Source: a virus (lineage: Duplodnaviria; Heunggongvirae; Uroviricota; Caudoviricetes). From it: 64,000 nucleotides of DNA. Position numbers and translations under genes: made by a program. The stretch lies in the IMG/VR virus record IMGVR_UViG_3300045988_024527, positions 29,796 through 93,795 of that record; one strand, given 5' to 3'. The notes under the pieces were generated by a model. The model saw only the letters and a list, made by a program, of their open reading frames with translations, was not told the origin of the DNA and did not search any database. Every line of letters begins with the position of its first letter. Positions within the stretch are counted from its first letter, which is position 1. This document shows positions 1 through 64,000 of the stretch, piece by piece.

Positions 1-122
1 GTACTTTCTTCAGCAATATGACCGTTGACTATTTCACTTACCTCACCTTGTAAGTCTGTACACCCACAATGTGGACAACGGATAGGTGTTCCATCAGACT
101 CATAGCAGTGTTCAATTTTCAT
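1..122 (-). CDS. hypothetical protein, partial (start codon at 122, continues past window start)
   Basis: ATG at 122-120 on minus strand immediately after stop of upstream ORF; open frame to window edge; Cys-rich N-terminus (CPHCGC). Confidence 0.4.
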   Translation of the reverse strand, partial: MKIEHCYESDGTPIRCPHCGCTDLQGEVSEIVNGHIAEES

Positions 123-638
123 CTATTTAACCTCAAAAACTGGCTCAAGAACCAATATAAAGTCTACACAGTCATCTTCTTCATCCAGAATACCATCAAA
201 GTTCTTAGGAACGAAGTCGAAGAGGCTCATAACAAAACAGTCAGAAGTGACCCTGATAGTTCCTCCCATATTCTCTACAGTCAACACTGTACGACTTTCT
301 TTCACCTCCCTCAGAAGATTACCCACAAAGTCATCTAAGAAGTACTTCATCAATGACTTAAAACCTTTAGGGTAATCTGTACCAGAGTATGTTTCAATCT
401 GAGGTACAAGCTTAACATTTATACTAGTCTTTGTTAAGAACGTTTTAGAGAACATACTATCAGGTAGCTTACAAACAGTCTTTCCAGTACCTTCATGTTC
501 AATCTCAACAAAACCAGCTTCGTCGCCACATGTAACTATTTTAAAAGATGCTTCATTCTCATACTGTGAAGTCATAAACTTTTTAAGCATCTCTTTAAGG
601 AAATCTGCATGAGCATCTTGTAAGTAGATATCAATCAT
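123..638 (-). CDS. hypothetical protein
   Basis: 171 aa ORF in tightly packed minus-strand operon. Confidence 0.55.
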   Translation of the reverse strand: MIDIYLQDAHADFLKEMLKKFMTSQYENEASFKIVTCGDEAGFVEIEHEGTGKTVCKLPDSMFSKTFLTKTSINVKLVPQIETYSGTDYPKGFKSLMKYFLDDFVGNLLREVKESRTVLTVENMGGTIRVTSDCFVMSLFDFVPKNFDGILDEEDDCVDFILVLEPVFEVK

Positions 639-651
639 AGTTAATCACCTA

Positions 652-1011
652 TTATGGGAACAAGCACTTAATGTCATCGTTTTTGAAAACAAAACTTGTG
701 TAGTTGTGACCATCAACATCCAACCAAACAGCCTGAACATCCACACCATCAAGATTCTGGTAAAGCTCTTTGATGAAGTGGTCTTTCACACTCTGACTAC
801 TGGTTGTTTCCAGTTTAATGTTCGAGATTGCTGAACCTACAGCCATGTAGCCCATGACACGTTTCTTCTCAGTATGCTTAATCTTACCATCTTTGTAAGC
901 CATAATGAGATTGGAAAGAATCTTTACACCATAATACTTTTCAAGGTGAGTAGGTACACCATAAAAACCTAATGCGAAGTTTTCAGAGTGGATAATGTTT
1001 TCACGTTTCAT
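652..1011 (-). CDS. hypothetical protein
   Basis: 119 aa ORF, same operon. Confidence 0.5.
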   Translation of the reverse strand: MKRENIIHSENFALGFYGVPTHLEKYYGVKILSNLIMAYKDGKIKHTEKKRVMGYMAVGSAISNIKLETTSSQSVKDHFIKELYQNLDGVDVQAVWLDVDGHNYTSFVFKNDDIKCLFP

Positions 1012-1012
1012 A

Positions 1013-1342
1013 TTAATCTGCCAACCTTAAATTAAAATTAACACCAAATTTTTCACATACTTCCAACATATACTCAAGGGAAACATTCCCAGTGAGGTGG
1101 ATTATGTTGGATACACGAGCCTGAGAGATACCACAAATTTTAGCAACTTGCTCTTGAGAAAGACCTCTGGATTTAATCTCTCTCTTAAAACGATGTGCAA
1201 CGAAGTCTCTCATTTCGTCTACATCCATTGGACAAATATAACTCTCCATTTCAGCCTCTCTGTCAGCCTCCCAATCATCTTGTGGGGCATAAGGGTCAAA
1301 AACCTCATTCATCTTTCTTCTTCCGTTTGCGTGAAGTGTCAA
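1013..1342 (-). CDS. putative HTH DNA-binding protein
   Basis: helix-turn-helix-like segment LSQEQVAKICGISQARVSNI. Confidence 0.45.
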   Translation of the reverse strand: MTLHANGRRKMNEVFDPYAPQDDWEADREAEMESYICPMDVDEMRDFVAHRFKREIKSRGLSQEQVAKICGISQARVSNIIHLTGNVSLEYMLEVCEKFGVNFNLRLAD

Positions 1343-1517
1343 TCAATGAATCTATGTTTGTAGCCCTAACCTTTTCACGTTCATCATTAAGATAATCATC
1401 AAGAGCCTTTTCAATCTGTGAATCATCTTGACAGATGACTGTAAAGACTGTAAAGCCGTCTGTATCATCAATTATCTTACCATAACCGCTTCTGGGATGT
1501 AACTTTTTAAGAGCCAT
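1305..1517 (-). CDS. hypothetical protein
   Basis: 70 aa ORF abutting next gene. Confidence 0.35.
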   Translation of the reverse strand: MALKKLHPRSGYGKIIDDTDGFTVFTVICQDDSQIEKALDDYLNDEREKVRATNIDSLIDTSRKRKKKDE

Positions 1518-1518
1518 A

Positions 1519-1902
1519 TCAAATACCTGTGCAGCTTCTGTTTTCTAAGAAATACTCAACACCATACATAGCTTTTTGCATCAAATCTTCTTTAAACTGG
1601 ATACGGTGGTTGAGCATCGCCTGTACATCAATATCGTCATGGTGTTTCTCTTTAATGTTTGCAGATTGCAGGAAATACTCTGCAAGAACACGATACTGAT
1701 AGTCAGTTACCTTATCAGTCATCTCTGTCAAAGATTCTTCAGAGATTGGTTTAAGTAACTCGCCTTTAGATAGCGCAACACCTTTTACAATCTGGCAAGT
1801 ATCTTCTGGAACACCTGATAAGTCCACATTTGGGAGTTCTGTTGCATTGACTGGTAAATTCATTGCCATAACCATTGCAGCAGCTAATAAAATCTTTTTC
1901 AT
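1519..1902 (-). CDS. secreted/periplasmic hypothetical protein
   Basis: N-terminal signal peptide MKKILLAAAMVMAMNLPVNA. Confidence 0.55.
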   Translation of the reverse strand: MKKILLAAAMVMAMNLPVNATELPNVDLSGVPEDTCQIVKGVALSKGELLKPISEESLTEMTDKVTDYQYRVLAEYFLQSANIKEKHHDDIDVQAMLNHRIQFKEDLMQKAMYGVEYFLENRSCTGI

Positions 1903-2289
1903 AATGACCTCAAAGTTATATTAAATCTTGTATTACGTTGAGTATAAAAATAAGCTATAACACCTGACTTGTCAACAGATTTTATAGCTTATTTGGCAGA
2001 TTTTTTATAAGGCTACTGCCATCCTTCCATACCAAGCCCTGCCGAACCGAACCATGCTTTGCCATACCGGACAATACCTGACTAGACATCACTTAAAAAT
2101 CCTCTTAGAAGACTCTTAAGTGATGTAATCGAATTTTTATGTAGTTTCGATTAACTACCCATACCAAGCCTAACCTGACCGCACCAAACTTTACAACACC
2201 ACACCATACCTGACCATAACAAACCTCATTAAAAGACCCTGTTTAAAGACCTTTTAAAAAGGAGCCTCCGAAGAGGCTACCTAGTCAAC
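1903..2289. repeat. repeat-rich intergenic region (copy 1) with hairpin and A/C-rich short repeats
   Basis: shares hairpin CATCACTTAA-N19-TTAAGTGATG, CTCATTAAAAGACCCT..TTTAAAGACCTTTTAAAAAGG and CCATACCAAGCC-type repeats with 3336-3730. Confidence 0.7.
2087..2125 (-). promoter_or_regulatory. conserved stem-loop (10 bp perfect inverted repeat)
   Basis: catcacttaa...ttaagtgatg; near-identical copy at 3627-3665. Confidence 0.6.
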
Positions 2290-2730
2290 TTAGAAAGGTT
2301 TTCTACGTTGCTTGTTAATGTTAGCTTTCATAGCAGCTAAATGGTTTTGCTGTTCAATCAGTCGTGAACGTTCTTGATGACTAAGTGCCATAGTGTTCAC
2401 ATTCTCAATTGCTTGAGTGGCTTGTTTTAAAGCACGACCAATCTTACCAGACATTTTACGTTTTGCAATAGTTGCTTGATGTTTAGGTTCAACCACACGA
2501 TAACCAACACCCATTGAAGCAACCAGATAAATCTTCTCTTCTTTAAGAAGTTTCTCAATAAACTTCTCAAGTCGGTTTAGACGTGTAAGTGCATAAGCCT
2601 TCATTTCATCTTCGTACTTAACAATGTCACCTTGATAAGTTGGCTTCACAATACCTAAGAAGGTGTCCATCTCAGAATGTGATACAGTGTCACCGTAACT
2701 AAACTTTGCTGCTAATGCTTTTGTATTCAT
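2290..2730 (-). CDS. hypothetical protein
   Basis: 146 aa ORF. Confidence 0.5.
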   Translation of the reverse strand: MNTKALAAKFSYGDTVSHSEMDTFLGIVKPTYQGDIVKYEDEMKAYALTRLNRLEKFIEKLLKEEKIYLVASMGVGYRVVEPKHQATIAKRKMSGKIGRALKQATQAIENVNTMALSHQERSRLIEQQNHLAAMKANINKQRRKPF

Positions 2731-2732
2731 AA

Positions 2733-3730
<998 letters not shown>

Positions 3731-4831
3731 TTATTCGTAATCCCTAATAACTAGTCCAACAGGAAACTGTAAAGAACCCTTACGAGTCATCTTCTGGAAC
3801 TGAACAGTTAGAGGTTTCCCGATAAACTCTTCAGGATGTTCAGCAAGATACTGTTTCTTCTCATGAGTGGTCTTCCATGAGACATCTACAAAGACGTTAG
3901 GAAGAGTCTCTACAACGAACTTGCCATGACCACGTTTATCGGTCTTTACACCAGTAACTTTAAACTCTTCAGTGTGCATCTTCTTATGCTTAATCAAGAA
4001 GTATGAACGGTGACCACACTCGTAGAAAGATTCTTCAGAGATTGAGCGGTACATTGCACCTTCAAACTTAGCTTCAACCCACTTATCATGGGCTTCATCA
4101 AATTCTTCCCAAGAATTTACACGGATAGTCTGTACAGGAACCACTCGACAGGTATCCCCAAGCTCAACAATAGGTGAACTATCAATAACTTCACGACGCT
4201 CAGGCCAAGATTTTGAATTGTCACAGATATCATACCAGTAGAATTTAAGAAGGTGACGGTCTGGATTGTCAGCATTCTTAATCATAGATACAATATCTTC
4301 TAAGTCCCAACCATGAGCATAAATCTCGCCATCAAAGTCTTCAACTTGCGGGTGTAATTTAAGCAACAAAAGCAAATCTGGGATTAGTTCTGCTGGAACG
4401 TTGTAAACAGTATTCTCACGAGAATAAGCCGTAAAACTAACTGAATCAACATCTCTTGAAATTCTACAACGTACACCATCCAGTTTTGGTTGAGCATCAG
4501 CAGGAAATATCAAATACTTTGCATGACTAACCTTTGCAGCATCATGAGCAAGCTGTACACCTACCTTCTCAGTATTCTGTGCAGACTCTTTTGTGTAAGC
4601 ATAACCTTTACGGTCAACTTGCTTTTTATACTTAGCAGCAACTTCAAAGAGAGCTTGCTGTTCAGCATTACGCTCATTCTTTTTACCGATGTTTTTAGGT
4701 TCTGCTGTATACTCTTCAAACATCATCTTGCCATTTTCTTTACCGTAGGTTGTAATAACTTTGTTACCTATAGCACCACATGACCAGATGTTGAAGGAAC
4801 CGTCTTTATTTTGTTTGTACAGTGTTGTCAT
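3731..4831 (-). CDS. ATP-dependent DNA ligase
   Basis: nucleotidyltransferase motif I KLDGVR (lysine adenylation site); size and layout like T7-type ligases; start probably at MTTLYKQ. Confidence 0.75.
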   Translation of the reverse strand: MTTLYKQNKDGSFNIWSCGAIGNKVITTYGKENGKMMFEEYTAEPKNIGKKNERNAEQQALFEVAAKYKKQVDRKGYAYTKESAQNTEKVGVQLAHDAAKVSHAKYLIFPADAQPKLDGVRCRISRDVDSVSFTAYSRENTVYNVPAELIPDLLLLLKLHPQVEDFDGEIYAHGWDLEDIVSMIKNADNPDRHLLKFYWYDICDNSKSWPERREVIDSSPIVELGDTCRVVPVQTIRVNSWEEFDEAHDKWVEAKFEGAMYRSISEESFYECGHRSYFLIKHKKMHTEEFKVTGVKTDKRGHGKFVVETLPNVFVDVSWKTTHEKKQYLAEHPEEFIGKPLTVQFQKMTRKGSLQFPVGLVIRDYE

Positions 4832-5024
4832 TTTTAACCTCTGAGTGATACCAAGTATTGCAAGCATTACATGCGTAAAGCTCTAAGTCATTTTTATCTG
4901 GTTTGTGGAAACAGTTTGACCCACAACGACACCGGAATAACTTACCATCAACACGAAGAATGAATGTTTCAAGCTCACCATCTTCTGTAAGAACTGCGTT
5001 CTTAAATTTATCTTCTACAGTCAT
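4806..5024 (-). CDS. small zinc-ribbon protein
   Basis: CRCGSNC...CNACN cysteine pairs. Confidence 0.4.
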   Translation of the reverse strand: MTVEDKFKNAVLTEDGELETFILRVDGKLFRCRCGSNCFHKPDKNDLELYACNACNTWYHSEVKNDNTVQTK

Positions 5025-5227
5025 TTTCTCTTACCACCAATCTCTACGTCAATAACTTGAACATCGCCAGCAACATCAAACTTATGAATGATGCTTTCAA
5101 CAGTGTAAGTCCAACCATCAATACGAACCAACTCACCTTCTCGTGGGACGATTGGGTTACGTTGGGCTACCGTTGTAGTGGAGTGAACAGTATCATAACA
5201 GTAGATGTAGTTTACTAGAACTTGCAT
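5021..5227 (-). CDS. hypothetical protein
   Basis: 68 aa ORF, overlapping stop/start. Confidence 0.4.
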   Translation of the reverse strand: MQVLVNYIYCYDTVHSTTTVAQRNPIVPREGELVRIDGWTYTVESIIHKFDVAGDVQVIDVEIGGKRK

Positions 5228-5236
5228 ATCTTCACC

Positions 5237-5491
5237 TTAAAAGAATAAGTCAGATGCTTTTGGGTTGGTTAAACTAATGCAGTTTTGAAGCATAGCTTCA
5301 TTGTATCCCTCTTGGCAAACTGCGTAGAGTTTATCGAAAGTTTCTTTTGATACTGGGGAGGCTGATAACTCTTGGCATACACTAAGATACCATTCGTAAT
5401 CTAAGCCTCTGCTCCAAGCGTCAGCGATTAGTACTGTAGCTTTGTCTTTGCTTCTGATAACTTCATCAGACTTTTCAATTTTACTGTTCAC
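5237..5491 (-). CDS. hypothetical protein
   Basis: 84 aa ORF. Confidence 0.4.
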   Translation of the reverse strand: MNSKIEKSDEVIRSKDKATVLIADAWSRGLDYEWYLSVCQELSASPVSKETFDKLYAVCQEGYNEAMLQNCISLTNPKASDLFF

Positions 5492-5653
5492 GATGCTCTA
5501 CCTCTCTGTACGTTCGTCGATAGTCTATAATAAGTTGTGCTAATTCGTTGCTTTTAACATTCGAACGTAGCAGTTGCCAATCAAAACCTTTACCGACTCT
5601 TCCATATAAACTAAATAATTTTACTTTGCGTTTCATTTTGGTATCCCCAATAC

Positions 5654-5881
5654 TCAGAGGTCAATGCTAATACGTTCACCCTTAAGGACTCCAGTACGGT
5701 CTCTTGCAATCTTACCGTCAACAATAAGGATGTGTGCAGACCTTAAAGAGTCACCATTAAAAGTTTTTACGAACTTACTAGGCATCACTACAATGGACAT
5801 CTCCTGAATCAACTCTGGAGTATAGCAATTGTCGTGAAGTTGCTGAATAACGTCTGCAAGTGTCATTTTTGATGTCTCCAA
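5654..5881 (-). CDS. hypothetical protein
   Basis: 75 aa ORF. Confidence 0.4.
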   Translation of the reverse strand: METSKMTLADVIQQLHDNCYTPELIQEMSIVVMPSKFVKTFNGDSLRSAHILIVDGKIARDRTGVLKGERISIDL

Positions 5882-6072
5882 TACTCAATGTCAATAAGTT
5901 CTTGTGCAATGCTTTTTAGATTACCTTTCAAGAAAACCTTCTCAGAACCTGAAAGAGATGAATTGTCAATTAACCTGCTCATCCTCTCAAACAACTTCTG
6001 TTTACGGTTCTTGATAGTTTCCTTTGAAGCACCTTTCATCATCGCTGCATGGGTTCTTCCACGGTGGCTCAT
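5863..6072 (-). CDS. hypothetical protein
   Basis: 69 aa basic ORF. Confidence 0.35.
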   Translation of the reverse strand: MSHRGRTHAAMMKGASKETIKNRKQKLFERMSRLIDNSSLSGSEKVFLKGNLKSIAQELIDIEYWRHQK

Positions 6073-6123
6073 AAGCCCTCCTATACAAGATATAGTATAA
6101 GGTACTCTTCCCTGAGCACCTTG

Positions 6124-6657
6124 TCAACTTAGTTTTGCAAACTCTCCGTGGAGTTTAATAGCAGCTTCACAGTAAGCTTTATAGGCTTCTTCAGGTGTGT
6201 CATGGTGACCTAAAAACATCTTCTTACCTTTATAACTTATCTGTGCGACCCACTTACCGGACTTCTTCTTAAGACTTACACCCTTGTACCCAGATTTATT
6301 GGTGACTGGTTTACCTTTATTCCAAGCACTTTGAAAATCATCTGCTTCCCTTAAGTTTACAATCCTGTTGTCAAGCGAGTCTCCGTTGATATGGTCAATG
6401 ATACCTTTTGGCATCTTGCCATACACGTAAAGCCATGCGAGTCTGTGTGCTTTATGTGCTTTCTTGTCAAAATAGATACTAATCTGTTTATGACCACTTG
6501 AATCAGTCTGGATATTACCTGCCACCTTTCCTGCATAATTACTGTTAAAAACACTAACAGCTCTTGATTTACCTTCTCTACGAAGCCAAGTAAAGACCCC
6601 TGTTTCGGGGTCATAGTGCAGCAGCTCCTTTAAACGTTTTTGTAAAATTAAATCCAT
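6124..6657 (-). CDS. HNH homing endonuclease with AP2 DNA-binding domain
   Basis: YDPETGVFTW N-terminus, HNH core AHRLAWLY..IDHINGDSLDNRIVNLRE, AP2-like GYKGVS..KWVAQI; paralogs at 16217 and 29784. Confidence 0.8.
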   Translation of the reverse strand: MDLILQKRLKELLHYDPETGVFTWLRREGKSRAVSVFNSNYAGKVAGNIQTDSSGHKQISIYFDKKAHKAHRLAWLYVYGKMPKGIIDHINGDSLDNRIVNLREADDFQSAWNKGKPVTNKSGYKGVSLKKKSGKWVAQISYKGKKMFLGHHDTPEEAYKAYCEAAIKLHGEFAKLS

Positions 6658-6660
6658 TAA

Positions 6661-9390
6661 TCAATGTACCTCATACCAGCTCTTACCAACCTTTGCTGTA
6701 CCAGTTACAAGTGTTTCTTTCCTCAAACCTAAGTTTTTTGAAGCTTGTCCATACATCCAGTCAGCAATTGCTTTCATATCCTGTGTCATACCCTCTGGAC
6801 ATTCCCAACTATTTTCATCGTGATATGCCAGAAGTAACCTTGCTCCGATAGCTGGTTTTCGAGCATTCAGTTTTGTCAGGCCATCTTCACAGGCTTTTCT
6901 TGCTGCTAGGTTGATGGCCTCATTCTGAATCTGTGCTTCCGAACTCATCAGGAGGTAGTTCAGTAGTTTATGTGGAGATTTGCACCATATCCATGCTCCA
7001 GCGACCCTGATATAACCACCTTTAGCAATTGAAGAATTCTTCCCAAAAACCTCTTCCAGAGCCTTTTTAGACGCCTTAAAATCGGCTTCTAAGCTATCAA
7101 GTAACTTCTTAATCTTTGGCAGACGCATATAGTAAGTTTGTTTAGTCAATGCACCTTCTTCCGTAGATGATGCCTTGATAGTTTTTGCAAACTTCTCGTC
7201 TCCGGCTCCAAATAACAGGGCGTAGATGCCATTTTTGCTCTTCTTACGGCCTTTTGTAATCTCGTGAAGAAGTTCCTCATCCTGTGTCTCCCTACAACGA
7301 ACAATATCTTCTTCCTTGTTCAGACCAAAGTAAATACTGTTCAGTGTATGCGCATCAGTCCCTGTGTAGACTTCATAGAGGTCGTTCTCAGCATCATAAC
7401 GAAGATACTTGTCAGTTTCTGGATTAAGATACTTATTGAGATGCTTGCAATAGTATCTGCCATCCTCTTGCTTAGTGAACTCTACCGACTCTTTACCCTC
7501 AGTTACTGCTTTAGTGAAGTCTTCATCACCCATAAAGTTACAAAGAAGAACTAGCTGTGCAGAGTTCTGGTCAACTGAAACAATGTTAGTCCCTTCCTCA
7601 CAAATCCAAACCTCCCTCATAGGTGCTCCATAGACAGCAGCACCAGACGGTACGTTTACAATACCATATTGTGTCATACGTCCAGTTGAAGTACCAAACA
7701 CCATTGCACCAGCACTAAGGCGACCATCTGGACGAATCTGGTTCAACCAACCTTTTTCATCATCCTTTGAGTTCTCAATAGTTCTGCGTCTGTGCATCAA
7801 AGTATAGTACTTAGCAATCTTCTGTCCAAGCTCACCTTCAATCGTATCATAAGATGATTCAGTAAGTTTTGGTGAAGTACGGATTAAGCAAGGTTCAAGC
7901 AAATCTGTGTACTTCTTCACAGACCAGTTATGCTCAATGTACTGTACACCTTCATGTTCAACATAACTCAAACCACACCGCTCGACCATTTCCTGCCACT
8001 TAGGATGCTTTGTAATCATCTTTTTATTGTCTTTGAAACGACAAACTTTGACAGGGCGACCATCTGAGTCTTTCTTGTAGTTCCAGTCATCTGGAATCCA
8101 ACCAACTGATTTCAAGTAGTCTTTAACAACTGCTACCTGAGTCATACGAGAAACTTCAAACTCAATTGGTGTATATGGTGCATCAATCAAACCTGTGTAG
8201 CGACTTGACTCAAGTTCAAAGTGGTTAACAACATGGCTGTTATAGTACTTCACAGTTTTGACTGTTTTTACTGGCTTCCAGTCTTTGCATTTCTTACCAA
8301 TCTTTGCATTCAACTCATTGCAAATTGCACGAGCATCCTTCATTGCTACAAAGCCTTCCTTGTACTCTTCACCAGTTACAGAGTTGGTTGGTGTATAGCA
8401 ATTTCTCTTTTCAATGTTAAAAATCTTTGTAGTTGGCTTACCAAATGGTTTGATTTCGTATGTCTGCATCTCGCCATTACGTACCTGCTGACGATACTTT
8501 GTCTTAGGGTACTTGGTAATTCTTTTCAGTCCATCTGCATGACCAAATGTTTCAACATACTCATTCCAAGCTTTTGCAAACTCTTCTCCAGTGACTTTAC
8601 CTTTGGTCTTAATAGTTGGAGGAAGATGTGGTTCAACCTCTGAAGCAAGCTCATTAGTCAATTTGTCAAGTTCCTTCACATGGAACTCCATAAGCTCTTT
8701 ATCAGCTTTCCAGCCATTGATAGCTTGTTGACTCATCCAGAAAGATGTTTCTTTAGCTCGCATATAGGTTTCATAAGTATCTATGCCACACTTCTTAAGC
8801 TTGAGATACTCATTATCAAGTGCCCGTTTAGCTTTGGCGTTAATACGGATGTCTTCTACAACACGAGTGAAGATTTCTGCATTCCATACACCCCAATGCT
8901 CAATCTCTGGTTTACGAACACCAACACGAGCACCCCATGCAGCCAAACCATGAGCACCTTTATAACCCTTCGGAGTTGGTCTATCCATCCACTGAACACG
9001 AGACTGGATAAGAGAATCCTGAAAGAAATTACTCCACGGTTTACACTTTGGATTATCAAAGTTCCATAAATCAGGTGCAATGTGATTGAAAACCCACCAG
9101 TCATAACCGAGGCCGTTATGGATACAAAGTCGTTTTGCCTTTAACGCAAACTCAACACCTTCACGTAAACTACCCTTAATGTACTTGGTATACTTGTGAC
9201 CGAGGATAGGCTCATCTGTAAAGACCCATACAGGTGGCTCTTCATCGTCAGATTTATAGTCTGCGAAAGCCATTACGTGCACTTTAGTGAACTCAAGGAG
9301 TAAACCATCAGTTTCTGTATCACCAACTAAATGTAAGTTTTTAAAATCTACGTTTTCCATTTTTACTCCCTCTAAAATCATTAACCTCAT
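6661..9390 (-). CDS. DNA polymerase, family A, with 3'-5' proofreading exonuclease
   Basis: Exo I motif VGDTETDGLL; Pol motif C YHDE; motif B-like KKSKNGIYALLFGAG; 909 aa. Confidence 0.9.
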   Translation of the reverse strand: MRLMILEGVKMENVDFKNLHLVGDTETDGLLLEFTKVHVMAFADYKSDDEEPPVWVFTDEPILGHKYTKYIKGSLREGVEFALKAKRLCIHNGLGYDWWVFNHIAPDLWNFDNPKCKPWSNFFQDSLIQSRVQWMDRPTPKGYKGAHGLAAWGARVGVRKPEIEHWGVWNAEIFTRVVEDIRINAKAKRALDNEYLKLKKCGIDTYETYMRAKETSFWMSQQAINGWKADKELMEFHVKELDKLTNELASEVEPHLPPTIKTKGKVTGEEFAKAWNEYVETFGHADGLKRITKYPKTKYRQQVRNGEMQTYEIKPFGKPTTKIFNIEKRNCYTPTNSVTGEEYKEGFVAMKDARAICNELNAKIGKKCKDWKPVKTVKTVKYYNSHVVNHFELESSRYTGLIDAPYTPIEFEVSRMTQVAVVKDYLKSVGWIPDDWNYKKDSDGRPVKVCRFKDNKKMITKHPKWQEMVERCGLSYVEHEGVQYIEHNWSVKKYTDLLEPCLIRTSPKLTESSYDTIEGELGQKIAKYYTLMHRRRTIENSKDDEKGWLNQIRPDGRLSAGAMVFGTSTGRMTQYGIVNVPSGAAVYGAPMREVWICEEGTNIVSVDQNSAQLVLLCNFMGDEDFTKAVTEGKESVEFTKQEDGRYYCKHLNKYLNPETDKYLRYDAENDLYEVYTGTDAHTLNSIYFGLNKEEDIVRCRETQDEELLHEITKGRKKSKNGIYALLFGAGDEKFAKTIKASSTEEGALTKQTYYMRLPKIKKLLDSLEADFKASKKALEEVFGKNSSIAKGGYIRVAGAWIWCKSPHKLLNYLLMSSEAQIQNEAINLAARKACEDGLTKLNARKPAIGARLLLAYHDENSWECPEGMTQDMKAIADWMYGQASKNLGLRKETLVTGTAKVGKSWYEVH

Positions 9391-9430
9391 ACATTACTGC
9401 AAAAAATTATAAAAAGCAAGTTGACAATGC

Positions 9431-9443
9431 ACTTGACAAGGTG
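9431..9443 (+). promoter_or_regulatory. conserved 13-mer ACTTGACAAGGTG (promoter-associated motif)
   Basis: same 12-13-mer at 25920-25931 and 55230-55242, each at the start of a plus-strand gene block; tandem TTGACA boxes. Confidence 0.45.
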
Positions 9444-9617
9444 TTAATCTTTGCGAAGTGGGTTTTTACTTAAAAGGTTACTTAACAGTTTAACTATACA
9501 GATACTTTAAAACTCTTAAAAGATTATTTAATAGCTTTTAAAAAGCTTTAAAGTATAACGTATAGAATACGTTAAGATAAAAGATTAAAACTTAATAGTT
9601 ACTTAAAAGAGGCTTAC

Positions 9618-10040
9618 ATGCAGAAAATGTTTGTTCACCCAGACATAGCTGACTTTGTTAGAGCTTTGCAGAAGTTGGAAGAACTTGACATTGCTGCTCA
9701 ACGGGAATATGCTCACCATCACAGGAGGATGGTTGATATACAACATGAAATAGAGTTGTCTGAAAACTATGAAGATGACTTAAAATGCTCTGTATTTGAG
9801 CATATGAAAGATGTTGCTACAGCGAGACGCAAAGCTAAAGACACAGTTGCTTTACTAGATTCTCTTAAAAAGAGGTTGCAAAGTGGTACAGACCTGTGTA
9901 ATCTAGCGTCACTGATTAACGATGTTGAAACTTCTTGGGATAGGCACTATTATCCACGTTCTGAAAAGACACTTGACTTTTCTTCATCCGAAAACTTAAA
10001 ATGTTCTAGAAAGAAACTTAACCAACTGAGAGAGAAATAA
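9618..10040 (+). CDS. hypothetical protein
   Basis: 140 aa ORF with RBS. Confidence 0.5.
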   Translation: MQKMFVHPDIADFVRALQKLEELDIAAQREYAHHHRRMVDIQHEIELSENYEDDLKCSVFEHMKDVATARRKAKDTVALLDSLKKRLQSGTDLCNLASLINDVETSWDRHYYPRSEKTLDFSSSENLKCSRKKLNQLREK

Positions 10041-10041
10041 T

Positions 10042-10842
10042 ATGAATATCGATGTAGAAAAGATGCTTGAAGAGAAAGGTGTTGATGAAGCATTCTTAAT
10101 CAATGCCGTAGAAAGCATGGCTATGATTCTTCGTGGGAACAACTACACAGAACAGTTTATGCCTGCAAGCTACAACTTGCCTGAAGACAAGTCTGATAAC
10201 GGTGCTTTTGCAGAACAGGTTAATATGATGTTGACAGACACTACACTTGCTCTGGCATCTATTGCGGTTGGTGTTGATGCACTTGCTGAGTTCATTTTTT
10301 ATGAAATGCAAAAGAATGACTATATCAGGATGTCAGACGAAGATAAGGAACTGTTGCTGACTAAGGACGCTGATTTCATTATTGATACGCTTATCTCATC
10401 AACGAGTGCTGTAATGGCTGCTCTTGAGAAGCGAATGGAAGAGAAGTTGTCACGATATGAAAAACTTGATTGGGGTGTAGAAGAACTAAGCCCACGAATC
10501 AAAGAGATTATACAGCAAACTAAAGATTCTTTGGAAGAAGCTGTTGAAAATGACTCTGTAGCTGATATAGAACCACTTCAGGTGAAAGTTGCACTGATGA
10601 TTCCAGCTATCTCTACGATGATGAATATCGTTGCACTAATCCAGCTTTCACAGATGATGGGTGTGAGTATGGAGTTCATTGAGGAAATGACTGGTGGTGT
10701 TAGTATGCAAGCAATCAATGATGTTTTGGTGAACATTGGTGCTTCAATCATTGAAGAGAAACTACGCATTAACTTCGGTGATGATTTTGTGAAGCAAATC
10801 TCAGCTATGGCTGAAAAAGAGTATGCTGACCAACTGCACTAA
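10042..10842 (+). CDS. hypothetical protein
   Basis: 266 aa ORF. Confidence 0.5.
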   Translation: MNIDVEKMLEEKGVDEAFLINAVESMAMILRGNNYTEQFMPASYNLPEDKSDNGAFAEQVNMMLTDTTLALASIAVGVDALAEFIFYEMQKNDYIRMSDEDKELLLTKDADFIIDTLISSTSAVMAALEKRMEEKLSRYEKLDWGVEELSPRIKEIIQQTKDSLEEAVENDSVADIEPLQVKVALMIPAISTMMNIVALIQLSQMMGVSMEFIEEMTGGVSMQAINDVLVNIGASIIEEKLRINFGDDFVKQISAMAEKEYADQLH

Positions 10843-10903
10843 GTCTTTATAAATCTTACAAGCCTCCTTAGTTGGGGGCTTTTTAGTAATTAATGGAGAT
10901 AAA

Positions 10904-11647
10904 ATGAGTAATATTATAGCATTTACTGGAAAGGCGCGTTCTGGAAAAGACACCTCATGTTCTATTGTGAAGAACATCTTAGAGGATGAGCACGGCTACA
11001 ATGTTGCAGTAATGGCCTTTGCAGACAACCTTAAACTATCTGCATCAAAGATATTTGACCTAACTTGGAATGACCTGTATGGTGAAACTAAAGAGACTCC
11101 GCAAGTATTTGACTTATCATATCATGAACTGATGTTTAAAGTTACGGAAGCTATGGAGTTCACCTTCAGGGATGAACGTTACCATATGGACTTCAAGCTT
11201 ATGTCAGAGTTAACCGGACGATTAATCATGGAGCTTAAGAAGGTTGCTAAACCGACTCTATTGACACGTCTGGGGTTTAGCAAGAAGTATAAATTCTCAT
11301 CAAGACAAATTCAACAGATTTGGGGTACTGAAGTTATCCGTAAAGTTATGGGTGACAAATTCTGGGCTAAAGACCTTGAAAAAAGAATGGTTAGATTCCA
11401 TGAAATGTGCTCACTTAGAAATCAATATGGTTTTGTCTTAATCAGTGATTTAAGATTTGACTCTGAAGCTGAATGGCTGAGTAGATTTGCACACCAAACT
11501 ATTGAAGTAAAAAGAGACAATGTGGACAAAGTTTCATCACATGTTTCAGAAAATGGGATTTCTACAAAATATGAGCGTGACATTATTCATAATAATGGTA
11601 CTCTTGCAGACCTTGAGAACAAGCTAAGAGCCATCATTAAAGTTTAA
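10904..11647 (+). CDS. deoxynucleoside monophosphate kinase
   Basis: P-loop GKARSGKDT near N-terminus, size about 250 aa as in T4 gp1-type dNMP kinases. Confidence 0.65.
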   Translation: MSNIIAFTGKARSGKDTSCSIVKNILEDEHGYNVAVMAFADNLKLSASKIFDLTWNDLYGETKETPQVFDLSYHELMFKVTEAMEFTFRDERYHMDFKLMSELTGRLIMELKKVAKPTLLTRLGFSKKYKFSSRQIQQIWGTEVIRKVMGDKFWAKDLEKRMVRFHEMCSLRNQYGFVLISDLRFDSEAEWLSRFAHQTIEVKRDNVDKVSSHVSENGISTKYERDIIHNNGTLADLENKLRAIIKV

Positions 11648-11655
11648 AAGAGAGA

Positions 11656-11856
11656 ATGAAGATGAGAGTAAAAGACAATTTTAAAGTTATTGACCACCGT
11701 TTAGTGGAACTCTCATCTCTTTCCAATGAGGTAATGATTGAACGTCTTAAGAGAGTTGAATCACGAAGGAAAGAGATTGCAGATGAAATTCATGAACTGG
11801 ACAAGATTGAAAATGGATTGAAGGCAGAACTACAACGAAGAGGTGCTAATGTCTAA
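11656..11856 (+). CDS. hypothetical protein
   Basis: 66 aa coiled-coil-like ORF. Confidence 0.4.
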   Translation: MKMRVKDNFKVIDHRLVELSSLSNEVMIERLKRVESRRKEIADEIHELDKIENGLKAELQRRGANV

Positions 11857-13834
11857 AGGTCGTAAATTGAAAGAGGCTGGTCAGTTTATTGGTCATTGTG
11901 CATGTCCACGTTGTGGTTCATCAGATGCTGGTTCAATCTATCATCATGACGATGATTCTTATTCGATGACTTGCTTTAGCTGTAACAAAGGTTTCCCAGA
12001 GTGGGATTTTGATAAAGGACAAATCGTGAGCACTTATTATACTGGTTCAGATAATAAAAACCGTACTTTCCGTGGAATGGATTTAGAAGATGTCAAAGAA
12101 AACCTTGAAGCAATGGACTTGAAAGACAGGAAAATTCCTGCAAAAGTCCTTGAACGTTTAGGTATCAAGGTTGACATTGACAGTGACGGTGAAATTGACG
12201 CACATTTCTACCCAACTTACAAACGCAATGAAGATGGCAAGCTAGAACATGTTGGCTACCGTGTTCGTCACCGTTACCCAGAAGACCATCCAAAAGAACA
12301 CCTACGAGGTAAGCTAAAAGACTTCTCAGGTGGTGTTGGAGACATTAAAGGTGAACTGGCAATGTTCGGTTCATGGATTGCTCCAGAAGGTGGTAACCGT
12401 CTATTCATCTGGGAAGGTGAGATGGAATGTGCGACAGCAATCTATATGACTTCTCTTGCGATTAAAGATAAGTCTCGTCGTAAGAATTACTGTCACGTAT
12501 CTGTTCCATCAGGTGCAAACATTAAGTCTATCAAAGACAACTATCAGTACATCACATCATTTGATGAGATTTACTTGTGCTTTGATAACGATGAAGCAGG
12601 TGCTAAAGCTACCAAAGAGGCTGCTGGTATCCTCCCTATTGAGAAGGTTCGTTTATTCCAGTATCCAGAAGGTGTAAAAGACCTTAACGAATGGTGGACA
12701 AAGTTCTATAAAGAGAAAGATACAGTTCTGGAAGGATTTAAGCAGCGTATCTACAATGCACCTCGTTACTGTCCTGCTGGTATCAAGAACTTCGCAGATG
12801 GTTTTGAGGCAATGAAGAATCGTGGTCAGATTCCATTGATACCTTTCCCAGAATCTTTCGGAGATTTGAACAGGCTGACTTATGGCGGTTACGGTTTAGG
12901 TGAGATTACAACTCTGGCAGCACCATCTTCAGTGGGTAAATCAGCATACACTCGTGAAATGATTTACACAGCTTGGAAAGATACCGATTACAATATTGGT
13001 GTAATTCCTGTAGAAGATACTTATGAAGAGTTGATGGAGATGCTCTGTGCAATCCACCTGAGCAAGCAGATTTCTGAGATTCCTTATGACGAACGTGATT
13101 GGGATGAATTGAAGGAAGCACACGCAGAACTGTCTAAAGGTCGTCGTATCCACATCGTAGACCATCAAGGGGCAATTGACCAAGATAACTTGCTGGAATT
13201 TGTTGACTATCTTGTTAACAGCTTGGACTGTAAGATTATTATTCTTGACCCTATTACGTTGGCTCTGTCACGTTCAGATACTGATGAAGAGGAAGTTTTA
13301 TCTGAGCTATTGCGTCGTTGTAAACGCTACCAGTATGCACAAGTGAACGTCTGTCACGTTCGTAAGAGTGCAGGTGGTCAGAAGGCTAACTCTGAAGGTG
13401 GGGATATCTCTGAAGAGGATATTAAAGGCTCTGGTGCGTATTTCCAGATTTCTATGAACAACATTCTGTTAATGCGTAACAAGGTTGACCCAGACCCTGT
13501 TAAGAAAAACTTGACAAAAATCAAGTTAACTAAATGTCGTCGTCACGGTAAGTCAACGGGTATTGCTGGTCATACTTGGTACAATCCAGATACAGGACGC
13601 CTCATCAAAGCATCTGGTTGTGGGGTAGACATTGATGGTGCAGCAGAAAATATTCGCCAACAGTTTGGTATTGGTGAAGCTGAAGACCATTACGATGACT
13701 CTTTGCCACATTATGAGGATGAAGTGTTTGACCGTGAGACTGGTGAAGTCTATACTGAAGAGCAGCGTCAAAGCTCAACGATTCCACCTGTATTAAGTGA
13801 GGATGCAGATGACTGCCCATTCGAAACTGAGTGA
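11843..13834 (+). CDS. bifunctional DNA primase/helicase
   Basis: N-terminal zinc ribbon CPRCGS..CFSC, TOPRIM-like EGEMECA/DNDEAG, Walker A APSSVGKS DnaB-like helicase domain. Confidence 0.85.
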   Translation: MLMSKGRKLKEAGQFIGHCACPRCGSSDAGSIYHHDDDSYSMTCFSCNKGFPEWDFDKGQIVSTYYTGSDNKNRTFRGMDLEDVKENLEAMDLKDRKIPAKVLERLGIKVDIDSDGEIDAHFYPTYKRNEDGKLEHVGYRVRHRYPEDHPKEHLRGKLKDFSGGVGDIKGELAMFGSWIAPEGGNRLFIWEGEMECATAIYMTSLAIKDKSRRKNYCHVSVPSGANIKSIKDNYQYITSFDEIYLCFDNDEAGAKATKEAAGILPIEKVRLFQYPEGVKDLNEWWTKFYKEKDTVLEGFKQRIYNAPRYCPAGIKNFADGFEAMKNRGQIPLIPFPESFGDLNRLTYGGYGLGEITTLAAPSSVGKSAYTREMIYTAWKDTDYNIGVIPVEDTYEELMEMLCAIHLSKQISEIPYDERDWDELKEAHAELSKGRRIHIVDHQGAIDQDNLLEFVDYLVNSLDCKIIILDPITLALSRSDTDEEEVLSELLRRCKRYQYAQVNVCHVRKSAGGQKANSEGGDISEEDIKGSGAYFQISMNNILLMRNKVDPDPVKKNLTKIKLTKCRRHGKSTGIAGHTWYNPDTGRLIKASGCGVDIDGAAENIRQQFGIGEAEDHYDDSLPHYEDEVFDRETGEVYTEEQRQSSTIPPVLSEDADDCPFETE

Positions 13835-14086
13835 TAGTTATAAAAGAGAGGGGTTCACACCCTTCTTTGAAGAAAAAAGTTTAAATAAATTTCAGGAAGA
13901 GTGTTTGACAAAGATTGATAGGTTCTATAGAATGCTCCTCATGAAATGCGATGGGGAAGTTGAGGTAAAAGAAGATTTCCACCAGAGTATGATTACAGTC
14001 ATCATTGCGCTGCCTCAGCATAATATTAGTTGGCTGTTTATAATTAAAGAAAATGTGTTTGAATATCAAGTATATCGGAGAATATC

Positions 14087-14236
14087 ATGAAACACTCTAA
14101 AGCATTTGAAAAAGTTTTTGGGGATTCCTTAAAAGCCACTGCTGGAAAACCAGCAAAATACTATGAAGAAAAACGTGTAAGAACTGGAAAAACTGCACGT
14201 AAAGCAGCTTCTAAAGATAAGCACAACTTCCAGTAA
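14087..14236 (+). CDS. small basic hypothetical protein
   Basis: 49 aa ORF below track cutoff, fills gap. Confidence 0.3.
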   Translation: MKHSKAFEKVFGDSLKATAGKPAKYYEEKRVRTGKTARKAASKDKHNFQ

Positions 14237-14308
14237 TTAGTATTTGACAATAGAGTATCAACAAACTAGAATTGGTACTCTTCATAAATTGAGATAGAGG
14301 TTTAAATA

Positions 14309-15166
14309 ATGTCTAAAGTTGTTAAAATGAAAGCTCCGGTAGAGAAGTACAATGGTACTGAACGTCAAACTCTGCGTTACCTTCTGAAAGATGTATGGTT
14401 TTATTACCTGAACACTTCACCACGTCCGGGGAAAGGTAAATCCATTGACAAGAAATTCCCAGGAAAAGACTGTAACTACAGCGTATCAATTCTGGCAGAA
14501 GACGGTAACAAACTGTTTAAAGAGTTTACTAAGTCTAAGAAAAATCCAGAAGGCTGGGATAAAGTCACTACTGAAGCAGTTGATGCAGACGACTTCGAAG
14601 AGAAGTTTGGTTGTAAACCACCTTTTGAAGCAGACACTTACTACATCTTGAAAGTAAGTCGTGCAGCAGCTTATAAAGATGGTGCTGTATGGACAGCTAA
14701 ACAGTCATTCCCTGTTATGCTTATTGAAGAAGTAAATGGTAAGCGTGTAGCTGTTAAGCAGCCGATGAAGAAAATCAAAGCTCAAGCATCTGATAAACAT
14801 GAAGATGATAAGAACTATGATGTAATTCATCCAGATATTGCAGTTGGCAACGGTTCTTTTGGTAGTGTGATTCTTTCTACTCACTTCTACACTTTTGAGA
14901 ACAATGTTCTGACAAAACCTATTCAGGAACAGTTTATCATTGATACTCTTGTACCTTACACTGGTGGTAACGGTGCTAACGGTGAACCTGAACTGGATGA
15001 AGATGAACTGGCTATGCTTGGTCTTGATGGTGTTGAAGATAACGGTGAAATCACTGAAGAAGACGCAACAGACCACAAACCTTCGAATAATTCTGATGAT
15101 GGTGACGATGAAGACTTGCCAGACCCAGATGACGAAGAAGATGAAGACTTCGATACAGAAGACTAA
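14309..15166 (+). CDS. putative single-stranded DNA-binding protein
   Basis: strongly acidic C-terminal tail DDEDLPDPDDEEDEDFDTED typical of phage SSBs; position within replication module. Confidence 0.5.
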   Translation: MSKVVKMKAPVEKYNGTERQTLRYLLKDVWFYYLNTSPRPGKGKSIDKKFPGKDCNYSVSILAEDGNKLFKEFTKSKKNPEGWDKVTTEAVDADDFEEKFGCKPPFEADTYYILKVSRAAAYKDGAVWTAKQSFPVMLIEEVNGKRVAVKQPMKKIKAQASDKHEDDKNYDVIHPDIAVGNGSFGSVILSTHFYTFENNVLTKPIQEQFIIDTLVPYTGGNGANGEPELDEDELAMLGLDGVEDNGEITEEDATDHKPSNNSDDGDDEDLPDPDDEEDEDFDTED

Positions 15167-15228
15167 TCTCTAAAAGTTACTTTAAAGCCCTGTACTTAGT
15201 ATGGGGCTTTTTCATATGGAGAGCCATA

Positions 15229-16275
15229 ATGGAGAAGTACACATTAACAAAACTTCCCGATTCAGTTACACATGTCTTTATTGACTCTGACAGTATTGCC
15301 TATAAAGGTGCTTGTGTAGTTGAGAAAGCAAAATATAAATACGTCAATAAACTCACAGCAGAAGAATCTGAGCCATTTGATAATGCGAAAGATGCTGCAA
15401 GATGGTTAGCAGACCAGAGAATCCTTGTGGAAGAGCTTGGCCTGACATTTGATGAAGATGAATGGGAAAGACAGACTTGGAAAGAAGCGAAGAGTGAAAA
15501 AGAAGCTATCATGGCTACTCAACAGGTGCTTCAGGAATGGCTTAAGGTTGTTGGTAAAGAGAGAACTTGGGTAGGTTACTTAACAGAGAAAGGTGTGCAT
15601 AAACACAAAGACATTAAAGGTCTTGAGCACCAATATCAAGGTAACCGCAAAGATGCTGTCACACCAACACACTTAGTTGCTTGTCGTGAGTATCTTCTGT
15701 CAAGACCAGAGTTCAAATTAATTCTTGATGGATTTGAAGCTGACTCTATCGTTATTGCTAAAGCTGAAAAGATGGGAAAAAAGGCTGCCTTAATGAGTAT
15801 TGATAAAGACCTTCGCCAAGCTGAAGGGACTTACTGTATTGATATGACCTATGAAAAGTCGCCTTTGATTTTCATTGCTGATAACAATGTTGGTGAAATT
15901 TGGGATTGTCCAATAAAATCGACACCAAAAGCTAAGAAGACAGTTGGGGTAGGTTTTAAATTTCTTTGTTACCAAGCTGTGGCTGGTGATAATGCGGATA
16001 ATTATTTTGGTTTAAAGGGTGTTGGTAAGGTTACTATAATGAAAGCCCTTGAAGGTAAAACCACCTACAAAGAGTGTCTTGATGCAATTTATGAACTTTA
16101 TGCTAAGAAAGAGTCATACACTTATGTCTCGTGGGATGGTCAAACAATTACCAGAACACCTTTAGAGTTAATGCAGCAACACTTTTTCTTAGCTTATCAG
16201 GAAAGAAACAAGAAAGATGATTTCACTTTTGATAAGTATGGATGGACACCAAATGTTAACCCAACAAACTCTTAA
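15229..16275 (+). CDS. 5'-3' exonuclease / flap endonuclease
   Basis: N-terminal VFIDSDSIAYKG nuclease motif and H3TH-like AGDNADNYFGLKGVGKVT. Confidence 0.7.
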   Translation: MEKYTLTKLPDSVTHVFIDSDSIAYKGACVVEKAKYKYVNKLTAEESEPFDNAKDAARWLADQRILVEELGLTFDEDEWERQTWKEAKSEKEAIMATQQVLQEWLKVVGKERTWVGYLTEKGVHKHKDIKGLEHQYQGNRKDAVTPTHLVACREYLLSRPEFKLILDGFEADSIVIAKAEKMGKKAALMSIDKDLRQAEGTYCIDMTYEKSPLIFIADNNVGEIWDCPIKSTPKAKKTVGVGFKFLCYQAVAGDNADNYFGLKGVGKVTIMKALEGKTTYKECLDAIYELYAKKESYTYVSWDGQTITRTPLELMQQHFFLAYQERNKKDDFTFDKYGWTPNVNPTNS

Positions 16276-16744
16276 AGAATACCTACACTATGACCCCGAA
16301 ACAGGGGTCTTTACTTGGATTAAGAAGTCTGCTAGACACACAAAAATTGGCTCTGTTGCAGGTACAAACTTAAGAGGGTACACCAGAATTTATTTGTTTG
16401 GTAAGGGTTATTATGCACATACTCTAGCTGTTCTGTATATGGATGGATACCTACCTGAGTGTGTTGACCATAAAAATCATGTAACACTAGACAATCGATG
16501 GGTAAACCTTAGGGCATGTACATTATCAGAGAACCAATGCAATAGGTTGCTCAATAAGAACAATAAATCAGGTGTTAAAGGTGTGTACTACAAAAAACAG
16601 TATGGTAAGTGGTCTACACAGATAACTTTTAAGAAGAAAGTTTACTTCTTCGGAAACTATGACACTATTGATGAAGCAGCAGAGGTTGTAAATAGGGAAC
16701 GCCAACGTTTACACAAAGAGTTTGCTAATAAAGGTGATGAATGA
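16217..16744 (+). CDS. HNH homing endonuclease with AP2 domain
   Basis: YDPETGVFTW, HNH YAHTLAVLY..VDHKNH..NRWVNLR, AP2-like GVKGVYY..KWSTQI. Confidence 0.8.
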   Translation: MISLLISMDGHQMLTQQTLKEYLHYDPETGVFTWIKKSARHTKIGSVAGTNLRGYTRIYLFGKGYYAHTLAVLYMDGYLPECVDHKNHVTLDNRWVNLRACTLSENQCNRLLNKNNKSGVKGVYYKKQYGKWSTQITFKKKVYFFGNYDTIDEAAEVVNRERQRLHKEFANKGDE

Positions 16745-17241
16745 GAAAAATAAAAGGTTTTGGCAATTGCCCTGAATATGGACATTGGGTTTCACTATGT
16801 GGTGAAGTTGACCCAGCAAAGCACTTTGGTTTTGTCTACCTAGTGTACTGCAAAAAGACTGGACAGTACTACTTGGGTAAAAAACAGCTTAATAGTGTGA
16901 CCAAAAGAAAAGTTGCTGGTAAGACTCGGAAGAAGGTAGTCACTAAGGAAAGTGATTGGATGACTTACGAGACTTCTTCTGAGTATATCAAAAAAGATAT
17001 TGAAAGCTTTGGAAAAGAATCTTTTGACTTTTATATTATTCAAACCTACTACACAAAAGGTGGCCTAGTTTATGGTGAAGCAAACCTTCAACATAAGTTC
17101 GATGTAATGACAAAAAGGATTGACTCGAAGCTCAGACTCTTCTACAATGCCAATATTGCAGCAATTAAGTTTATTACTAAAGAAACTTATGAAGATGCTG
17201 AAAAAAGAATCCATAAGGTAATGAAAGCAAATTGTGCTTGA
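16741..17241 (+). CDS. putative GIY-YIG homing endonuclease
   Basis: FGFVYLVYCKKTGQYYLGK resembles GIY-(x10)-YIG motif. Confidence 0.5.
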   Translation: MRKIKGFGNCPEYGHWVSLCGEVDPAKHFGFVYLVYCKKTGQYYLGKKQLNSVTKRKVAGKTRKKVVTKESDWMTYETSSEYIKKDIESFGKESFDFYIIQTYYTKGGLVYGEANLQHKFDVMTKRIDSKLRLFYNANIAAIKFITKETYEDAEKRIHKVMKANCA

Positions 17242-17247
17242 TAACTA

Positions 17248-17511
17248 TTGAGAGAGAATAAAATGTTTAACAAAAGTAAAGCTGTGAGCCATGTAGCAAA
17301 AGTTGACAGCAAGATTGAAGAACTTGAGCGCATTCTTGCAAATGCTAAAGAGTCAATAATTAAAGAAGTTGAAGCTGTTGAATCTCAAATGCAGCACCTA
17401 ATGCTTAAACGCCAAGAGCTACGTGAGCATCTAGAATATATTGAAACACGAGAGCTAAAAGTTAACAGATATTTTAAGGAGTCCGAATGTTTAACTCAAG
17501 AGAATCAGTAA
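17248..17511 (+). CDS. hypothetical protein
   Basis: 87 aa coiled-coil ORF. Confidence 0.4.
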   Translation: MRENKMFNKSKAVSHVAKVDSKIEELERILANAKESIIKEVEAVESQMQHLMLKRQELREHLEYIETRELKVNRYFKESECLTQENQ

Positions 17512-18242
17512 AAAACTGGAACCTTCGTTGTGGAAACACTCAAAAACAACCTTACAGTAATGAGTATTGGGAATCTTTAAAATCTCAATCTCTGTGTATG
17601 CTTGAAGAAGCAAAAGAGCTTGTAAAAGCAATTGAAGAGAAAGACCCCATTGAGACACTGGATGCTCAGGCAGATTTGCAATATGTTCTTGACGGTTTGA
17701 TTTACCTGTCACAGCATGACCATAACGGTGCTATGAAAGCTGTTTGCCATAATAATGACCTGAAGTACACAGATAACTATGAAGAAGCTTTAAAACGTCT
17801 TGCAGACATTGAAAAGCGTACTGGTCAAGAGTGTATTATCAGAATGTCAGTAGTTGATGGTAAAGAGTGGTATGCAATTGTTCGTGCAGCAGATGGGAAG
17901 ATTATGAAGCAATCGAATCTCCCTAAAGTACAGCTTGGTGAATACATTGTAGAACTTGAAAGCCAAGAACTTTTTGTGGTAGTATCTGAGACATGCGTTA
18001 TCTGCAAAGGTCTTGTAGGTAGCTTAAAGGATTTGGGTGTAGATGGTTTTGTAGAAGTTAATCCAATTACCTCTAAAGCAGATAAAGACTTCTGTAAAGA
18101 GAATGGACTATGGATTGCAGATATTGTCTACTATGATGGTGAGCAGTTCCATGTAACCTCATACCCGAAACTGAATTATGATGCTAATAACCTGAAGTGC
18201 TGGTTAAAAGGGGTTGGTTATAATGGATTCACAGAACATTAA
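17487..18242 (+). CDS. hypothetical protein
   Basis: 251 aa ORF. Confidence 0.5.
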   Translation: MFNSRESVKNWNLRCGNTQKQPYSNEYWESLKSQSLCMLEEAKELVKAIEEKDPIETLDAQADLQYVLDGLIYLSQHDHNGAMKAVCHNNDLKYTDNYEEALKRLADIEKRTGQECIIRMSVVDGKEWYAIVRAADGKIMKQSNLPKVQLGEYIVELESQELFVVVSETCVICKGLVGSLKDLGVDGFVEVNPITSKADKDFCKENGLWIADIVYYDGEQFHVTSYPKLNYDANNLKCWLKGVGYNGFTEH

Positions 18243-18546
18243 TAAAGAGGGTGTGGCTCAGAAGAGCCACTTCTCAAACTACAATATTTCTATGACGGTG
18301 TTTATGAATGACCCGTTACTTGAAAAGTATGGTGAGACTCCAGATACACTTCTGGACAATGAACAAGTTTTAAAAGCAGTCCTGTACAAATACGGGATTG
18401 ATATTGAGAAAGAATATTCTTTTGAAATCTGCCAACACAGAAATACTTTCGGTAAAGTCGTGATGGCTCCCCTCTTTATGGGTGTAGAAAGAACTGACGA
18501 TGGTTGGTGGTATCTAAAAAGAAACTTGGAGAAATACCGTGTCTAA
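18214..18546 (+). CDS. hypothetical protein
   Basis: 110 aa ORF. Confidence 0.4.
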   Translation: MVIMDSQNINKEGVAQKSHFSNYNISMTVFMNDPLLEKYGETPDTLLDNEQVLKAVLYKYGIDIEKEYSFEICQHRNTFGKVVMAPLFMGVERTDDGWWYLKRNLEKYRV

Positions 18547-18877
18547 AGCAAAAAAGCTATCTTATGATGACATTATCTCAGGTGCTAAATTAGGTGTTGA
18601 TAGTATCGGACAAGATGTTAAGCACGGAGACACAGTTATGTACTGTGATGACCAAAGAGGGAGAAGTGCAATCTTGTTTGGAAGAATTGTTTGCAAGATG
18701 CGAGGCAATTACGTTGTTGCAGACATGGATGTGAATGTTACACAAAAACTTGAAACACTTATGGATGATAATACATCATCATGGTTCTCCCTGAATTGTA
18801 TGCACACTTCTTCAGTCACAAAAGTAAGTGATAAGTTTTACGATATGTGGCAGAATGAGCAAATTTTCAAGATTTAA
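18539..18877 (+). CDS. hypothetical protein
   Basis: 112 aa ORF. Confidence 0.45.
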   Translation: MSKAKKLSYDDIISGAKLGVDSIGQDVKHGDTVMYCDDQRGRSAILFGRIVCKMRGNYVVADMDVNVTQKLETLMDDNTSSWFSLNCMHTSSVTKVSDKFYDMWQNEQIFKI

Positions 18878-18881
18878 ACTA

Positions 18882-18908
18882 GGGAGCCTCTTCGGAGGCT
18901 CTTTTCAT
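18882..18908 (+). terminator. intrinsic terminator
   Basis: GGAGCCTC-TTCG-GAGGCTC followed by TTTTC. Confidence 0.7.
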
Positions 18909-18923
18909 CTGTAGGATTCAAAA

Positions 18924-21158
18924 ATGATTAAGACAATTAAAAAATCAAATGGTACAGTAGTAAACTTTGACCCAGAAAGACTGAATAAGTGGGCATCATG
19001 GGCAGATAAGCGTGGAATTATCTGGTCAGAAGTCACTATGGAAGCTATGAAACGTGTCTATGAGGGTTGCACTACAAAAGAGATGCACCAAGCCATGATT
19101 GATGTTTGTGTTGATAAACAAACTCAAGAGTACTCAGATATGGCTGGGCGGCTACTTCTGGGGATTATCTACAAAGAAGCCTTTGGAGGCTTTACTAAGG
19201 TTCCTACGCTGGTTACCTTCGTTAAAAACATGGAGAGAGCAGGACTTTGGGAGAAGATGGATTATTCACAGGAAGAGCTTGAATACCTGCAAGGTTACAT
19301 CGTACACTCAAAAGATATCTCTTACGGTTATGCAGTCTTGAAACAGTTCAGAGACAAGTATGGTATCCGTGATATTAAAACGGGAAGACTGTTTGAGTCA
19401 CCACAATTTATGTTTATGGGTATGGCTATGAAAGCCTTTGAGAAGCAACCAAAGCACCGTAGACTGCAAGATGTTATCAAGCTGTACACTTACCTATCTG
19501 ACCTGAAGATTAACGCTCCTACACCTTATTTAAACGGTTTAAGAGCAACTAAATCAGGCTATGCGTCATGCTGTTTGATTAAGGCAAATGACACTGCCGA
19601 ATCTCTCGGTATTGCTGCAAAGGTTGCTTATGATATGACCACAAAGCAAGCTGGTATTGGTATGCTGATGGAGACACGTACTATTGGTGATGGTATCCGT
19701 CAAAATACGATTGAGCACATGGGTAAGCTACCTTATTACAAGCTTGTACGTTCATCTGTAGAGGCAAACAAACAGAAGAGTCGTGGTGGTTCAGCTAATA
19801 ACTTCTACACTGCTCTAGACCCGCAGATTGAAGATTTACTGCGTTTGAAGCACCCTACAACGGTTCCTTCTAAACGTATTAATGAGATGGACTACTCATT
19901 CGGCACAAACGATTATTTCTGGCAGTGTGTTCAGTATGATACAGATTGGTTGCTATTCTCTTACAAAGATGCACCAAAACTCTATGACATGTTCTACACA
20001 GCATCTGCTGATGAGTTTGCTATGGCAGTTGGTCACGCAGTACATTCAGGAGTTAAGCACAGACGAGTCAAGGCTCGTGAAATTGCTAAGCTGTTTATTC
20101 AACAGCGTTATGCTACAGGTCGTGTGTATCCATTCTTCACTAACAATGCAAACACACATACACCATTTAAAGAACCATTGAAGATGTCAAATCTTTGTAT
20201 GGAAATTGTGTTGCCAGTGTATGGTTTTGAGAAAGAGACAGACCTTTACAGAGATGATGCTGTGAAAGAGGATGGTGAGGTGGCTCTTTGCTTCCTAGCT
20301 AGTTTGGTTGCAGGGAGAATTTCAGAAGATGAATACGCTGACGTTGCTTATTATGCTCTTGCAATGGTTGACTCCGTTATTGACCTTATGGATTATCCGT
20401 ATCCGTCGATGCGTAACCATGTTCAGAAGCGTCGTTCTGTTGGGATTGGCCTTACAAATGTGGCTCATTACCTTGCGAAGAACTACGTGAACTACTCTTC
20501 ACGAGCAGGTAAAACGAAACTTCATGAACTTGCAGAGATGCACTCTTACTATCTGCATGAAGCCTCTCTGAGACTTGCTAAAGAGCGTGGCGTTCCAGAG
20601 TACATGAAGTTCACTAAGTATCCTGAAGGCTGGGTTCCTCCAAAGACAGCTAACAAGAAGATTGATGAAAAGCATGATGCAAAACTACGATATGATTGGG
20701 ATGACTTAGCACAACGTATCAAAGAAAATGGTGGAATCCGAAACTCTGTATTAGAAGCTTACATGCCTAATGAGAGTTCTTCACTAGCAACTAATACGAC
20801 AAATGGCTTGTACCCAATTCGTGACTTTATTTTAACTAAAAAATCTGCAACTGGTAACGTACTGTTTATTGTTCCAGATTATGAAGAGTTGAAGTATGTC
20901 TATGAGATTGCTTGGGATATTGACACCTTTGATATGATTGATTGTTATGCAATTGTTCAAAAGTTCACTGGTCAAGCTATCTCTTCAGACTTCTATGTTG
21001 ACTATGCAAAGTCTAAGAAGGTATCATTGGCTCAAGCTTTGAAGTACATGATTTATGCCAACTTGGTAGGTATGAAAACCATGTACTACCTTAACAGTCG
21101 CATTGGTGTAGGTAAATCTGCACTGCAAGATGCTTATTGCGAGGGTTGTGGTGTTTAG
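18924..21158 (+). CDS. nrdA: ribonucleoside-diphosphate reductase alpha subunit
   Basis: N-terminal ATP-cone, active-site NLCMEIVLP, C-terminal CEGCGV cysteine pair, 744 aa. Confidence 0.9.
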   Translation: MIKTIKKSNGTVVNFDPERLNKWASWADKRGIIWSEVTMEAMKRVYEGCTTKEMHQAMIDVCVDKQTQEYSDMAGRLLLGIIYKEAFGGFTKVPTLVTFVKNMERAGLWEKMDYSQEELEYLQGYIVHSKDISYGYAVLKQFRDKYGIRDIKTGRLFESPQFMFMGMAMKAFEKQPKHRRLQDVIKLYTYLSDLKINAPTPYLNGLRATKSGYASCCLIKANDTAESLGIAAKVAYDMTTKQAGIGMLMETRTIGDGIRQNTIEHMGKLPYYKLVRSSVEANKQKSRGGSANNFYTALDPQIEDLLRLKHPTTVPSKRINEMDYSFGTNDYFWQCVQYDTDWLLFSYKDAPKLYDMFYTASADEFAMAVGHAVHSGVKHRRVKAREIAKLFIQQRYATGRVYPFFTNNANTHTPFKEPLKMSNLCMEIVLPVYGFEKETDLYRDDAVKEDGEVALCFLASLVAGRISEDEYADVAYYALAMVDSVIDLMDYPYPSMRNHVQKRRSVGIGLTNVAHYLAKNYVNYSSRAGKTKLHELAEMHSYYLHEASLRLAKERGVPEYMKFTKYPEGWVPPKTANKKIDEKHDAKLRYDWDDLAQRIKENGGIRNSVLEAYMPNESSSLATNTTNGLYPIRDFILTKKSATGNVLFIVPDYEELKYVYEIAWDIDTFDMIDCYAIVQKFTGQAISSDFYVDYAKSKKVSLAQALKYMIYANLVGMKTMYYLNSRIGVGKSALQDAYCEGCGV

Positions 21159-21471
21159 TTTTAACAACTATGAGGGTCGTAAAAGACCCTCTAAAAATAA
21201 CTTTGGAGAGACCATGAAAGATTTAATAGAAAAACATGAGCGACCTATATACTTGCTCCACAAGCCTCGGAAAACGATGTACTATGTGAGTAGCACAGAC
21301 ATGATGATAAAACAAAATGATGACTCATGGGTTGCTGGTATCTCTTACATCTCTATAGCAGATGGTAAAATCTACGCAAGACCTTATGAGATGTTTAACA
21401 AAGAGAATTGGGAAGTTTTAGACAGAAAACAAGCCTTAGAAATGATAAAGAAAGGAGAAATCACGCTATGA
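21130..21471 (+). CDS. hypothetical protein (start probably internal at MKDLIEK)
   Basis: ORF between nrdA and nrdB. Confidence 0.35.
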   Translation: MLIARVVVFSFNNYEGRKRPSKNNFGETMKDLIEKHERPIYLLHKPRKTMYYVSSTDMMIKQNDDSWVAGISYISIADGKIYARPYEMFNKENWEVLDRKQALEMIKKGEITL

Positions 21472-22541
21472 TTAACCAGCACCCAATCTTTTTAGGTGGT
21501 GAGAGAAAAACTTTTGACTCACTTAATAAGCACTACCCAAAAATCTTCGAACTTTATAAACAACAAAAAGCACAAGACTGGTCAGAAGATGAGTTCCCTT
21601 TTGAACAATCACGTCTTGATTTTGAGAGTGTCCCAGCATCAATGTCAGGGGTAATGCTTGAGATTCTTAAGTGGCAGTGGGAAGCAGATACTCAAGTCGC
21701 TAAAAGTTTAGCGTTTGCCTTTGCACCATTCATCTCCGATGACATCTATGCGACTGCAATTATGAAGCAGTCTGAGATTGAAAACCTACATGCTCTTACT
21801 TACTCAGAGATTGTAAGGCAATGTATTAAAAACCCTGAAACAATCTTAGATGAGATTAACCAGAATGTTGCTGTACAAGACCGATTAAAAACTGTGAATC
21901 GTGTTCTTGAAGAATTACTGGATGAAGGTATAAACTATCGTCTGAGTTATGTGCGTGACTCACTTCTGGACAAAGACCCTTTACACTTCCATAAAGTGAT
22001 TCTAAAAGGTCTATTTGCAGTGACTGCACTTGAAGGTATTTCTTTTATGGCATCTTTTGCATGTACTTTTGCACTTGATGCTCAAGATAAATTTCAAGGT
22101 ATTGCTCAAGCTGTACAGAAAATTATGCTTGACGAAATCCTTCACACTAAAATTGATATTGAAGTTTTAAAAGAAACTTTAAGAGATGATGAGTGGCAAA
22201 AAGCTTTCCAACAAATTCTTCCAGAGATTAAAGTAATCTTAGATGAAGTAGTTGAAAGTGAAGAGAAATGGTCGTATTATATCTTCTCCGAAGGACGTGC
22301 TGTAGTTGGGTTAAATACAAAGCTTCTTCATGAGTGGGTTTACTATAATGCTGCCCCACTGTATGATATGTTTGGCATTCCCAGAGATTTTGTAGCTCCT
22401 AAAGAACCACCTTTGAAGTATATGATTAAGAAGATGGAAATTGATAAAGAGCAGAATGCTAATCAGGAGCAACAGAACGGTGCGTATTTATTGAATACTG
22501 TTGTAGATGATTTGAATAGTGGATTTTTAGAGGTTCCTTAA
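21468..22541 (+). CDS. nrdB: ribonucleoside-diphosphate reductase beta subunit
   Basis: di-iron/tyrosyl radical protein features; start chosen at MINQHPIF (track ORF extends upstream to 21408). Confidence 0.8.
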   Translation: MINQHPIFLGGERKTFDSLNKHYPKIFELYKQQKAQDWSEDEFPFEQSRLDFESVPASMSGVMLEILKWQWEADTQVAKSLAFAFAPFISDDIYATAIMKQSEIENLHALTYSEIVRQCIKNPETILDEINQNVAVQDRLKTVNRVLEELLDEGINYRLSYVRDSLLDKDPLHFHKVILKGLFAVTALEGISFMASFACTFALDAQDKFQGIAQAVQKIMLDEILHTKIDIEVLKETLRDDEWQKAFQQILPEIKVILDEVVESEEKWSYYIFSEGRAVVGLNTKLLHEWVYYNAAPLYDMFGIPRDFVAPKEPPLKYMIKKMEIDKEQNANQEQQNGAYLLNTVVDDLNSGFLEVP

Positions 22542-22783
22542 TGACTTATGTAATTTACTCCAAAACTGGATGCCCTCAGTGTGAGACTGCAAAGAATTTT
22601 GCGAAAGCTCGTGGTATTGACCATGTTGTGAGAATGTTAGGGCAGGATTATGAACTGCCAGACCTGATGGATATTGCACAGATGCCAGTTCGTCAGATGC
22701 CATTCATCATGAAAACTGACGGTCAAAACCTAAAACCTGTTGGAACGCTACAGAATTTTATGGCAGAGGTGAATAATGCTTAA
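22541..22783 (+). CDS. glutaredoxin/NrdH-like redoxin
   Basis: 80 aa, CPQC redox motif, adjacent to RNR genes. Confidence 0.7.
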   Translation: MTYVIYSKTGCPQCETAKNFAKARGIDHVVRMLGQDYELPDLMDIAQMPVRQMPFIMKTDGQNLKPVGTLQNFMAEVNNA

Positions 22784-22982
22784 ACGCATTTTGGAAGGTT
22801 TTGTTGTTGATGCACCAGTGATTGTGATTGGTATGTTGATTGTTAACCTATTTACTGACTTTGAACAAGGTTCATTGTTTGGAGCCATGTTACTATGGGT
22901 TATCTTCGAAATATTAGAGATACAGCTAGGCATCAATGAAAAACTAAGAAAACTCGTTTCAAAGTTTTCTAAAAAGATTTAA
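22776..22982 (+). CDS. small membrane protein
   Basis: hydrophobic segments. Confidence 0.35.
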   Translation: MLKRILEGFVVDAPVIVIGMLIVNLFTDFEQGSLFGAMLLWVIFEILEIQLGINEKLRKLVSKFSKKI

Positions 22983-22988
22983 AATGAA

Positions 22989-23011
22989 AGGGTCTCTTCG
23001 GAGACCTTTTT
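22989..23011 (+). terminator. intrinsic terminator
   Basis: GGGTCTC-TTCG-GAGACC + TTTTT. Confidence 0.7.
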
Positions 23012-23030
23012 AGCATGTAAAGGGGCAATA

Positions 23031-24227
23031 ATGAACAAAGTACAGATTATTAAAAAGAATGGCTCACTTGAAGAACCTGATATCAAAAAAGTTTTAGCAG
23101 CAGTAACTAAGTCAGCTAACAGAGTTGGATATAAAGAACTCCCACCAGATGTTACCCAAGCTCTTGAGTCAGCATTTATGAGGATTCTGGTAAAGTCCAC
23201 TAAGCAGAATAATTTACTCATCTCAGTCAATGATATCCACAGCATTGTTGAGGGTGCTTTGGCAGAAGTCAATCACGAGATTTATGAGTCTTACTCAACA
23301 TATAGAAATTACCGGAAAGAGGTTGCTCAAAATTGGGATGAGCTTTACCAAAAGACTAGAGACACGCTCTTCTTAGGTGACCGTGAAAACGCTAACTTTG
23401 ACAGCAGTTTAATTTCTACAAAAGGTTCAATTATTCGTGGTTATCTGACTAAAGAAATCTTTAAACAGTACCATTTAACACCAGAGGAACTTGAAGCCAT
23501 TGAAAAAGGGTTTATCTATATCCATGATTTAAGAGACCTAATTTTTGGTGGTATCAACTGTTGCCTGTTTGACATTGGTAAAGTACTGAAAGGTGGCTTT
23601 GAAATGTCTGGCATCGAATACTGTGAACCGAAGTCTGTGCTGTCAGCCTTACAGGTTATTGGTGATGTAGTTCTTTCAGCAACTGCACAGCAATTTGGTG
23701 GCTTTACTTTAGCAGAGATTGATAAGGTACTTGTACCGTATGCTAAGAAGTCTCTACGCTATCATGCTGAGAAAGCAGCATCTTACGGTATTCCTAAAGA
23801 ACATTACCACAATTATGTCATGGAGCAGCTACAGATTGAACTGACTCAAGGTTTCCAGTCACTTGAAATGAAACTAAACACTGTACCTTGTAGTCGTGGG
23901 GATTTTGCATTTACAACTTTGACATTTGGGTTACTTGACTCAGATATGTCTAATGAAGATAATCGACTGCAATACATGATTGCAAGTACTCTCCTAGATG
24001 TTCGTATGAATGGACAAGGTAAGAGCAAGAAGCCTGTTGTATTCCCTAAACTGGTTTATATTTATGACCAGAAGAGACACGATGAGAATATCTGTCAAGG
24101 ACACCTGTACAGTAAAGCCATTGAGTGTTGCTCTAAAGCGATGTATCCAGATTTCTTAAGTGTATCTGGTCATGGTGCTGTAGCAGAGGCTTTTGAGCGT
24201 TCTGGTAAGGTTATTTCACCGATGGGT
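23031..24227 (+). CDS. nrdD: anaerobic ribonucleoside-triphosphate reductase, exon 1
   Basis: ends ...SPMG then in-frame TAA; C-terminal half resumes in frame at 24970. Confidence 0.75.
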
Positions 24228-24969
24228 TAACAGGCTCTATAGCTCATCTAAAACGTGCCTAAACAGGGAAACTCTACAGATGTAGACAATCCTGTGCTAA
24301 ATGATGTACGATGTAAGAAACTATACAACATAGGAGTCTTACATGCCAAACTATCACGTCACTGAAGATGGAAAAGTCTTTAGGGAAAATGGTGTAGAAC
24401 TTACGCAGTGGAAATCCAACACTGGGTATATGAAAGTGAGGTTTTACGGTAAGAAGAATCGTGACATGTATGTCCACAGGTTAGTTGCTGAGAAATATGT
24501 ACCTAACCCGAATAATCTTCCAATTGTAAAACATAAGGACGATAACAAACTAAATAACCACGCATCTAACTTAGAATGGGGTACTCATTCTGAGAATGCT
24601 AAAGAGGGTTATGAGAACGGATGTTACAAGTTCCACAAGCGTTCATATGCCGTGAAAGCCACACACAAAGTGACAAAGGAAGTTATTGTTGCTAAGTCAA
24701 TACGAGAGTTATCCAATATACTTGGACACAATCGCAAGACCATCTCTTCAATATTGAAGGGTGTAAAAGAGCATAATAACTTCGAATATGAGTTTGAATA
24801 CATCTAAATGCCGAACGACTAACCGTGATGAATGTAGCGGTGTAGGGTCAAGCGACTCGAAATGGTACGCTACTTAGAAATAAGTAGAAGATATAGTCTG
24901 GACTTACTGGCGACAGTAAGCAGCTTGAATAAAGCGGGGTAAGCTTAGCGAACTTACCTGAACAACAAG
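24228..24969 (+). mobile_element. putative group I self-splicing intron in nrdD
   Basis: 742 bp insert splitting one conserved protein; stop codon at 5' junction after U; ends in G; contains HNH ORF; core-like segments GTAGGGTCAAGCGACTCGAAA and AGATATAGTC. Confidence 0.55.
24343..24807 (+). CDS. HNH homing endonuclease (intron-encoded)
   Basis: VHRLVAEKY..HKDDNKLNNHASNLEWGTHSEN HNH motif. Confidence 0.7.
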   Translation: MPNYHVTEDGKVFRENGVELTQWKSNTGYMKVRFYGKKNRDMYVHRLVAEKYVPNPNNLPIVKHKDDNKLNNHASNLEWGTHSENAKEGYENGCYKFHKRSYAVKATHKVTKEVIVAKSIRELSNILGHNRKTISSILKGVKEHNNFEYEFEYI

Positions 24970-25917
24970 TGTAGAGCGTTTTTATCACCATATCTTAACG
25001 ATAATGGGGAAGAGTTCTATGTAGGTCGTGCTAACATTGGTGCTGTGTCTTTGAACTTACCAATGATTTACCAGTATTCTAAAGAGAATGGTTTAGATTT
25101 CTGGAAAGAGCTTGATAAGTACCTAGAGATGATTCGTAGTTTCCACAAGAAACGCTATGAAATGATTGCCAATATGCCAGCAAGTTCTAACCCTCTTGCA
25201 TTTACACAAGGTGGTCTGTACAAAGGAACTAAGAAGCCTACTGACAAGGTTGGTTGGGATATTGTGAAGTCCTTCACAGCTTCTTTTGGGGTTACTGCGC
25301 TTGATGAGCTATCTGTTCTTGCTGAAGGTAAACGACTTCATGAAGTTGGAAGCTATAGTTTTGCATATGATGTTCTGGCATACATCAATATGAAAACTGA
25401 AGAGTTTAAGAACGAAGATGGCTTCTTGTATGCGGTATATGGCACTCCAGCAGAATCACTTTGTGGAACTCAGTTAAAACAGTTCAGAGATATGTTTGGC
25501 GTTATTAAAGGTGTCTCTGACAAGGAATACTTTACAAACAGTTTCCATATGAATGTTGCAGCAGACATCTCACCATTTGAGAAGCAGGACTTAGAAGAGC
25601 CATTCTTCCATATCTGTAGAGGTGGTAGAATCCAGTATGTAAGGGTAGCTAACCCAGAAAACTTACCAGCACTTAAAAGTTGTATTACAAGAGGGATGTT
25701 GAAGGGTTTTTATCAGGGACTTAACTTTGACTTAGCAATCTGTGAACATTGTGGTAACAGACCAAAAGCTGATGTTGAAGAATGTGAGGTTTGTCATTCA
25801 CATGATATCTCTGTGATTAACAGGGTGTGCGGATACTTATCATTCACAAAAATTAAAGGCCAGTCTCGAATGAATGACGCTAAGATGGCAGAAATTAAGG
25901 ATAGGATTTCTATGTAA
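24970..25917 (+). CDS. nrdD: anaerobic ribonucleoside-triphosphate reductase, exon 2
   Basis: open frame from 24949; GRANIGAVSLNLP matches conserved NrdD region; C-terminal CEHCG..CEVCHSHD cysteine cluster and glycyl-radical region. Confidence 0.7.
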   Translation, partial: CRAFLSPYLNDNGEEFYVGRANIGAVSLNLPMIYQYSKENGLDFWKELDKYLEMIRSFHKKRYEMIANMPASSNPLAFTQGGLYKGTKKPTDKVGWDIVKSFTASFGVTALDELSVLAEGKRLHEVGSYSFAYDVLAYINMKTEEFKNEDGFLYAVYGTPAESLCGTQLKQFRDMFGVIKGVSDKEYFTNSFHMNVAADISPFEKQDLEEPFFHICRGGRIQYVRVANPENLPALKSCITRGMLKGFYQGLNFDLAICEHCGNRPKADVEECEVCHSHDISVINRVCGYLSFTKIKGQSRMNDAKMAEIKDRISM

Positions 25918-26070
25918 AACTTGACAAGGTGATGTGGGTCTTGATAGGCTTACATCACCTTTTTATTGGATGTTATATATGGCAGAGAGTATTATTGGGT
26001 TGTTCATAGGTTCTGTCTTACTAGGGTTCTTTTTAGGACTCTCTTATTGTGAGTTGAGAGGCAAGTTAAA

Positions 26071-26271
26071 ATGTTTAAGATATCAAAAACGATGATATAC
26101 ATACTCCGCACTCTAACCTTCTTCTTTGGGGTTAGTGTTATGGTATGGGGTTTTTCAGACCCACAATGGAGTTTCTCATATCATGGTCAGATGGACTTAT
26201 GGTCATGCTTCAAACCATTTTTAGGGTTAGCTATAGCATTCAGTGCATTACCAACTAAGGTGAAATTATGA
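26071..26271 (+). CDS. small membrane protein
   Basis: 66 aa hydrophobic ORF. Confidence 0.35.
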   Translation: MFKISKTMIYILRTLTFFFGVSVMVWGFSDPQWSFSYHGQMDLWSCFKPFLGLAIAFSALPTKVKL

Positions 26272-26663
26272 TTAAGTTGAGCCAAAAACAGTTAGAGTGG
26301 ATTAAGGATTACACCTCAGAGTGTGGCTCTTGTGAAAAGAATCACGTAAGGTACTCAACATTCCACACGGTCTTCACATTGTACATCAGCGACAACGTTC
26401 TAAGTGATTCTGTAGAAGATGGTGTAACATTACCGAATGAGCTACTTGATAAATTAGCTGTAGTCACTGGAACTTGGTCTGAAGAAGACGGTCATGAACT
26501 ATCTAACGATGTTGTCTTCTACAGTCTTGAAAACATTATGAATCCAGAGTACATTATGCTAATGACTTGTGCACAAGACTGTGTGCCATTACAAAACTTC
26601 ATTAAAGAGCACTGTGAAGAGTTTATTACTAAACAGGTTCCCTGTCAGGTGGTGTTTGAATGA
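26268..26663 (+). CDS. hypothetical protein
   Basis: 131 aa ORF. Confidence 0.45.
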   Translation: MIKLSQKQLEWIKDYTSECGSCEKNHVRYSTFHTVFTLYISDNVLSDSVEDGVTLPNELLDKLAVVTGTWSEEDGHELSNDVVFYSLENIMNPEYIMLMTCAQDCVPLQNFIKEHCEEFITKQVPCQVVFE

Positions 26664-26722
26664 GTAAAACAATTCGAAGAAAAGGTTTAAAGAGCGTTTA
26701 TATGTATTGGTGAGGTAACTAG

Positions 26723-27208
26723 ATGAATTACATGGAGATTAGACCATTTGACACAGCTAATGGTGAAGGGGTTCGTGTAAGCCTCTTCGTAGCTGGCTGT
26801 AAACATCACTGTGAAGGCTGCTTTAACAGGGAGTCTTGGAAGTTTAATGCTGGTAAAGAGTTTACTTATGCAAACCTCTACGGCATCATTAAGTTAATGG
26901 ATGATAAGGCCATTAGTGGGTTGTCAATACTTGGTGGAGAGCCTCTGGATGACAGAAACATTCAAGAGGTCACCAACATATGCAAACGTATTAAAACTGT
27001 TTACCCAGAAAAATCTATATGGCTTTGGACAGGTTTTCAGTTACACGAAAAAATCCACCTAGATGTGATGAAATATGTTGACGTGGTGATTGATGGTAAG
27101 TATGATTCTTCTAAACCAACGAACAAACCATATCGTGGTTCAGACAACCAAAACTTGTGGAGAAAAGAATATGGGTGGCAAGGCGACTGTCAGTGGAGAG
27201 CAGAGTAG
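26723..27208 (+). CDS. nrdG: anaerobic RNR activating enzyme (radical SAM)
   Basis: CKHHCEGC radical-SAM cysteine motif, about 160 aa, downstream of nrdD. Confidence 0.85.
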   Translation: MNYMEIRPFDTANGEGVRVSLFVAGCKHHCEGCFNRESWKFNAGKEFTYANLYGIIKLMDDKAISGLSILGGEPLDDRNIQEVTNICKRIKTVYPEKSIWLWTGFQLHEKIHLDVMKYVDVVIDGKYDSSKPTNKPYRGSDNQNLWRKEYGWQGDCQWRAE

Positions 27209-27449
27209 CTACTCCGGTAAGTGGACTTATAATATTAACTCACTTGATGAGTGGATGGTAAAGACCCATGAGAAGTTTGGGAAAAGTGGGTTAGTAGCTC
27301 TAGCAGAGGTTGTTAAACGTGTTACTTTCCACGTTGATTCAGAAAGCGCATTTAATGATGGACAGACATTTTTCACTGACGTAGCATACGGAGATGTTCA
27401 AGTTGGTATTGAAAAAGAAGAACTAGACCAGTTCTGTATTAAACTTTAA
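27090..27449 (+). CDS. hypothetical protein (start probably internal)
   Basis: ORF overlapping nrdG 3' end. Confidence 0.35.
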   Translation: MMVSMILLNQRTNHIVVQTTKTCGEKNMGGKATVSGEQSSYSGKWTYNINSLDEWMVKTHEKFGKSGLVALAEVVKRVTFHVDSESAFNDGQTFFTDVAYGDVQVGIEKEELDQFCIKL

Positions 27450-27464
27450 TGAGAGAGACTAAAA

Positions 27465-27722
27465 ATGGGAATTTTAGGTAATATGAAAGCTGGCTTCTTG
27501 AAGCCACTGGCAAAAGCAGCAGCAATCATTGCTATGACTGGAAAGCAGGTTGGTGTCGATGCTTCAGCAGTTGCACAAGTTCTTGCAAGCCAAATTGAAC
27601 AGCAGCCTTACATCTACGTAGGACGTGGAAAAGGTGGTAAAAAACAAGCACATCGACCAACTGGTGCAGCAGCAATTAAACGTGCAGCTAAGAAAGCTCG
27701 TAACCGTAAACGCAACAAGTAA
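27465..27722 (+). CDS. hypothetical protein
   Basis: 85 aa, basic C-terminus. Confidence 0.4.
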   Translation: MGILGNMKAGFLKPLAKAAAIIAMTGKQVGVDASAVAQVLASQIEQQPYIYVGRGKGGKKQAHRPTGAAAIKRAAKKARNRKRNK

Positions 27723-27733
27723 GGATAACCAAA

Positions 27734-28045
27734 ATGGAAAAGATTTATAACACTCGTAAAATTCAGATTTCTATTCTGTGTCAGTTTATGGCTGATAAGC
27801 ACAATTCACATTATTGTGGCACAGGTTTCCTTACTCTTGGCGGCGGTTACATTAGCTTCAAAGAGGCTGTAAAGATGTACAATGAGCACCCTGAAGATGA
27901 TAAAGAGCTGAAGCAGCTTAAACTTTCTTATGATAAGAAACGTAAGAAAATAATCTGCTTGAACAACCTTATCAAGCCAACTGAAAAGGTCTATGATGCA
28001 ATTGGTGAAGAAGGTTTCTTCAAAGTATTGAAATTAGTTCAGTAA
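27734..28045 (+). CDS. hypothetical protein
   Basis: 103 aa ORF. Confidence 0.4.
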   Translation: MEKIYNTRKIQISILCQFMADKHNSHYCGTGFLTLGGGYISFKEAVKMYNEHPEDDKELKQLKLSYDKKRKKIICLNNLIKPTEKVYDAIGEEGFFKVLKLVQ

Positions 28046-28058
28046 GAGTCTATGATTA

Positions 28059-28084
28059 GGGAACTGTAAAGGTTCCCTTTTTAT
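28059..28084 (+). terminator. intrinsic terminator
   Basis: GGGAAC-TGTAAAG-GTTCCC + TTTTT. Confidence 0.65.
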
Positions 28085-28096
28085 TTTGGAGATAAT

Positions 28097-28612
28097 ATGT
28101 ACCTGTCAAACCTGAAACGTTCGGCTGCAATGTCAGTGTTAAGGCTCAGCTTTGAGGAACGTCAAGAGTTCATTGACTCCCACCAATATGACCCTTCCAA
28201 CTCCAATCACATGATTCTCTGGAATCGTGAGAGTACTCGTGAAAGAGCACTATTCCGCTATTACCCACATTACACCATAGATAACCTGTATGAATGTTTT
28301 GTTGTGAAGAACACCATTACAGTACTCAATAAGCTTTGCAGATACACAGGTAACCAGTCCTTCACATTAGGCCACCACAAGCCTGTTACAAAAGGTGGTG
28401 AACATCACTGTGCAAACTGGTTTATCCAGACTAAAGCTGATAATCAGAAGCAAGGAGATAGACTTTTAAGCACCTCTAAGATGACCTATGAAGAGCAAGA
28501 GAAATATATCAAAAACAATATGCCAGATGTGCTTGACAACAGCTATACAGATTTGGCAATATCTCTCCTGTTGAAGTTCGAGACAGTTTATAGGGCAACT
28601 TACAATGGCTAA
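28097..28612 (+). CDS. HNH endonuclease
   Basis: GHHKPVTKGGEHHCANWFIQTKADN HNH-like motif. Confidence 0.55.
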   Translation: MYLSNLKRSAAMSVLRLSFEERQEFIDSHQYDPSNSNHMILWNRESTRERALFRYYPHYTIDNLYECFVVKNTITVLNKLCRYTGNQSFTLGHHKPVTKGGEHHCANWFIQTKADNQKQGDRLLSTSKMTYEEQEKYIKNNMPDVLDNSYTDLAISLLLKFETVYRATYNG

Positions 28613-28883
28613 AGCAGATTGGGAAATAAAAGACCTAATAAGTGATGCTGGAAATGGTTGTGAGATGTATATGATTCGTGGCCATATACCAGACCCATTA
28701 GCTCTTGAGATGATTGACCGTCACACAAACGGATTCTACAAAGAACTAGGTGAACCAAATGTTGAACGCACTTGGACAAAACCAGTACCAGATAGCACAG
28801 GCAACTGTTCAGTAATCTATCACATTGTGAATCCACAAAAATGCAAAACAGCTATGGCTGTGACATTCGTAACTTTTGATTGA
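28605..28883 (+). CDS. hypothetical protein
   Basis: 92 aa ORF. Confidence 0.35.
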   Translation: MAKADWEIKDLISDAGNGCEMYMIRGHIPDPLALEMIDRHTNGFYKELGEPNVERTWTKPVPDSTGNCSVIYHIVNPQKCKTAMAVTFVTFD

Positions 28884-29775
28884 GAGTAAAACTATGAAAA
28901 CATCTATCCGTGTTATAATTCATTCACCGACAAAAGGGTCTCATGAAGAAGAGTTTAACCTCATCCAGTTCCCTTCTGGTGAGATTGGTGGACACTTTTC
29001 ACAAGAGCTTGTTGACTTTACTGCTCACGCAGCATCATCCATCAACAATGTGATTATGATTGTAAAAGGTTATGATAAAGACACATTGTTTGCTGTGGCA
29101 CTTGCTAAAGAAGCAATTGATGATTTAGTTCCTCATGAATATGCCTTAAAGACTGTCATTTTTTACTACTTACCAAATGCACGATATGACCGTCACATGT
29201 TTAAAGGTGATGCAGCAGCTTTGAAGGTTTTTGCTAAACAGGTTAATGCAATGGGGTTTGGTGCAGTCTGTGCAGTTGACCCTCACAGTTATGTACCAGA
29301 CAACCTATTTAACTGCTTCCAAAGCATTCCTCAAAAGGAAGTCGCAGTTCACTATGCGAATGACCCTCTGGTTGATTACTTAGTAGCCCCAGATGCAGGT
29401 GCTTCTAAGAAGATTGCAGAGACTGCTAAAGAGGTGGATAAACCATACATCACAATGTCTAAAGTACGTAACCTTAAGACTGGTGAAATTACTGGTATGC
29501 GAATCCTTGATGATGTTGATTTGACCGATAAAACTGTTATGATTCTCGACGATATCTGTGATGGTGGTCGAACATTCATAGAAGCAGCTAAACATCTTCG
29601 TGAAGCAGGTGCAAAACGTGTGGAACTCTATGTAACACATGGTATCTTCTCTAAAGGTGTTGAAAACCTTCTTGACAATGGTATTGACCACATTTACACT
29701 ACAAACTCTTTAGGGGAAGCTAAAGACCGTGGCTTAACACATTATGGTCAAGTTACTGTAGCAAACCTTGATTAG
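28876..29775 (+). CDS. ribose-phosphate pyrophosphokinase family protein (PRPP synthetase-like; possible ADPR-PP synthetase)
   Basis: PRPP-binding motif MILDDICDGGRT, VAPDAGASKK. Confidence 0.75.
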   Translation: MIESKTMKTSIRVIIHSPTKGSHEEEFNLIQFPSGEIGGHFSQELVDFTAHAASSINNVIMIVKGYDKDTLFAVALAKEAIDDLVPHEYALKTVIFYYLPNARYDRHMFKGDAAALKVFAKQVNAMGFGAVCAVDPHSYVPDNLFNCFQSIPQKEVAVHYANDPLVDYLVAPDAGASKKIAETAKEVDKPYITMSKVRNLKTGEITGMRILDDVDLTDKTVMILDDICDGGRTFIEAAKHLREAGAKRVELYVTHGIFSKGVENLLDNGIDHIYTTNSLGEAKDRGLTHYGQVTVANLD

Positions 29776-29783
29776 GTATTAAA

Positions 29784-30275
29784 ATGGATAAGGGTTACTT
29801 CGAAAAATACCTAATATACGAACCGGAGACAGGTTTACTAATTTGGAAAGTAACCCTTTGCAATACCGCTATTGCTGGTAATGTTGCTGGCACAAGGTCT
29901 AAGAAGGGTTATATCCAAGTCCAGATAAATAAGAAGAGGTACTATGCACATAATATTGCATGGATTATGTCTGGAGGTGAGATACCAAGTGGATATGAGA
30001 TAGACCACATAGACCTTGATAAATCTAATAATAAGTTGGAGAATTTAAGACTTAGCACAAAATCACAAAATCAGAGGAATAGGGGTATATACAAGAATAA
30101 TAAAACTGGTGTGAAGGGTGTAAGTTTTTGTAAACAAACAGGTCTTTACAAAGCAAGAGTCATGCTTTACCATAAAGAATACTTTTGTGGAAGATTTAAA
30201 ACGGTAGAAGAAGCAAAAGAAGCTGTAATTAAAAAGCGAATAGAACTTCATGGTGAGTTTGCAAGACATAACTAA
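29784..30275 (+). CDS. HNH homing endonuclease with AP2 domain
   Basis: YEPETGLLIW, YAHNIAWIM..IDHIDLDKSNNKLENLR, GVKGVSF AP2-like. Confidence 0.8.
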   Translation: MDKGYFEKYLIYEPETGLLIWKVTLCNTAIAGNVAGTRSKKGYIQVQINKKRYYAHNIAWIMSGGEIPSGYEIDHIDLDKSNNKLENLRLSTKSQNQRNRGIYKNNKTGVKGVSFCKQTGLYKARVMLYHKEYFCGRFKTVEEAKEAVIKKRIELHGEFARHN

Positions 30276-30293
30276 GAGAGAGAGAGATAAAAT

Positions 30294-32075
30294 ATGAGTA
30301 AGTCACTTTACGCAGTACCAGCAGGTCTTAATGCAGATGCTTACAAGGCATCACATATATATCAGTATCCAGATGCTACGCAATATCTTATGTTGAACCT
30401 GACACCACGTAGTGACAAATGGTTTAACAGCCCCTTAGCAATTGATGGTGTAGTTGCTTTTGGTATTCAACGTTTTGTTAAAGATTACTTGATAGACCAC
30501 TGGAACGCCACTTTCTTTGAACGTGACAAAAAAGAAGCCATTGACGAAATCTTAGAAGTCATGAATGGTGTTCTGGGTAAAGATGCTATCGGTCGAGAGC
30601 ATTGGGAAGCACTTCACGACTTAGGTTATCTACCAGTTGAAGTATACGCTGTAGAAGAAGGCACAGTCGTCCCTATGCGTGTCCCAATGATTGTCTTCCA
30701 GAACACTGTTTCAGGTTTCCATTGGGTAGCAGGTTATCTGGAAGATGCTTTCTCTGCTGAGATTTGGAAGGCTTGCACTATTGCAACTATTGCATTGCAT
30801 TACAAACGTATCTGTAAGAAGTGGGCTGACCTTACTTGTGACAACGACTTGCATTTACCTTATCAGTGCCATGACTTTGCTATGCGTGGTATGTCCGGCT
30901 TTACTGATGACGCATTTAACGCTGTAGGCCACTTAACCAGCTTTAAAGGGACTGATAGCTTCCCTGCTGTATATACAGCTAAACGAATCTATGGACAGTC
31001 CTACCCAATCTCTGATATTGGTAGCTCTGTACCAGCCACTGAGCACTCTGTAATGTGTGCAAACATTGCTTGGGAAGGTGGTAATGAGTTGATTGAAGAA
31101 GAAAGACGCTTTAAAGGTGAGTTACAAACCTTCCGTCGTTTCTTAACAGAAACTTATCCAACTGGTATTGCAAGTGTTGTTTCAGATACTTATAACTTCT
31201 GGAGAACTGTGTCAGAAATCTTACCAGCACTCCGTAAAGAAATTATGGAACGTGATGGCAAACTGGTAATTCGCCCTGACTCTGGAGACCCTGTACATAT
31301 TGTCACAGGTTATAAAGCAATCCACTTAGAGTGTGCTAAGAAGGCTTATTACGAGCACCTAAGCAAGCTAGAGGCAAGTGACACAATGTTGAATGCTATT
31401 CTGAACATGAAGCTTGAAAACATCAACTATGGTATTGCTGGATGGCTACTGTCAGAAGGCTACGAAATGGTTGTTGACAGAGAAGACTTTGAAGTTGCTG
31501 ATACAGTGCTGTTGAAAAATGCTTATATGGTTGGTTCTGCAAACGTTGTAACACGTCCTGTAGCGGAGATTGATGGAGCTATCAAGACACTGTATAACAT
31601 CTTTGGGGGAACTATTAACTCTAAAGGGTTTAAGGTACTGGATGAGCATATCGGCCTTATCTATGGTGACTCTATCACGCTGGAACGTGCAAACGAAATC
31701 CTGAAGCGTCTGTATGAAATGGGTTTTGCAAGCTCTAACGTAGTGTTTGGCGTAGGCTCTTACACTTACCAGTACATGACTCGTGACACCTTTGCATTTG
31801 CTGTCAAAGCAACTCTTGCAAGCATTGGTGGTAAAGAGATTATGCTTGCAAAAGACCCTAAAACAGATAGTGGTGTTAAGAAATCTGCCTTTGGTGGTGT
31901 AGCACCTATGTGGGATGGTGACAAGCTGAAAGCTATAGATGGCTATGGATTCCAGAGTTTTGCAGATGTACTTGACCACCCAGCTTGTGCCTTACGTTTA
32001 GTCTTTAGTGACTCTGAGCAGTTCGGTTACACAACTCTTGGGGATATTCGAAATAATATTGACAAGCAGCTTTAA
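30294..32075 (+). CDS. nicotinamide phosphoribosyltransferase family protein (NadV/Nampt-like; possible Namat)
   Basis: HDFAMRGMSG and GHLTSFKGTDS resemble Nampt active-site regions; 593 aa. Confidence 0.7.
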   Translation: MSKSLYAVPAGLNADAYKASHIYQYPDATQYLMLNLTPRSDKWFNSPLAIDGVVAFGIQRFVKDYLIDHWNATFFERDKKEAIDEILEVMNGVLGKDAIGREHWEALHDLGYLPVEVYAVEEGTVVPMRVPMIVFQNTVSGFHWVAGYLEDAFSAEIWKACTIATIALHYKRICKKWADLTCDNDLHLPYQCHDFAMRGMSGFTDDAFNAVGHLTSFKGTDSFPAVYTAKRIYGQSYPISDIGSSVPATEHSVMCANIAWEGGNELIEEERRFKGELQTFRRFLTETYPTGIASVVSDTYNFWRTVSEILPALRKEIMERDGKLVIRPDSGDPVHIVTGYKAIHLECAKKAYYEHLSKLEASDTMLNAILNMKLENINYGIAGWLLSEGYEMVVDREDFEVADTVLLKNAYMVGSANVVTRPVAEIDGAIKTLYNIFGGTINSKGFKVLDEHIGLIYGDSITLERANEILKRLYEMGFASSNVVFGVGSYTYQYMTRDTFAFAVKATLASIGGKEIMLAKDPKTDSGVKKSAFGGVAPMWDGDKLKAIDGYGFQSFADVLDHPACALRLVFSDSEQFGYTTLGDIRNNIDKQL

Positions 32076-32089
32076 AAGTATATGATAAG

Positions 32090-32111
32090 AGGCTCCTACA
32101 GGAGCCTTTTT
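32090..32111 (+). terminator. intrinsic terminator
   Basis: GAGGCTCC-TACA-GGAGCC + TTTTT. Confidence 0.7.
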
Positions 32112-32128
32112 AATTTCTGGAGAAAACT

Positions 32129-32464
32129 ATGAAAATCAAAGAGATGAACATCAACATTGTCTTAGAAGAACGTTGGGAGAACATCAAGAAGCCTGAAGAT
32201 GGTCATAAGTTCCTTAACAAAATCTTGGTAGCAGCTAAAGAAGAACTGACTGGCAAGGTCGCAGCAGCAATCACAATAAAGGTCTGTGTAAAAGGTCTTC
32301 CGCAACATCACCAATTTGCACTTGACGAGTTTAAAGAAAGCTTCTACAATCCAAACAAACAGATGCTTGAAAGTAACTTTGCAGTGTCTACAAGTATCGT
32401 CCATGACAGAAGCTTTATCCTTTACAAAAATATGAGAGGTGAGTCATGCAAGCATATTGGATAG
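32129..32464 (+). CDS. hypothetical protein
   Basis: 111 aa ORF. Confidence 0.45.
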   Translation: MKIKEMNINIVLEERWENIKKPEDGHKFLNKILVAAKEELTGKVAAAITIKVCVKGLPQHHQFALDEFKESFYNPNKQMLESNFAVSTSIVHDRSFILYKNMRGESCKHIG

Positions 32465-32622
32465 AAATTTTACTGTCACTTGGTAGTGTAGCAATACTTG
32501 TTTGCCTTCTTTGTAAGTACTATGCAGAGCACAAAAAATGTGACTTCTGTAATGGGGAAGGTTATACAAGAGCAGGTTGTTGCCCTATGTGTGGTGGTTC
32601 TGGTAAAATGTTTAATAAGTAA
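32446..32622 (+). CDS. small membrane protein with zinc-ribbon
   Basis: 58 aa, TM helix then CDFCNGEG..CCPMCGGSG. Confidence 0.35.
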   Translation: MQAYWIEILLSLGSVAILVCLLCKYYAEHKKCDFCNGEGYTRAGCCPMCGGSGKMFNK

Positions 32623-32650
32623 TTTAACAGTAAACTAAGAGGAAAGTATT

Positions 32651-35017
32651 ATGCGCATGGTAAATGACCACGCAGAAGTGATTAAGAGTTCAACTTCTTT
32701 GGAGACATCTCAAGCACAGATTACAATGACACCTGAAATGTTCAGCCTTTTGAGTTCTGGTGTATACACGTTTAAAGAAAGGGCAGTGATTCGTGAACTG
32801 TCATGTAATGCAGTAGATGCTCAGAAAGAAGCTGGAAAAGAGAACATCCCGTTCCATGTGCATTTACCTACTCGATTTGAGCCTTACTTTGAAGTCCGTG
32901 ACTTTGGAACTGGTTTAACCCACGACAAAGTAATGAGTTTGTATCTGAACTACGGGGCTTCTACGAAGAATGACTCTAATGATTACATTGGTGCAATGGG
33001 TATCGGCTCAAAATCCCCATTTGCAATTGCTCAGTCCTTCACAGTGTCTAGCTATGTTGATGGTGTTGTTAATAAGTACTCAGTTTACCTTGAGAATGGT
33101 ATCCCTCAAGTAACTAAGCTTACTACTAACCAAACAAATGAACCTAATGGTTTAGCGGTACGTGTGGCAGTTGCTGACCACCGTATTTCAAAGTTCTTTG
33201 AAGAGGCTGGTCACGTATACTCATACTTTGCTGTAAAACCAGAAAGTAATATTGTATATGATGACGTATTAGCAGACATGAATGTCATTGCTCGTGAAGA
33301 AGGTGTTTATGACGCTATGATTCATAAGCAAAGCTGGCGTTCTAGTGGTAACAGGACAGAGTTTAATGTGGTGATGGGTAATATTGCCTATCCAGTTAAT
33401 ATGGAAGCATTACTTGGTGATGATTTCTTCAAAGTCTTGCCAGAGTTTTTCCGTAGGAGCGTAGACCTTGTAAACATCTACATGCCTATTGGTTCAGTGG
33501 CTATTGCAGCTTCTCGTGAAGCATTGCAGATGAATGACACGACAAAAAATGTTATCATTGAGGCTACTAAAAAGATAACTGAAGCCATTACAAAGGATGT
33601 TATCAAGAAAGTTAACAGCCAACCTACACTCATGGATGCTGCACAGGCTTATGCTGAGTTACGTTTGAACTCACGAGAGATGTTTAATGTTGTGTGTCCA
33701 AAGCTAGAGTGGGGAGGCGTTAAGCTTGATTCTCTGGAAGAAGAATTGTTAAACATTCGTCGTGGAATTATCTACGCAGAAGACGGCTCAGTCATCTATG
33801 AACGTGACGGCAAAGGTAATATTAAGGTTGATAGGAACGGAAACAACATCCCTAAAGTAGATTATCTTTATAACCCAGTTGCTTATGTCAAGTTCAACTC
33901 TTTAGAGAGTAAGATTCGTGCAACAGCACTTTCCTACACTCAAGAGGCAAGTATGTTCAATATCTTTGGTGCAATGCGTAAAAGCCAAATTGAACAGTTT
34001 TTGTTCGTGATTAATGACCGTCGCAATAAAAACGGTACTGAGAAGACTGTAGGACGCAATCAAATCTTGCGTGGTGCATGTCGAGACTACGCTAACGAGT
34101 CAGGTCTGTTCCACAGATACAATGGTATTGTGTTTGTATTCTCGACTGAAAAAGAGTTAGATGATTTAATCAATCTACACAAACTTGATAAAAGCTTGTT
34201 AAAGATTGTGAAAATGTCTGATAAGGAACATCACTATCAGCGTAAAGAAGCTGTAAGAGGTGTTGTAAAACTCTGGAAAGCTGTTCCAGCAGAAGGTGTA
34301 GCTTCCTATAAAGAGGTTTCAGAGGACTTTGATACAATTGAAGAACCTCAGTTTTACATCAAGGCAGTTGGTGACACAGTTGATGGCGAATGTTTTTGCT
34401 CATCTCCAGAAGATGTAGCTAAGTCAGTTGCTAATGTTATAGGGAAGACAGTCTATGTTTTCCGAAAAGCAAATTGGAAAAAGATACCAGAAGACTGGAT
34501 TGAAGTAGATGAGAAGCTATTGAACGACAGCTTAACTGATGTTCATTGGATTAATCATAACAGGTATATGACACGCATCTGTATGCGTGGTGTCCTTAAC
34601 CTTACAAGCTGTTGGATTATTACCAGAAACTTTACGTTCAATAACAGGAAGATTTCTGATGGTTATTGCTATTCACGGGACACAAACAAAACTATCTTCC
34701 TAGAAGGTAATGAAGATGCTGTTGAGGCAATGTTCGGTAAAATCCAATACGTTGCTGCACAATTTGCATACACTTACACTATTAGTGTGTTGCAAGATTT
34801 GAAAAGGTGTCTTGATAATGATACAAAGCTTTACAAGAAAATTAAGAAAGCTGGTGACCGTATGTTTATTAAGGTGACAAACTACTTCTCAAAAAGAAAA
34901 CAAGAAAACTTCTTGCTTTCTCATTTAGATTGGAATAAAGTGTCACCCATCGAAGTGAGTAAGTTCTTGGGCTTTGATGTGAAGTGTGTTCCAGAAGGGA
35001 CTACAATTTACGATTAA
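32651..35017 (+). CDS. rIIA: rIIA-like protein (GHKL ATPase-fold N-terminus)
   Basis: Bergerat-fold N-box RELSCNAVDA and G-box DFGTGL; 788 aa; followed by candidate rIIB. Confidence 0.6.
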   Translation: MRMVNDHAEVIKSSTSLETSQAQITMTPEMFSLLSSGVYTFKERAVIRELSCNAVDAQKEAGKENIPFHVHLPTRFEPYFEVRDFGTGLTHDKVMSLYLNYGASTKNDSNDYIGAMGIGSKSPFAIAQSFTVSSYVDGVVNKYSVYLENGIPQVTKLTTNQTNEPNGLAVRVAVADHRISKFFEEAGHVYSYFAVKPESNIVYDDVLADMNVIAREEGVYDAMIHKQSWRSSGNRTEFNVVMGNIAYPVNMEALLGDDFFKVLPEFFRRSVDLVNIYMPIGSVAIAASREALQMNDTTKNVIIEATKKITEAITKDVIKKVNSQPTLMDAAQAYAELRLNSREMFNVVCPKLEWGGVKLDSLEEELLNIRRGIIYAEDGSVIYERDGKGNIKVDRNGNNIPKVDYLYNPVAYVKFNSLESKIRATALSYTQEASMFNIFGAMRKSQIEQFLFVINDRRNKNGTEKTVGRNQILRGACRDYANESGLFHRYNGIVFVFSTEKELDDLINLHKLDKSLLKIVKMSDKEHHYQRKEAVRGVVKLWKAVPAEGVASYKEVSEDFDTIEEPQFYIKAVGDTVDGECFCSSPEDVAKSVANVIGKTVYVFRKANWKKIPEDWIEVDEKLLNDSLTDVHWINHNRYMTRICMRGVLNLTSCWIITRNFTFNNRKISDGYCYSRDTNKTIFLEGNEDAVEAMFGKIQYVAAQFAYTYTISVLQDLKRCLDNDTKLYKKIKKAGDRMFIKVTNYFSKRKQENFLLSHLDWNKVSPIEVSKFLGFDVKCVPEGTTIYD

Positions 35018-35029
35018 AGTGTTTGACAA

Positions 35030-35046
35030 GGGGCTTCAAAGCCCCT
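35030..35046 (+). terminator. stem-loop, weak terminator
   Basis: GGGGCTT-CAA-AGCCCC without strong U tract. Confidence 0.3.
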
Positions 35047-35096
35047 TAGAATATCCTCACAAAATGATTTATTAACTAACAAGAGAGAGTAATAAG

Positions 35097-36206
35097 ATGA
35101 CTACTAAAACTAAATCACAGATTGACGCAGAAATTTACAAACTGGTTAAAGATGGCAAGCTGACTAAAACAGCTATTGCACAGAAATTTAATACTTCAAC
35201 CCGTTCAGTTGGTCGTGCTGTAGAGCGTCATGAAGCAACCTTAAAAGGAAATAAGAAGGTGACTTCTACACCAGCTACGAAGACTTTGAAGCAAGTTGCT
35301 AAGACCTTTAAAAAGAAAGCTGGCAAACCAGTTGAAAAGGTTGTTAAAGATGCTGTACAGAAAGCTCCAGTAAATAAACTGCATGAAGCTATGCAGAAAG
35401 ATGACAAGATTGAGTACATGATTACTGGTGACTCTGTAATTATGACTTACGGTTCAGAGTCTGAAATTGTTGAATCTACTCATCCGAACTATCAAGAGAT
35501 TGTAGTTCATGTTGTGAAAGGTGAGTTTAAGAAAGCCTTTGAACTGATGAACATTCGTAAGTCTATCGAAAACTTCACTCAGGGGGCTATCACAATCAAA
35601 GGTGACAAGCTATTCTACGGTGCTGTTGAGATGCGTTCTACTCTGGTTGACCGTATTCTTCACATGATGAAGACTGGTGATAAAGGTTTTGAACGACTTG
35701 TAATGTTCTTCGAAAAACTGATGGAAAACCCATCTAAAGATTCTGTAGAACAACTTTGGGGCTTCGTATCTCACCTTGATGTTGAAATTGATGAAGAAGG
35801 CTACATCATTGGTTGGAAGAAAGTCTCTACTCGTGAAGGCAAGCTGGTTGACTCCCACACCTACAGAGTACCTAATGATTTAGGTAATATTGTAGAAATG
35901 CCACGTTGGATGGTTGATAATAACCGTAACGTGACTTGCTCTCAGGGTCTTCATGTTGGTGCTTGGGATTATGTTCGTTGCTTCTCAGGTGATACAATTC
36001 TGAAGGTTCGTGTTCATCCACGAGATGTTGTATCTGTTCCAACTGATTACAACGATATGAAGATGCGCTCGTCTCGTTATGAAGTTGCAGCAATCGTTGA
36101 TAATCAACGTAAAGTACTGAAAGCATGGGATGGCAAGACTGAAGCTTTGCATGTCATCGTTGGTACTGCTGGAGAACTTATCTCTCAGCGTAAACGTGAA
36201 ATCTAA
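35097..36206 (+). CDS. rIIB: rIIB-like protein (tentative)
   Basis: 369 aa ORF directly downstream of rIIA-like gene; no motif seen by eye. Confidence 0.35.
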   Translation: MTTKTKSQIDAEIYKLVKDGKLTKTAIAQKFNTSTRSVGRAVERHEATLKGNKKVTSTPATKTLKQVAKTFKKKAGKPVEKVVKDAVQKAPVNKLHEAMQKDDKIEYMITGDSVIMTYGSESEIVESTHPNYQEIVVHVVKGEFKKAFELMNIRKSIENFTQGAITIKGDKLFYGAVEMRSTLVDRILHMMKTGDKGFERLVMFFEKLMENPSKDSVEQLWGFVSHLDVEIDEEGYIIGWKKVSTREGKLVDSHTYRVPNDLGNIVEMPRWMVDNNRNVTCSQGLHVGAWDYVRCFSGDTILKVRVHPRDVVSVPTDYNDMKMRSSRYEVAAIVDNQRKVLKAWDGKTEALHVIVGTAGELISQRKREI

Positions 36207-36221
36207 TAAGTAATTTCTTAA

Positions 36222-36247
36222 AAGGCTGCTTCGGCGGCCTTTTTTAT
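36222..36247 (+). terminator. intrinsic terminator
   Basis: AAGGCTGC-TTCG-GCGGCCT + TTTTTT. Confidence 0.7.
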
Positions 36248-36306
36248 TTGTATTTTGTGCAGAGTGCTGTATAATTGTTGTCACGATAAACTAAACAGGA
36301 GAACCA

Positions 36307-36855
36307 ATGAAGAAATTGATTCTAGGTTTGTGCTTAATGTTTACAGCACACTTATCTTATGCAGTTGACTGCCCAGAGCTATCAATTAGCCAAAGAGTAA
36401 ACATGTTAAAAGCTTACCAGTATGGTGAGAATAACATGGGTAAAGGTTGGGGTATCACTCTAGCTGCTATAGCCTTACAAGAGTCAGAGTTAGGTCTGAA
36501 GGTAGAGAATAAAAAGACACATGATTATGGTATTTTCCAGAATCACTTGAAGACTGTTGTAAAGCGTAACAAAATTAGCCCTAATGTGGCTAAAAAGAAA
36601 CTCTTAAAAGACTTTGACTATGCTGCGAAGGAAACCCACAAAGAGCTTGAGTTTTGGACAAAGGTACATGGTCATCCAAAGTCAAAGAAGACTTTACAAA
36701 AAGTTTTAGCATCTTATAATGCTGGGTATTCGTACAAAATCCCTAAAGCTAAGAAGTATTCTCAAGATGTCTATAACAACATGAAAGTTATTGCTCAATG
36801 TGAATTTGCAACAAACATTTCTAAGGTAAACCATGAAAAAATTAAGAAAGTTTGA
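36307..36855 (+). CDS. secreted lytic transglycosylase-like protein
   Basis: signal peptide MKKLILGLCLMFTAHLSYA; SLT-like ALQESELG, YGIFQ, YNAG. Confidence 0.55.
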   Translation: MKKLILGLCLMFTAHLSYAVDCPELSISQRVNMLKAYQYGENNMGKGWGITLAAIALQESELGLKVENKKTHDYGIFQNHLKTVVKRNKISPNVAKKKLLKDFDYAAKETHKELEFWTKVHGHPKSKKTLQKVLASYNAGYSYKIPKAKKYSQDVYNNMKVIAQCEFATNISKVNHEKIKKV

Positions 36856-37528
36856 TGAAGTACTGTGCCATGCTTATGACTTGCATCCCCATGACTTAGG
36901 TCTTGATTCTGGCATATGGACTCCAGAGCAGTGTAGAGACTTTGAAGATACTGCAAGGGAGGTTGTATGCTCACTTGAAGATTTCCACACACCGGAGCCA
37001 ATTGTGAATGTTGTCGATAAAGAGACTGGGAAAGCTATAGGTGTAAGACGTGATAGTCTAGTCATAGTCAATAAAGACCTTGTAGAGAAAGGAAATCTTA
37101 TCCTAGCAGATATTGGTGGTGTTCTAACATATTTTAATCACGAAGGTTACTCAGCAGAGTTGACTGATGGGTCATTTTCACAGTACACCAACTTACTTGA
37201 TGCTGTAAGAGCAAAACCAACATATGTTTTCCACATCATTGATGCAATTGCAAATCATGCAGCCGTTGGGTTCTTGACAGCAAGAGGTGAGACTCAGAGA
37301 ATACCTACTGAGATGTTTTTAAGACACAATATAGAACATGATTACTTGCTTTTTATGCGTGGCTTTGGAACAAATTCTCTAAGTGCAGAAAGTTTAAAGG
37401 TTAGGATGATTCAGTCTTGCATTCTTCCTTATTTTAATATAGTATGTTTTATAGAAGATACAGAGAAGAATGTGCAGAAGGTGAACAGAATCCTTCCACA
37501 CATCAAAACCATGTTAGTTAAACATTGA
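36833..37528 (+). CDS. hypothetical protein
   Basis: 231 aa ORF. Confidence 0.5.
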   Translation: MKKLRKFDEVLCHAYDLHPHDLGLDSGIWTPEQCRDFEDTAREVVCSLEDFHTPEPIVNVVDKETGKAIGVRRDSLVIVNKDLVEKGNLILADIGGVLTYFNHEGYSAELTDGSFSQYTNLLDAVRAKPTYVFHIIDAIANHAAVGFLTARGETQRIPTEMFLRHNIEHDYLLFMRGFGTNSLSAESLKVRMIQSCILPYFNIVCFIEDTEKNVQKVNRILPHIKTMLVKH

Positions 37529-37538
37529 GAGAAAACTT

Positions 37539-38003
37539 ATGAACAATATCATTACGGTAGCACTGGACGTTACGGCAAACAAATCTGAAGTAGTTCGTAA
37601 CATTATCAAGAGCAACTTTGAGGGTAAAATCTTCCGTGCTGTCAATGTAAAAGCAGACGGCAACATCCGAGAGTATCGTGCTCTTTTGAATGTTAAGAAA
37701 CACGTCAAAGGTTCTGGTTCAACGACTGCACACAAAGAAAACCTGATGACTATCTATGATATGGGGATGGCCTCAGAATTAGGTGCTGAAGGAATCGTTA
37801 AAGAAGGTGCTCCGTATCGCTCTTTCAATCTGGAAACTGCTCTCATGCTTTCCTTTACAAGTGGTTCTAAAACAACTACTTATCTCTTTACTGATGCTGC
37901 AACGGTATCTGCTATCAAGGATAGCACTGTCAAAGCTGGGGTAGCTGCTGCTGCAAAAGCTTCTTCGATGGCTGCAAATGTCCTTGCTAAAGTCCTCGGT
38001 TAA
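37539..38003 (+). CDS. hypothetical protein
   Basis: 154 aa ORF. Confidence 0.5.
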   Translation: MNNIITVALDVTANKSEVVRNIIKSNFEGKIFRAVNVKADGNIREYRALLNVKKHVKGSGSTTAHKENLMTIYDMGMASELGAEGIVKEGAPYRSFNLETALMLSFTSGSKTTTYLFTDAATVSAIKDSTVKAGVAAAAKASSMAANVLAKVLG

Positions 38004-38015
38004 GGTTAAGATACA

Positions 38016-38036
38016 GGCTCCTTCGGGAGCCTTTTT
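38016..38036 (+). terminator. intrinsic terminator
   Basis: GGCTCC-TTCG-GGAGCC + TTTTTC. Confidence 0.7.
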
Positions 38037-38055
38037 CATTTCAGGAGATTGTTAA

Positions 38056-38403
38056 ATGACATTTAAAGAGTTCTGTCAAGCTACTTTCATAATTGTTTTC
38101 TTAGTTGGGGCAGGTGTCTGGGGAGGATACTCTTACAGAGACTATCAAGTTGCTGAAACTGAGCTAAACAATCAAAAGCTCATAAGTGTTGCTAAAGATG
38201 CTTATCAGGAAGGTTTAGTCACACTGAGCACCAATTACAAAAATGATTTGAAAGATGTGCTTGCTAAGAATAAGCATACAAAAGAGGTACTAACATATGA
38301 AAAAACTAAGCCAGAGTTTTATAATGTTTGTGTTACTGATAACTATATCAGGGTGTTCAACGAACAAAGTGAACAGTACATTCAAAAACTCCCAAGTAAG
38401 TGA
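38056..38403 (+). CDS. putative i-spanin (Rz-like) membrane protein
   Basis: N-terminal TM helix FIIVFLVGAGVWGG then coiled-coil; overlapped by lipoprotein ORF in another frame. Confidence 0.4.
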   Translation: MTFKEFCQATFIIVFLVGAGVWGGYSYRDYQVAETELNNQKLISVAKDAYQEGLVTLSTNYKNDLKDVLAKNKHTKEVLTYEKTKPEFYNVCVTDNYIRVFNEQSEQYIQKLPSK

Positions 38404-38566
38404 GAGTGATAAGTACACTCAAGAAGAAACAAGGTATATTATTAAAGGTAACACTGGCAGTGACGTAGCGACAGCCCTTGAGTTCTATCGTGATGGCTTT
38501 TACCAGTGTACAATCAAAGCTAATAACCTTATTGATATGATTTTATTAGGGAATAAGCAGCAATGA
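38297..38566 (+). CDS. putative o-spanin (Rz1-like) lipoprotein
   Basis: lipobox-like LLITISGC signal; ORF embedded/overlapping in +1 frame of 38056-38403. Confidence 0.4.
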   Translation: MKKLSQSFIMFVLLITISGCSTNKVNSTFKNSQVSESDKYTQEETRYIIKGNTGSDVATALEFYRDGFYQCTIKANNLIDMILLGNKQQ

Positions 38567-38832
38567 CAGAGAATGAAGATACTTTTTACGTAGAAGGCTA
38601 CTTACTATTACCACGACCAAAAGAAACCTATATGCGAATTGATTTCTTACCAACCATTATGGATAATGTGATGTGCCATATCTTTATGCAAGGTGTCACA
38701 GCACAGCTTAAGCATGTTGGCAAAGAGTGCAAAATAAGGGTTGACACTCATCCAGAAATCAAAGAGAATCACTACACATGGTTCTTACCAGACTCTAAAG
38801 AAATCTTAGCAGTTCTTAAAACGAGGAAGTAA
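38563..38832 (+). CDS. hypothetical protein
   Basis: 89 aa ORF. Confidence 0.45.
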   Translation: MTENEDTFYVEGYLLLPRPKETYMRIDFLPTIMDNVMCHIFMQGVTAQLKHVGKECKIRVDTHPEIKENHYTWFLPDSKEILAVLKTRK

Positions 38833-38834
38833 CT

Positions 38835-39164
38835 ATGCAGATTAATGGAAGAGACTTTGTAGCCGTTTACTACGACGAGAAAGATAAAGAAGTTGGTGTA
38901 GCACAAGTAACCTATGGCAATGGTAAGTGGCTATATGGAACAATCGCAGTAGTAGGGACAAGAAGTGATACAAAAACTTTTAAAGATTGTGTTGACCTTC
39001 TTGAAGAATCCATCCACAATCATTGGTGTCTGATATGGATGACTGACAACGAAGTGATAGAACGTTTCAAAAAGATTGATATCAACATTGATAGCATTGA
39101 GCATGTTGACTTGTATGAGCTAACTGAGAAGGTAAACTATGAGAGTAATACTAGCCAGAGATAA
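38835..39164 (+). CDS. hypothetical protein
   Basis: 109 aa ORF. Confidence 0.45.
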   Translation: MQINGRDFVAVYYDEKDKEVGVAQVTYGNGKWLYGTIAVVGTRSDTKTFKDCVDLLEESIHNHWCLIWMTDNEVIERFKKIDINIDSIEHVDLYELTEKVNYESNTSQR

Positions 39165-39372
39165 AAAGACACGTAAGATTGTAAGGTCAGCAGTATTCAA
39201 AGGGAGGCATGAAGTCATCCCGTTTGCAGAAGAAGATGTGTTAACTTACAAGAAGGTGATAAAACGTGAGTGCAGTAACCATTTCCGTGACTTCTTCTCT
39301 GAACCATTAGAAGATTTTAAAAGCCGTTGTGGTAAAGGCATCATCATCCAAGAGGCAATTATTCATGGCTGA
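39139..39372 (+). CDS. hypothetical protein
   Basis: 77 aa ORF. Confidence 0.4.
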   Translation: MRVILARDKKTRKIVRSAVFKGRHEVIPFAEEDVLTYKKVIKRECSNHFRDFFSEPLEDFKSRCGKGIIIQEAIIHG

Positions 39373-39565
39373 CTTCTGCAAAGATTGTGCTATCGAAATG
39401 TTCGGACGTGATACAGGTGACTTAAAAGGTCTTATCACTGAAGATGACTTTAAAGCTGGTTATGCAATGCCAGTAATCTGTGAAGGTTGTGGATGTATCT
39501 GGGTAGACCACGAAGGGCAACGTGTAAAGCCTTCAGAAGATAAAGAATCTTGGGAGAGATGTTAA
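39329..39565 (+). CDS. small Cys-rich protein
   Basis: CKDC...CEGCGC. Confidence 0.4.
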   Translation: MVKASSSKRQLFMADFCKDCAIEMFGRDTGDLKGLITEDDFKAGYAMPVICEGCGCIWVDHEGQRVKPSEDKESWERC

Positions 39566-40345
39566 ATGGGTATTGTAAAAGTTGTAAAAGGTAACTTACT
39601 AGCTGCCTTCAAAAACACAGACATTGAATTAATTGCTCATGGTTGCAACTGTCGTAACCTCATGGGTGCTGGAATCGCTCAAAAAATTGCTAAGATTTTC
39701 CCAAAAGCTGAAGAAGCTGACCGGAAATTCCATAAGAAATTTGGCTATAGTGCTCATGATATCGGATACCAGATGATTGGTGAAGTGTCACATGCTCGAA
39801 CGGAGTACGGTTACATTTTTAATCTATACACACAGTTGGATGTTGGGAAGTGCGCATCATACCGATACTTAGTAGAGGCACTGGAAAAACTCCGCAAGTT
39901 TTGCTGGATGAACTCTATCCGTAAAATTGGATTACCTATGATTGGTGCAGGTATTGGGGGTTTAGATGCGGAGGCTGTAAAAAGCATCATTAATAGTGTC
40001 ATGCACAATGTTGATGTGTACCTTTACGTCTATGATAAAGAGATGGCAAGTGTAGTTACCCCTAAGTATGCTACCTCAGCACCACAATTCTATGATGGTG
40101 TCGTGCTAAGTGACGGGAAGACCAATCAAGTTACCCTCTATCAACTTGTTGAAGGTAAGGTCGAGGTTAGTTACCCTCTGGTTAGTGAGATGGGTATGTG
40201 CAACAGTGAAATGTTCCCAGTTGACCCGTTTGGAAGATATGAAGGTGTATTCTTTGATAACTACCCAGCAGCGTACATCTACACAACAAATCAGGATGAA
40301 GTTCACTACTTGCTGTATTCTAAAAAGTTCAAATTCATAAGCTGA
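39566..40345 (+). CDS. macro domain protein (ADP-ribose binding/hydrolase fold)
   Basis: macro signatures AHGCNCRNLMGAGIAQKIAKIFP and GLPMIGAGIGGLD; extra C-terminal domain. Confidence 0.7.
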   Translation: MGIVKVVKGNLLAAFKNTDIELIAHGCNCRNLMGAGIAQKIAKIFPKAEEADRKFHKKFGYSAHDIGYQMIGEVSHARTEYGYIFNLYTQLDVGKCASYRYLVEALEKLRKFCWMNSIRKIGLPMIGAGIGGLDAEAVKSIINSVMHNVDVYLYVYDKEMASVVTPKYATSAPQFYDGVVLSDGKTNQVTLYQLVEGKVEVSYPLVSEMGMCNSEMFPVDPFGRYEGVFFDNYPAAYIYTTNQDEVHYLLYSKKFKFIS

Positions 40346-40378
40346 TTAGTACTTCACAGTATCTACAAATCATCTAAG

Positions 40379-40426
40379 AAGGCTGCCTAACCCATTGAGA
40401 AATTTAAGGTAAGGCGGCCTTTTTCA
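40379..40426 (+). terminator. stem-loop with U-tract, probable terminator
   Basis: AGGCTGCC...GGCGGCCT + TTTTC. Confidence 0.4.
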
Positions 40427-40429
40427 TTT

Positions 40430-40675
40430 TCAATTTGTGCAGGTATCTGTAGGGGTCTGCACAGATATCCCAAAAAATCTCATCGCCGGATAGAAAAATC
40501 ATTTTCAAAACGTGCAGACCCCGCTCAGGTCGGGCAAGAAAAATCATTTTAGAATCGTGCAGGTAGGTTTTTATAGAGAGCCAGACCAGCCCCTCTCCCC
40601 CTCTTACTCCCCCTCTCCCCAAAAGTCAAGAGAAAAATTTGTAGCGGATTGAAAAATAATTCTTGATTTGTGTTC
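40430..40675 (+). promoter_or_regulatory. operator/iteron-like direct repeats (4 copies of TCATTTTNNAANNGTGCAG) with inverted repeat and C-rich tract
   Basis: copies near 40433, 40498, 40544, 40655; inverted TGTGCAG..CTGCACA at 40436-40463; CCCCTCTCCCCCTCTTACTCCCCCTCTCCCC at 40589-40620. Confidence 0.6.
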
Positions 40676-40741
40676 TGTTTTGTGGTAGTCGTGCGCGCCC
40701 GTTCCTCTCCCAACCTTACAAAAAATATTTAATAAAAACTG

Positions 40742-40770
40742 TTGACACACAAAACAGGTTTACGTAATAT
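40742..40770 (+). promoter_or_regulatory. consensus sigma70 promoter
   Basis: TTGACA-17 bp-TAATAT about 50 bp upstream of first cassette gene. Confidence 0.65.
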
Positions 40771-40819
40771 TTGCATCAGACGGGCAAGCAAGCCCACTTC
40801 CTAAACTGGAGATTCTAAA

Positions 40820-41026
40820 ATGTTATATCAACGCCAATTGATGATTGTAGACAATAACAAGACTAAAAAGCGCCGCTTCTTTATGCTTATTTGTGATGTA
40901 TGGCAACGTATCTCAGAAAAGGATTTTGATAAATATGTTGATACATCAATCAGGTCTGATTGTTACTTGACAAATCGCACAAGACAATTTACAAGACATA
41001 CGGCAATTTACTATTACGATAAATAA
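40820..41026 (+). CDS. small hypothetical protein (cassette array gene 1)
   Basis: preceded by CCTAAACTGGAGATTCTAAAATG leader. Confidence 0.5.
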   Translation: MLYQRQLMIVDNNKTKKRRFFMLICDVWQRISEKDFDKYVDTSIRSDCYLTNRTRQFTRHTAIYYYDK

Positions 41027-41037
41027 AAGTACTTTAC

Positions 41038-41112
41038 AAGGGGCTTAAAAGTTGATATCTTAAGCCCCAGATAAAGAGCTTTACTACTAAGTCCTAAACT
41101 GGAGATTCTAAA
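41038..41112 (+). repeat. cassette boundary type B (stem-loop + conserved RBS leader)
   Basis: GGGGCTTA..TAAGCCCC hairpin + AGATAAAGAGCTTTAC + CTAAACTGGAGATTCTAAAATG; copies at 42889 and 43681; variant at 41640. Confidence 0.75.
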
Positions 41113-41625
41113 ATGAAAACTGTAGACGCTACCTTTGAAGTTGTAAAAGAAAAATTCACTATTATTTATGAAGCTGTGAATTGCTTTGAAGCAAGCCATA
41201 ATCTTGATAATTGGGAGTTTACAGACACCCATCAGGGCGGCGTGACTATTAAAAACCCCAACTATCAGCGTAATGATTTTAAATATGCAATCCCTTTGCA
41301 TTACAGCCTTAAACAGCTTTCAAGTGACTATGCAAAACAGGGCCGGGAAAATCCATCAAAAGAGGCTTACATTAGCTTACAGAAAGAATTGGAAAGAGAT
41401 TTAGAGGCTTCAGAATACAACCTTGCCGCGAAAGTTGTCGATGCAAATGGTCAAACAATTTTAGACAGTTTTTATATTGGTTACGCTTTTGATTGGTGCT
41501 ATAGTGACGGCGATGATTTAGAGGATAGACTAAAAGAAGAGGTGAGCAATTCAGACGCAGAAACTGAAGTATTAGAACGTTTGGAATCATTAAAAGACTC
41601 AGTGATGAATATCTTTAAGAACTAA
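41113..41625 (+). CDS. acidic hypothetical protein (cassette array gene 2)
   Basis: 170 aa, Asp/Glu-rich C-terminal half. Confidence 0.55.
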   Translation: MKTVDATFEVVKEKFTIIYEAVNCFEASHNLDNWEFTDTHQGGVTIKNPNYQRNDFKYAIPLHYSLKQLSSDYAKQGRENPSKEAYISLQKELERDLEASEYNLAAKVVDANGQTILDSFYIGYAFDWCYSDGDDLEDRLKEEVSNSDAETEVLERLESLKDSVMNIFKN

Positions 41626-41639
41626 ATAGATTTCTTTAC

Positions 41640-41717
41640 ACGGGGTTATCAAGCTGATAAGATAGCCCCAGATAAAGAGCTTTATTCAAATCAACCCTTA
41701 AACTAGGAGACTCTAAA
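41640..41717 (+). repeat. cassette boundary type B variant
   Basis: GGGG..CCCC hairpin + AGATAAAGAGCTTTA + CCTTAAACTAGGAGACTCTAAAATG. Confidence 0.65.
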
Positions 41718-42014
41718 ATGAAATTATCAAATAAAGTCCGTGAAAATCTAAGCAAGTTACTCAATAAAATTGATTTCATTGAAACATCAAGGAATAGTCA
41801 TGATGTTATGGAATGGTTACACGGAAAAATCAAAGGCCGTCGTGTAGTGATTTGCTTATGGAATAGTTGTAGGGAATATAAAAAACCTGTATTGCAAGTC
41901 AATATCTACGATGATACTTTTAAAAGCCCTGTAAAGTCTAAAAGCGATTTATTAGAATCTTATGAGATAACTGTAAATGGCAAGGTATCACGTAAAGAGG
42001 AAACACCATGTTAA
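41718..42014 (+). CDS. small hypothetical protein (cassette array gene 3)
   Basis: 98 aa ORF. Confidence 0.5.
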   Translation: MKLSNKVRENLSKLLNKIDFIETSRNSHDVMEWLHGKIKGRRVVICLWNSCREYKKPVLQVNIYDDTFKSPVKSKSDLLESYEITVNGKVSRKEETPC

Positions 42015-42340
42015 TGACTGGTATCACTGCAATCATTGCCATTTTCGCGCTCTATAAGGCGTATAAGGCCTATAATCTAGCAAATAAGGCAATCACACAG
42101 CAGGTTAGCAATAACTTGGTAGAGAGCTTTCTAGGACGCCTCAGTGATGAGCAAATAAAGCGGCTAGATATGAGCTTCAGATATAAAGCGAAAACCTATC
42201 AGATAAGTGACATCTTCAAAGATGATTTTCAGTTAGTCGATGATTATAATTCACTGATAAATGCTTTGAATATCAGTGACTTAAAAGACTACTACGCTGT
42301 AATTGTTCAAGAGTTGAGCAAACGAAAACAAAATTCTTGA
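42008..42340 (+). CDS. small membrane-anchored hypothetical protein (cassette array gene 4)
   Basis: N-terminal hydrophobic helix GITAIIAIFALY; overlaps previous stop. Confidence 0.5.
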   Translation: MLMTGITAIIAIFALYKAYKAYNLANKAITQQVSNNLVESFLGRLSDEQIKRLDMSFRYKAKTYQISDIFKDDFQLVDDYNSLINALNISDLKDYYAVIVQELSKRKQNS

Positions 42341-42344
42341 CACT

Positions 42345-42430
42345 GATTTTTAGATAGGCTAAATTACACATCAACGGGGAGGGAATGACCTTCCCCACTA
42401 AATAAAGTCCTAAACTGGAGATTCAAAAAA
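42345..42430 (+). repeat. cassette boundary type A (promoter + stem-loop + conserved RBS leader)
   Basis: TTGACA-17-TAAATT then GGGGAGG-GAATGAC-CTTCCCC hairpin then ACTAAATAAAGTCCTAAACTGGAGATTC..ATG; copies at 43385, 44636, 45397, 45990. Confidence 0.75.
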
Positions 42431-42589
42431 ATGTTTTGTGCAGGTGATAAAGTTGTCTGGAATGATATAGATGACGGTTTATGTACGAAAGTTGTTGTTA
42501 TCTTAGAAATTGATTATATCACTGGTGTTGCAACTGTAGCAGATAATGATATAATCTTTGATGTCTTAATTAGTGAACTGTCAAAATAA
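42431..42589 (+). CDS. small hypothetical protein (cassette array gene 5)
   Basis: 52 aa ORF below track cutoff, directly after type A leader. Confidence 0.45.
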   Translation: MFCAGDKVVWNDIDDGLCTKVVVILEIDYITGVATVADNDIIFDVLISELSK

Positions 42590-42614
42590 AATCCTTAAAC
42601 TAGGAGCTTTTAAA

Positions 42615-42887
42615 ATGTATACTACCAACAACGGTCGCACCTTAAACGTAACCCTTCGTCACTATGTGAACGGTGTAATGCACTTCGAGGATTTACAAGC
42701 CGAACAACATATCTTAGATTGGCAACTTGCAGGACTACAAAAAACTGCTACAGGATACGGTAAAAAGATTCCAACCAGTTGGAAAGTACACTACGAAGGA
42801 CGTTTGCGCAGAATTTATCAGGATGTATGTAGCAATAGTGCATCGAGTTACATCATAGTAAAAGGTAAAAAACTGCATTTAGTGTAA
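42615..42887 (+). CDS. small hypothetical protein (cassette array gene 6)
   Basis: start placed at ATG after CCTTAAACTAGGAGCTTTTAAAATG leader (track ORF 42573 starts upstream). Confidence 0.5.
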   Translation: MYTTNNGRTLNVTLRHYVNGVMHFEDLQAEQHILDWQLAGLQKTATGYGKKIPTSWKVHYEGRLRRIYQDVCSNSASSYIIVKGKKLHLV

Positions 42888-42888
42888 A

Positions 42889-42972
42889 GTACTTTACAGG
42901 GGGCTTATAGTTCGATAAAGTAAGCCCCAGATAAAGAGCTTTACCACTAAGTCCTAAATTGGAGATTCTAAA
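42889..42972 (+). repeat. cassette boundary type B
   Basis: near-identical to 41038-41112. Confidence 0.75.
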
Positions 42973-43377
42973 ATGGCTATTAACAACCGTGAGTTATCAA
43001 TCTTAAAAGCGCGTTTGACCGTTAACCGGATTAATGTTATCACGTCATCAGCACCGGACGAAACATTACACAACATTATCGGGAAGATTCAAAGCGTTAT
43101 CTTAGACGTTGAAAATGTAAAAAGCTCATTGGCTGACGTTGCAGCAGGTATCACGCTAGACGGCGCACAATATGAAATGGCTGACATGTTAGGCAAATCA
43201 AAGATAATGAATAAAGAATTAGACTTGAAAATATTTCGATTTGCTGTCAAAGTGTGGCTATCTGTCGAGTATGACGCTAATTTTGCAATCGCTGATTTCT
43301 TTGCCACTTGGTTACAACGTAATTTGACAAATCACGATTTTCGTGATGTCTGTGATGTAATTTATGCAGAACTCTAA
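42973..43377 (+). CDS. hypothetical protein (cassette array gene 7)
   Basis: 134 aa ORF. Confidence 0.5.
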   Translation: MAINNRELSILKARLTVNRINVITSSAPDETLHNIIGKIQSVILDVENVKSSLADVAAGITLDGAQYEMADMLGKSKIMNKELDLKIFRFAVKVWLSVEYDANFAIADFFATWLQRNLTNHDFRDVCDVIYAEL

Positions 43378-43384
43378 AAATTTT

Positions 43385-43478
43385 GTTGACACTGGTTTTT
43401 AGATAGATTAAATTACACATCAACGGGGAGGGAATGACCTTCCCCACTAAATAAAGTCCTAAACTGGAGATTCTAAAA
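43385..43478 (+). repeat. cassette boundary type A (promoter + stem-loop + RBS)
   Basis: near-identical to 42345-42430. Confidence 0.75.
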
Positions 43479-43682
43479 ATGGCTATTATTAACGGCTTAA
43501 CCATTGAAACTACACACATCAAAGATATTAAAGTTGGTGATATAGTCCTTTCCCACGGCGTAGAAAAAACTGTCACTGCAAAGGATATCAAAGAGGATTC
43601 TTTCATGGGTAGGACTCTTTTCGGTGATTCTTATTGTTTAGGTTACCTTGCAGTTTTAAAAGTTGTCAAAAATAACAAATAA
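43479..43682 (+). CDS. small hypothetical protein (cassette array gene 8)
   Basis: 67 aa ORF. Confidence 0.5.
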   Translation: MAIINGLTIETTHIKDIKVGDIVLSHGVEKTVTAKDIKEDSFMGRTLFGDSYCLGYLAVLKVVKNNK

Positions 43683-43769
43683 AGTACTTTACAAGGGGCT
43701 TATAGTTCGATAAAGTAAGCCCCAGATAAAGAGCTTTACCACTAAATCCTTAAACTAGGAGATTCAAAA
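43681..43769 (+). repeat. cassette boundary type B
   Basis: near-identical to 42889-42972. Confidence 0.75.
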
Positions 43770-44336
43770 ATGAAATGCTATCACGGCACTACTCTGAAAA
43801 ACTTTGTAAACCTGCTTAAAGGTGGCGACAAGCCGGAAGGTATCTGGAACTGCTCTTACATGGATGATTGTTTTTACGTTTACCCGATGGATAAGATTAT
43901 CAAGACGGAATGCCTGGAAGATGAAGAAGCCTCTTACATCCGTGAACGCTGCATTCAAAACGCTTTAGAGTCGGGGCTTATTACGGCAGCTTTCCAAATG
44001 GAAACGCAGGAAGTGATTGTAATTGAGATGGATATCCCAGAGGAAGAACTTGAGGACGATTATTCTTGTGACAACATGAGCGAAATCGCCAGCTTTACCG
44101 GTTACTTTGATAAAGATTGGATTATCGGTATTCACTCGACGAAATTTAGTGCAATGTATGCGCCATTCTTTGTACCTGATACAACTAACCACAATTTGGG
44201 CTATATTGACGATGATTTGTTGAGTATTGCAAAAATTGTACAGAATAGCGGGGATACTTCTTCTGTGTTTTGTGACCTGTTGGATAAAATTACCGAGAAT
44301 CTCACAGAGCGCAATCTAAGCGACTTTTTAGTCTAA
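43770..44336 (+). CDS. acidic hypothetical protein (cassette array gene 9)
   Basis: 188 aa, strongly acidic (IPEEELEDDYSCDNMSE). Confidence 0.55.
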   Translation: MKCYHGTTLKNFVNLLKGGDKPEGIWNCSYMDDCFYVYPMDKIIKTECLEDEEASYIRERCIQNALESGLITAAFQMETQEVIVIEMDIPEEELEDDYSCDNMSEIASFTGYFDKDWIIGIHSTKFSAMYAPFFVPDTTNHNLGYIDDDLLSIAKIVQNSGDTSSVFCDLLDKITENLTERNLSDFLV

Positions 44337-44399
44337 GCAGTACAAAGACACTAATTTCCAACTTAAGGCCCATACAGGGCCATTTAGAGGGCCTAAATC

Positions 44400-44633
44400 A
44401 TGCTTACAACCGTTTATCTCATCCTTTCTATTTGTAATGGTCATTCATGTGATTTTAAAGGGCTTGAGGAGTTTACAGGAAGTAAAGAAAATGCTATTCA
44501 AGTTTGTCAGATAGCAAGACAAGACTATCCCGCAAGTGATGATATTCAGTGTTACTTTAAGACAGAAGATGGCGACGGAATCTATTTCGACAGTGTTGAT
44601 GGTCAATATGAAATTATCATTGAAAAAGACTAG
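44400..44633 (+). CDS. small Cys-containing hypothetical protein (cassette array gene 10)
   Basis: 77 aa; different upstream leader. Confidence 0.45.
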   Translation: MLTTVYLILSICNGHSCDFKGLEEFTGSKENAIQVCQIARQDYPASDDIQCYFKTEDGDGIYFDSVDGQYEIIIEKD

Positions 44634-44635
44634 AC

Positions 44636-44727
44636 AAGCCTGATAAAAACCTGTAAATTGTCAATCAACGGGGAGGCGATAACACCCCCCCCCACTAAAT
44701 AAATTCCTAAACTGGAGATTCAAAAAG
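44636..44727 (+). repeat. cassette boundary type A variant
   Basis: -10 TAAATT, hairpin GGGGAGGCGATAACACCCCCCCCC, leader ACTAAATAAATTCCTAAACTGGAGATTC. Confidence 0.65.
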
Positions 44728-44874
44728 ATGACGCATACTATTGAGACAGTTTTTAACAACCCTGTATTCTCAGAGATGATTTTCTCATTTGTCATAATGT
44801 TACTAGTAAAAACCATGAAAAAAGCAGAAAAACTTCATTTAAAGAAAAAATCTATTGTAAACCGTTTTAAGTAA
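44728..44874 (+). CDS. small hydrophobic protein (cassette array gene 11)
   Basis: 48 aa ORF below track cutoff with hydrophobic core. Confidence 0.4.
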   Translation: MTHTIETVFNNPVFSEMIFSFVIMLLVKTMKKAEKLHLKKKSIVNRFK

Positions 44875-44921
44875 AGATAAAGTATCTAGCAATCTCACTT
44901 CCTAAACTGGAGAATCTAAAA

Positions 44922-45263
44922 ATGGCTTATGTAACCGTAATTACCGATAAAGCTGGCTCATCTTGGTCAACTCAAGTAAGTGATAAGATGTCACCTATGC
45001 AGTGCCTAAAATACTTTGAGCAGTGGAATAAAGGCGAGGATGTAAACCCATTTCAAGTGATGCAGGTTATCCATGTAGATAACGAAGGGAATAAAACGAC
45101 TCTGAATAGTGAGTACTACGCAAGCCGTTTTGAAACGAGAAGTAAGACAATGAAGCTTTTACGTGAATCCGGTTATGCCCATATCGCCGCGTTAATCTGG
45201 GATGACCTTCTAAAAAGTCAGCGTATCAGCTATGTAAAACCTGAAAAAATATTCATCAGTTAA
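44922..45263 (+). CDS. hypothetical protein (cassette array gene 12)
   Basis: 113 aa; leader TTCCTAAACTGGAGAATCTAAAAATG. Confidence 0.5.
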   Translation: MAYVTVITDKAGSSWSTQVSDKMSPMQCLKYFEQWNKGEDVNPFQVMQVIHVDNEGNKTTLNSEYYASRFETRSKTMKLLRESGYAHIAALIWDDLLKSQRISYVKPEKIFIS

Positions 45264-45396
45264 TCAATAACTTACAAAAAACTTTTAAAAAAGTATTGAC
45301 AATACCCCTTGACATTGGTAACTTTGTTCGAGGGGGTTTATCTAAAAGGGATTCACTTAAAAGATTCTTTATAGATAAGCTTAAAAAATTGCTTGC

Positions 45397-45483
45397 AATC
45401 AGCTATCAAAACAAGTAAATTACTAATCAACGGGGAGGCAATAACATCCCCACTAAATAAATTCCTAAACTGGAGATTCTAAA
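45397..45483 (+). repeat. cassette boundary type A variant
   Basis: TTGCAA-17-TAAATT, hairpin GGGGAGGCAATAACATCCCC, conserved leader. Confidence 0.65.
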
Positions 45484-46014
45484 ATGAACAAATTTCAAGC
45501 TATCAACTTCATTCGTTCAAATGCTGTAATGTCTAAGCCTGTTAAAGATACCTATGAATTTCGCTGCAATGGGGTACACTTTGCAACCATCACTAAATCA
45601 GAAAACGGGGCTTATTACGTTCATCGTCGTAATGTTTATACCGTTGTAGTCTCTCACTTTATGCAAGCTGTAGCAGAGTTATTACCGTTATTCTTAGAGA
45701 TTTACTTAGATGAGTGTAAAAACGTTCACAACCACGTTAAAAACCTTTTAAACGGTTATAAAATGGCTTATGAGCGTTCTATCAAGTCCTTAAACAAGTT
45801 CTATAAAGCCCCTGCAAATACTGTATCAATAGCTTATGATGTAAGCGGTGAAATGGTCAACCTCTCCAATGTAGAACAAATTGGCCTTTATGACTTACGT
45901 CCTAGCGGTTACTCTAAGACACTGGGAGAGGGCTTATCTTTCAATATCAAGAACTTAGAGAAAACTTTAAAAGATATTGAAAAAGATATTGACGAGACAA
46001 TCAAAAATCTGTAA
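45484..46014 (+). CDS. hypothetical protein (cassette array gene 13)
   Basis: 176 aa ORF. Confidence 0.5.
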   Translation: MNKFQAINFIRSNAVMSKPVKDTYEFRCNGVHFATITKSENGAYYVHRRNVYTVVVSHFMQAVAELLPLFLEIYLDECKNVHNHVKNLLNGYKMAYERSIKSLNKFYKAPANTVSIAYDVSGEMVNLSNVEQIGLYDLRPSGYSKTLGEGLSFNIKNLEKTLKDIEKDIDETIKNL

Positions 46015-46081
46015 ATTGTCAATCAACGGGGAGGGAATGACCTTCCCCACTAAATAAAGCCCTAAACTGGAGAATCTAAAA
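45990..46081 (+). repeat. cassette boundary type A
   Basis: TTGACG-17-TAAATT overlapping stop of previous gene; GGGGAGGGAATGACCTTCCCC hairpin. Confidence 0.7.
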
Positions 46082-46330
46082 ATGGCAACTATCCGCGCTA
46101 CTGTTAACGAGTTCGGTTTTTCCTCTCTGGATGTTAAATTTGACATTGCAGGCACTGATAATGCCTTTGAAATGGTGAAAGGTCTTATCAGTCAGACCAT
46201 CAAAGATTATAATCCTTCGGATGAGTTCTGGGAGGAAACAAAACAAGAAGTTCTCAAGGATGGTTATACTTATCACTATTGGGGAGAAAAAATCGTCTCC
46301 CTGTACTACAACAAACAAGATTATAACTAA
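46082..46330 (+). CDS. small hypothetical protein (cassette array gene 14)
   Basis: 82 aa ORF. Confidence 0.5.
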   Translation: MATIRATVNEFGFSSLDVKFDIAGTDNAFEMVKGLISQTIKDYNPSDEFWEETKQEVLKDGYTYHYWGEKIVSLYYNKQDYN

Positions 46331-48115
46331 TCGACGCAGCGGGGCTAAATAGCCCCAGATACCTTTATACAGCCCCTCATAGGGGCTTTTTTACGTCTAT
46401 CGAATCCTTATACAATCTCTTTCCATCACCTTTCCAGAATCTTATCAGACCTTAAAAGCAATAACTCTATAGTCTACTCTATAACCTCTTATCAAATCAA
46501 CTTAAATAAAAGCCAATAACCCCAGAAAGGGGATGGCCCATTTAAACGCTCTATAACGCTCTATAACAGCCTTATTAACCTAACTTAAGGGATTGCATTA
46601 ACCTATCTTAAAAAGCTCTTTACAGGGCTTTATAGAGACTTAAAAGAATCTTATAAGGGTGTAAGCTTATAGGCTGGTTAGTATCTTGTGAATGGTTAAA
46701 CAACCCCCTTGCTAGTCACTAAAAAGCATGTTATAGGGGCTATAAAGTTACTTCAAAGTTACGTAAAAGTAGCTTAAAAGTTACGTAAATGCTAGCCCCC
46801 TTAACATTTTCTTAACATTTTCTTAACAAACCCTACACAGTTATACTTTTAAGACACTTGTTAGCAACTTGTTAGCCCCTTGTTAAATCTCTGTTAAGAC
46901 CACGTAAAAGCCTTGTAAGAGTCTTTGACATAGCCTTAAAAGCTTCTGTAAAGCCCTATAAAGAGGTGTCTGTACAGTTGGGGGGTAGATACTAGGAAGA
47001 GGCTTAAAAGAGCTTATAAAGAGCTATAGAGAGCTTTTAAGAGGGCTATTTAGAGAATCACTAAGAAGGGAAAGGGAACGATAAGAAAAAGAGAGTTATG
47101 TTTGTAAACAACCACTGTGACCATGTTAATAGCTTGTTAAAAAGATTAAACACTTGTTAGAAACTTGTTAATTATCTTAATTGGTATTGTTACCAATCCC
47201 TACAAAATAACTCTTAAAAATTAACTAATTAGTTCTTGTTAGTCATCTGTTAAGCCTCTGTAAAGCCTATTCAGCACTTGTTAATTGGTATTGTTACCAA
47301 TCCCTAGAAAACTGTTACATCCTTGTTAGTTCTGTTAAGAATCTGTTAAGACCTTTGAAGAGATGTTAAGAAGATGTGAGAACTGTTAAGAGATTGTTAA
47401 GGATATTTTAAAATTTTGCAAAGTACTTGTAAGGGAGCTGTTAAGGGCTACCAAGCAGATATACATCATGAGGTAGATTCTACCGAATCAACTAGACAGA
47501 TATTTTTCAGTTCCTTCAAAGACCCTAAAAAATGACTTGATAGTCCTATTTTATAAAAATTTTAAAATTCTGAATAATTACCTATACAGTCTTTTAAAAA
47601 TACAGGTAGAAACAGGCTTATAAGATACCTTGTTAGTACCGTGTTAGACCTTGTGAGATAAGGTCTGTAAAGATATTCCTGTTAAGTTTGTTAAAACAGT
47701 CTATATAGAGGCTTAGTAATACCTAGTGAACACCTATAGAGGGTATCATAGGTAACCTAGAGATTAAGAGATGTATAGGAGCTTCTAAGAGGGTGTAGAG
47801 GGATGGTTAAGGTGATTGTATAGGTTGTTAAGAAGGTTTGTTAGAAGAGTGTTTAGAAGGCTTGTTAGAGGGCTAGTTAGAAGGGTTATACAGAGGGGCT
47901 ATTAAGACCACTAGATAGTTACTAAGATACTATATAGTACTATATAACTATATATAGAGAGTAAGATTAAGAAGGTTGTTAAGAAGGATAGATATTTTGT
48001 TCACATATGATGGTGACCCAGAGGTTGGGACAACCGATAAAATTTTATAAAAAATATAAATTTCGTAAATTTTACTCAATAAAAAGCCCCCAATTAAGGA
48101 GGCTCTTAAGATATT
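46331..48115. repeat. 1.8 kb ORF-free region dense in short degenerate direct and inverted repeats
   Basis: no ORF of 60 aa or more; families CTTGTTAG/CTGTTAAG/GTTAGAAG, duplicated TTAATTGGTATTGTTACCAATCCCTA (47170, 47280), tandem CGCTCTATAA and CATTTTCTTAAC doublets; between convergent gene blocks. Confidence 0.7.
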
Positions 48116-48796
48116 TTAAATCAGGTTTTCTAAAACTGTTTTCAGTGATGACTTAGTTGTCTGATAAAAATGAGTGAATCCATTGTTGTTATCGAATACT
48201 TGCATCATGATGTCATCCCCCTTGATTGGGTACACTCGGATATCATAGTGAAACCCATTAAAGACACAAGAACCACTACAGAATGCTCTAAAGTCATCCA
48301 CTGAGATATACTCTTCATGACCTGTGATTTTTATACAAACGCCTTTACTCGGTCTCTTAGGGTTGATATCTTCCATCACAGACATACTCTGTCCACCAAG
48401 AGATACCATAGTGACCACTTTACGGTTCTGCTGTTTAACATACATTTCAAGTTTCTGCAAAGTATCTTTATAGAACGGATAAGACTCCTTAACAAAGATA
48501 CCTTTTAGTGGCTCTTTACCATTCTTAACTTCTCTGATATGCCGTACTGATAAGATAAGCTGCTCTAGTCTGTTAAGGCTTTCTTTGGATAATGCTTCTT
48601 GAACATCATTCCAGTCAAGTACCAAGTACTTTCTCTCTAATTCAAACTGTTTTTCCATATCTATCAAATCCTGAAAATACTTCTTAGTGATTTTTGACCA
48701 CTCAACAAAATGAATCTTTTTCTTCTTCCGAAGGAGAACCATATCTTTCAAGTTCATCCAATTCATCCTGCGAAGGTGTCCCGTAAGATTCTTCAT
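48116..48796 (-). CDS. hypothetical protein
   Basis: 226 aa ORF. Confidence 0.5.
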   Translation of the reverse strand: MKNLTGHLRRMNWMNLKDMVLLRKKKKIHFVEWSKITKKYFQDLIDMEKQFELERKYLVLDWNDVQEALSKESLNRLEQLILSVRHIREVKNGKEPLKGIFVKESYPFYKDTLQKLEMYVKQQNRKVVTMVSLGGQSMSVMEDINPKRPSKGVCIKITGHEEYISVDDFRAFCSGSCVFNGFHYDIRVYPIKGDDIMMQVFDNNNGFTHFYQTTKSSLKTVLENLI

Positions 48797-48961
48797 CGTA
48801 CAATTTCATAGTGTGGTATAGAGTAAGTTTTATTTCCAGATGACATAGCTAAATCTTCTTTAGTAGAGTTATCCAGTATTGCTTTACGAACAATTTCTTT
48901 AAGTTTCATTTTCACTACCTTGTTTGGTTAAAAGGGGCTATCAAGTAACCCCTTCAAGATT

Positions 48962-49189
48962 TTACTCAGAATCCTCAGATTTCTTTTCAGTCTTCTTCGT
49001 TTTCTTTTCAGCTTTCTTCTCAACTTCTGGTTTTGATTCTACAGTAGCTTCAATAGCAATGTCCAGAAGTTTTGAAAGGTCAGCTTTAAGAACCGTTACA
49101 GGTTGTTCATTGTAGTAGTTCTTGTCAAGGTGCTCTTTCAGTTCGTTCAGAGAGCTAAAGCCGAATGGCTGGATAGGTGTCTTAATCAT
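48962..49189 (-). CDS. hypothetical protein with Lys/Glu-rich tail
   Basis: 75 aa. Confidence 0.4.
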   Translation of the reverse strand: MIKTPIQPFGFSSLNELKEHLDKNYYNEQPVTVLKADLSKLLDIAIEATVESKPEVEKKAEKKTKKTEKKSEDSE

Positions 49190-49265
49190 TACTTAGTTTC
49201 TCCATAGGCATCTTTTAAGATTGCCTTATTAATCATTTCAGCGATTGCAAAACGAACACATACAG

Positions 49266-49799
49266 CTATAATTGTAGGTTGCATTCTTTACTTACCTCTT
49301 CAAGTTTAACCTCAGAGTCCTTAAGTCGTTTCTTATGAACTCTGAACCTCATTAGTGAGATGATGATACCAGCTAAAGGAACAGCATACAAGTACCAAAC
49401 ATCATGTACCTTTGCAGTAATCTGTGTAATGGTCAAGTCTTGAGCTATACAACTAATTGCTGATACTGCCAGTAACATTGCTAAGAAGAACGCCAGTACC
49501 ATAACAATACTTAGGCAGCCTCTGGCATGGTGTTCATGCTTAATACACTTATTCTTTTCATCAACAACCCTGTTGTAGTCGTTTGCAAAGTCTCTGTAGA
49601 AGGCTTTCAAGTATTCTTGATTGTAGCCTTCAAAGCAACCTGTACCGTACCAATAATCACCACCAAAATGTGCTATGATACCAGTCTCTCCATTTGGTTT
49701 GGTTACTCTTAAAGAAGTATGATGGCAAGTATCCTGAAAATCTATCTTATATCTTTCTTCGTAAATCATTTTCCAATCCCTCTCAATCGTTTGTTCCAC
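49266..49799 (-). CDS. membrane protein
   Basis: two hydrophobic helices (LSIVMVLAFFLAMLLAVSAI, YLYAVPLAGIIISLM). Confidence 0.5.
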   Translation of the reverse strand: MEQTIERDWKMIYEERYKIDFQDTCHHTSLRVTKPNGETGIIAHFGGDYWYGTGCFEGYNQEYLKAFYRDFANDYNRVVDEKNKCIKHEHHARGCLSIVMVLAFFLAMLLAVSAISCIAQDLTITQITAKVHDVWYLYAVPLAGIIISLMRFRVHKKRLKDSEVKLEEVSKECNLQL

Positions 49800-49984
49800 T
49801 CAAGGTCAACAAGTCTTTGCAGGACTTTCCCTCTAGGTGTTACACCCTTTAAATCTGCATCATAGCAACGGTAAAAGTCACCTTCAGCGTGTTTACCATA
49901 GCATTTTCTGATATTCTGGCTTCTACGATACTGTTCTAACAGGGACAGCTTGTAGTAGTCTTCAACTGTAGTTAACTTTTTCAT
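49766..49984 (-). CDS. hypothetical protein
   Basis: 72 aa. Confidence 0.35.
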   Translation of the reverse strand: MKKLTTVEDYYKLSLLEQYRRSQNIRKCYGKHAEGDFYRCYDADLKGVTPRGKVLQRLVDLEWNKRLRGIGK

Positions 49985-50526
49985 CCTTTCACCATAGCGT
50001 TTCTGAACTGGCGTTGTGTTTCTCTTGTAATTTCGTTTGGAGTAAACCCTGCTTTTAGCATATCTCTGAAAAGAACTTCTAAATGGTTCCTCTCAATGAT
50101 GTAAATGGCATTCTGAATAGCTGTTTTACGCTCCTTCAGGTCGCTGCTAATCTCTTCGCACTTGCTTGTAAGTTCTGTGTCAACTTTGTTATAGACTGGC
50201 ATAACATGTGCGTAGCAACCTTTATTAGTCTCCATGAAAAATTTAAAAGATTCTTCAGAGTCCTTTAGAGCAATCCCTATAAAGTTTTTGTAAGCACCTG
50301 TGAAAGATAAGGACTCAATCTCAGCAGTTGAGTATACAGTCCCTGCGCACAGTCTTGCAGAGGTACTAAATGTGTAGCTTTGTGTTATGTCAAAGTCTAA
50401 GTTCTTCAGTGGTCGGAAATAAACAGTACCATTGTGTGAGATGTGTGTTACAACAGCCTCAACACTCTTTGAAGGATTCTGTTTAACATACAAAATAATT
50501 TTATCGTGCTCTTTCACTTTAGTCAT
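49981..50526 (-). CDS. hypothetical protein
   Basis: 181 aa. Confidence 0.5.
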   Translation of the reverse strand: MTKVKEHDKIILYVKQNPSKSVEAVVTHISHNGTVYFRPLKNLDFDITQSYTFSTSARLCAGTVYSTAEIESLSFTGAYKNFIGIALKDSEESFKFFMETNKGCYAHVMPVYNKVDTELTSKCEEISSDLKERKTAIQNAIYIIERNHLEVLFRDMLKAGFTPNEITRETQRQFRNAMVKG

Positions 50527-50598
50527 ATCTACTCTCCAGAAACTAAAAAGGGAACTACCTCTCGATAGCTCCCATCATAATCAGTTTTGTATACTCGG

Positions 50599-51180
50599 TC
50601 AAGAGTATTTTTTAGGCAGCAATGCACTGCGCTTGTTACTCTCTTCACTCAATAGTGCGATAAAATCATCGCTTTTACCTTTCCACGGGCTGAATGAAGG
50701 GATATGCTCGCGGATAGCCTCAATCACTGTCTTAAGTGCTGTGTTCTTCATCCACCAATCAGAGTCTGCTGATGCTACCACGTAGTATCCACCGTCATCA
50801 GTTAAAATTGGCTCTGAAATACATGGTGAAATCAAAGTGGTGATGATTGACCCATTGTTCATGTAGTATGTGCGCTTCATAACCTTTTCAAGAAGCTTGT
50901 GAAGGTCACCAAACAATGTTACAAGTTCTTTGTGGTCAATATCTTTTTCTAGGTTTGCTCGATACTTCAATAGTGCGGCATCAACCTCTCTGTCATTGAA
51001 CTTGAAATATTGAACTTCTTCAATAAGGCAAACACTGATATTGTTGACATTCATAGTCAACTTGCAAACTTTTGCAGGAGAGTTGATACTTGGTTGAAAA
51101 AGTGCAATACACCCTTCAATATTTCCAAAGTGTTGTACTAGTGTCACTTGTGGAGTAATATTCTGTTGCTCTTCGGACAT
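50599..51180 (-). CDS. hypothetical protein
   Basis: 193 aa. Confidence 0.5.
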   Translation of the reverse strand: MSEEQQNITPQVTLVQHFGNIEGCIALFQPSINSPAKVCKLTMNVNNISVCLIEEVQYFKFNDREVDAALLKYRANLEKDIDHKELVTLFGDLHKLLEKVMKRTYYMNNGSIITTLISPCISEPILTDDGGYYVVASADSDWWMKNTALKTVIEAIREHIPSFSPWKGKSDDFIALLSEESNKRSALLPKKYS

Positions 51181-51524
51181 TACAGTTTCCTCATTAAATA
51201 CTTTTTAAGTTGTGTGTTAGGTTTCTCAAAAACTTCTATAGAAGATATCTTGACAGATTCACCACGCATACCAGTATGTTTGAATATGTAGTACTCTAAC
51301 ATCCCTATATACTTTGCTGGTAAGTCATGCTTGACATATACCGTCACAGAATCTTCAAACTCAACAACCTTTGTACCATCTTTGTAGTTAAACTCTTTAG
51401 GATGGTCGTAGTTGTCTATGTCGTACATTAAAAAGAGTCTTTTACGTTGTAAGTCAAGCTTATTTGTTAAAGACTCTTTGATATCTGAGAAGTTTTTGTA
51501 CACTGTGACATGGAGCTTACTCAT
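51180..51524 (-). CDS. hypothetical protein
   Basis: 114 aa. Confidence 0.45.
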   Translation of the reverse strand: MSKLHVTVYKNFSDIKESLTNKLDLQRKRLFLMYDIDNYDHPKEFNYKDGTKVVEFEDSVTVYVKHDLPAKYIGMLEYYIFKHTGMRGESVKISSIEVFEKPNTQLKKYLMRKL

Positions 51525-51810
51525 CGTTAAACTCTCTGACGAAGAAATAGTTGACTTTATTATTACCTACCATAAGGTCAAAGCAGGTATTCTCAAAAGG
51601 TTTGTTGTAGGCATCATATGAAACGTATGGGTCAGATACTTGCTTAGTACTTAACTTTTTACTTGATGGGTTTAAGAGGCCACCATATAGCTTCTTGATA
51701 GCCTCTTCTACAACAGACCAGATAATTTCGTCAGTAATTTCTTCGTACAGGTCAAGTTCACGCTCTAGTGAGAAGTCACAAATAGGGAAAACAACCTGTA
51801 CTTTACTCAT
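51517..51810 (-). CDS. hypothetical protein
   Basis: 97 aa. Confidence 0.45.
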   Translation of the reverse strand: MSKVQVVFPICDFSLERELDLYEEITDEIIWSVVEEAIKKLYGGLLNPSSKKLSTKQVSDPYVSYDAYNKPFENTCFDLMVGNNKVNYFFVREFNDE

Positions 51811-52205
51811 TAATGAATCACCTGTGAGACTTGAATTGCTTCAGTTACTGACAAGTCACCTACTTTCTCTTCTTTGATAAAAGTGAAGGTAAGTTCAACA
51901 GGCTCTTGCTCTTCTTGCTCAACTGGAATGCCATTAAGCTCATCAAAGATTGATTGAGTTGTCCAGTCTTCTCCACCATCTGGATAGTGGATTGCATAAA
52001 GAGGAAACTCTAAATTATACCAAGCAAAAACAGGACAACCATCGGCATCATCTCGGCATCTGTGGAGATATGTGTTTGTACCTTCAAAATGCAAATGAAG
52101 ATTACCATTCTTCTCAAAGAGAAGAGCATCTTTCAGGTCTAGTTCCTCATTTTCGCTGTAACGACTGACATCAACTTTAACGTGGATATGACTATTATTA
52201 TTCAT
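51810..52205 (-). CDS. hypothetical protein
   Basis: 131 aa. Confidence 0.45.
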   Translation of the reverse strand: MNNNSHIHVKVDVSRYSENEELDLKDALLFEKNGNLHLHFEGTNTYLHRCRDDADGCPVFAWYNLEFPLYAIHYPDGGEDWTTQSIFDELNGIPVEQEEQEPVELTFTFIKEEKVGDLSVTEAIQVSQVIH

Positions 52206-52596
52206 AAAAACCTCTCTCTGCTTGTTCGATTTTTGCTCTTAAAACTTCACAACGTTCTATGTGATATCTGGCCTCATTCTCATGTATTGCCAAAGTTCTT
52301 TCAAGAACTGTTTTATAGTAACTCGCAAGCTGCTCTCTTGTCAATGGGTGTTCTGAAATAATATCAAGGCCACTTTCACCTAAAGTGTTAAACTGCCCGT
52401 GTTCATTTACATGGTAAGTCTCAAACTTGAACAGGCCGTTGTTAGCAGATTCAATAGGTGAGAGTTTAACAAGTTCTACAGTAAACCGTGTATACACCTT
52501 GTCACCTCTTGAAACTACATTGCTTCCAACAATGCGTACAAGAGAACCATTACGAGTGTACTTAAAAGTTCCAAAGTCACTAGCCCAAAGTTTCAT
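52198..52596 (-). CDS. hypothetical protein
   Basis: 132 aa. Confidence 0.45.
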   Translation of the reverse strand: MKLWASDFGTFKYTRNGSLVRIVGSNVVSRGDKVYTRFTVELVKLSPIESANNGLFKFETYHVNEHGQFNTLGESGLDIISEHPLTREQLASYYKTVLERTLAIHENEARYHIERCEVLRAKIEQAERGFYE

Positions 52597-52606
52597 AGTT
52601 TTCTCC

Positions 52607-52636
52607 TTAGAAAATAAAAAGGCTCCCGAAGGAGCC
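52607..52636 (-). terminator. intrinsic terminator (minus strand)
   Basis: GGCTCC-TTCG-GGAGCC + TTTTTATTTT on minus strand. Confidence 0.65.
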
Positions 52637-52646
52637 TATGAAGATA

Positions 52647-53111
52647 TTACTTTGGATATACACTGTCAAGATAAATGTCAGCTTCCATTCTACGTCTGTT
52701 TTTCAGTCCGTTTGAAGTGACCTTCTGACCTTTAACTGTAACCTTGTTCCACCACTGCATAGCTTCTGCACAACCGACCTTATTACCATCGTTGTGGCGC
52801 TTGATAAATGTGGAGTCCTGCATAGCCGTGATACCAATGTTGTATGTTTCACTTACAAGTGCATCAAACTCATTCTGAGAAGTTGGAACCTTGATGGCTT
52901 TGTTAACTGCTGCAACGAACTTTTCAACATCTGCAAGAAGATACTGTTCAGCTTGTTCAGCAGTAATTTTCATACCCATCTTAACAGGTTTACCAGCAAT
53001 ACGGATAGTCCCATACCCAATTGTGGGGATTCCAGCAGAATCTTCGTAAGCCTCCAGCTTAAGACCTTCAAAGAACTTAATAGCTTCTAAACCTTTTCTT
53101 GAGAGTTGCAT
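52647..53111 (-). CDS. endolysin, T4-lysozyme-like muramidase (GH24)
   Basis: FEGLKLEAYEDSAGIPTIGYGT catalytic motif (Glu/Asp/Thr triad pattern). Confidence 0.8.
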   Translation of the reverse strand: MQLSRKGLEAIKFFEGLKLEAYEDSAGIPTIGYGTIRIAGKPVKMGMKITAEQAEQYLLADVEKFVAAVNKAIKVPTSQNEFDALVSETYNIGITAMQDSTFIKRHNDGNKVGCAEAMQWWNKVTVKGQKVTSNGLKNRRRMEADIYLDSVYPK

Positions 53112-53743
53112 TATACCCCTCCTACTGGGTTAACTGTAACTGTTGCTGCATTAGATGTTACAGAGCCACCTGCACCTGTTACAACACAAGTGTATGAACC
53201 AGCGTCAGAAGGTGCTACTGACTGTTTTGTGTAAGTTGCAGAATTGGCACTAGGGATGTCCTCACCATCCTTTTTCCACTGATATCCAGTGGCGTTAGTT
53301 GCTAGAATGCTTAGAGTAAGTGTGCCACCCTCATTGACTGTTTGATTGGTTGGTTGCTGAGTGATTGATGGTGGCTTGATAGCATCCTTCAGCTTAGCAT
53401 TCAGCATTGAGAAGGGCTTAACTCTTGCCAACCATTCACAATAAACTGTATCAACATCTTTACCATTGATAATTGCATATTGTAAGTCCATGAAGAAGTC
53501 AGAAGTTCTCATTTGAGCACCGATGCTGTAAAGCAACTCATCACTAAATGGGACTTTATAGTCTGGTTTGTAGTCAAACTTCTCAACTTCTGCAATATCA
53601 GCTTCAGGCCAATATGAACTATAGGTAAGTGGTAAAATAGCTTCTTGATATGTTCTAAAATCATATCTCTTACCAGCCTTTACATTTGCAATGAAGCCCT
53701 TCACAAACTCTTTGAAGTCTGGGTAAGTCCTTGCTTTAATCAT
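53111..53743 (-). CDS. hypothetical protein with C-terminal Ig-like domain
   Basis: Ig-like GSYTCVVTGAGGSVTSNAATVTVN; N-terminal half paralogous to 53740-54111. Confidence 0.5.
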   Translation of the reverse strand: MIKARTYPDFKEFVKGFIANVKAGKRYDFRTYQEAILPLTYSSYWPEADIAEVEKFDYKPDYKVPFSDELLYSIGAQMRTSDFFMDLQYAIINGKDVDTVYCEWLARVKPFSMLNAKLKDAIKPPSITQQPTNQTVNEGGTLTLSILATNATGYQWKKDGEDIPSANSATYTKQSVAPSDAGSYTCVVTGAGGSVTSNAATVTVNPVGGV

Positions 53744-54111
53744 TTCTTTTTAGCCTCTAAATGTGCGTTTAGTCTAAAATAACCTTTGTGATGTGGAGAT
53801 ACATCACCAACAACAATACCTTTAACCTTATAACCTTTACCAATTACATACTGGATATCCATAAGGAATCTTCCAAGACCAACAATATGGAACATTGGAT
53901 ATAATAGATTCTCAGAGTCTGGAATATTGATTTCAGGTTTGTAGGTGCGTTGTTCGCTTGTTGGTGTAATATCTTCTTCAGGCCATTTACTGAGTCTCCA
54001 TGTCAAAGGTGTTGGGATAACATCATTAAGGTTGTACCTTTCACCATTTTGCACGGAATTGATATAGGATTGTAGGAAGCAATAAAAGTCTTTTGCACTC
54101 TTAGCCTTCAT
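53740..54111 (-). CDS. hypothetical protein, paralog of N-terminal domain of 53111-53743
   Basis: shared FLMDIQYVI / FMDLQYAI and flanking similarity. Confidence 0.5.
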   Translation of the reverse strand: MKAKSAKDFYCFLQSYINSVQNGERYNLNDVIPTPLTWRLSKWPEEDITPTSEQRTYKPEINIPDSENLLYPMFHIVGLGRFLMDIQYVIGKGYKVKGIVVGDVSPHHKGYFRLNAHLEAKKK

Positions 54112-54159
54112 TAAATATCCTTATAAATAGTTAAAGGGGCATCAGCCCCATATTCACAC

Positions 54160-54750
54160 TTAAGCTTTGGTCTTAAGTAGGTTCTTAAGTTTTTTAAGAT
54201 TCATACTCTCATCAAACTTAAAACCAAATCCATTGACATAATCAATGAACTCGGATTTCTTACTGAGTGACAATGCGTAACTCATATCAAAGTTCTTACT
54301 TGTTTCTGCGTCTGGACTAGAGTTCACATCAAATGAAATTTCTGTAGGTTCTTGCTTACTTTTTCTCATATTATCAACCAACAAACATGTATAGTTTGCT
54401 GGATAGAAGTTTACACTACCATCAACGTAGCTGTACTTATTATTATGGGTAAGGTTGGAAAATACCTTAAGAAATGTTTCTGGGTCGTGGCAAACAAGTT
54501 TGAATTGGCTGCTCTCTCCAAGCGCAGCTAATGAGTACGGACTTTCACTATCAAAGTCATAATTTGGATTCGATGCCGTCACTGTTACACGCATCAAGTT
54601 ATTAGCAATAGTCTTCTGTTTAAAAGAATTTGGGACATAGTGAAGACCTCTATCACACTGATTAACTAATTCTTTCAATAGGTCATTTGCATATGGTGAG
54701 TTAATTGATACAGAGCCATCACTATTGTAATTAAAACTTACTGTTAACAT
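54160..54750 (-). CDS. hypothetical protein
   Basis: 196 aa. Confidence 0.5.
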   Translation of the reverse strand: MLTVSFNYNSDGSVSINSPYANDLLKELVNQCDRGLHYVPNSFKQKTIANNLMRVTVTASNPNYDFDSESPYSLAALGESSQFKLVCHDPETFLKVFSNLTHNNKYSYVDGSVNFYPANYTCLLVDNMRKSKQEPTEISFDVNSSPDAETSKNFDMSYALSLSKKSEFIDYVNGFGFKFDESMNLKKLKNLLKTKA

Positions 54751-54977
54751 TTTTCAGTTCTCCTGCGGTTTATAATTTTGCTGCAATAGAGAAACGAAGT
54801 AAACTCACTGGAAGAAACCATTAAGTGTTGTTCACTAGATTGAGCCATTGCCCTGAAATACATTCCAGTCAAAGCATCATAGTGACTATTCTTTCCAATT
54901 GAGGTTATATAGCCATGACTCTTTGCAGTTTGATATAAATCTATAATATCTGCGATTTCTAATTGGGAACTACACAT
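54744..54977 (-). CDS. hypothetical protein
   Basis: 77 aa. Confidence 0.35.
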   Translation of the reverse strand: MCSSQLEIADIIDLYQTAKSHGYITSIGKNSHYDALTGMYFRAMAQSSEQHLMVSSSEFTSFLYCSKIINRRRTEKC

Positions 54978-55369
54978 AGATAATCCTCTTGTCTTCTGTA
55001 ATTTTGAAAGAACAGGTACAGACCAATTTCAGAGGATGAATAGTAGATTAACTCTACCCTTTTTGATTCCTTACAGTGATTGGTATTCTTACCTTTCTTC
55101 GGTTTATTTGATTTTCTCATTAAGTCTCCTTTGTAGAACAAGGCAGACCTACAGCTTTAAGTAAGATGGTACAGTAATCCATACAACAAGTCAAGAACTA
55201 TTGCAAGTTAAAAAAGTTGTTGACAAAGTACTTGACAAGGTGTAGGCTTATAAATACTTAGAAGATAACTTAAAAGGTTCCTCTAAAAAGGCTATTTAAA
55301 CAGATATCTTTCTGGATATCTATCTTTTATCTTAAAAGCCTTTTAAGAGGTCTTATAAGAGGCATACCA

Positions 55370-55741
55370 ATGAAAAACAGAACAAACAAAGGCCAGTTTA
55401 AAAAAGGCCAGTCTGGAAACCCATCTGGAAGACCGAAAGGCTCACGTAACAAAAGCTCTCTCGTAAAAGCTCAACTGACCATTGATAATTCTGCTGAGTT
55501 TGCTGCAAAGTTGTTTGAGGCAATTGTTACAAGGGACGCTGCTAAGCTTGCAGAGTTCGGTTTGACGACTGACGATGTAAACCTGAAGTCGATGATGGAA
55601 GCTGGTAAAACTATCATGACTCACTCAGCAGGTGAGATGAAAGCGATTGCAGCAGACACTAAGAAGACCCCTGATAACGGCGGTCAGTCTCAGACAGATA
55701 ACAAACCAACGTTCTCTGCTGTTGCAACGCTTAAAAAATAA
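55370..55741 (+). CDS. hypothetical protein
   Basis: 123 aa; N-terminal GNPSGRPKGSRNK motif. Confidence 0.45.
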   Translation: MKNRTNKGQFKKGQSGNPSGRPKGSRNKSSLVKAQLTIDNSAEFAAKLFEAIVTRDAAKLAEFGLTTDDVNLKSMMEAGKTIMTHSAGEMKAIAADTKKTPDNGGQSQTDNKPTFSAVATLKK

Positions 55742-55822
55742 TTTTAAAAGGTGTTGACAGGCTCTACAAAGTTGCTCTAAAGTCTGTCACATCAAACAAC
55801 AAATGAGAGAAGAGAGTAAAAT

Positions 55823-57238
55823 ATGAGCGAATTATTTAAACATGCGCACCTTCATGCAGGTCGAACTGAAAATGGTGCTGTAAACCATACTTCATCAATG
55901 TCTGCTCTTGTAGACTTTTACAAAGCTGCTGGTTCAAGCCGTAGCAACGTAGAAATCTTACCAGACCTGTTCTACAAAGCTTTGCGTGAGGATGTTGATG
56001 TTGCAGTTCGTATTTTACTGCATATGCGAGATGTACGAGAAGGTATGGGTGAGCGTAAAGCCTTCAGAACTGTTTTGCTTCAAGCGATTGAAGACAAAGT
56101 TTTAGAGCCTGTACAGGTTCTTCGCATTATGGATAAGAATGCAGAACTTGGTCGTTTTGATGACTTCAAAATCTTCGTAGGTACTCGTTTCGAGACAGAT
56201 GCCTTCAAACATTTAGAAGCAGCATTACTAGACCCTGCAACAGCAGGTTTGGCGGCTAAGTGGTTACCACGAGTCAAACCACGTCATAAGCAGTTTGTAA
56301 AACGTTTCTGCAAGTTTGCCAACTTGAGTGAGAAAGAGTACCGCACACTGTTGTCTGCACTATCTGATACAGTTGAGCAAAAAATCTCTGCTAATGAGTT
56401 TGGTAAGATTGACTACAGTAAGATTCCTTCTCTTGCTGCTGCACGTTACCAAAAGCTGTTTAACCGTAAAGATGGAGAACGTTACAAAGCTTACATCGAG
56501 TCCTTATCAAAAGGTGAGACTAAGATTAACGCTGGTGCTGTTTACCCATACGATGTGATTAAATCTGTCAAGCATGGTAATGCAGATGTTGCTAATGAGC
56601 AGTGGAAAGCACTACCAAACTGGATGGCAGAAGGTGAAAACATCTTGTGTATGTCTGATGTGTCAAGTTCAATGTCTTGGGTGAATTTTGGCTCCATTAC
56701 TGCTCTGGATATTGGTGTATCACTTGCCTTGTATGTAGCAGAACGCAATACAGGTTGCTTTAAGAATGAGTTGATGGTTTATTCAACAAACCCTCACTTC
56801 ATCGAACTGAGTGGTGATTTACGAAACCGTCATCGTCAGGTGATGCAACACGTTGAATATGGCTCAACTAACTTACAAGCAGCTTTTGACCGCATTCTTG
56901 AGACAGGCAAAAGAAACAACTTGACTCAGAAAGATATGCCAAGTAAGCTTATCATCTTCTCCGATATGGAGTTCAATCATGTTGATGGGGCTGATGGTCG
57001 TACAAACTTTGAAGCAATTCAGAGTAAGTACAAAAAAGCTGGATATGAGATGCCACAACTGGTATTCTGGTACTTAGCAAACCGTAATGGTACTTGCGAA
57101 GTGTCTGTTAAGGATAACGGTGTAGCAATGGTATCTGGTTTCTCTCCAGCCACTTTAAAAGCTTTGCTTGGTGGTGAGAAGTTTGACCCAATCAGCGTAA
57201 TGCTCAAAGCAGTAATGATTGACCGTTATATCTGGTAA
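55823..57238 (+). CDS. vWA-like domain protein
   Basis: MIDAS-like CMSDVSSSMS; 471 aa. Confidence 0.5.
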   Translation: MSELFKHAHLHAGRTENGAVNHTSSMSALVDFYKAAGSSRSNVEILPDLFYKALREDVDVAVRILLHMRDVREGMGERKAFRTVLLQAIEDKVLEPVQVLRIMDKNAELGRFDDFKIFVGTRFETDAFKHLEAALLDPATAGLAAKWLPRVKPRHKQFVKRFCKFANLSEKEYRTLLSALSDTVEQKISANEFGKIDYSKIPSLAAARYQKLFNRKDGERYKAYIESLSKGETKINAGAVYPYDVIKSVKHGNADVANEQWKALPNWMAEGENILCMSDVSSSMSWVNFGSITALDIGVSLALYVAERNTGCFKNELMVYSTNPHFIELSGDLRNRHRQVMQHVEYGSTNLQAAFDRILETGKRNNLTQKDMPSKLIIFSDMEFNHVDGADGRTNFEAIQSKYKKAGYEMPQLVFWYLANRNGTCEVSVKDNGVAMVSGFSPATLKALLGGEKFDPISVMLKAVMIDRYIW

Positions 57239-57256
57239 AAAGTTTTAAAAAGGGTA

Positions 57257-57285
57257 TTGACAATGTGTTTAATACCCTTTAATAT
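57257..57285 (+). promoter_or_regulatory. consensus sigma70 promoter upstream of tRNA cluster
   Basis: TTGACA-17 bp-TAATAT. Confidence 0.6.
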
Positions 57286-57403
57286 GTTCTACATAGAAAC
57301 GAAATGAGAGCTTTTCTAAGATACTGAAAAATATTTTAAAAAAGTTCTTGACAATCACTAAAAAATAATGTTAAAGTGGTTACATAGAGTTTGAAAAGTT
57401 TAT

Positions 57404-57480
57404 CTCTGTTTAGCTCAGATTGGTAGAGCGTTCCGTTTGGGGCGGTAAGGCCGGAGGTTCAAGTCCTCCAACAGAGACCA
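57404..57480 (+). tRNA. tRNA-Pro (anticodon UGG), hand-folded
   Basis: acceptor CTCTGTT/AACAGAG, T-arm GGAGG-TTCAAGT-CCTCC, loop TTTGGGG, CCA encoded. Confidence 0.55.
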
Positions 57481-57487
57481 AATTAAT

Positions 57488-57565
57488 GTTCCAGTAGACA
57501 AAATGGTATAGTCACCACTCTTTCAAAGTGGATATCTGAGGGTTCAAATCCCTTCTGGAACGCCA
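57488..57565 (+). tRNA. tRNA-Glu (anticodon UUC), hand-folded
   Basis: acceptor GTTCCAG/CTGGAAC, anticodon stem CCACT/AGTGG loop CTTTCAA, CCA encoded. Confidence 0.55.
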
Positions 57566-57650
57566 GTTTTGACAGAAGACCGATTACAGCAAACAACTTT
57601 TACTTTTCGCGCATAGAAAACATAAAAAGCTTGGTCTGGTCATTAAGAAT

Positions 57651-57727
57651 CGCGGGTATAGAGAAAGGGCGTCTCACATGTCTCATTAGCATGGTAACGG
57701 TTGGTTCGACTCCAACACCCGCCTCCA
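57651..57727 (+). tRNA. tRNA-Met/Ile2 (anticodon CAU) with unpaired 1:72
   Basis: anticodon stem CATGT/GCATG loop CTCATTA, T-arm GTTGG-TTCGACT-CCAAC, C1-C72 mismatch. Confidence 0.45.
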
Positions 57728-57812
57728 AATTTACAGAAGACCGTTTACAGCAAAATTTAATGAAATTTTTAGCGGAAAAAATTGAAAGATACGGTCTGGT
57801 AATACTAAACAT

Positions 57813-57889
57813 GGTTAGGAAGCACATAAGGTATGTGCGGTCGCCTGTTAAGCGAATGGCACAGGGTTCGAGTCCCTGACTAACCGCCA
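57813..57889 (+). tRNA. tRNA-Asn (anticodon GUU)
   Basis: D-arm GCAC-ATAAGGTAT-GTGC, loop CTGTTAA, T-arm CAGGG-TTCGAGT-CCCTG, CCA. Confidence 0.6.
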
Positions 57890-57898
57890 AATTTAAAT

Positions 57899-57986
57899 GT
57901 GTCGTTATCCCGTAGATGGTAGCGGTGGGGACTGTAAATCCCTTGTCATTGAGACTCGGTAGGTTCGACTCCTACACGGCACACCA
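57899..57986 (+). tRNA. tRNA-Tyr (anticodon GUA), class II with long variable arm
   Basis: 88 nt; anticodon loop CTGTAAA; T-arm GTAGG-TTCGACT-CCTAC; CCA. Confidence 0.55.
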
Positions 57987-58008
57987 ATACTTAGCGAGAT
58001 ACTTAGTT

Positions 58009-58437
58009 ATGAGAGATGAAGTATACAAATCACAACTTGGTATGAGTTTAGGAACTGCACAAAACAGACTAGTAAAAGATTTGCTATTCGATTTGATATG
58101 TAAAACAAATCAAAATATATGTTTTCAGTGCGGAAAAGAAATGACTAGGGATGATTTCTCCATCGAGCATAAGATTCCGTGGAGACATAGTGAAAATGCA
58201 AAAGAGCTTTTCTTTTCATTAGATAATATTTCTTATAGTCATCTTAAATGTAATATGAAAGCAGCAAGACCAGCACAGGTATATGATAGGAAGCCTAAAC
58301 CAATTAAACACGGCACTGCACACAGCTACTCTAAAGGTTGTAGATGCGAGGAGTGTAGGCTGGCTAAGAATGCTGAGGGCAGGAAGCACTATAACCCAGA
58401 AAGGCGTAGGAAGAAGTATTTAAGAAATGGTACATAG
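58009..58437 (+). CDS. HNH endonuclease
   Basis: CFQCGKEM..FSIEHKIPW..HLKCN HNH motif; start set after tRNA-Tyr (track ORF 57916 overlaps tRNA). Confidence 0.6.
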   Translation: MRDEVYKSQLGMSLGTAQNRLVKDLLFDLICKTNQNICFQCGKEMTRDDFSIEHKIPWRHSENAKELFFSLDNISYSHLKCNMKAARPAQVYDRKPKPIKHGTAHSYSKGCRCEECRLAKNAEGRKHYNPERRRKKYLRNGT

Positions 58438-58443
58438 GGTTTT

Positions 58444-58519
58444 GGGGTGTTAGTTTAGACGGGTAAAATACTGGATTGTCTCTCCTGAGCCGCGAGTTCG
58501 ATTCTCGCACACCTCGCCA
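58444..58519 (+). tRNA. tRNA, anticodon unresolved (non-canonical anticodon arm; GUC/Asp possible)
   Basis: clear acceptor GGGGTGT/ACACCTC, T-arm GCGAG-TTCGATT-CTCGC and CCA; anticodon stem not clean. Confidence 0.4.
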
Positions 58520-58946
58520 ATTTTGAGAGGGCTATTTAGCCCCTCCCTTAAAGGGTTCTTACGAGTATCCTTTAAAGGAGCAGAAGACCAAATACAGCAA
58601 GTTACTTAAAATTTCAAGCCAATTCAATTTTGAAAAATTTAAAACTTGGTCTGGCTCAACAAATTTACAGAAGACCGTTTACAGCAAAACTTAAACAATC
58701 TATTTCTCCGGTAAAGAAAAGGCGAAGGTTCGATTCCTTCACTCGGCAGATGTCGAGTTGGTGTAATGGTAGCACTTAAGATGATAAACAACGGTCTGGT
58801 AATTATCTTTGTAGATAAGTTATTAAGCTTCCCTGTGAGTATGCGACCACAAAGGTGAAGGGTAAATTCTAGATTTAAACCCAAAAAGGCACATCGCTAC
58901 AGACCTTAAGCAAGTCTGGGTAGCTTATCTACAAAGATAATTTAAT

Positions 58947-59022
58947 GGAAGTGTAGCAGAATGGTGATGCGGCAGACTTTTAATCTGACAGGCGATGGGT
59001 TCGAATCCCTCCACTTCTACCA
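58947..59022 (+). tRNA. tRNA-Lys (anticodon UUU)
   Basis: acceptor GGAAGTG/CACTTCT, anticodon loop CTTTTAA, T-loop TTCGAAT, CCA. Confidence 0.5.
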
Positions 59023-59026
59023 ATAT

Positions 59027-59103
59027 GGTTCAGTCGCAGATAAGGTAATGCAAGGGTCTCATAAGCCCTATGAATGTGGGTTCGATTCCCATCTGAACCT
59101 CCA
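59027..59103 (+). tRNA. tRNA-Met (anticodon CAU)
   Basis: acceptor GGTTCAG/CTGAACC, anticodon stem AGGGT/GCCCT loop CTCATAA, T-arm GTGGG-TTCGATT-CCCAT, CCA. Confidence 0.55.
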
Positions 59104-59111
59104 ATTTATAG

Positions 59112-59606
59112 GTGATACTTATGATTTGTGCTAACAAAGATTGCGGAAATGAAGCCGTTAAAGGTGGAAAATTTTGCTCACGCTCTTGTTCTGCAAAAGT
59201 GAACAACAAGAAACACCCAAAGAGAAGTCAGGAAGGCTCTTGCCATTCATGCGGAAAGGTAACGCCAAAAGCGAGAAAATACTGTGACGAATGTATTGCA
59301 GGTGGAGTCATGAAAAAACATAAGACCCATCATGAAAAAAGCAAAGCCAAATCACTGCACGTTAAAAAGTCTCGTGACAGACTGAAGAAGGCTTTAGTTG
59401 ATTACAAGGGTGGTTGTTGTTCAATTTGTGGTTACAATAGGTGCATAAAGGCTCTAGAGTTTCACCACTTAGACCCTAAGACAAAAGACTTCACAGTAAG
59501 TAAAAAACACTACTCACTGGCTACAATGCAGTCTGAAGTTGATAAGTGTGTCTTGCTTTGTGCAAATTGTCACAGAGAAGTACACGAAGGGGTAACAATG
59601 CTGTGA
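59112..59606 (+). CDS. HNH endonuclease
   Basis: EFHHLDP..CVLLCANCHREVH HNH motif plus N-terminal Cys-rich region. Confidence 0.65.
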   Translation: MILMICANKDCGNEAVKGGKFCSRSCSAKVNNKKHPKRSQEGSCHSCGKVTPKARKYCDECIAGGVMKKHKTHHEKSKAKSLHVKKSRDRLKKALVDYKGGCCSICGYNRCIKALEFHHLDPKTKDFTVSKKHYSLATMQSEVDKCVLLCANCHREVHEGVTML

Positions 59607-59675
59607 AAGCACATATGGATGTGCGTTCGGCTGATAACCGAAAGGCAGAAGGTTCGAATCCTTCTCACAGTACCA
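59600..59675 (+). tRNA. tRNA-Ile (anticodon GAU)
   Basis: D-arm GCAC-ATATGGAT-GTGC, anticodon stem TTCGG/CCGAA loop CTGATAA, T-arm GAAGG-TTCGAAT-CCTTC, CCA; 5' end overlaps HNH stop. Confidence 0.6.
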
Positions 59676-59690
59676 ATTTCAAAAAAGTTG

Positions 59691-59719
59691 TTGACATTGA
59701 GATGTGACTACTTTATAGT
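59691..59719 (+). promoter_or_regulatory. consensus sigma70 promoter
   Basis: TTGACA-17 bp-TATAGT. Confidence 0.55.
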
Positions 59720-59923
59720 AACCTTAGTTTTCGTTGCGTAGCGTCTATTTTGCAAATTTAAAATAAATGCAAACGACAATGTTTTTCTGGCAGTAGCTTG
59801 ATAGGCTAAACACCAGTGAGGTCTTCCAATCCCTCATCAAAGAATTTGGCGTACTCGCCCACGGTATGATTAATAAGGTGGGCATCTTTAAGGGCTTTCT
59901 AAGAGAGTCTTTAAAGATAATTA

Positions 59924-60005
59924 CGGGGCGTATCTCAGCTGTCTTCTAAACAGCCGTTAACCGAGTAAGTGGAGTATGCGGGTTCGAGTCCTGCCGCCTC
60001 GACCA
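59924..60005 (+). tRNA. tRNA-like gene, non-canonical (possible anticodon UCU/Arg; no clear D-arm)
   Basis: acceptor CGGGGCG/CGCCTCG, T-arm GCGGG-TTCGAGT-CCTGC, CCA; stem-loop GCTGT-CTTCTAA-ACAGC. Confidence 0.4.
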
Positions 60006-60060
60006 ATTTTGGAGAAATCATGAAAACTTGTATTAGGTGCAAACTTAGCAAGGATGAATA

Positions 60061-60175
60061 GGTAAGGTGTTGAATGTTAAAAAAAAAAAATCCCATTATT
60101 TGACGAGATAGAAAACAACTCAGTAACAAATGGTGACTCTATCGAGCTAATAAAAAAAGTACAAACTCAATCCGC
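60061..60175 (+). repeat. direct repeat copy 1 (start of plasmid unit; repeated at 63889-64000)
   Basis: GGTAAGGTGTTGAATGTTAAAAA..CCCATTATTTGACGAGATAGAAAACAACTC..GCTC near-identical except poly-A length and one substitution. Confidence 0.85.
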
Positions 60176-60995
60176 TCACTTAATACTGAGTGATATTCCT
60201 TACGGAATAGGAGCTGATGATTGGGATGTACTTCATAAAAACTCGAACAATGCCTATCTAGGTTCAAGCCCCGCACAAAAATCAGCTGGTGCCATTTTCA
60301 AAAAAAGAGGAAAGCCTATAAATGGCTGGTCTGATGCAGATAGAAAAATACCTTTAGAGTATCAACAATGGTGTGAAGAGTGGGCGAGGGAATGGTATCG
60401 TGCCTTAAAACCAGGAGCTAGTGCAATCATTTTCGCTGGTAGGAGATTTTCACACAGATGTATTTGCGCAATGGAAAATGCTGGATTTAACCTCAGAGAT
60501 ATAATCGCATGGATGCGAACAAAAGCTCCTCATCGTGCACAAAGGCTAAGCTGCGTATATGAAAGGCGTGGGGACCAATATAACAAAGAAAAATGGGACG
60601 GCTGGAGGGTTGGAAACTTACAGCCAACATTTGAGCCAATACTATGGTTTTCAAAACCCTACAAAATAGGAGGGACTATTGCTGATAACGTTCTATTGCA
60701 TGGTGTTGGAGCATATAACCAAGATGCGTTCACAGCAAGAAATGGAAAACCTGAAAATGTAATACATGCTGGCTTTGAGAGAAATGAAGGTGGATTACAT
60801 CCAACGCAGAAGCCTGTTTCGCTGATGAAAGCGCTAATAGAACTAACTACTCAAGAAGGACAGCTAGTAATAGATCCATTTAGTGGTAGCGGTTCAACTC
60901 TTGTGGCAGCAAAAGAGCTGGGCAGAAACTATATAGGCTTCGAGTTTAACCCAGCATATGTAGAAATAAGCAAAAAAAGATTAGAAGATAAATAA
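60074..60995 (+). CDS. Type II DNA methyltransferase (amino-MTase, motif IV before motif I); frameshifted in A12 tract
   Basis: motif IV SDIPYG, motif I VIDPFSGSGST; ATG at 60074 is out of frame with the body (frame opens at 60081) because of 12-A run at 60079-60090; in-frame in second copy. Confidence 0.75.
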
Positions 60996-61922
60996 CTACT
61001 TAAGTGACAGTATATTATTATCTGTCACTTTATTTATTTGGTCTATCCTACTGTCTATTTTATGCATTTTTATCAACGCACTGACAGCCTCATCCTTGGT
61101 CATCATTAGCATCCTTGTACGTTCAGAAGATAGAAATTCTATAGCCATTTTTTTTGAAACGGCAATACCCTCAGTTGTGGCTGATTTTTCATCACTCCAA
61201 AGCTCAGCTATCCTACTATCATAGCTTAACATTGTTCTATTTATATTCACCCAATATTGCACACTATCTTTGCTAGGGTTGAGTAAAGATACAGATTTAA
61301 ATATTTCACCAAGAAGGTTTTTACTATCTTCAGTTGTTGCTATAGCTGAATATCTTATGAGAACGGCCAGGTGTGTATATGTAAAAACACAAACATTTCG
61401 CAATATAGCTTGCTGATATATTTGACTTGATTTTGTTGGCAACTGATATATTGGACATACAACCATTGCAAAGTCTTTGGTATTTCTCCAACCATCCATA
61501 GCCTGAACTTTAAAGTCTTTTTGATTTTTTGCAGTTCTACTCAAGCGAAATACTTTGGCATCTGCCACAAATGAATAGCTATCGCAAACAACCTCAACAT
61601 CAGCCGCATCTGCCCTTTCAGTCAAAACAATACTATTTAACCCTAAATATTTAAAACATTCTGATATCAGTGCATCTGTATACTTTGAGTACAGTTTTTC
61701 TTCACTTGAATCATGATCATATGACTCAGGTATTGCTGTGCATAACCTAAGGTGGTCTAGTAATGCTTGACTTCCAGATTTCTTAACCTCATCTATTATT
61801 TCATTTTCAACTCTGCTTGAGTCGTTAACAAAGTGACCACTTAGTTTTACTATTTCATCAATCCAGTAACGCCTTCTTATTATTGCATCTTCAGTAATGA
61901 ATTTAAAATTACATAAGTCCAT
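60996..61922 (-). CDS. putative Type II restriction endonuclease
   Basis: 308 aa ORF convergent and abutting the MTase; possible PD-(D/E)xK-like CD..VADAK; no direct motif proof. Confidence 0.45.
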   Translation of the reverse strand: MDLCNFKFITEDAIIRRRYWIDEIVKLSGHFVNDSSRVENEIIDEVKKSGSQALLDHLRLCTAIPESYDHDSSEEKLYSKYTDALISECFKYLGLNSIVLTERADAADVEVVCDSYSFVADAKVFRLSRTAKNQKDFKVQAMDGWRNTKDFAMVVCPIYQLPTKSSQIYQQAILRNVCVFTYTHLAVLIRYSAIATTEDSKNLLGEIFKSVSLLNPSKDSVQYWVNINRTMLSYDSRIAELWSDEKSATTEGIAVSKKMAIEFLSSERTRMLMMTKDEAVSALIKMHKIDSRIDQINKVTDNNILSLK

Positions 61923-62394
61923 TTTTAATACCCGATATAATTAATCAATAACTCAGTATAATCTCGCGATCATAACAGATTTTTTCATCTGCCGAATAAT
62001 AGAACTATCAGTTTATATGGCTAGAGATTCGCTTGTATTTACCATAACATCCGTTGCGTGCACCGCCTGAGAGGCTCTCAGGGCGTTTCTGACGGGAAAC
62101 CGGTAAAACAGGCAACAAACTACCCGAAAACCCGCCAGAAACGCGCAGGCTCTGTTTTTACGGCATGCATGAGTATGCGCGCAAGTGCATAGCGCGGAAA
62201 TTCACGCCATTCAGCCGGGGTAAGTCCTGTTTCCGTCGTTCTTCCCACCCGAAAACGGTGAACGGGGACGCAATTTATTGCGTGGCCGTGAGGCGTTGCC
62301 GGCACAGCCGGAAAACCCGTTTTCAGCACGTTCAGGAAGGGGGCCGATGTACGAATGGTTCAGGGAACGGATCTGAGGTAATCCGGTAGTTACT

Positions 62395-62525
62395 TTGTAG
62401 TTTATCTGTAGTTTTCTTGTAGTCTATTAGTAGTCCGCCACGGTTTTTGTAGTTTTTTTGTAGTCTGCCATCACTAATGCAAAACGTTTTTTGTAGTTTA
62501 TCTGTAGTTTTTGGTTGCTCAGATG
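62395..62525 (+). repeat. iteron-like direct repeats (TTGTAGTYT units)
   Basis: TTTGTAGTTTATCTGTAGTTTT twice plus degenerate TTGTAGTCT copies. Confidence 0.6.
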
Positions 62526-62808
62526 GTCATGCTTGCATGACCATCAAAGAATAGGACGCTTTTTAGCCAAATACCCCTTAACCTACGGAGAGCGCCCTAC
62601 CAAAAAAGATGATTTTTTATCCCTTAAATGGTCATACACCATACGCAACCGCGATTTTCATCGCAATTGCATGAATTAAAAGGTAAAAACTGAATTTCCC
62701 GTTTATTTATGTAATACGCAACGTATTACAACCACCTGTAATCACATGAAAATAAAGAAATAAGATGTAATACCGGCGTATTACACGTACGCTGACCAGC
62801 GAAAAAAG

Positions 62809-62958
62809 TTATAACGCTTCCCTGCCGACAGGCGGGCCAAAATCCACCGGGGCGTGCAGGTTCTCTTCAGTAACCTGCGCCATTAAATCAAAAAGGTCAT
62901 ATTCGCCGGGAAGCTGCGTATCAGTCGCATCCCGTTGTTCATCATATTCAGATGGCAT
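62809..62958 (-). CDS. small acidic hypothetical protein (plasmid)
   Basis: 49 aa ORF with ATG, just upstream of ori region; weak. Confidence 0.25.
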   Translation of the reverse strand: MPSEYDEQRDATDTQLPGEYDLFDLMAQVTEENLHAPVDFGPPVGREAL

Positions 62959-63029
62959 GGGGTGATATCCAGTAGCTGAAAGGTTGTTAGCGGGTTTCGG
63001 GGCGCAGCCCTGAACCAGTCACGTAGCGC

Positions 63030-63860
63030 TAGCGGAGTGTATCCGAGCTTATTATGTTGGCATGAGTGCGATGATCAGGAAAGTGCTTCATGTGGCAGGA
63101 GAAAAATGCAGCAGCGGAGCGTAAGCAGAATATGCGATACAGGAGATATTCCGCTTCCTCGCTCACTGACTCGCTGCGCTCGGTCGTTCGGCTGCGGCGA
63201 GCGGTACAGGCTTACGGGCGGGGCGGAAGTGTCCGGGAAGATGCCAGGGAGAGACGGAAAAGGGAAGCGAGAAGGTCGCGGCGAAGCCGTTTTTCCATAG
63301 GCTCCGCCCCCCTGACAAGCATCGCGAAATCTGACGCTCAAATCAGTGGTGGCGAAACCCGACAGGACTTAAAGATCCCAGGCGTTTCCCCCTGGTAGCT
63401 CCCTCGTGCGCTCTCCTGTTCCTGCCTTTCGGTTTACCGGTGTCATTCCGCTGTTATGGCCGCGTTTGTCTCATTCCACGCCTGACACTCAGTTCCGGGT
63501 AGGCAGTTCGCTCCAAGCTGGACTGTATGCACGAACCCCCCGTTCAGTCCGACTGCTGCGCCTTGTCCGGTAACTATCGTCTTGAGTCCAACCCGGAAAG
63601 ACACGATAAAACGCCACTGGCAGCAGCCATTGGTAACTGATTTACGGAGCGAAGCGTTAAGTGTAATAGAGTTCTTGAAGTGAGCGGCTTACTACAGCTA
63701 CACTGGAAGGACAAATTAGGTCACTGCGCTCCGTGAAAGCCAGTTACCACGGTTCAGAAGTTCCCCAACTAACTGAACCCTGAAAAAGCCGCCTCCCCAG
63801 GCGGTTTTTTCTTTTCAAAAGGCTACGACGAAAGGTTATCCTGCGTCAAGATAACTTTGG
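63030..63860. other. ColE1/p15A-family plasmid replication origin region
   Basis: long stretches match remembered p15A/pMB1 ori (TTTTCCATAGGCTCCGCCCCCCTGACAAGCATC..GCGTTTCCCCCTGG..GTTCGCTCCAAGCTGG..CACGAACCCCCCGTTCAG). Confidence 0.85.
63711..63808 (+). ncRNA. RNA I-like antisense replication control RNA
   Basis: position and similarity to ColE1/p15A RNA I; ends in terminator GCCGCCTCCCCAGGCGG + TTTTTTC. Confidence 0.6.
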
Positions 63861-63888
63861 TAGTTATAATGAAGTGAATAAACCATTG

Positions 63889-64000
63889 GTAAGGTGTTGA
63901 ATGTTAAAAAAAATCCCATTATTTGACGAGATAGAAAACAACTCCGTAACAAATGGTGACTCTATCGAGCTAATAAAAAAAGTACAAACTCAATCCGCTC
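63889..64000 (+). repeat. direct repeat copy 2 (restart of plasmid unit, MTase 5' end in frame with 8-A tract)
   Basis: matches 60061-60175; ATG at 63899 gives MLKKIPLFDEIENNSVTNGDSIELIKKVQTQSA. Confidence 0.85.

What the first reader, a model, noticed from the sequence alone, without database searches (positions are those of the whole stretch)
28876..32075. PRPP-synthetase-like plus Nampt-like pair: candidate NAD+ reconstitution (NARP1-type) anti-defence module
A ribose-phosphate pyrophosphokinase-family gene (DDICDGGRT) and a nicotinamide phosphoribosyltransferase-family gene sit side by side, separated only by an HNH-AP2 endonuclease. Phage Adps (Prs-like) and Namat (Nampt-like) enzymes have been described as rebuilding NAD+ from ADP-ribose and nicotinamide to counter NAD-depleting defences; canonical Prs/NadV salvage is the alternative.
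Basis: partly seen in the sequence, partly recalled or inferred. Interest (0 to 1): 0.6.

Follow-up and report, generated by a model that had tools for sequence, protein, structure and literature searches.

The report
Known NARP1 NAD-rebuilding phage operon

Summary
Three co-oriented ORFs lie at 28876/28894-29775 (Prs-like), 29784-30275 (HNH_3 + weak AP2) and 30294-32075 (Nampt-like). The window is a Felixounavirus, the genus of phage Bas63 in which NARP1 was discovered. The Nampt-like protein is 97% identical over all 593 residues to Bas63 gp80 (Namat). The Prs-like protein is 78% identical to Bas63 gp79 (Adps), in the same syntenic slot. All published Namat determinants are present: the catalytic core, His251, the SCH motif GSYTYQYMTRD and the SCL residues K42/W43. 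True Nampts lack the SCH aromatics. The Adps catalytic lysine is present, and the protein fails every NCBIfam Prs equivalog cut-off. So this is NARP1, not Prs/NadV salvage, and it is already known.

The additions are minor. The HNH gene is a mobile free-standing homing endonuclease, present in 61 of about 258 related genomes. It is intact and under constraint, and it is linked to a ~100-nt haplotype at the Namat 5' end that crosses genus boundaries. The Adps N-terminal half exists as two old alleles, and this window carries the one not tested experimentally. Namat carries an ~87-residue folded insertion with no structural relative. Separately, the window's last ~3.9 kb is a ColE1-type R-M plasmid joined abruptly to the phage sequence.

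The parts
28894..29775 (+). adps: ADP-ribose pyrophosphokinase (Prs-like), 293 aa. The mechanical ORF extends to a TTG at 28876.
   Evidence: It is 78% identical to Bas63 gp79 and 41% to Harbringer Adps. BLASTP gives 5e-28 to the biochemically characterised SpbetaL1 Adps against 2.5e-14 to E. coli Prs.
29461..29463 (+). Adps catalytic lysine K190, equivalent to SpbetaL1 Adps K162 and B. subtilis Prs K197.
   Evidence: Alignment A2 and residue mapping. K162A abolishes NAD+ production (10.1101/2024.02.11.579819).
29548..29574 (+). Phosphoribosyl-binding loop DDICDGGRT. E. coli Prs has DDMIDTGGT and SpbetaL1 Adps has DDLSSFGGT.
28700..29450 (+). Mosaic divergence island: the 3' end of the upstream 92-aa gene plus about 550 nt of the adps 5' end. 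It is one of two old allele classes in the genus.
   Evidence: It shows 63-81% nucleotide identity to Bas63 against 91-98% in the flanks. The genus distribution is bimodal. dS is 2.2 and dN/dS is 0.10.
29784..30275 (+). Free-standing HNH (HNH_3 + AP2-like) homing endonuclease, 163 aa. The whole inserted spacer is 29776-30293.
   Evidence: It is present in 61 phage records against about 258 that carry the flanking genes, and absent from Bas63. It is intact in 7 of 7 loci with dN/dS 0.07-0.17, and is more conserved across genera than its flanks.
30294..32075 (+). namat: nicotinamide ADP-ribose transferase (Nampt-like), 593 aa.
   Evidence: It is 97% identical (578/593, no gaps) to Bas63 gp80. 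Its best PDB matches are the SpbetaL1 Namat structures 9w5w/9w5x, by sequence at 7.6e-129 and by fold at TM 0.95.
30298..30395 (+). HNH-linked haplotype tract at the namat 5' end: probable co-conversion or target-immunity footprint, and the predicted homing site in HNH-less alleles.
   Evidence: 17 sites at namat nt 5-102 separate HNH+ from HNH- loci, and 13 of 14 loci are concordant. The tract is 90-91% conserved in Moogle and SUSP1, where the rest of namat is about 75%.
30417..30422 (+). Selectivity-clamp loop (SCL) residues K42 and W43.
   Evidence: They are identical to Bas63. The rule 'Lys at position 3, next residue stacks' comes from PMC12774641.
31044..31046 (+). His251, in the conserved ATEHS motif that holds the catalytic, phosphorylatable histidine of Nampt-family enzymes.
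   Evidence: The catalytic histidine is described as conserved between Namat and Nampt in PMC12774641; assigning it to this motif is my inference.
31272..31274 (+). R327, equivalent to SpbetaL1 Namat R306, which is essential for activity.
   Evidence: R306G and R306A abolish activity.
31314..31574 (+). Insertion of about 87 residues (341-427) forming an ordered alpha/beta subdomain. It is absent from SpbetaL1 and FADO Namat and from all solved Nampts.
31755..31787 (+). Selectivity-clamp helix (SCH) signature GSYTYQYMTRD, with adenine-stacking aromatics Y490 and Y494.
   Evidence: It fits GS-X-phi-X-phi-X-phi-TRD (PMC12774641; mapping). The contrasts are HdNadV GAQTYQRNTRD and Xcc GGALLQKVDRD, and 44RR NadV GGGLLQMVNRD.
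28028..28078 (+). Promoter-like site followed by a terminator-like hairpin, the upstream boundary of the predicted transcription unit.
   Evidence: Both are conserved in Bas63. These are consensus matches only.
32059..32110 (+). Promoter-like site plus a 10-bp terminator-like hairpin immediately after the namat stop, the downstream boundary.
   Evidence: Both are conserved in Bas63.

Best explanation
This locus is a NARP1 (NAD+ reconstitution pathway 1) anti-defence operon of a Felixounavirus. When a host defence such as SIR2-HerA, DSR, type I Thoeris or SEFIR cleaves NAD+ into ADP-ribose and nicotinamide, Adps (28894-29775) uses ATP to pyrophosphorylate ADPR to ADPR-PP. Namat (30294-32075) then joins ADPR-PP to nicotinamide to regenerate NAD+, which lets the phage replicate. 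Shown here: orthology to the genetically validated Bas63 genes, and conservation of every published catalytic and specificity residue. Inferred: the enzymatic activities of these particular proteins. The gene between them is a selfish free-standing HNH homing endonuclease. It most likely cuts HNH-less alleles in the first ~100 nt of namat and is copied in by recombinational repair, dragging a short resistant namat 5' haplotype with it. It is a passenger, not a pathway component. All three genes probably remain co-transcribed, because no terminator-like site lies between them.
For: Identity and synteny. The window is a Felixounavirus. Bas63 (JohannRWettstein, MZ501086) is a Felixounavirus whose genes 79-80 lie between the same neighbours, NrdG upstream and rIIA downstream. 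Namat is 97% identical to gp80 over 593 residues without gaps, and Adps is 78% identical to gp79.

Published function of the orthologues. Deleting Bas63 genes 79-80 sensitises the phage to SIR2-HerA. ADPR-PP (m/z 720.010) appears only with wild-type phage plus the defence system. Counter-defence persists in a host lacking pncC and nadR.

Namat determinants. D15, Y17, F195, R198, D221, A248, H251, R327, D329, G458 and D459 are conserved. So are SCH G488-S489-Y490...Y494-T496-R497-D498 and SCL K42/W43, and all are identical to Bas63. All 30 diverse relatives carry GS[YF]TYQ..TRD. True Nampts lack the aromatics. The best solved relatives, by sequence and by fold, are the Namat structures 9w5w/9w5x.

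Adps. The catalytic residue K190 is present, as are the FPxGE, RxDR and DPHS motifs. The protein scores 90-103 bits against NCBIfam Prs models whose cut-offs are about 296-297 bits, but 325 bits against phage family phrog_619. It is closer to SpbetaL1 Adps than to E. coli Prs.

Constraint. dN/dS is 0.04-0.13 across both genes.

HNH mobility.
Against: No enzymology or genetics exists for these exact proteins. The first 150 Adps residues are only 66% identical to Bas63 gp79, so the tested allele is not this one. Bas63 Adps itself was never purified; the biochemistry comes from SpbetaL1 Adps, which is about 30-35% identical. Sequence alone separates Adps from Prs only modestly against some Adps proteins: FADO gives 1.3e-17 and E. 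coli Prs gives 2.5e-14. I did not build a full Prs/Adps tree. Namat keeps residual NMN-forming activity with PRPP in vitro. The 518-nt HNH insertion replaces a conserved spacer hairpin and could change the Adps:Namat expression ratio. The transcription signals are consensus matches only.
Confidence: 0.9

Rival explanations
1. Canonical salvage. The Prs-like enzyme makes PRPP from ribose-5-phosphate, the Nampt-like enzyme makes NMN from PRPP and nicotinamide, and host NadR or PncC finishes NAD+. On this reading the pair is an auxiliary metabolic module, not a dedicated counter-defence.
For: Pfam, NCBIfam and most GenBank annotations name the proteins this way. TIGR01251 is just passed, at 118.8 bits against a 113-bit cut-off. 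Namat can form NMN from PRPP in vitro.
Against: The orthologous Bas63 operon works in a host lacking pncC and nadR and produces ADPR-PP in vivo. SpbetaL1 Adps gave no product in the assay for Prs activity, and Namat uses only ADPR-PP when both donors are offered. The SCH/SCL clamp is intact. All NCBIfam Prs equivalog models are failed by about 200 bits or more. The phosphoribosyl loop deviates from DTGGT.
Confidence: 0.04
2. NARP2-type pathway. The Nampt-like enzyme is a true Nampt that works with a phage NMN adenylyltransferase, as in KVP40.
For: Homology to the Nampt family.
Against: NARP2-clade NadV of T4-like phages is only about 28% identical and has GGGLLQMVNRD in place of the SCH motif. 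An Adps gene sits next door, which defines the NARP1 clade. No Nmnat was noticed in the neighbourhood, but I did not scan the whole phage.
Confidence: 0.01
3. The operon is NARP1 by descent but functionally impaired in this phage, because the HNH insertion decouples or lowers namat expression, or because the divergent Adps N-domain allele is inactive.
For: The conserved spacer hairpin of HNH-less genomes is lost. The Adps N-terminal half is only 66% identical to the tested allele.
Against: All three ORFs are intact. dN/dS is 0.04-0.13. The HNH-bearing arrangement persists in 61 genomes of three genera, including Felix O1. The window-type Adps allele is the majority allele, in about 157 of 254 records. 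The scan found no terminator-like site between the three genes; its only + strand hit, inside the HNH ORF, is weak and has no T-run. The namat ribosome-binding site GAGAGAG is retained.
Confidence: 0.05

Closest known systems
NARP1 of Escherichia phage Bas63 / JohannRWettstein (gp79 Adps, gp80 Namat); Osterman et al., bioRxiv 10.1101/2024.02.11.579819
   Same: Same genus, same syntenic slot, same gene order and same flanking promoter/terminator-like signals. Namat is 97% identical and Adps 78% identical, and all mapped functional residues are identical.
   Different: Bas63 has a 45-nt hairpin-containing spacer instead of the 518-nt HNH cassette. It carries the other Adps N-terminal allele and the HNH-less namat 5' haplotype. 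It also has two extra small genes, 0072 and 0081, that the window lacks.
NARP1 of Bacillus phage SPbetaL1 (biochemistry; Namat crystal structures 9w5w/9w5x, PMC12774641)
   Same: Two-gene Adps-Namat unit, catalytic residues and SCH motif. The fold matches with TM 0.95.
   Different: Identity is only about 30-35% for Adps and 43-46% for Namat. SCL uses Arg40 directly, whereas here it is K42/W43. The SPbetaL1 enzyme lacks the 87-residue and 15-residue insertions. Its Adps loop is DDLSSFGGT against DDICDGGRT here.
Extended NARP1 operons: NARP1-AP with the Macro-domain phosphatase Adpp (10.64898/2026.01.28.702374) and NARP1 with the RyDEP glycosidase (10.64898/2026.05.28.727677)
   Same: An extra gene lies within the Adps-Namat locus.
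   Different: Here the extra gene is an HNH endonuclease with no Macro or RyR domain. Nothing suggests it feeds substrate to the pathway. This phage would therefore be predicted to be sensitive to aRES-type defence.
NARP2 (KVP40-type Nampt + Nmnat) and cellular Nampt/NadV
   Same: Nampt fold and catalytic core.
   Different: No Adps partner and no aromatic SCH clamp. Identity is about 23-34%.
Free-standing homing endonucleases of T4-like phages (Seg/Mob type; Edgell, Gibb and Belfort 2010, cited in PMC8300805; mechanism from my own knowledge)
   Same: An intergenic ORF between conserved genes, patchy distribution among close relatives, and a short linked flanking haplotype consistent with co-conversion and target immunity.
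   Different: The family is HNH_3 + AP2-like, not GIY-YIG. Cleavage has not been demonstrated.

Membership tests
NARP1 - Adps | Prs-family protein belonging to the phage Adps clade, not to cellular Prs | tested here: met
   It is 78% identical to Bas63 gp79 and scores 325 bits against phrog_619. It scores 42-103 bits against NCBIfam Prs equivalog and subfamily models whose cut-offs are about 296-536 bits. BLASTP gives 5e-28 to SpbetaL1 Adps and 2.5e-14 to E. coli Prs. No full tree was built.
NARP1 - Adps | Catalytic lysine (SpbetaL1 K162 / B. subtilis Prs K197) | tested here: met
   K190 aligns with SpbetaL1 K162.
NARP1 - Adps | A Namat homologue in the immediate vicinity (97% of the Adps clade, within 10 genes) | tested here: met
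   namat starts 518 nt downstream, with one gene in between.
NARP1 - Adps | Pyrophosphorylates ADPR to ADPR-PP and does not make PRPP | not testable with these tools
   This needs enzymology. The in vivo ADPR-PP signal is published for Bas63 only.
NARP1 - Namat | Nampt-like catalytic core (SpbetaL1 D13, Y15, F189, R192, D215, A242, catalytic His, R306, D308) | tested here: met
   The equivalents D15, Y17, F195, R198, D221, A248, H251, R327 and D329 are all present.
NARP1 - Namat | SCH signature GS-X-phi-X-phi-X-phi-TRD with aromatics at positions 3 and 7 | tested here: met
   GSYTYQYMTRD at residues 488-498. The aromatics are absent from HdNadV, Xcc Nampt and 44RR NadV.
NARP1 - Namat | SCL with Arg, Lys or Tyr at position 3 and a stacking residue | tested here: met
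   S40-D41-K42-W43, identical to Bas63.
NARP1 - Namat | Prefers ADPR-PP over PRPP and counters NAD+-depleting defence | not testable with these tools
   Published for SpbetaL1 in vitro and for the Bas63 operon in vivo.
Canonical class I PRPP synthetase (Prs) | Passes an equivalog-level Prs model and has the ribose-5-phosphate loop DxxDTxGT | tested here: not met
   The best equivalog model gives 103 bits against a 296-bit cut-off. The loop is DDICDGGRT against DDMIDTGGT in E. coli Prs.
Nampt / NadV (including the NARP2 type) | Non-aromatic SCH-equivalent (GGxLLQ / GAQTYQR) and no Adps partner; for NARP2, a phage Nmnat | tested here: not met
   The aromatic SCH motif is present and Adps is adjacent. 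Absence of Nmnat across the whole phage was not scanned.
Free-standing HNH homing endonuclease | Intact HNH nuclease domain | tested here: met
   PF13392 at 1.6e-19 and phrog_99 at 3.5e-69. The ORF is intact in 7 of 7 loci with dN/dS 0.07-0.17.
Free-standing HNH homing endonuclease | DNA-binding module (AP2) | tested here: inconclusive
   AP2 scores 20.8 bits against a 33.3-bit cut-off. Phage Mushroom's annotators also note AP2/ERF.
Free-standing HNH homing endonuclease | Sporadic presence at one fixed intergenic site among close relatives, with a linked flanking tract | tested here: met
   It is present in 61 of about 258 records, one copy each. 17 linked sites lie at namat nt 5-102, with 13 of 14 loci concordant and Fisher p = 0.005 on a non-random sample. 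The cassette is 90-91% conserved across genera against 72-83% for the flanks.
Free-standing HNH homing endonuclease | Site-specific cleavage of the endonuclease-lacking allele and super-Mendelian inheritance | not testable with these tools
   This needs cleavage mapping and co-infection crosses.

The most novel reading that the evidence does not exclude
The two deeply diverged Adps N-terminal alleles are 66% identical at the protein level with saturated dS, and they reassort freely within Felixounavirus. They may not be neutral mosaicism. They could be kept by balancing selection because they differ in function, for example in the range of ADPR derivatives accepted, in regulation, or in sensitivity to an unknown host countermeasure against NARP1. 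Only the Bas63-type allele has been tested. Related to this, the HNH cassette repeatedly rewrites residues 2-34 of Namat, which lie next to the nicotinamide-binding residues D15 and Y17 and upstream of the selectivity loop. In that case a selfish element would be shaping an anti-defence enzyme.
Probability: 0.1. Interest if true: 0.45.

Novelty: already known. Interest (0 to 1): 0.15.

Why it matters
It matters mainly as annotation. Roughly 258 Felix O1-like genomes, many of them candidate therapeutic or biocontrol phages, still label these genes 'ribose-phosphate pyrophosphokinase' and 'nicotinamide/nicotinate phosphoribosyltransferase'. They should be read as Adps and Namat, an anti-defence module that predicts escape from SIR2-, TIR- and SEFIR-type NAD+ depletion, and predicted sensitivity to aRES because there is no Adpp. 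The side observations give ready-made natural variants for structure-function work on NARP1: the HNH-linked namat haplotype, the two Adps alleles and the orphan Namat insertion subdomain. None of them changes the picture of how the system works.

Tried and rejected
1. I tested the upstream 171-aa HNH-like ORF (28097-28612, phrog_3500) as a possible NARP1 accessory gene. It is syntenic in Harbringer, but in phi92 and phAPEC8 its homologues sit beside a UvrD helicase and RNR genes, not NARP1. Rejected. The 92-aa ORF (28605-28883) has no detectable similarity to its positional counterpart in Harbringer.

2. I looked for Macro (Adpp) or RyR (RyDEP) accessory genes. No neighbouring ORF has such a Pfam hit.

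3. I tested whether the HNH gene is tied to a particular Adps allele. It is not; the two assort independently.

4. I tested for positive selection on the divergent Adps island. dN/dS is 0.10 with saturated dS, which points to old alleles plus recombination.

6. I asked whether the Harbringer HNH is the same element. It is not: 37% identity over the 60-residue core only.

7. I searched for the locus in RefSeq complete E. coli assemblies and found no match.

8. I considered whether the plasmid tail is a real insertion in the phage. It is unresolved. The plasmid part exceeds one unit length and the junction has no microhomology, which favours concatenation or a chimera.

9. My first accession guess for Bas63 (MZ501111) was Bas51. 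I found Bas63 at MZ501086 by bisecting the alphabetically ordered accessions.

10. I did not build a full Prs/Adps phylogeny, did not spend the remaining large-database searches on Adps, and did not scan the whole phage part for an Nmnat.


Full report
OBSERVATION. For the first gene, the start used in annotated homologues is the ATG at 28894 (293 aa). It lies 10 nt after the stop of the upstream gene and behind a GAGAG ribosome-binding site. The first protein matches Pribosyltran and Pribosyl_synth, phrog_619 and the TIGR01251 subfamily. The second matches HNH_3 (1.6e-19) plus a sub-threshold AP2 domain. The third matches NAPRTase and NAMPT_N, phrog_448 (8.8e-202) and PRK09198. The quoted motif DDICDGGRT is at nt 29548-29574.

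WHAT THE GENOME IS. The 3.2-kb region is 95-96% identical to many Felix O1-like myoviruses, and about 258-260 phage records carry it. The neighbours (NrdG upstream, rIIA downstream, GC about 39%) fit that group.

THE DECISIVE COMPARISON. NARP1 was discovered in BASEL phage Bas63 (JohannRWettstein). Deleting its genes 79-80 sensitised the phage to SIR2-HerA. ADPR-PP appeared only with wild-type phage plus the defence system. Counter-defence did not need host PncC or NadR (10.1101/2024.02.11.579819). Bas63 is MZ501086, a Felixounavirus, and its genes 79 and 80 occupy the same slot between the same neighbours. The window's Nampt-like protein is 97% identical to gp80 (578/593, no gaps). The Prs-like protein is 78% identical to gp79 (229/293, no gaps). 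These are orthologues of the founding example.

NAMAT VERSUS NAMPT. PMC12774641 defines what makes a Namat. It has a Nampt-like catalytic core plus an adenine-binding selectivity clamp. The clamp is made of a helix with the signature GS-X-phi-X-phi-X-phi-TRD, aromatic at positions 3 and 7, and a loop whose third residue is Arg, Lys or Tyr. I fetched SPbetaL1 and FADO, the biochemically and genetically tested Bacillus phages, and mapped every listed residue. The core is conserved: D15, Y17, F195, R198, D221, A248, H251, R327, D329, G458 and D459. The helix reads GSYTYQYMTRD (488-498) and the loop reads SDKW (K42/W43), exactly as in Bas63. Two positions differ from SPbetaL1 (S190 to A196, A362 to S460), and both are shared with Bas63. 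True Nampts lack the aromatics: H. ducreyi NadV reads GAQTYQRNTRD, Xanthomonas Nampt reads GGALLQKVDRD, and a T4-like phage NadV reads GGGLLQMVNRD. The best solved relatives are the Namat crystal structures 9w5w/9w5x. By sequence they give 7.6e-129, against 2.4e-105 for HdNadV and about 1e-41 for human NAMPT. By fold, an AF2 model (pLDDT 92.5) gives target-normalised TM 0.95. All 30 diverse relatives I aligned keep the motif, including chromosomal copies in Klebsiella, Cronobacter and Kosakonia.

ADPS VERSUS PRS. The catalytic lysine (SPbetaL1 K162, B. subtilis Prs K197) is K190 here. The FPxGE, RxDR and DPHS motifs are kept. The protein fails all NCBIfam Prs equivalog and subfamily models by about 200 bits or more, for example 103 bits against a 296-bit cut-off, and passes only the broad TIGR01251 model at 118.8 bits against 113. 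It scores 325 bits against the phage family phrog_619. BLASTP gives 5e-28 to SPbetaL1 Adps, 1.3e-17 to FADO Adps and 2.5e-14 to E. coli Prs, so the discrimination by sequence is real but modest. The phosphoribosyl loop (DDICDGGRT) differs both from E. coli Prs (DDMIDTGGT) and from SPbetaL1 Adps (DDLSSFGGT). Adjacency to Namat, true of 97% of the Adps clade, holds here. No Adps structure is in the PDB.

MECHANISM. The most likely mechanism has two steps. Adps pyrophosphorylates ADPR, released by NAD+-cleaving defences, to ADPR-PP using ATP. Namat condenses ADPR-PP with nicotinamide to give NAD+. Orthology and residue conservation are shown here. The activities themselves are inferred from Bas63 (in vivo) and SPbetaL1 (in vitro and structural). 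Both genes are under purifying selection, with dN/dS 0.04-0.13 against Bas63.

THE HNH GENE. It is absent from Bas63, whose 45-nt spacer holds a GGGGCT/AGCCCC hairpin (-11.5 kcal/mol) ahead of the namat ribosome-binding site. The cassette occurs in only 61 records, one copy each, always in this slot. It is scattered over Escherichia, Salmonella, Shigella and Citrobacter phages, including Felix O1 itself, and over three genera: Felixounavirus, Mooglevirus and Suspvirus. I compared seven HNH+ and seven HNH- loci. Seventeen sites at namat nt 5-102 (window 30298-30395) separate the two classes. All 7 HNH+ loci carry one haplotype and 6 of 7 HNH- loci carry the other. The exception, garuso, switches haplotype at about nt 35 and looks recombinant. 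Beyond nt 200 all Felixounavirus loci are about 94-97% identical to both references. In Moogle and SUSP1 the HNH gene and namat nt 1-110 are 90-91% identical to the window, while adps is 72-83% and the rest of namat about 75%. The HNH ORF is intact in 7 of 7 loci with dN/dS 0.07-0.17. This is the standard footprint of a free-standing homing endonuclease whose target lies in the 5' end of the HNH-less namat allele. I infer that; it has not been shown. Erwinia phage Harbringer (Kolesnikvirus) has a different HNH in the same slot, only 37% identical over the 60-residue core, so the Adps-Namat spacer is a recurrent landing site. Two paralogues of the window's HNH lie at 16271-16726 (+) and 6133-6621 (-). 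The scan found no terminator-like site between the three genes; its only + strand hit, inside the HNH ORF, is weak and has no T-run. Conserved promoter/terminator-like pairs at 28028-28078 and 32059-32110 bracket the unit in both the window and Bas63.

COMPARISON WITH WHAT IS KNOWN, AND NOVELTY. Every testable defining feature of NARP1 is met, and the defining features of canonical Prs and of Nampt/NARP2 are not. Known extended NARP1 operons add a Macro-domain phosphatase or a RyR-domain glycosidase. Neither is present here. The locus is therefore an already-known system in its original genus. The HNH passenger, the allele dimorphism and the insertion subdomain are modest natural-history additions. 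The NARP1 preprint has no occurrence of 'HNH' or 'homing', and the Namat structure paper has no occurrence of 'insertion'.

CONTEXT CAVEAT. The window is composite. Phage homology ends at about 60057, inside a small ORF that is cut after 13 codons. From 60058 to 64000 the sequence is 99.4-99.8% identical to a 3,824-bp ColE1-type E. coli plasmid (NZ_AP027826). That plasmid carries a HindIII-family restriction enzyme, a methyltransferase and RNAI. The plasmid part runs for more than one unit length, and the junction has no microhomology. This does not affect the finding.

VERDICT. Novelty is 'already known' and interest is low (0.15).

Noticed in passing
window 60058-64000 (junction at about 60057/60058): The window is composite. 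Felixounavirus sequence stops abruptly inside a small ORF (start 60020, cut after 13 codons), whereas Felix O1 continues with more tRNA genes. The rest is 99.4-99.8% identical to the 3,824-bp mobilizable ColE1-type E. coli plasmid p2017.17.01CC_4 (NZ_AP027826). It carries a HindIII-family restriction enzyme (60996-61922, - strand), an N6/N4 methyltransferase and RNAI (63712-63813). The plasmid part is longer than one unit: 60058-60177 repeats at 63885-64000. There is no microhomology at the junction. Concatenated records or a chimeric assembly seem likelier than a real cointegrate.
   Followed up: partly
window 60074-60995: In the first copy of its 5' end, the plasmid methyltransferase gene has an A12 homopolymer where the reference plasmid and the second copy (63885-64000) have A8. 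This shifts the frame, so an ORF is called only from 60471. It could be a sequencing error or a phase-variable tract.
   Followed up: partly
window 28700-29450: The Adps N-terminal half exists as two old allele classes in the genus, with about 157 and 97 records. Between the window and Bas63 it is 66% identical at the protein level, with saturated dS and dN/dS 0.10. The alleles assort independently of the HNH gene. Phage allfine is 100% identical here yet lacks the HNH gene.
   Followed up: yes
window 31314-31574 (Namat residues 341-427) and 31065-31109 (residues 258-272): Ounavirinae Namat carries a confidently folded alpha/beta insertion subdomain of about 87 residues, plus a 15-residue insertion. 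Both are absent from crystallised SPbetaL1 Namat and from all solved Nampts. The site is a length-variable hotspot (12-95 residues) across relatives. No sequence or fold relative was found.
   Followed up: yes
L008 (Erwinia phage Harbringer PP854833) 2930-3517: A different HNH endonuclease (195 aa, only 37% identical over the 60-residue core) occupies the same Adps-Namat spacer in a Kolesnikvirus. This spacer is therefore a recurrent homing-endonuclease landing site.
   Followed up: yes
L020 (Escherichia phage garuso MN850566) namat 5' end: This phage lacks the HNH gene but carries the HNH-linked namat haplotype from about nt 35 onward. It is either a recombinant or a lineage that lost the cassette.
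   Followed up: partly
window 16271-16726 (+) and 6133-6621 (-): Two paralogues of the HNH-AP2 endonuclease, 40% and 38% identical, lie elsewhere in the phage. One is next to a 348-aa ORF and the other next to a 909-aa ORF. The published comparison notes six homing-endonuclease copies in Felix O1.
   Followed up: partly
window 28097-28612: The 171-aa ORF two genes upstream of adps (phrog_3500) has an HNH-like motif, GHHKPVTKGGEHHCANWFIQTKADNQKQGD. It is 45% conserved in the same position in Harbringer. In phi92 ('predicted HNH endonuclease-like fold') and phAPEC8 it sits by a UvrD helicase and RNR genes instead, so it is not a NARP1 accessory gene.
   Followed up: yes
window about 26663-26722 and 32076-32128, versus L004: Bas63 has two small extra genes (bas63_0072, bas63_0081) that are absent from the window at these points. 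Further mosaic islands of 57-71% identity to Bas63 lie at 27200-27500 and 27800-28100.
   Followed up: no
P0068, P0072, P0087, P0104 (homologous-protein hits): Chromosomal 496-aa Namat-like proteins in Klebsiella michiganensis and K. huaxiensis, Cronobacter and Kosakonia, on contigs up to 6 Mb and one cluster with 1,229 members. They are 46-48% identical and carry the full Namat SCH motif (GSFTYQYNTRD). This is consistent with the bacterial NARP1 homologues reported in PMC12774641. I did not check their neighbourhoods.
   Followed up: partly
window 57404-60002: The phage tRNA cluster has nine tRNAs called by ARAGORN (Pro, Glu, Met, Asn, Tyr, Asp, Lys, Met, Ile). An extra weak tRNA-like element at 59924-60002 was found only by Rfam, at 31.2 bits against a gathering score of 29. 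It lies just before the phage/plasmid junction.
   Followed up: partly
L004 17638-17653 and the equivalent spacer in all HNH-less loci: A conserved GC-rich hairpin (GGGGCTTGAAAGCCCC, -11.5 kcal/mol, followed by ATTTTGAG) lies between adps and namat in HNH-less genomes and is replaced by the HNH cassette in HNH+ genomes. It may act as an attenuator or stabiliser that sets the Adps:Namat ratio.
   Followed up: partly
window 27734-28045: A 103-aa ORF with Pfam DUF7390 (2.6e-16). Its homologues are annotated 'HNH endonuclease' in phages allfine and wV8. It lies just upstream of the predicted NARP1 transcription unit.
   Followed up: no

What the first reader, a model, noticed from the sequence alone, without database searches (positions are those of the whole stretch)
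39566..40345. Macro-domain protein adjacent to the cassette array
Clear macro-domain glycine-rich signatures (NLMGAGIAQKI, GLPMIGAGIGGLD) fused to an about 100 aa C-terminal extension. Macro domains bind or hydrolyse ADP-ribose derivatives; in a phage this suggests reversal of ADP-ribosylation-based host defence, possibly linked to the NAD module.
Basis: partly seen in the sequence, partly recalled or inferred. Interest (0 to 1): 0.5.

Follow-up and report, generated by a model that had tools for sequence, protein, structure and literature searches.

The report
Phage macrodomain, likely anti-DarT2 enzyme
This Felix O1-like phage gene encodes a real ADP-ribose-removing (macro) domain of the same family as phage T4's Tk.4/AdfM, so it most likely strips the ADP-ribose that the bacterial DarT2 toxin puts on phage DNA; it carries an extra, fast-evolving tail domain of unknown role.

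Summary
ORF 39566-40345 (+, 259 aa) is a high-confidence macrodomain (residues 1-160) fused to a roughly 100-aa beta-rich C-terminal domain (CTD).

The window is a Felixounavirus. The exact protein is already in GenBank (VVC17350.1), annotated as a Poa1p-like macro protein.

- **Family.** It belongs to PHROG 335, which includes T4 Tk.4 (34% identity, shared HGCNC / NLYTQ / IGAGIGG motifs). A 2025 preprint shows Tk.4 ("AdfM") is needed for T4 resistance to DarTG2.
- **Active site.** The TARG1/DarG catalytic lysine is replaced by an invariant Gln (Q90) next to Asn28. This matches Streptomyces SCO6735 (N27/Q85), a proven thymidine-ADP-ribose DNA hydrolase.
- **Best explanation (about 0.55).** An orphan, DarG-like eraser of DarT2 DNA ADP-ribosylation.
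- **CTD.** It has no Pfam, PDB or BFVD match and occurs only on Ounavirinae-type macro proteins. It diverges about twice as fast as the macro domain and shows patchwise replacement.
- **Allele.** The whole gene is a sharply bounded allelic cassette, about 41% aa identity to the Felix O1 allele inside 90-100% identical flanks.
- **NAD link.** A functional link to the Prs/Nampt module is not supported.

This is a new variant of a known kind, of moderate interest.

The parts
39566..40345 (+). Macro-CTD gene, 259 aa including the stop codon. It is the last gene of its transcription unit. Its ATG directly abuts the TAA of the upstream 66-78 aa Cys-rich ORF (TAAATG), with a GGGAGAG Shine-Dalgarno-like site 8-14 nt upstream.
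   Evidence: Identical protein VVC17350.1 in VpaE1_ev035.
39566..40045 (+). Macrodomain, residues 1-160: ALC1-like / TARG1-DarG-Poa1p class, Tk.4/AdfM family.
   Evidence: Pfam, PHROG 335, PDB sequence hits, AlphaFold2 + Foldseek, DarG profiles, BLASTP to T4 Tk.4 at 34% identity, E 7e-24.
39638..39679 (+). H25-G-C-N28-C-R-N-L-M-G-A-G-I-A38: conserved His, the macro Asn (N28) and the first Gly-rich ADP-ribose loop (an Nx6[GA]G[VLI] motif).
   Evidence: H25, G26, N28 and A38 are invariant in 34 homologues. N28 aligns with SCO6735 N27 and PhiKZ AdfM N23 (PMC9411070, PMC13309987).
39821..39835 (+). N86-L-Y-T-Q90 motif. Q90 occupies the position of TARG1 K84 and SCO6735 Q85, and (from the papers' equivalences) DarG K80.
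   Evidence: Invariant in 34 homologues. HMMER alignments to TARG1 and register with SCO6735. Q85A abolishes SCO6735 activity (PMC9411070).
39929..39967 (+). G122-LPMIGAGIGGL-D134: second Gly-rich (diphosphate-binding) loop. TARG1 D125 aligns with G131.
40046..40342 (+). C-terminal domain, residues 161-259: a linker, the conserved P173-x-F-x-D177-G178 motif (40082-40099), then six beta strands and a terminal helix. An orphan, fast-evolving domain.
40376..40424 (+). Intrinsic-terminator-like hairpin: a 13-bp outer stem with a nested small stem, then UUUUU. It closes the transcription unit.
   Evidence: RNA fold dG -23.1 kcal/mol, z -4.4, 0 of 200 shuffles as stable. The 3' arm and T-run are conserved in Felix O1, and the 5' arm changes in a way that could still pair; this reading is my own and was not folded.
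39600..40500 (.). Allelic cassette. Against Felix O1 this segment is only ~44-69% identical at the nucleotide level (41% aa), inside flanks that are 90-100% identical.
   Evidence: Sliding identity and alignment of the 3' boundary. The window allele occurs in 13 of ~257 felixounavirus-type records.

Best explanation
The gene encodes an orphan, antitoxin-like ADP-ribosyl glycohydrolase made early by a Felix O1-like phage.

Proposed mechanism. The N-terminal macrodomain binds the ADP-ribose that the host DarT2 toxin (DarTG2 defence system) attaches to thymidine in single-stranded phage DNA. It hydrolyses the ribose-base bond, releasing ADP-ribose and restoring a replicable template. Catalysis would follow the lysine-independent SCO6735-type mechanism: Asn28 locks Gln90 so that it positions the distal ribose, and an activated water does the chemistry.

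The ~100-aa C-terminal domain is a lineage-specific accessory module. I infer, with low confidence, that it contributes substrate or partner recognition.

Shown here:
- the macro fold;
- family membership with T4 Tk.4;
- conservation of the Asn/Gln pair;
- the restricted distribution and rapid divergence of the C-terminal domain.

Inferred:
- enzymatic activity;
- thymidine-ADPr DNA as the substrate;
- the anti-DarTG2 role;
- any role of the C-terminal domain.
For: 1. Fold and family. Pfam Macro passes its cut-off. The AlphaFold2 model has pLDDT 92, and its top structural matches are the DarG macrodomains, TARG1 and Poa1p.
2. The only anti-phage defence profile hit is DarG, on its macro half: PADLOC E 2.3e-16, NCBIfam antitoxin_DarG E 2.6e-15.
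3. Same PHROG (335, E 2e-86) and same motif set as T4 Tk.4: 34% identity, E 7e-24. Tk.4 scores 130 bits against an HMM built from this family.
4. tk.4 was the single HIDEN-SEQ hit under DarTG2, and a clean tk.4 deletion sensitises T4 to DarTG2 (bioRxiv 10.1101/2025.11.20.689424).
5. N28 and Q90 are invariant in 34 homologues and sit in register with SCO6735 N27/Q85. SCO6735 efficiently removes thymidine-linked ADPr from DNA and rescues E. coli from DarT. Its Q85A mutant is dead and N27S nearly dead (PMC9411070).
6. Consistency check. T5 is DarTG2-sensitive (PMC11825919) and has no family member in its first 86 kb.
7. Arms-race signature. The gene is a sharply bounded allelic cassette, and the C-terminal domain is patchily replaced.
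Against: - No biochemical or genetic test exists for any Ounavirinae member.
- Identity to T4 Tk.4 is only 34%, and enzymatic activity of T4 Tk.4 itself is inferred, not shown, in the preprint.
- The N-terminal half is by sequence closest to yeast Poa1p, an ADP-ribose-1''-phosphate phosphatase, so a small-molecule substrate remains possible.
- The Gln at the key position is also found in non-catalytic ALC1 macrodomains (PMC9411070).
- SCO6735's DNA-contacting K34 is not conserved; it aligns with A35.
- The protein scores far below NCBIfam's DarG cut-off (56.5 vs 250 bits).
Confidence: 0.55

Rival explanations
1. Small-molecule ADP-ribose processing. The enzyme acts on soluble ADPr derivatives. 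Candidates are ADP-ribose-1''-phosphate (Poa1p-like phosphatase, linked to RNA repair), O-acetyl-ADP-ribose, or TIR/Thoeris signals such as 2'cADPR, 3'cADPR or His-ADPR, which it would destroy to blunt signalling immunity.
For: - The N-terminal half is most similar to Poa1p: HSCNCNGSWGGGIA..YPKAE versus HGCNCRNLMGAGIA..FPKAE, E 1.5e-5. Poa1p H23 corresponds to the invariant H25.
- Public annotations call it 'phosphatase' or 'O-acetyl-ADP-ribose deacetylase'.
- A PNKP-type HAD-like gene (PHROG 'polynucleotide kinase', window 36833-37528) lies ~2 kb upstream in all four clades examined.
- Macro domains have been predicted to target cADPR-type signals (PMC9503650).
Against: - Those annotations are name transfers, not tests.
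- Poa1p S30 is not conserved; it aligns with L32.
- The PNKP-like gene is separated from the macro gene by a terminator-like hairpin (38015-38032) and the spanin genes. The synteny is what common ancestry would give anyway.
- The only experimental phenotype for the family is against DarTG2.
Confidence: 0.15
2. Eraser of protein or RNA ADP-ribosylation. It reverses modification of phage or host proteins, or of RNA, made by other host ADP-ribosyltransferase toxins. Alternatively it tunes ADP-ribosylation made by the phage itself.
For: TARG1 and SCO6735, the closest characterised relatives, also de-modify proteins (PMC9411070). TARG1 removes phosphate-linked ADPr from RNA and DNA ends (PMC11833690).
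Against: - No ADP-ribosyltransferase gene was seen among the genes examined near the locus. The window was not scanned exhaustively.
- SCO6735 is inactive on 5'-phosphate-linked RNA/DNA ADPr.
- No genetic evidence links the family to such systems.
Confidence: 0.15
3. Mainly a binder, not an enzyme. The protein neutralises a host factor stoichiometrically, for example by binding DarT directly through the macro domain and/or the C-terminal domain, or it sequesters an ADPr-containing ligand.
For: - Catalytically dead SCO6735, DarG and TARG1 all inhibit DarT by interaction (PMC9411070).
- DarG's second domain and phage AdfB act by binding DarT (PMC11481870).
- The C-terminal domain is hypervariable, as expected for a surface that tracks a variable partner.
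- Gln at the key position also occurs in the non-catalytic ALC1 macro.
Against: - Invariance of H25, N28, D52 and NLYTQ across very divergent members fits a conserved catalytic site better than a binding surface.
- The C-terminal domain has no similarity to DarG's DarT-binding domain.
- Its net charge ranges from -5 to +3, so it is not a consistent acidic DNA mimic.
Confidence: 0.08
4. Part of the phage NAD+ module. It feeds ADP-ribose or related products to the Prs/Nampt (NARP2-type) pathway.
For: Prs-like and Nampt genes are in the same window at 28876-29775 and 30294-32075. Both themes concern NAD-derived metabolites.
Against: - Nampt/Prs salvage uses nicotinamide and PRPP, not ADP-ribose (established pathway knowledge; PMC13464706 abstract).
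- The genes are 7.5 kb apart in different transcription units.
- The two families have different distributions across phages.
Confidence: 0.03

Closest known systems
Phage T4 Tk.4 = AdfM ('anti-DarT factor Macrodomain'), PHROG 335
   Same: - Same protein family: PHROG 335; 34% identity over 156 aa.
- Shared HGCNC, NLYTQ and IGAGIG motifs, including Gln in place of the DarG/TARG1 lysine.
- Both are stand-alone phage genes with no toxin partner.
   Different: - T4 Tk.4 is a 155-aa single domain. The window protein adds a ~100-aa C-terminal domain found only in Ounavirinae-type phages.
- The anti-DarTG2 phenotype is shown for T4 only.
Streptomyces coelicolor SCO6735 (PDB 5E3B), a Gln-type ALC1-like macrodomain hydrolase
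   Same: - Same macrodomain class.
- The Asn/Gln pair is in the same register (N27/Q85 versus N28/Q90).
- It is an orphan enzyme without an adjacent DarT, shown to cleave thymidine-linked ADPr on DNA.
   Different: - It is a bacterial chromosomal protein, and the sequence similarity is low (profile E 5.5e-11).
- SCO6735's Val25 and Lys34 correspond to Gly26 and Ala35 here.
- SCO6735 has no C-terminal domain.
DarG antitoxin of DarTG2 (Thermus 5M31/5M3E, M. tuberculosis 5M3I), and chimallivirus AdfM (PhiKZ gp104)
   Same: - Best structural matches.
- The DarG profile matches over its macro half.
- Both have a two-domain layout with an N-terminal macro domain.
- PhiKZ gp104 is a proven phage eraser of DarT2 marks (PMC13309987).
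   Different: - DarG and PhiKZ gp104 keep the catalytic Lys (K80/K78, FPTK), whereas this family has LYTQ.
- PhiKZ gp104 scores 133 bits on the DarG profile; this protein scores 58.
- This protein's C-terminal domain is unrelated to DarG's DarT-binding domain, and there is no neighbouring darT.
Human TARG1/OARD1 and yeast Poa1p
   Same: Top PDB sequence hits. The C-terminal half of the macro domain resembles TARG1 and the N-terminal half resembles Poa1p.
   Different: - The TARG1 Lys84/Asp125 dyad is replaced by Gln90/Gly131.
- Poa1p acts on a soluble phosphate ester.
- Both are eukaryotic housekeeping enzymes.

Membership tests
Macro domain superfamily (PF01661) | Sequence match above Pfam's gathering score | tested here: met
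   30.8 bits vs cut-off 22, residues 25-141 on profile positions 2-117 of 118.
Macro domain superfamily (PF01661) | Three-layer alpha/beta/alpha macro fold | tested here: met
   AlphaFold2 pLDDT 92. Foldseek probability 1.00, target-normalised TM 0.76-0.87 to DarG, TARG1 and Poa1p.
Macro domain superfamily (PF01661) | Conserved Asn plus two Gly-rich ADP-ribose-binding loops | tested here: met
   N28-x6-A35G36I37 and G127AGIGG132; N28, G127, G129 and G132 are invariant in 34 homologues.
T4 Tk.4 / AdfM family (PHROG 335) | Profile and pairwise homology with shared motifs | tested here: met
   PHROG 335 E 2e-86. BLASTP 34% identity, E 7e-24. Tk.4 scores 130 bits on the family HMM.
T4 Tk.4 / AdfM family (PHROG 335) | Confers resistance to DarTG2 | not testable with these tools
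   Shown only for T4. Requires phage genetics.
T4 Tk.4 / AdfM family (PHROG 335) | Single-domain protein of ~150-165 aa | tested here: not met
   259 aa with an extra domain. Non-Ounavirinae homologues cover only residues ~3-160.
Gln-type ALC1-like macro hydrolases (SCO6735 subclass) | Gln at the TARG1 K84 / DarG K80 position, held by the conserved Asn | tested here: met
   Q90 aligns with TARG1 K84. Register N86-L-Y-T-Q90 equals SCO6735 N81-M-x-x-Q85, and N28 equals N27 (with numbering from PMC9411070).
Gln-type ALC1-like macro hydrolases (SCO6735 subclass) | Hydrolysis of thymidine-linked ADP-ribose on ssDNA | not testable with these tools
   Needs an enzyme assay.
Gln-type ALC1-like macro hydrolases (SCO6735 subclass) | Extended mobile loop with DNA-contacting lysines (K34, K89) | tested here: inconclusive
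   K34 aligns with A35. A Lys (K95) lies 5 residues after Q90 but is not conserved in the family.
DarG antitoxin (NCBIfam NF048014, PADLOC PDLC02990) | Whole-protein score above the curated cut-off | tested here: not met
   56.5 bits vs cut-off 250. Only profile positions 2-154 of 338 match.
DarG antitoxin (NCBIfam NF048014, PADLOC PDLC02990) | C-terminal DarT-binding domain | tested here: not met
DarG antitoxin (NCBIfam NF048014, PADLOC PDLC02990) | Adjacent darT toxin gene | tested here: not met
   The flanking genes are small phage ORFs in PHROGs of unknown function.
DarG antitoxin (NCBIfam NF048014, PADLOC PDLC02990) | Catalytic lysine (K80) | tested here: not met
   The TARG1 K84 position is Q90, and K84 is equivalent to DarG K80 per PMC9411070. 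No Lys lies at or next to this position: it reads LYTQL, versus FPTK in PhiKZ gp104. Thermus DarG itself was not aligned residue by residue here.
Poa1p ADP-ribose-1''-phosphate phosphatase | Residues probed by mutation in the Poa1p structures (H23, S30, F152) | tested here: inconclusive
   H23 corresponds to the conserved H25, and S30 to L32, which is not conserved. F152 was not aligned. Overall profile E is 1.8e-10.

The most novel reading that the evidence does not exclude
The orphan C-terminal domain is a rapidly diversifying recognition module, for example for DarT2 variants or another host immunity protein. If so, the Ounavirinae protein would be a two-pronged orphan antitoxin that both erases the DNA mark and binds the toxin. 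That would be convergent with DarG's macro plus DarT-binding architecture but built from an unrelated fold. The deeply divergent alleles exchanged among Felix O1-like phages would then set which host DarTG2 (or other) variants each phage can overcome.
Probability: 0.15. Interest if true: 0.6.

Novelty: new variant of a known kind. Interest (0 to 1): 0.38.

Why it matters
Felix O1-like phages are widely used for Salmonella and E. coli typing and biocontrol. Knowing that they carry a probable anti-DarTG2 eraser, in at least two very different alleles, would help predict host range on strains with DarTG.

The family also raises a mechanistic point. T4 AdfM and its relatives (2736 phage records) lack the DarG/TARG1 catalytic lysine and instead share the Asn/Gln arrangement of SCO6735. 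Phage counter-defence against thymidine ADP-ribosylation may therefore mostly use the lysine-independent mechanism.

The fast-evolving C-terminal domain is a concrete handle for asking how such erasers are tuned or targeted.

Tried and rejected
2. **C-terminal domain distribution.** A profile search of 1.84e9 representative proteins found only macro-fused relatives and fragments. It also found weak multi-stretch hits in long proteins; the one examined, P0054, looked like repeated beta-propeller-type units and was judged spurious. An HMM search found no paralogue in the window or in the T4 tk-vs region.
3. **C-terminal domain as an acidic ssDNA mimic like DarG's second domain.** Rejected on charge, since net charge ranges from -5 to +3 across clades, and on the lack of any DarG C-terminal match.
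4. **A conserved partnership with the upstream Cys-rich (CxxC...CxxC) small ORF.** A second clade also has a sequence-unrelated Zn-ribbon-like ORF there, but two further clades do not. Dropped.
5. **An RNA-repair operon with the upstream PNKP-like gene.** The synteny is conserved, but the genes are in separate transcription units and the synteny is explicable by ancestry. Kept only as a minor rival.
6. **A NADAR partner as in T4.** The BASEL phages with AdfN (Bas60-62) turned out to be Vequintavirinae, not Felixounavirus. I did not search for a NADAR gene in the window.
7. **Literature on Felix O1 or Ounavirinae versus DarTG.** Nothing relevant found.
8. **Rfam scan of the conserved non-coding stretch after the gene.** Nothing near threshold.

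Full report
**1. What is there.**

The window is a Felix O1-like myovirus (genus Felixounavirus). A 4-kb stretch around the finding matches 258 phage records, nearly all Escherichia, Salmonella, Shigella or Citrobacter felixounaviruses. The closest at this locus is Escherichia phage VpaE1_ev035.

Both quoted glycine-rich motifs are present. Its ATG abuts the stop codon of the preceding small ORF (TAAATG), and a GGGAGAG ribosome-binding site lies upstream.

The gene is followed by a strong hairpin plus U-run at 40376-40424 (dG -23.1 kcal/mol, z -4.4). It is therefore the last gene of its transcription unit.

**2. The macrodomain is real.**

- Pfam Macro is matched above its gathering score.
- PHROG 335 is matched at E 2e-86.
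- The best PDB sequence hits are TARG1/OARD1, the DarG macrodomains, Poa1p and SCO6735.
- An AlphaFold2 model built on 34 homologues has mean pLDDT 92 and pTM 0.88.
- Foldseek against the PDB ranks the Thermus aquaticus DarG macrodomain first, then TARG1, Poa1p and M. tuberculosis DarG, all with probability 1.00.
- Among anti-phage defence profiles the only hit is DarG, and only on its macro half (PADLOC E 2.3e-16, NCBIfam E 2.6e-15, well below the equivalog cut-off).
- The identical protein is already public (VVC17350.1), annotated 'Phage protein with Macro domain, Poa1p_like family'. Other records call it 'phosphatase'. The domain call itself is therefore not new.

**3. Which macrodomain.**

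A tblastn search finds relatives in 2736 phage records. Outside the felixounavirus-type phages the hits listed cover only residues ~3-160. They include the gene between tk and vs in T4-like phages.

I read T4 tk.4 directly. It is 34% identical over 156 residues (E 7e-24) and shares the HGCNC, NLYTQ and IGAGIG motifs. It scores 130 bits against an HMM built from the window protein's family.

A 2025 preprint reports that tk.4 was the single transposon-sequencing hit when T4 was grown on a DarTG2 host. A clean deletion sensitises T4 to DarTG2. The authors named the gene adfM, and enzymatic removal of ADP-ribose was proposed, not shown (bioRxiv 10.1101/2025.11.20.689424).

Independently, PhiKZ gp104 in chimalliviruses was also named AdfM and was shown to de-ADP-ribosylate DarT2-modified DNA (PMC13309987). 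That protein is a much closer DarG relative, scoring 133 bits on the DarG profile against 58 for the window protein.

**4. Active site.**

HMMER alignments to TARG1 place Gln90 of the invariant NLYTQ motif at the position of the catalytic Lys84, and Gly131 at Asp125. PhiKZ gp104 has FPTK there.

However, the Streptomyces coelicolor macrodomain SCO6735 (PDB 5E3B, also a hit) has Gln85 at this same position. It removes thymidine-linked ADP-ribose from DNA more efficiently than DarG or TARG1 and rescues E. coli from DarT. It is inactivated by Q85A and almost inactivated by N27S. A water-mediated, lysine-independent mechanism was proposed for it (PMC9411070).

The HMMER alignment of the window protein to 5E3B, combined with the paper's numbering, puts N28 on N27. 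It also puts N86-L-Y-T-Q90 in register with N81-M-x-x-Q85. N28, Q90, H25, D52 and the Gly loops are invariant in all 34 homologues aligned.

So the whole Tk.4 family, including this protein, is a Gln-type ALC1-like macrodomain. None of the passages I read from the two AdfM papers mentions this.

**5. Best explanation and its limits.**

Taken together, the evidence points to an orphan antitoxin-like eraser of DarT2 marks on phage ssDNA. The evidence is the fold, the DarG-only defence hit, family membership with T4 AdfM, and the SCO6735-type active site.

As a small consistency check, T5 is strongly restricted by DarTG2 (PMC11825919). It has no family member in the 86 kb covering its pre-early, early and replication genes.

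I put this explanation at about 0.55. No Ounavirinae member has been tested, identity to Tk.4 is modest, and activity of the Gln-type phage proteins has not been shown biochemically. The N-terminal half is closest in sequence to Poa1p, a small-molecule phosphatase.

The rivals are small-molecule ADPr processing (including Thoeris signals), protein or RNA de-modification, and a mainly stoichiometric binder. They are listed with their tests in the Rival explanations section.

**6. The C-terminal domain (CTD).**

Residues ~161-259 fold confidently into six strands and a terminal helix.

- There is no Pfam match.
- There is no BFVD match.
- A profile search of 1.84 billion representative proteins finds the domain only at the C-terminus of macro proteins of ~228-281 aa and in gene fragments.
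- The contigs I checked share the rIIB, PNKP-like and macro synteny of Ounavirinae-type phages.
- Only a P-x-F-D-G motif at its start is conserved.

The domain diverges about twice as fast as the macrodomain: mean pairwise identity is 27% against 54%.

In one pair of relatives (P0010 and P0014) codons 1-184 differ by 8 synonymous and 2 non-synonymous changes. Codons 185-252 differ by 14 synonymous and 28 non-synonymous changes. Nucleotide identity falls to 55-70% in a ~180-nt patch flanked by 93-100% identity. This is patchwise replacement plus relaxed or diversifying selection.

The domain is unrelated to DarG's DarT-binding domain and is not consistently acidic. Its function is unknown. A partner- or substrate-recognition role is an inference only.

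**7. The locus as an allelic cassette.**

Against Felix O1 the window is 90-100% identical on both sides. It drops to ~44-69% nucleotide identity from ~39600 to ~40500, which covers the gene body and its terminator region. The two proteins are 41% identical overall, 53% in the macro domain and ~23% in the CTD.

The window allele is found in 13 phage records of both E. coli and Salmonella phages. About 244 other records carry Felix O1-type alleles. Nearly all felixounaviruses therefore keep a full-length gene while exchanging very different versions, a pattern common for counter-defence genes.

**8. The NAD idea.**

Prs-like and Nampt genes are present at 28876-29775 and 30294-32075. They lie 7.5 kb upstream, beyond rIIA, rIIB, the spanins and terminator-like hairpins.

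Nampt occurs in 2029 phage records with a different host spectrum from the macro family. The Nampt/Prs route uses nicotinamide, not ADP-ribose. I find no support for a functional link.

**9. Verdict.**

The protein is a new architectural variant (macro plus orphan hypervariable domain) of a recently recognised kind of phage counter-defence enzyme.

It is of moderate interest for three reasons:
- the Gln-type mechanism that it shares with T4 AdfM;
- the fast-evolving accessory domain;
- the allele exchange.

Noticed in passing
window 40346-40820: A ~470-nt non-coding stretch follows the macro gene. After the terminator hairpin come three copies of a ~20-40-nt element ending in (A)TCATTTTCAAAACGTGCAG (four copies in Felix O1). 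A C-rich tract follows (CCAGCCCCTCTCCCCCTCTTACTCCCCCTCTCCCC, ~40590-40625). From ~40500 on it is ~97% identical to Felix O1. There is no Rfam match near threshold.
   Followed up: partly
window 40740-46100: The 'cassette array'. Each small ORF is preceded by a repeated 40-104-nt module: a promoter-like TTTACA/TTGACA, a GC hairpin (GGGGCTTA..TAAGCCCC or GGGGAGG..CCCC), then TCCTAAACTGGAGATTCTAAAATG with the RBS and start codon. There are eight or more copies (families D1-D7). It resembles the promoter-stem-loop units described for mobile early-gene cassettes in T4-like phages; that comparison is from my own recollection and was not tested.
   Followed up: partly
window 46740-46890 and 47150-47170: Runs of 11-nt-periodic direct repeats (AAAGTTACnTA and ACTTGTTAG types, D8 and D10). 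They are iteron-like and could be an origin or a regulator-binding array.
   Followed up: no
window 23031-24230 and 25045-25917: The anaerobic ribonucleotide reductase NrdD is split into two ORFs. The N-terminal part carries the ATP-cone, and the C-terminal part carries the glycyl-radical domain. About 800 nt lie between them, suggesting an intervening mobile element or intron.
   Followed up: no
window 55823-57238, next to tRNA genes 57404-59675: A 471-aa protein with DUF2828 and DUF7788 domains sits immediately upstream of a nine-gene tRNA cluster.
   Followed up: no
window 36833-37528: A 231-aa ORF lies in a PHROG named 'polynucleotide kinase' (phrog_3970), with only a weak match to the PNKP HAD-phosphatase region and no Pfam hit. 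It lies ~2 kb upstream of the macro gene in all four Ounavirinae-type clades examined.
   Followed up: partly
window 39329-39565 (probable start 39365): A small Cys-rich protein (C5, C8 ... C40, C43; a zinc-ribbon-like pattern) is translationally coupled to the macro gene. A sequence-unrelated CxxC...CxxC protein occupies the same place in one other clade (L005 5810-6001) but not in two further clades.
   Followed up: yes
L008 1381-1560 versus L009 (P0010/P0014 clade): A ~180-nt patch inside the CTD coding region is 55-70% identical between two phage contigs that are otherwise 93-100% identical. It holds 28 non-synonymous and 14 synonymous codon changes, so it is a sub-domain mosaic or hypervariable patch.
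   Followed up: yes
L011 6447-8094 (phage T5, T5.102 and T5.105): T5 carries two genes annotated as Sir2-like NAD-dependent enzymes in its early region. It has no Tk.4-family macrodomain in its first 86 kb.
   Followed up: no

What the first reader, a model, noticed from the sequence alone, without database searches (positions are those of the whole stretch)
40430..40800. Operator/iteron-like repeat hub with consensus promoter at the head of the cassette array
Four direct copies of TCATTTTNNAANNGTGCAG (about 40433, 40498, 40544, 40655), an inverted repeat TGTGCAG..CTGCACA, a 32-nt C/T-only tract and a perfect TTGACA-17-TAATAT promoter all lie in 370 bp with no ORF. This looks like a protein-controlled switch or origin-like element.
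Basis: seen in the sequence. Interest (0 to 1): 0.6.

Follow-up and report, generated by a model that had tools for sequence, protein, structure and literature searches.

The report
Conserved repeat array in Felix-O1-like phages
A 470-base non-coding stretch of a Felix-O1-like phage genome carries three copies (four in most relatives) of a 25-base two-part motif found nowhere else in the genome but kept at this spot across the whole phage subfamily, so it is almost certainly an undescribed protein-binding control site whose function (transcription boundary or replication origin) still needs an experiment.

Summary
The window is about 60 kb of a Felixounavirus (Felix-O1-like myophage) genome joined to a small E. 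coli plasmid. The finding lies in the 474-bp ORF-free gap between the macro-domain gene and the first gene of an array of small early genes.

Three of the four claimed repeats are real (40424, 40499, 40544). The fourth is not a copy. The promoter TTGACA-17-TAATAT, the pyrimidine tract (31 nt, one A) and the short inverted repeat are present.

The unit W5-TCATTTY-N6-GTGCAG occurs only here in the whole genome. It is kept as 3-4 same-direction copies, in the same order and spacing, in Felixounavirus, Mooglevirus and Suspvirus. Kolesnikvirus and one metagenomic lineage keep it with the right half changed to GTGCAT in every copy. Cores are invariant while the spacers vary.

It is not the genome end (that is at 46795), not coding, and not a structured RNA. 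It has no easily melted segment and no GC-skew turn.

Best reading (about 0.4): an iteron-like array for a phage-encoded DNA-binding protein that acts as a transcription boundary or switch beside a terminator and two or three promoters. Main rival (about 0.2): a replication origin of the T4 oriE type. The element is undescribed in the searched literature and of moderate interest.

The parts
40381..40429 (+). Intrinsic terminator of the upstream operon. The stem is GGCTGCCTAACC / GGTAAGGCGGCC and is followed by TTTTTCATTTT.
   Evidence: The RNA fold pairs 40376-40424 into one long hairpin. It corresponds to terminator t13 of Felix O1 (PMC3185647). The 3' half is conserved in all relatives. The simple scan missed it because the loop exceeds 8 nt.
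40419..40444 (+). Repeat R1, CTTTTTCATTTTCAATTTGTGCAGGT. Its left half is the T-tract of the terminator.
   Evidence: Weight-matrix score 39.1 bits. Present in all relatives examined.
40457..40463 (-). Inverted copy of the right half-site only (CTGCACA). In this lineage it lies where most relatives have repeat R2.
   Evidence: Not conserved: relatives read CTGTACA or carry a full R2 instead.
40494..40519 (+). Repeat R3, AAAAATCATTTTCAAAACGTGCAGAC. It is the second copy in this genome, because R2 of other genomes is missing here.
   Evidence: 29.3 bits. Homology with most relatives resumes exactly at 40499, so this is also a recombination breakpoint.
40539..40564 (+). Repeat R4, AAAAATCATTTTAGAATCGTGCAGGT.
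   Evidence: 33.1 bits. The 45-nt spacing from R3 to R4 is the same in the Felixounavirus, Mooglevirus and Suspvirus genomes examined, with one exception at 43 nt.
40590..40620 (+). Polypyrimidine mirror repeat, an H-DNA-type sequence. It is one of two alternative alleles at this position.
   Evidence: Composition. Replaced by the G-rich tract GGTAGGTGGGTGTAGGTGGGG in phiWec177, finno, skuden, Alf5 and SP116.
40601..40629 (-). Putative leftward promoter P(-): TTGACT (40629-40624), 17 nt, TAAGAG (40606-40601). It is weak in this allele.
   Evidence: TTGACT followed 17 nt later by TA is kept in both non-homologous alleles: TAAGAG, or TGG-TAGCCT. Kolesnikvirus has TTGACC-18-TATACT at the equivalent place. 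The same -35 context drives a real leftward gene at 55.19 kb. It falls below the scan threshold, and its activity is inferred.
40621..40666 (.). Nearly invariant 46-nt block, AAAAGTCAAGAGAAAAATTTGTAGCGGATTGAAAAATAATTCTTGA. Its ends form the inverted pair TCAAGA...TCTTGA.
   Evidence: Alignment of 17 genomes from three genera. It is more conserved than the flanking DNA.
40652..40677 (+). It is not a repeat unit; it overlaps the conserved block and the weak promoter P(+)2.
   Evidence: -9.4 bits. The GTG of its supposed right half is not conserved in relatives.
40663..40691 (+). Putative weak rightward promoter P(+)2: TTGATT, 17 nt, TAGTCG, preceded by TGG.
   Evidence: Hexamers and the 17-nt spacing are kept in all lineages, but the last -10 base is G almost everywhere. 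Activity is inferred.
40715..40741 (+). A/T-rich tract upstream of the main promoter, resembling an UP element.
   Evidence: It contains the least stable 60-bp window of the interval (98th percentile). The A/T-rich character is conserved.
40742..40770 (+). Main sigma-70-type early promoter, TTGACA-17-TAATAT.
   Evidence: 10 of 12. Conserved as TTGACW-17-TA(A/G/C)TAT followed by TTGCATCA in all relatives. Annotated as a promoter in phage ASO1B.
40800..41026 (+). Conserved translation-start module CCTAAACTGGAGATTCTAAAATG and the first small gene of the array (68 aa, phrog_5293, function unknown).
   Evidence: This gene is not the first gene in all relatives.

Best explanation
The interval is a single-copy, subfamily-wide cis-acting control region.

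Its core is an array of same-direction, two-part sites, W5-TCATTTY then 6 variable bases then GTGCAG. This genome has three sites and most relatives have four. A sequence-specific DNA-binding protein encoded by the phage most likely binds them and builds a multi-protein complex directly behind the intrinsic terminator of the roughly 30-kb upstream operon.

The complex sits next to a back-to-back pair of weak promoters and lies 180-320 bp upstream of the strong sigma-70 promoter that heads the array of small early genes. I propose it works as a transcription boundary or switch. It would back up the terminator against read-through from the left. It would also stop leftward transcription from P(-) running antisense into the upstream operon. 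The result is that the early-gene array is expressed only from its own promoters and on its own schedule.

Shown: the array exists, is unique in the genome, is under strong purifying selection, and its core changes in concert between lineages. Also shown: the terminator and the main promoter at sequence level.

Inferred: that the binder is a protein and is phage-encoded, that P(-) and P(+)2 fire, and that the effect is on transcription rather than on replication.
For: Uniqueness. A weight-matrix scan of the phage part of the window plus the missing 28 kb from the closest relative finds the unit only at 40419, 40494 and 40539 (29-39 bits; next best 15.7, which is within the shuffle range).

Conservation.
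- 256 phage records match the interval.
- In all 17 aligned Felixounavirus, Mooglevirus and Suspvirus genomes the copies keep order, direction and spacing.
- A scan of 2.9 million viral contigs for a tandem pair returns only 84-90-kb contigs of this subfamily plus shorter fragments of them, one locus each, and one unrelated duplication.
- Kolesnikvirus phiEa104 (macro protein 34% identical) and the metagenomic lineage L037 have the same layout: macro gene, terminator, array, promoter.

Selection pattern. Over 24 distinct sequences the entropy is 0.0 bits in GTGCAG, 0.07-0.26 in W5-TCATTTT, 0.33-0.45 in N6 and 0.80 in the spacer.

Concerted change. The right half is GTGCAG in every copy in three genera and GTGCAT in nearly every copy in the other two lineages (one L037 unit reads GTGGAT). 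Each copy nevertheless keeps its own N6 and flanks. This fits a co-evolving phage binder and does not fit an invariant host factor or recent homogenisation of the copies.

Context. There is a terminator on the left and promoter-like elements and a strong promoter on the right. The same TCTTGACTT -35 context belongs to a real leftward promoter at 55.19 kb.

Not an origin by the testable criteria. Not coding, and not a structured RNA.
Against: No binding protein has been identified. All neighbouring genes are of unknown function, and the structure model of the first downstream protein was unusable (pLDDT 60).

The sites do not overlap any promoter hexamer. R4 lies about +31 to +52 from the inferred P(-) start and 177 bp upstream of the main -35, so classical repression or activation of initiation is unlikely.

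Asymmetric direct repeats are more typical of iterons than of operators. P(-) has a poor -10 (TAAGAG) in this genome, and P(+)2 ends in G almost everywhere.

The distance from the array to the promoters is not conserved between genera: about 40 bp against about 144 bp to the P(-) -10. No transcript or binding data exist for any member of the subfamily in the searched literature.
Confidence: 0.4

Rival explanations
1. Replication origin of the iteron type. A phage-encoded initiator binds the 3-4 direct repeats, and transcription from the adjacent promoters opens the duplex or supplies the primer, as proposed for T4 oriE (iterons plus an early promoter).
For: The sites are asymmetric, two-part, 19-26 bp long, in 3-4 same-direction copies, at a single locus in the genome, and co-evolve between lineages. 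These are the hallmarks of iterons. Promoters are adjacent. The T4 oriE precedent is a cluster of direct repeats conserved in syntenic regions of related phages and dependent on an early promoter (PMC3016281). In the C-rich allele a leftward transcript would start with a purine-only, G-rich stretch, which favours an RNA-DNA hybrid.
Against: - There is no easily melted element. The least stable 120-bp window in the interval is at the 66th percentile of the window.
- The cumulative GC skew has no inflection here; its minimum is at 9.5-10 kb and its maximum at 47-48 kb.
- The divergent, AT-rich gap next to the DNA polymerase gene (9391-9617) is the least stable 120 bp of all 64 kb and a better candidate.
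- No initiator-like protein was recognised.
- Spacing is irregular (75 and 45 bp here; 73/39/45 and 37/37/39 elsewhere) and not the two-turn spacing usual for iterons.
- The G-rich-RNA feature is reversed in the alternative allele.
Confidence: 0.2
2. The repeats act as RNA. A leftward non-coding transcript from P(-) carries 3-4 unstructured copies of CUGCAC-N6-AAAAUGA-W5. These would bind or titrate an RNA-binding protein or ribosomal subunits (a sponge), or act as antisense to the 3' end of the upstream operon.
For: A leftward promoter-like element is kept in both non-homologous alleles and is strong in Kolesnikvirus. All units point the same way. In this genome the minus strand of R4 shares 12 consecutive bases with the start region of the cassette genes (I2).
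Against: There is no conserved secondary structure apart from the terminator (consensus energy -5.1 kcal/mol), and no Rfam family matches. The -10 of P(-) is poor in this genome. There is no conserved terminator in the leftward direction. The resemblance to the gene start region shrinks to 6-7 bases in Felix O1 and Mordin, so it is probably chance.
Confidence: 0.1
3. Binding sites for a host protein such as DnaA, which would sequester or recruit it.
For: In Kolesnikvirus and L037 the right half plus the preceding base reads TGTGCATAG or GTGGATAGG. That is 7-8 of 9 matches to the DnaA box TGTGNATAA (consensus from established knowledge).
Against: In this genome and in all Escherichia, Salmonella, Shigella and Citrobacter phages the same positions read TGTGCAGGT, only 5-6 of 9. 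A host protein that is invariant across Enterobacterales would not select different cores in different phage lineages. DnaA also does not explain the equally conserved TCATTTT half.
Confidence: 0.07
4. A genome terminus, packaging recognition site or DNA-ejection stop signal.
For: The phage Andreotti record breaks inside the array. The array lies about 6-7 kb (7-8% of the genome) from the right end, which recalls the first-step-transfer region of T5 (from memory, untested).
Against: Two records ordered by PhageTerm (direct terminal repeats of 581 and 613 bp) both begin at window 46795, about 6.2 kb downstream. The Andreotti break is an assembly artefact: it has a fold-back end and the genome is about 4 kb short, the size of the collapsed repeated cassettes. 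No two-step DNA transfer is known for this subfamily.
Confidence: 0.05
5. Functionless relics of tandem duplication of the terminator's 3' flank.
For: The left half of each unit, GG-N4-TTTTTCATTTT, resembles the end of the terminator.
Against: The cores are invariant next to variable spacers across at least five lineages whose flanking protein is only 34-41% identical. Order and spacing are also preserved. Neutral relics would have decayed.
Confidence: 0.04

Closest known systems
[quoted passage not shown]
   Same: Both belong to a virulent myophage. Both are a single cluster of short direct repeats in a region with an early, host-type promoter and small early genes. Both are conserved in the syntenic region of relatives, and in both the role is still undefined (PMC3016281).
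   Different: The units here are 19-26 bp and two-part, against 12 nt in T4. There are only 3-4 copies, at irregular spacings of 37-75 bp. There is no sequence similarity. T4 oriE is a mapped origin lying near a switch in transcription direction and nucleotide skew. This locus has neither a skew change nor an easily melted segment, and no origin mapping exists for it.
Iteron origins of lambdoid phages and plasmids (lambda ori with four O-protein sites; R6K, P1, F and pPS10 iterons)
   Same: Both have several asymmetric sites of about 20 bp in the same direction at one locus, with lineage-specific sequence that implies a cognate binder.
   Different: Those origins have an adjacent AT-rich unwinding region, a linked initiator gene, and spacing of about two helical turns. 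None of these was found here.
Phage phi29 central transcription control region (four p4 sites between divergent early and late promoters)
   Same: Both are a unique non-coding hub of a few hundred bp, with about four sites for a small phage protein, A-tract-rich DNA, and divergent promoters. In phi29 it works as a temporal switch (established knowledge, recalled from memory).
   Different: The p4 sites are inverted repeats that overlap the promoters they control. Here the sites are direct repeats that lie beside the promoter hexamers rather than on them, and no regulator is known.
Promoter-plus-stem-loop cassettes (PeSL) of T4-type phages
   Same: The downstream array of small genes, each with a repeated promoter, stem-loop and start-region module, resembles these cassettes (the comparison is from memory of Arbiol et al. 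2010).
   Different: PeSL-type modules are the repeated junctions between cassettes. The array studied here is a different motif, occurs once, and sits upstream of the first cassette.

Membership tests
Iteron-type replication origin | Three or more direct repeats of about 17-22 bp in one orientation | tested here: met
   Three units here and four in most relatives. The core is 19 bp, or 26 bp with flanks, and all are on the + strand.
Iteron-type replication origin | Regular spacing, usually about two helical turns | tested here: not met
   Start-to-start spacing is 75 and 45 bp here, and 73/39/45, 75/41/45 or 37/37/39 in relatives.
Iteron-type replication origin | An adjacent AT-rich DNA-unwinding element | tested here: not met
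   By nearest-neighbour stability, the best 120-bp window in the interval is at the 66th percentile. The only weak spot is the 60-bp promoter-upstream tract.
Iteron-type replication origin | A cognate initiator protein encoded nearby or elsewhere in the genome | tested here: inconclusive
   No Rep, O or DnaA-like family was found among 40 neighbouring and replication-module proteins. Many of these proteins are of unknown function.
Iteron-type replication origin | An inflection of nucleotide skew at the site | tested here: not met
   The cumulative GC skew rises steadily through 40.4 kb. Its extremes are at about 9.5 kb and about 47.5 kb. Skew here follows gene direction, so the test is weak.
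Iteron-type replication origin | Replication actually starts there | not testable with these tools
   This needs marker-frequency or nascent-strand mapping.
Operator array / transcription switch | Binding sites overlap or abut the promoter elements they control | tested here: not met
   R4 ends 38 bp from the -10 of the putative P(-) (on its transcribed side) and 177 bp from the main -35.
Operator array / transcription switch | Promoters are present in the same control region | tested here: met
   The main promoter matches 10 of 12 positions and is conserved. Two weaker conserved promoter-like elements lie back to back. All are sequence-level predictions only.
Operator array / transcription switch | A known regulator protein that binds the sites | not tested
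   No candidate was identified, and binding assays are needed.
Genome terminus / packaging site of a phage with direct terminal repeats | Coincides with the physical ends of virion DNA | tested here: not met
   PhageTerm-ordered records of Pr103Blw and Ro111lw start at window 46795.
Sigma-70 promoter (40742-40770) | -35 TTGACA, 17-nt spacer, -10 with A at position 2 and T at position 6, and conserved in relatives | tested here: met
   Activity was not tested.
Intrinsic terminator (40381-40429) | A G+C-rich hairpin followed by a T-run | tested here: met
   A 12-bp stem and TTTTTCATTTT. Equivalent to t13 of Felix O1, -21.8 kcal/mol (PMC3185647).
Structured non-coding RNA | A conserved secondary structure with covariation, or a match to an RNA family | tested here: not met
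   RNAalifold consensus energy is -5.1 kcal/mol with 13 pairs. Rfam gives only sub-threshold hits on the terminator hairpin.
DnaA-box cluster | Match to TTWTNCACA (complement TGTGNAWAA) | tested here: not met
   The units here read TGTGCAGGT or CGTGCAGAC, 5-6 of 9. Only Kolesnikvirus and L037 reach 7-8 of 9.
Protein-coding gene | An open frame conserved between relatives, with indels in multiples of three | tested here: not met
   Spacing differs by 1-2 nt between genera. Annotated minus-strand ORFs in Mordin, Moogle and Sf14 use different frames. All six N6 positions vary, with no three-base periodicity.

The most novel reading that the evidence does not exclude
The array is the recognition site of a so far unidentified Ounavirinae-specific DNA-binding protein, and it nucleates an origin of replication. 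That would be an iteron-plus-early-promoter origin in a virulent myophage with a T7-type primase-helicase, the working counterpart of the still unexplained T4 oriE iterons. A less likely novel reading is that it specifies a leftward non-coding RNA carrying 3-4 repeated protein-binding motifs.
Probability: 0.25. Interest if true: 0.6.

Novelty: new member of a known kind. Interest (0 to 1): 0.42.

Why it matters
Felix-O1-like phages are widely used for Salmonella typing, biocontrol and therapy, and Bas63 is a model phage of the BASEL collection. Neither their replication origin nor the control of their early-to-late gene expression is known. The 2010 genome paper states that temporal regulation is not understood.

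A single, invariant, subfamily-wide cis-element is a concrete handle on these questions. It can be scrambled, used as bait to fish out its binding protein, or cloned to test for origin activity or for interference with infection. It also marks the fixed inner border of the most variable region of these genomes, the array of small early genes, and is a recombination breakpoint between gene alleles. That matters for engineering these phages and for understanding their mosaic structure.

Tried and rejected
1. Genome terminus. This was suggested by the Andreotti record ending inside the array. It was rejected because the PhageTerm-defined terminal repeat maps to 46795, and the Andreotti end is a fold-back assembly artefact.
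2. Small minus-strand gene. This was rejected on frame-breaking differences in spacing between genera.
3. Structured RNA on either strand. No conserved structure was found and there is no Rfam match. The low folding z-score of the + strand comes from the terminator and a lineage-specific inverted repeat.
4. Mimic of the cassette-gene start region. The minus strand of R4 shares 12 bases with it, but only in this lineage, so this is probably chance.
5. R-loop or Rho-loading role for the pyrimidine tract. The tract is swapped for a G-rich tract in other lineages, so no strand-specific role is conserved.
6. Host-factor sites. CRP, IHF, Fis, Fur, PurR, the MarA box, the PhoB box, sigma-54, sigma-E and the RfaH ops element were compared by eye with consensus sequences recalled from memory. 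None fitted all copies. DnaA is treated as a rival explanation.
7. Type I restriction site. The two-part form resembles such sites, but it does not match EcoKI (AAC-N6-GTGC) or the other sites I could recall.
8. A DNA-binding neighbour gene. All neighbours fall in PHROG families of unknown function and have no Pfam domain. AlphaFold2 on the first downstream 68-aa protein, with only 3 homologues available, gave pLDDT 60, so no fold search was run.
9. Literature. Searches for Felixounavirus or Felix O1 with transcriptome, start sites, origin, iterons or Bas63 found nothing on this region. The PhageMaP paper reports gene-level scores for Bas63 only.
10. Bacterial genomes. A scan of 185,579 genomes for the tandem motif found 17 hits, all in metagenome-assembled genomes of uncultured bacteria (Bacteroidales, Ignavibacteria, Prevotellaceae and others); none is an isolate Enterobacterales genome and none was examined further.

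Full report
**What the window is.** Positions 1 to about 60057 are a Felixounavirus (Felix-O1-like myophage, subfamily Ounavirinae) genome. It is 86-96% identical to many phage records. Positions 60058-64000 are not phage. They are 99.4-99.8% identical to a 3.8-kb ColE1-type E. coli plasmid and run for more than one plasmid length, so the window is a chimera or a concatenation. This does not touch the finding.

The finding lies in the 474-bp gap (40346-40819) between a macro-domain gene (39566-40345; Pfam Macro) and the first of a series of small genes of unknown function. Each of those genes is preceded by repeated promoter, stem-loop and start-region modules.

**Checking the observation.**
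- The pattern TCATTTTNNAANNGTGCAG hits 40424, 40499 and 40544, against 0.38 hits expected per window at up to 2 mismatches.
- The fourth copy is not real. It has 6 of 15 specified bases wrong and scores -9.4 bits, against 29-39 bits for the true copies.
- The inverted repeat TGTGCAG/CTGCACA exists but only in this lineage.
- The 'C/T-only' tract is 31 nt with one A, and is a perfect mirror repeat.
- TTGACA-17-TAATAT lies at 40742-40770 and matches 10 of 12 consensus positions.

**The repeats are unique in the genome.** I built a 26-column weight matrix from the copies in 18 genomes. I scanned the window plus the parts of the genome the window lacks, taken from the closest relative VpaE1_ev035 (L020 and L070). 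Only the three sites score above the range of shuffled sequence.

**The repeats are conserved far beyond this genome.**
- 256 phage records match the interval.
- In 17 aligned genomes of Felixounavirus, Mooglevirus and Suspvirus the units keep order, direction and spacing (73-75, 39-41 and 45 nt). Most have four units; the lineage of this window lacks R2.
- A scan of 2.9 million viral contigs for two units in tandem returned 30 loci. Twenty-nine are 84-90-kb contigs of this subfamily or shorter fragments of them, with one locus each.
- The distant Kolesnikvirus phiEa104 (macro protein 34% identical) has the same layout. After the macro gene and its terminator come four units TTTTTCATTTT-N6-GTGCATAG at spacings of 37, 37 and 39 nt, then a C-rich tract, then back-to-back strong promoters.
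- A further metagenomic lineage (L037) has GTGCATAGG and GTGGATAGG units, again just downstream of a macro-domain gene.

**The pattern of variation points to a binding site.** Over 24 distinct R3-R4 sequences, entropy is 0.0 bits in GTGCAG, 0.07-0.26 in W5-TCATTTT, 0.33-0.45 in the 6-nt gap and 0.80 in the spacer. The right half-site differs between lineages in essentially all copies at once (GTGCAG against GTGCAT). Each copy nevertheless keeps its own gap and flank sequence across genomes. So the copies are not being homogenised, and the concerted change implies a binder that co-evolves with the phage. This argues against an invariant host factor. The Kolesnikvirus form resembles a DnaA box (8 of 9), but the form in this genome does not (5-6 of 9).

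**What it is not.**
- *Not the genome end.* Two records ordered by PhageTerm (terminal repeats of 581 and 613 bp; PMC8303462, PMC6454146) both start at the sequence found at window 46795. The record of phage Andreotti breaks inside the array, but with a fold-back artefact and about 4 kb missing.
- *Not coding.* Spacings differ by 1-2 nt between genera.
- *Not a structured RNA.* The consensus fold is worth -5.1 kcal/mol and no Rfam family matches.

**Anatomy of the rest of the interval.**
- R1 overlaps the T-tract of a strong intrinsic terminator (t13 of Felix O1).
- After R4 comes a variable tract with two unrelated alleles, pyrimidine-rich as here or G-rich.
- Next is a nearly invariant 46-nt block (40621-40666). 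Its ends carry inverted -35-like hexamers.
- The leftward element is TTGACT-17-TAAGAG here and TTGACT-17-TGG-TAGCCT in the other allele. The TA at exactly 17 nt survives the allele swap. Kolesnikvirus has TTGACC-18-TATACT at the same place. The same TCTTGACTT context belongs to a real leftward promoter at 55.19 kb.
- The rightward element, TTGATT-17-TAGTCG, is weak.
- Then follow an A/T-rich tract and the main promoter, conserved as TTGACW-17-TAnTAT-TTGCATCA.

**Origin or transcription control?** In favour of an origin are the iteron-like nature of the sites and the T4 oriE precedent: direct repeats beside an early promoter, conserved in relatives, with a role still undefined (PMC3016281). Against it:
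- There is no easily melted segment. The best 120-bp window is at the 66th percentile.
- The GC skew has no turn here.
- No initiator was recognised.
- The AT-rich divergent gap next to the DNA polymerase gene (9391-9617) is a clearly better candidate. It is the least stable 120 bp of the whole window and lies at the skew minimum.

In favour of transcription control are the position directly behind a terminator and beside two or three promoters, and the precedent of unique multi-site control hubs such as that of phi29. Against it, the sites do not overlap promoter hexamers and no regulator is known.

Weighing these, I put about 0.4 on a protein-bound boundary or switch. The rivals get:
- about 0.2 for an origin;
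- 0.1 for an RNA-level role;
- about 0.07 for a host factor;
- 0.05 for ejection or packaging;
- 0.04 for a functionless relic.

The remainder is unassigned. That the array is a functional, selected cis-element I hold at about 0.9.

**Novelty.** The Felix O1 genome paper lists the terminator and longer repeats but not this array. GenBank annotations mark only the start-region repeats, a promoter and terminators. Literature searches found nothing on this region. It is a new, uncharacterised member of a familiar kind of element: a short direct-repeat protein-binding array in a phage control region.

Noticed in passing
window 60058-64000: This part of the window is not phage. It is 99.4-99.8% identical to the 3,824-bp E. 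coli plasmid p2017.17.01CC_4 (ColE1-type origin, HindIII-family restriction-modification genes). It continues past one full plasmid length and is joined abruptly to the phage tRNA/HNH region. This is a chimeric contig or a concatenation of records. The phage part has no match in complete E. coli genomes or in the plasmid collection.
   Followed up: partly
window 46331-48115 (physical end at 46795): This is a 1.7-kb non-coding stretch that holds the direct terminal repeat. Two PhageTerm-ordered relatives start at GCCCCCTTAACATTTTCTTAACA, which is window 46795. The stretch is packed with CTTGTTA (11 of the window's 21 copies) and CTGTTAAG (7 of 18). These are probably packaging or end-recognition repeats.
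   Followed up: partly
window 9391-9617: An AT-rich gap between the divergently transcribed DNA polymerase gene and the replication/nucleotide-metabolism genes. It is the least stable 120 bp of the whole window and lies at the cumulative GC-skew minimum. It contains CTTAAAAG repeats and a long near-palindrome. It is the best sequence-level candidate for a replication origin.
   Followed up: partly
window 9416-9445 and 55214-55243: A shared promoter-like module with two overlapping -35 elements, GTTGACAA-N3-ACTTGACAAGGTGT. It occurs at both large divergent intergenic regions and is followed each time by CTTAAAAG-type repeats. It may be a distinct promoter class.
   Followed up: no
window 40800-46330: An array of small genes of unknown function, with 8 copies of the start region TCCTAAACTGGAGATTCTAAAATG, four 104-nt promoter modules and three 90-nt promoter-plus-stem-loop modules. 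It resembles the promoter/stem-loop cassettes of T4-type phages. Gene content differs between close relatives.
   Followed up: partly
window 39566-40498: The macro-domain gene and the left part of the intergenic region exist as two alleles, only about 41% identical at protein level, among otherwise close Felixounaviruses. Homology with most relatives resumes exactly at repeat R3 (40499), so the repeat array is a recombination breakpoint.
   Followed up: partly
window 40590-40620: A perfect homopyrimidine mirror repeat, CCCCTCTCCCCC-TCTTACT-CCCCCTCTCCCC, which is a triplex/H-DNA-type sequence. VpaE1_ev035 carries an expanded version with an internal palindrome. Other lineages have an unrelated G-rich tract at the same place.
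   Followed up: partly
L002 (phage Andreotti, MN850610.1, record positions 1-25): The deposited 'complete genome' starts inside the repeat array with a 15-nt fold-back, the reverse complement of the flank of R3. It is about 4 kb shorter than its relatives, so the assembly is probably collapsed or broken at the repeated cassettes.
   Followed up: no
window 57404-59675: A cluster of nine tRNA genes on the + strand (Pro, Glu, Met, Asn, Tyr, Asp, Lys, Met, Ile), interleaved with HNH endonuclease genes. Relatives continue with about 15 more tRNA genes where this window switches to plasmid sequence.
   Followed up: no
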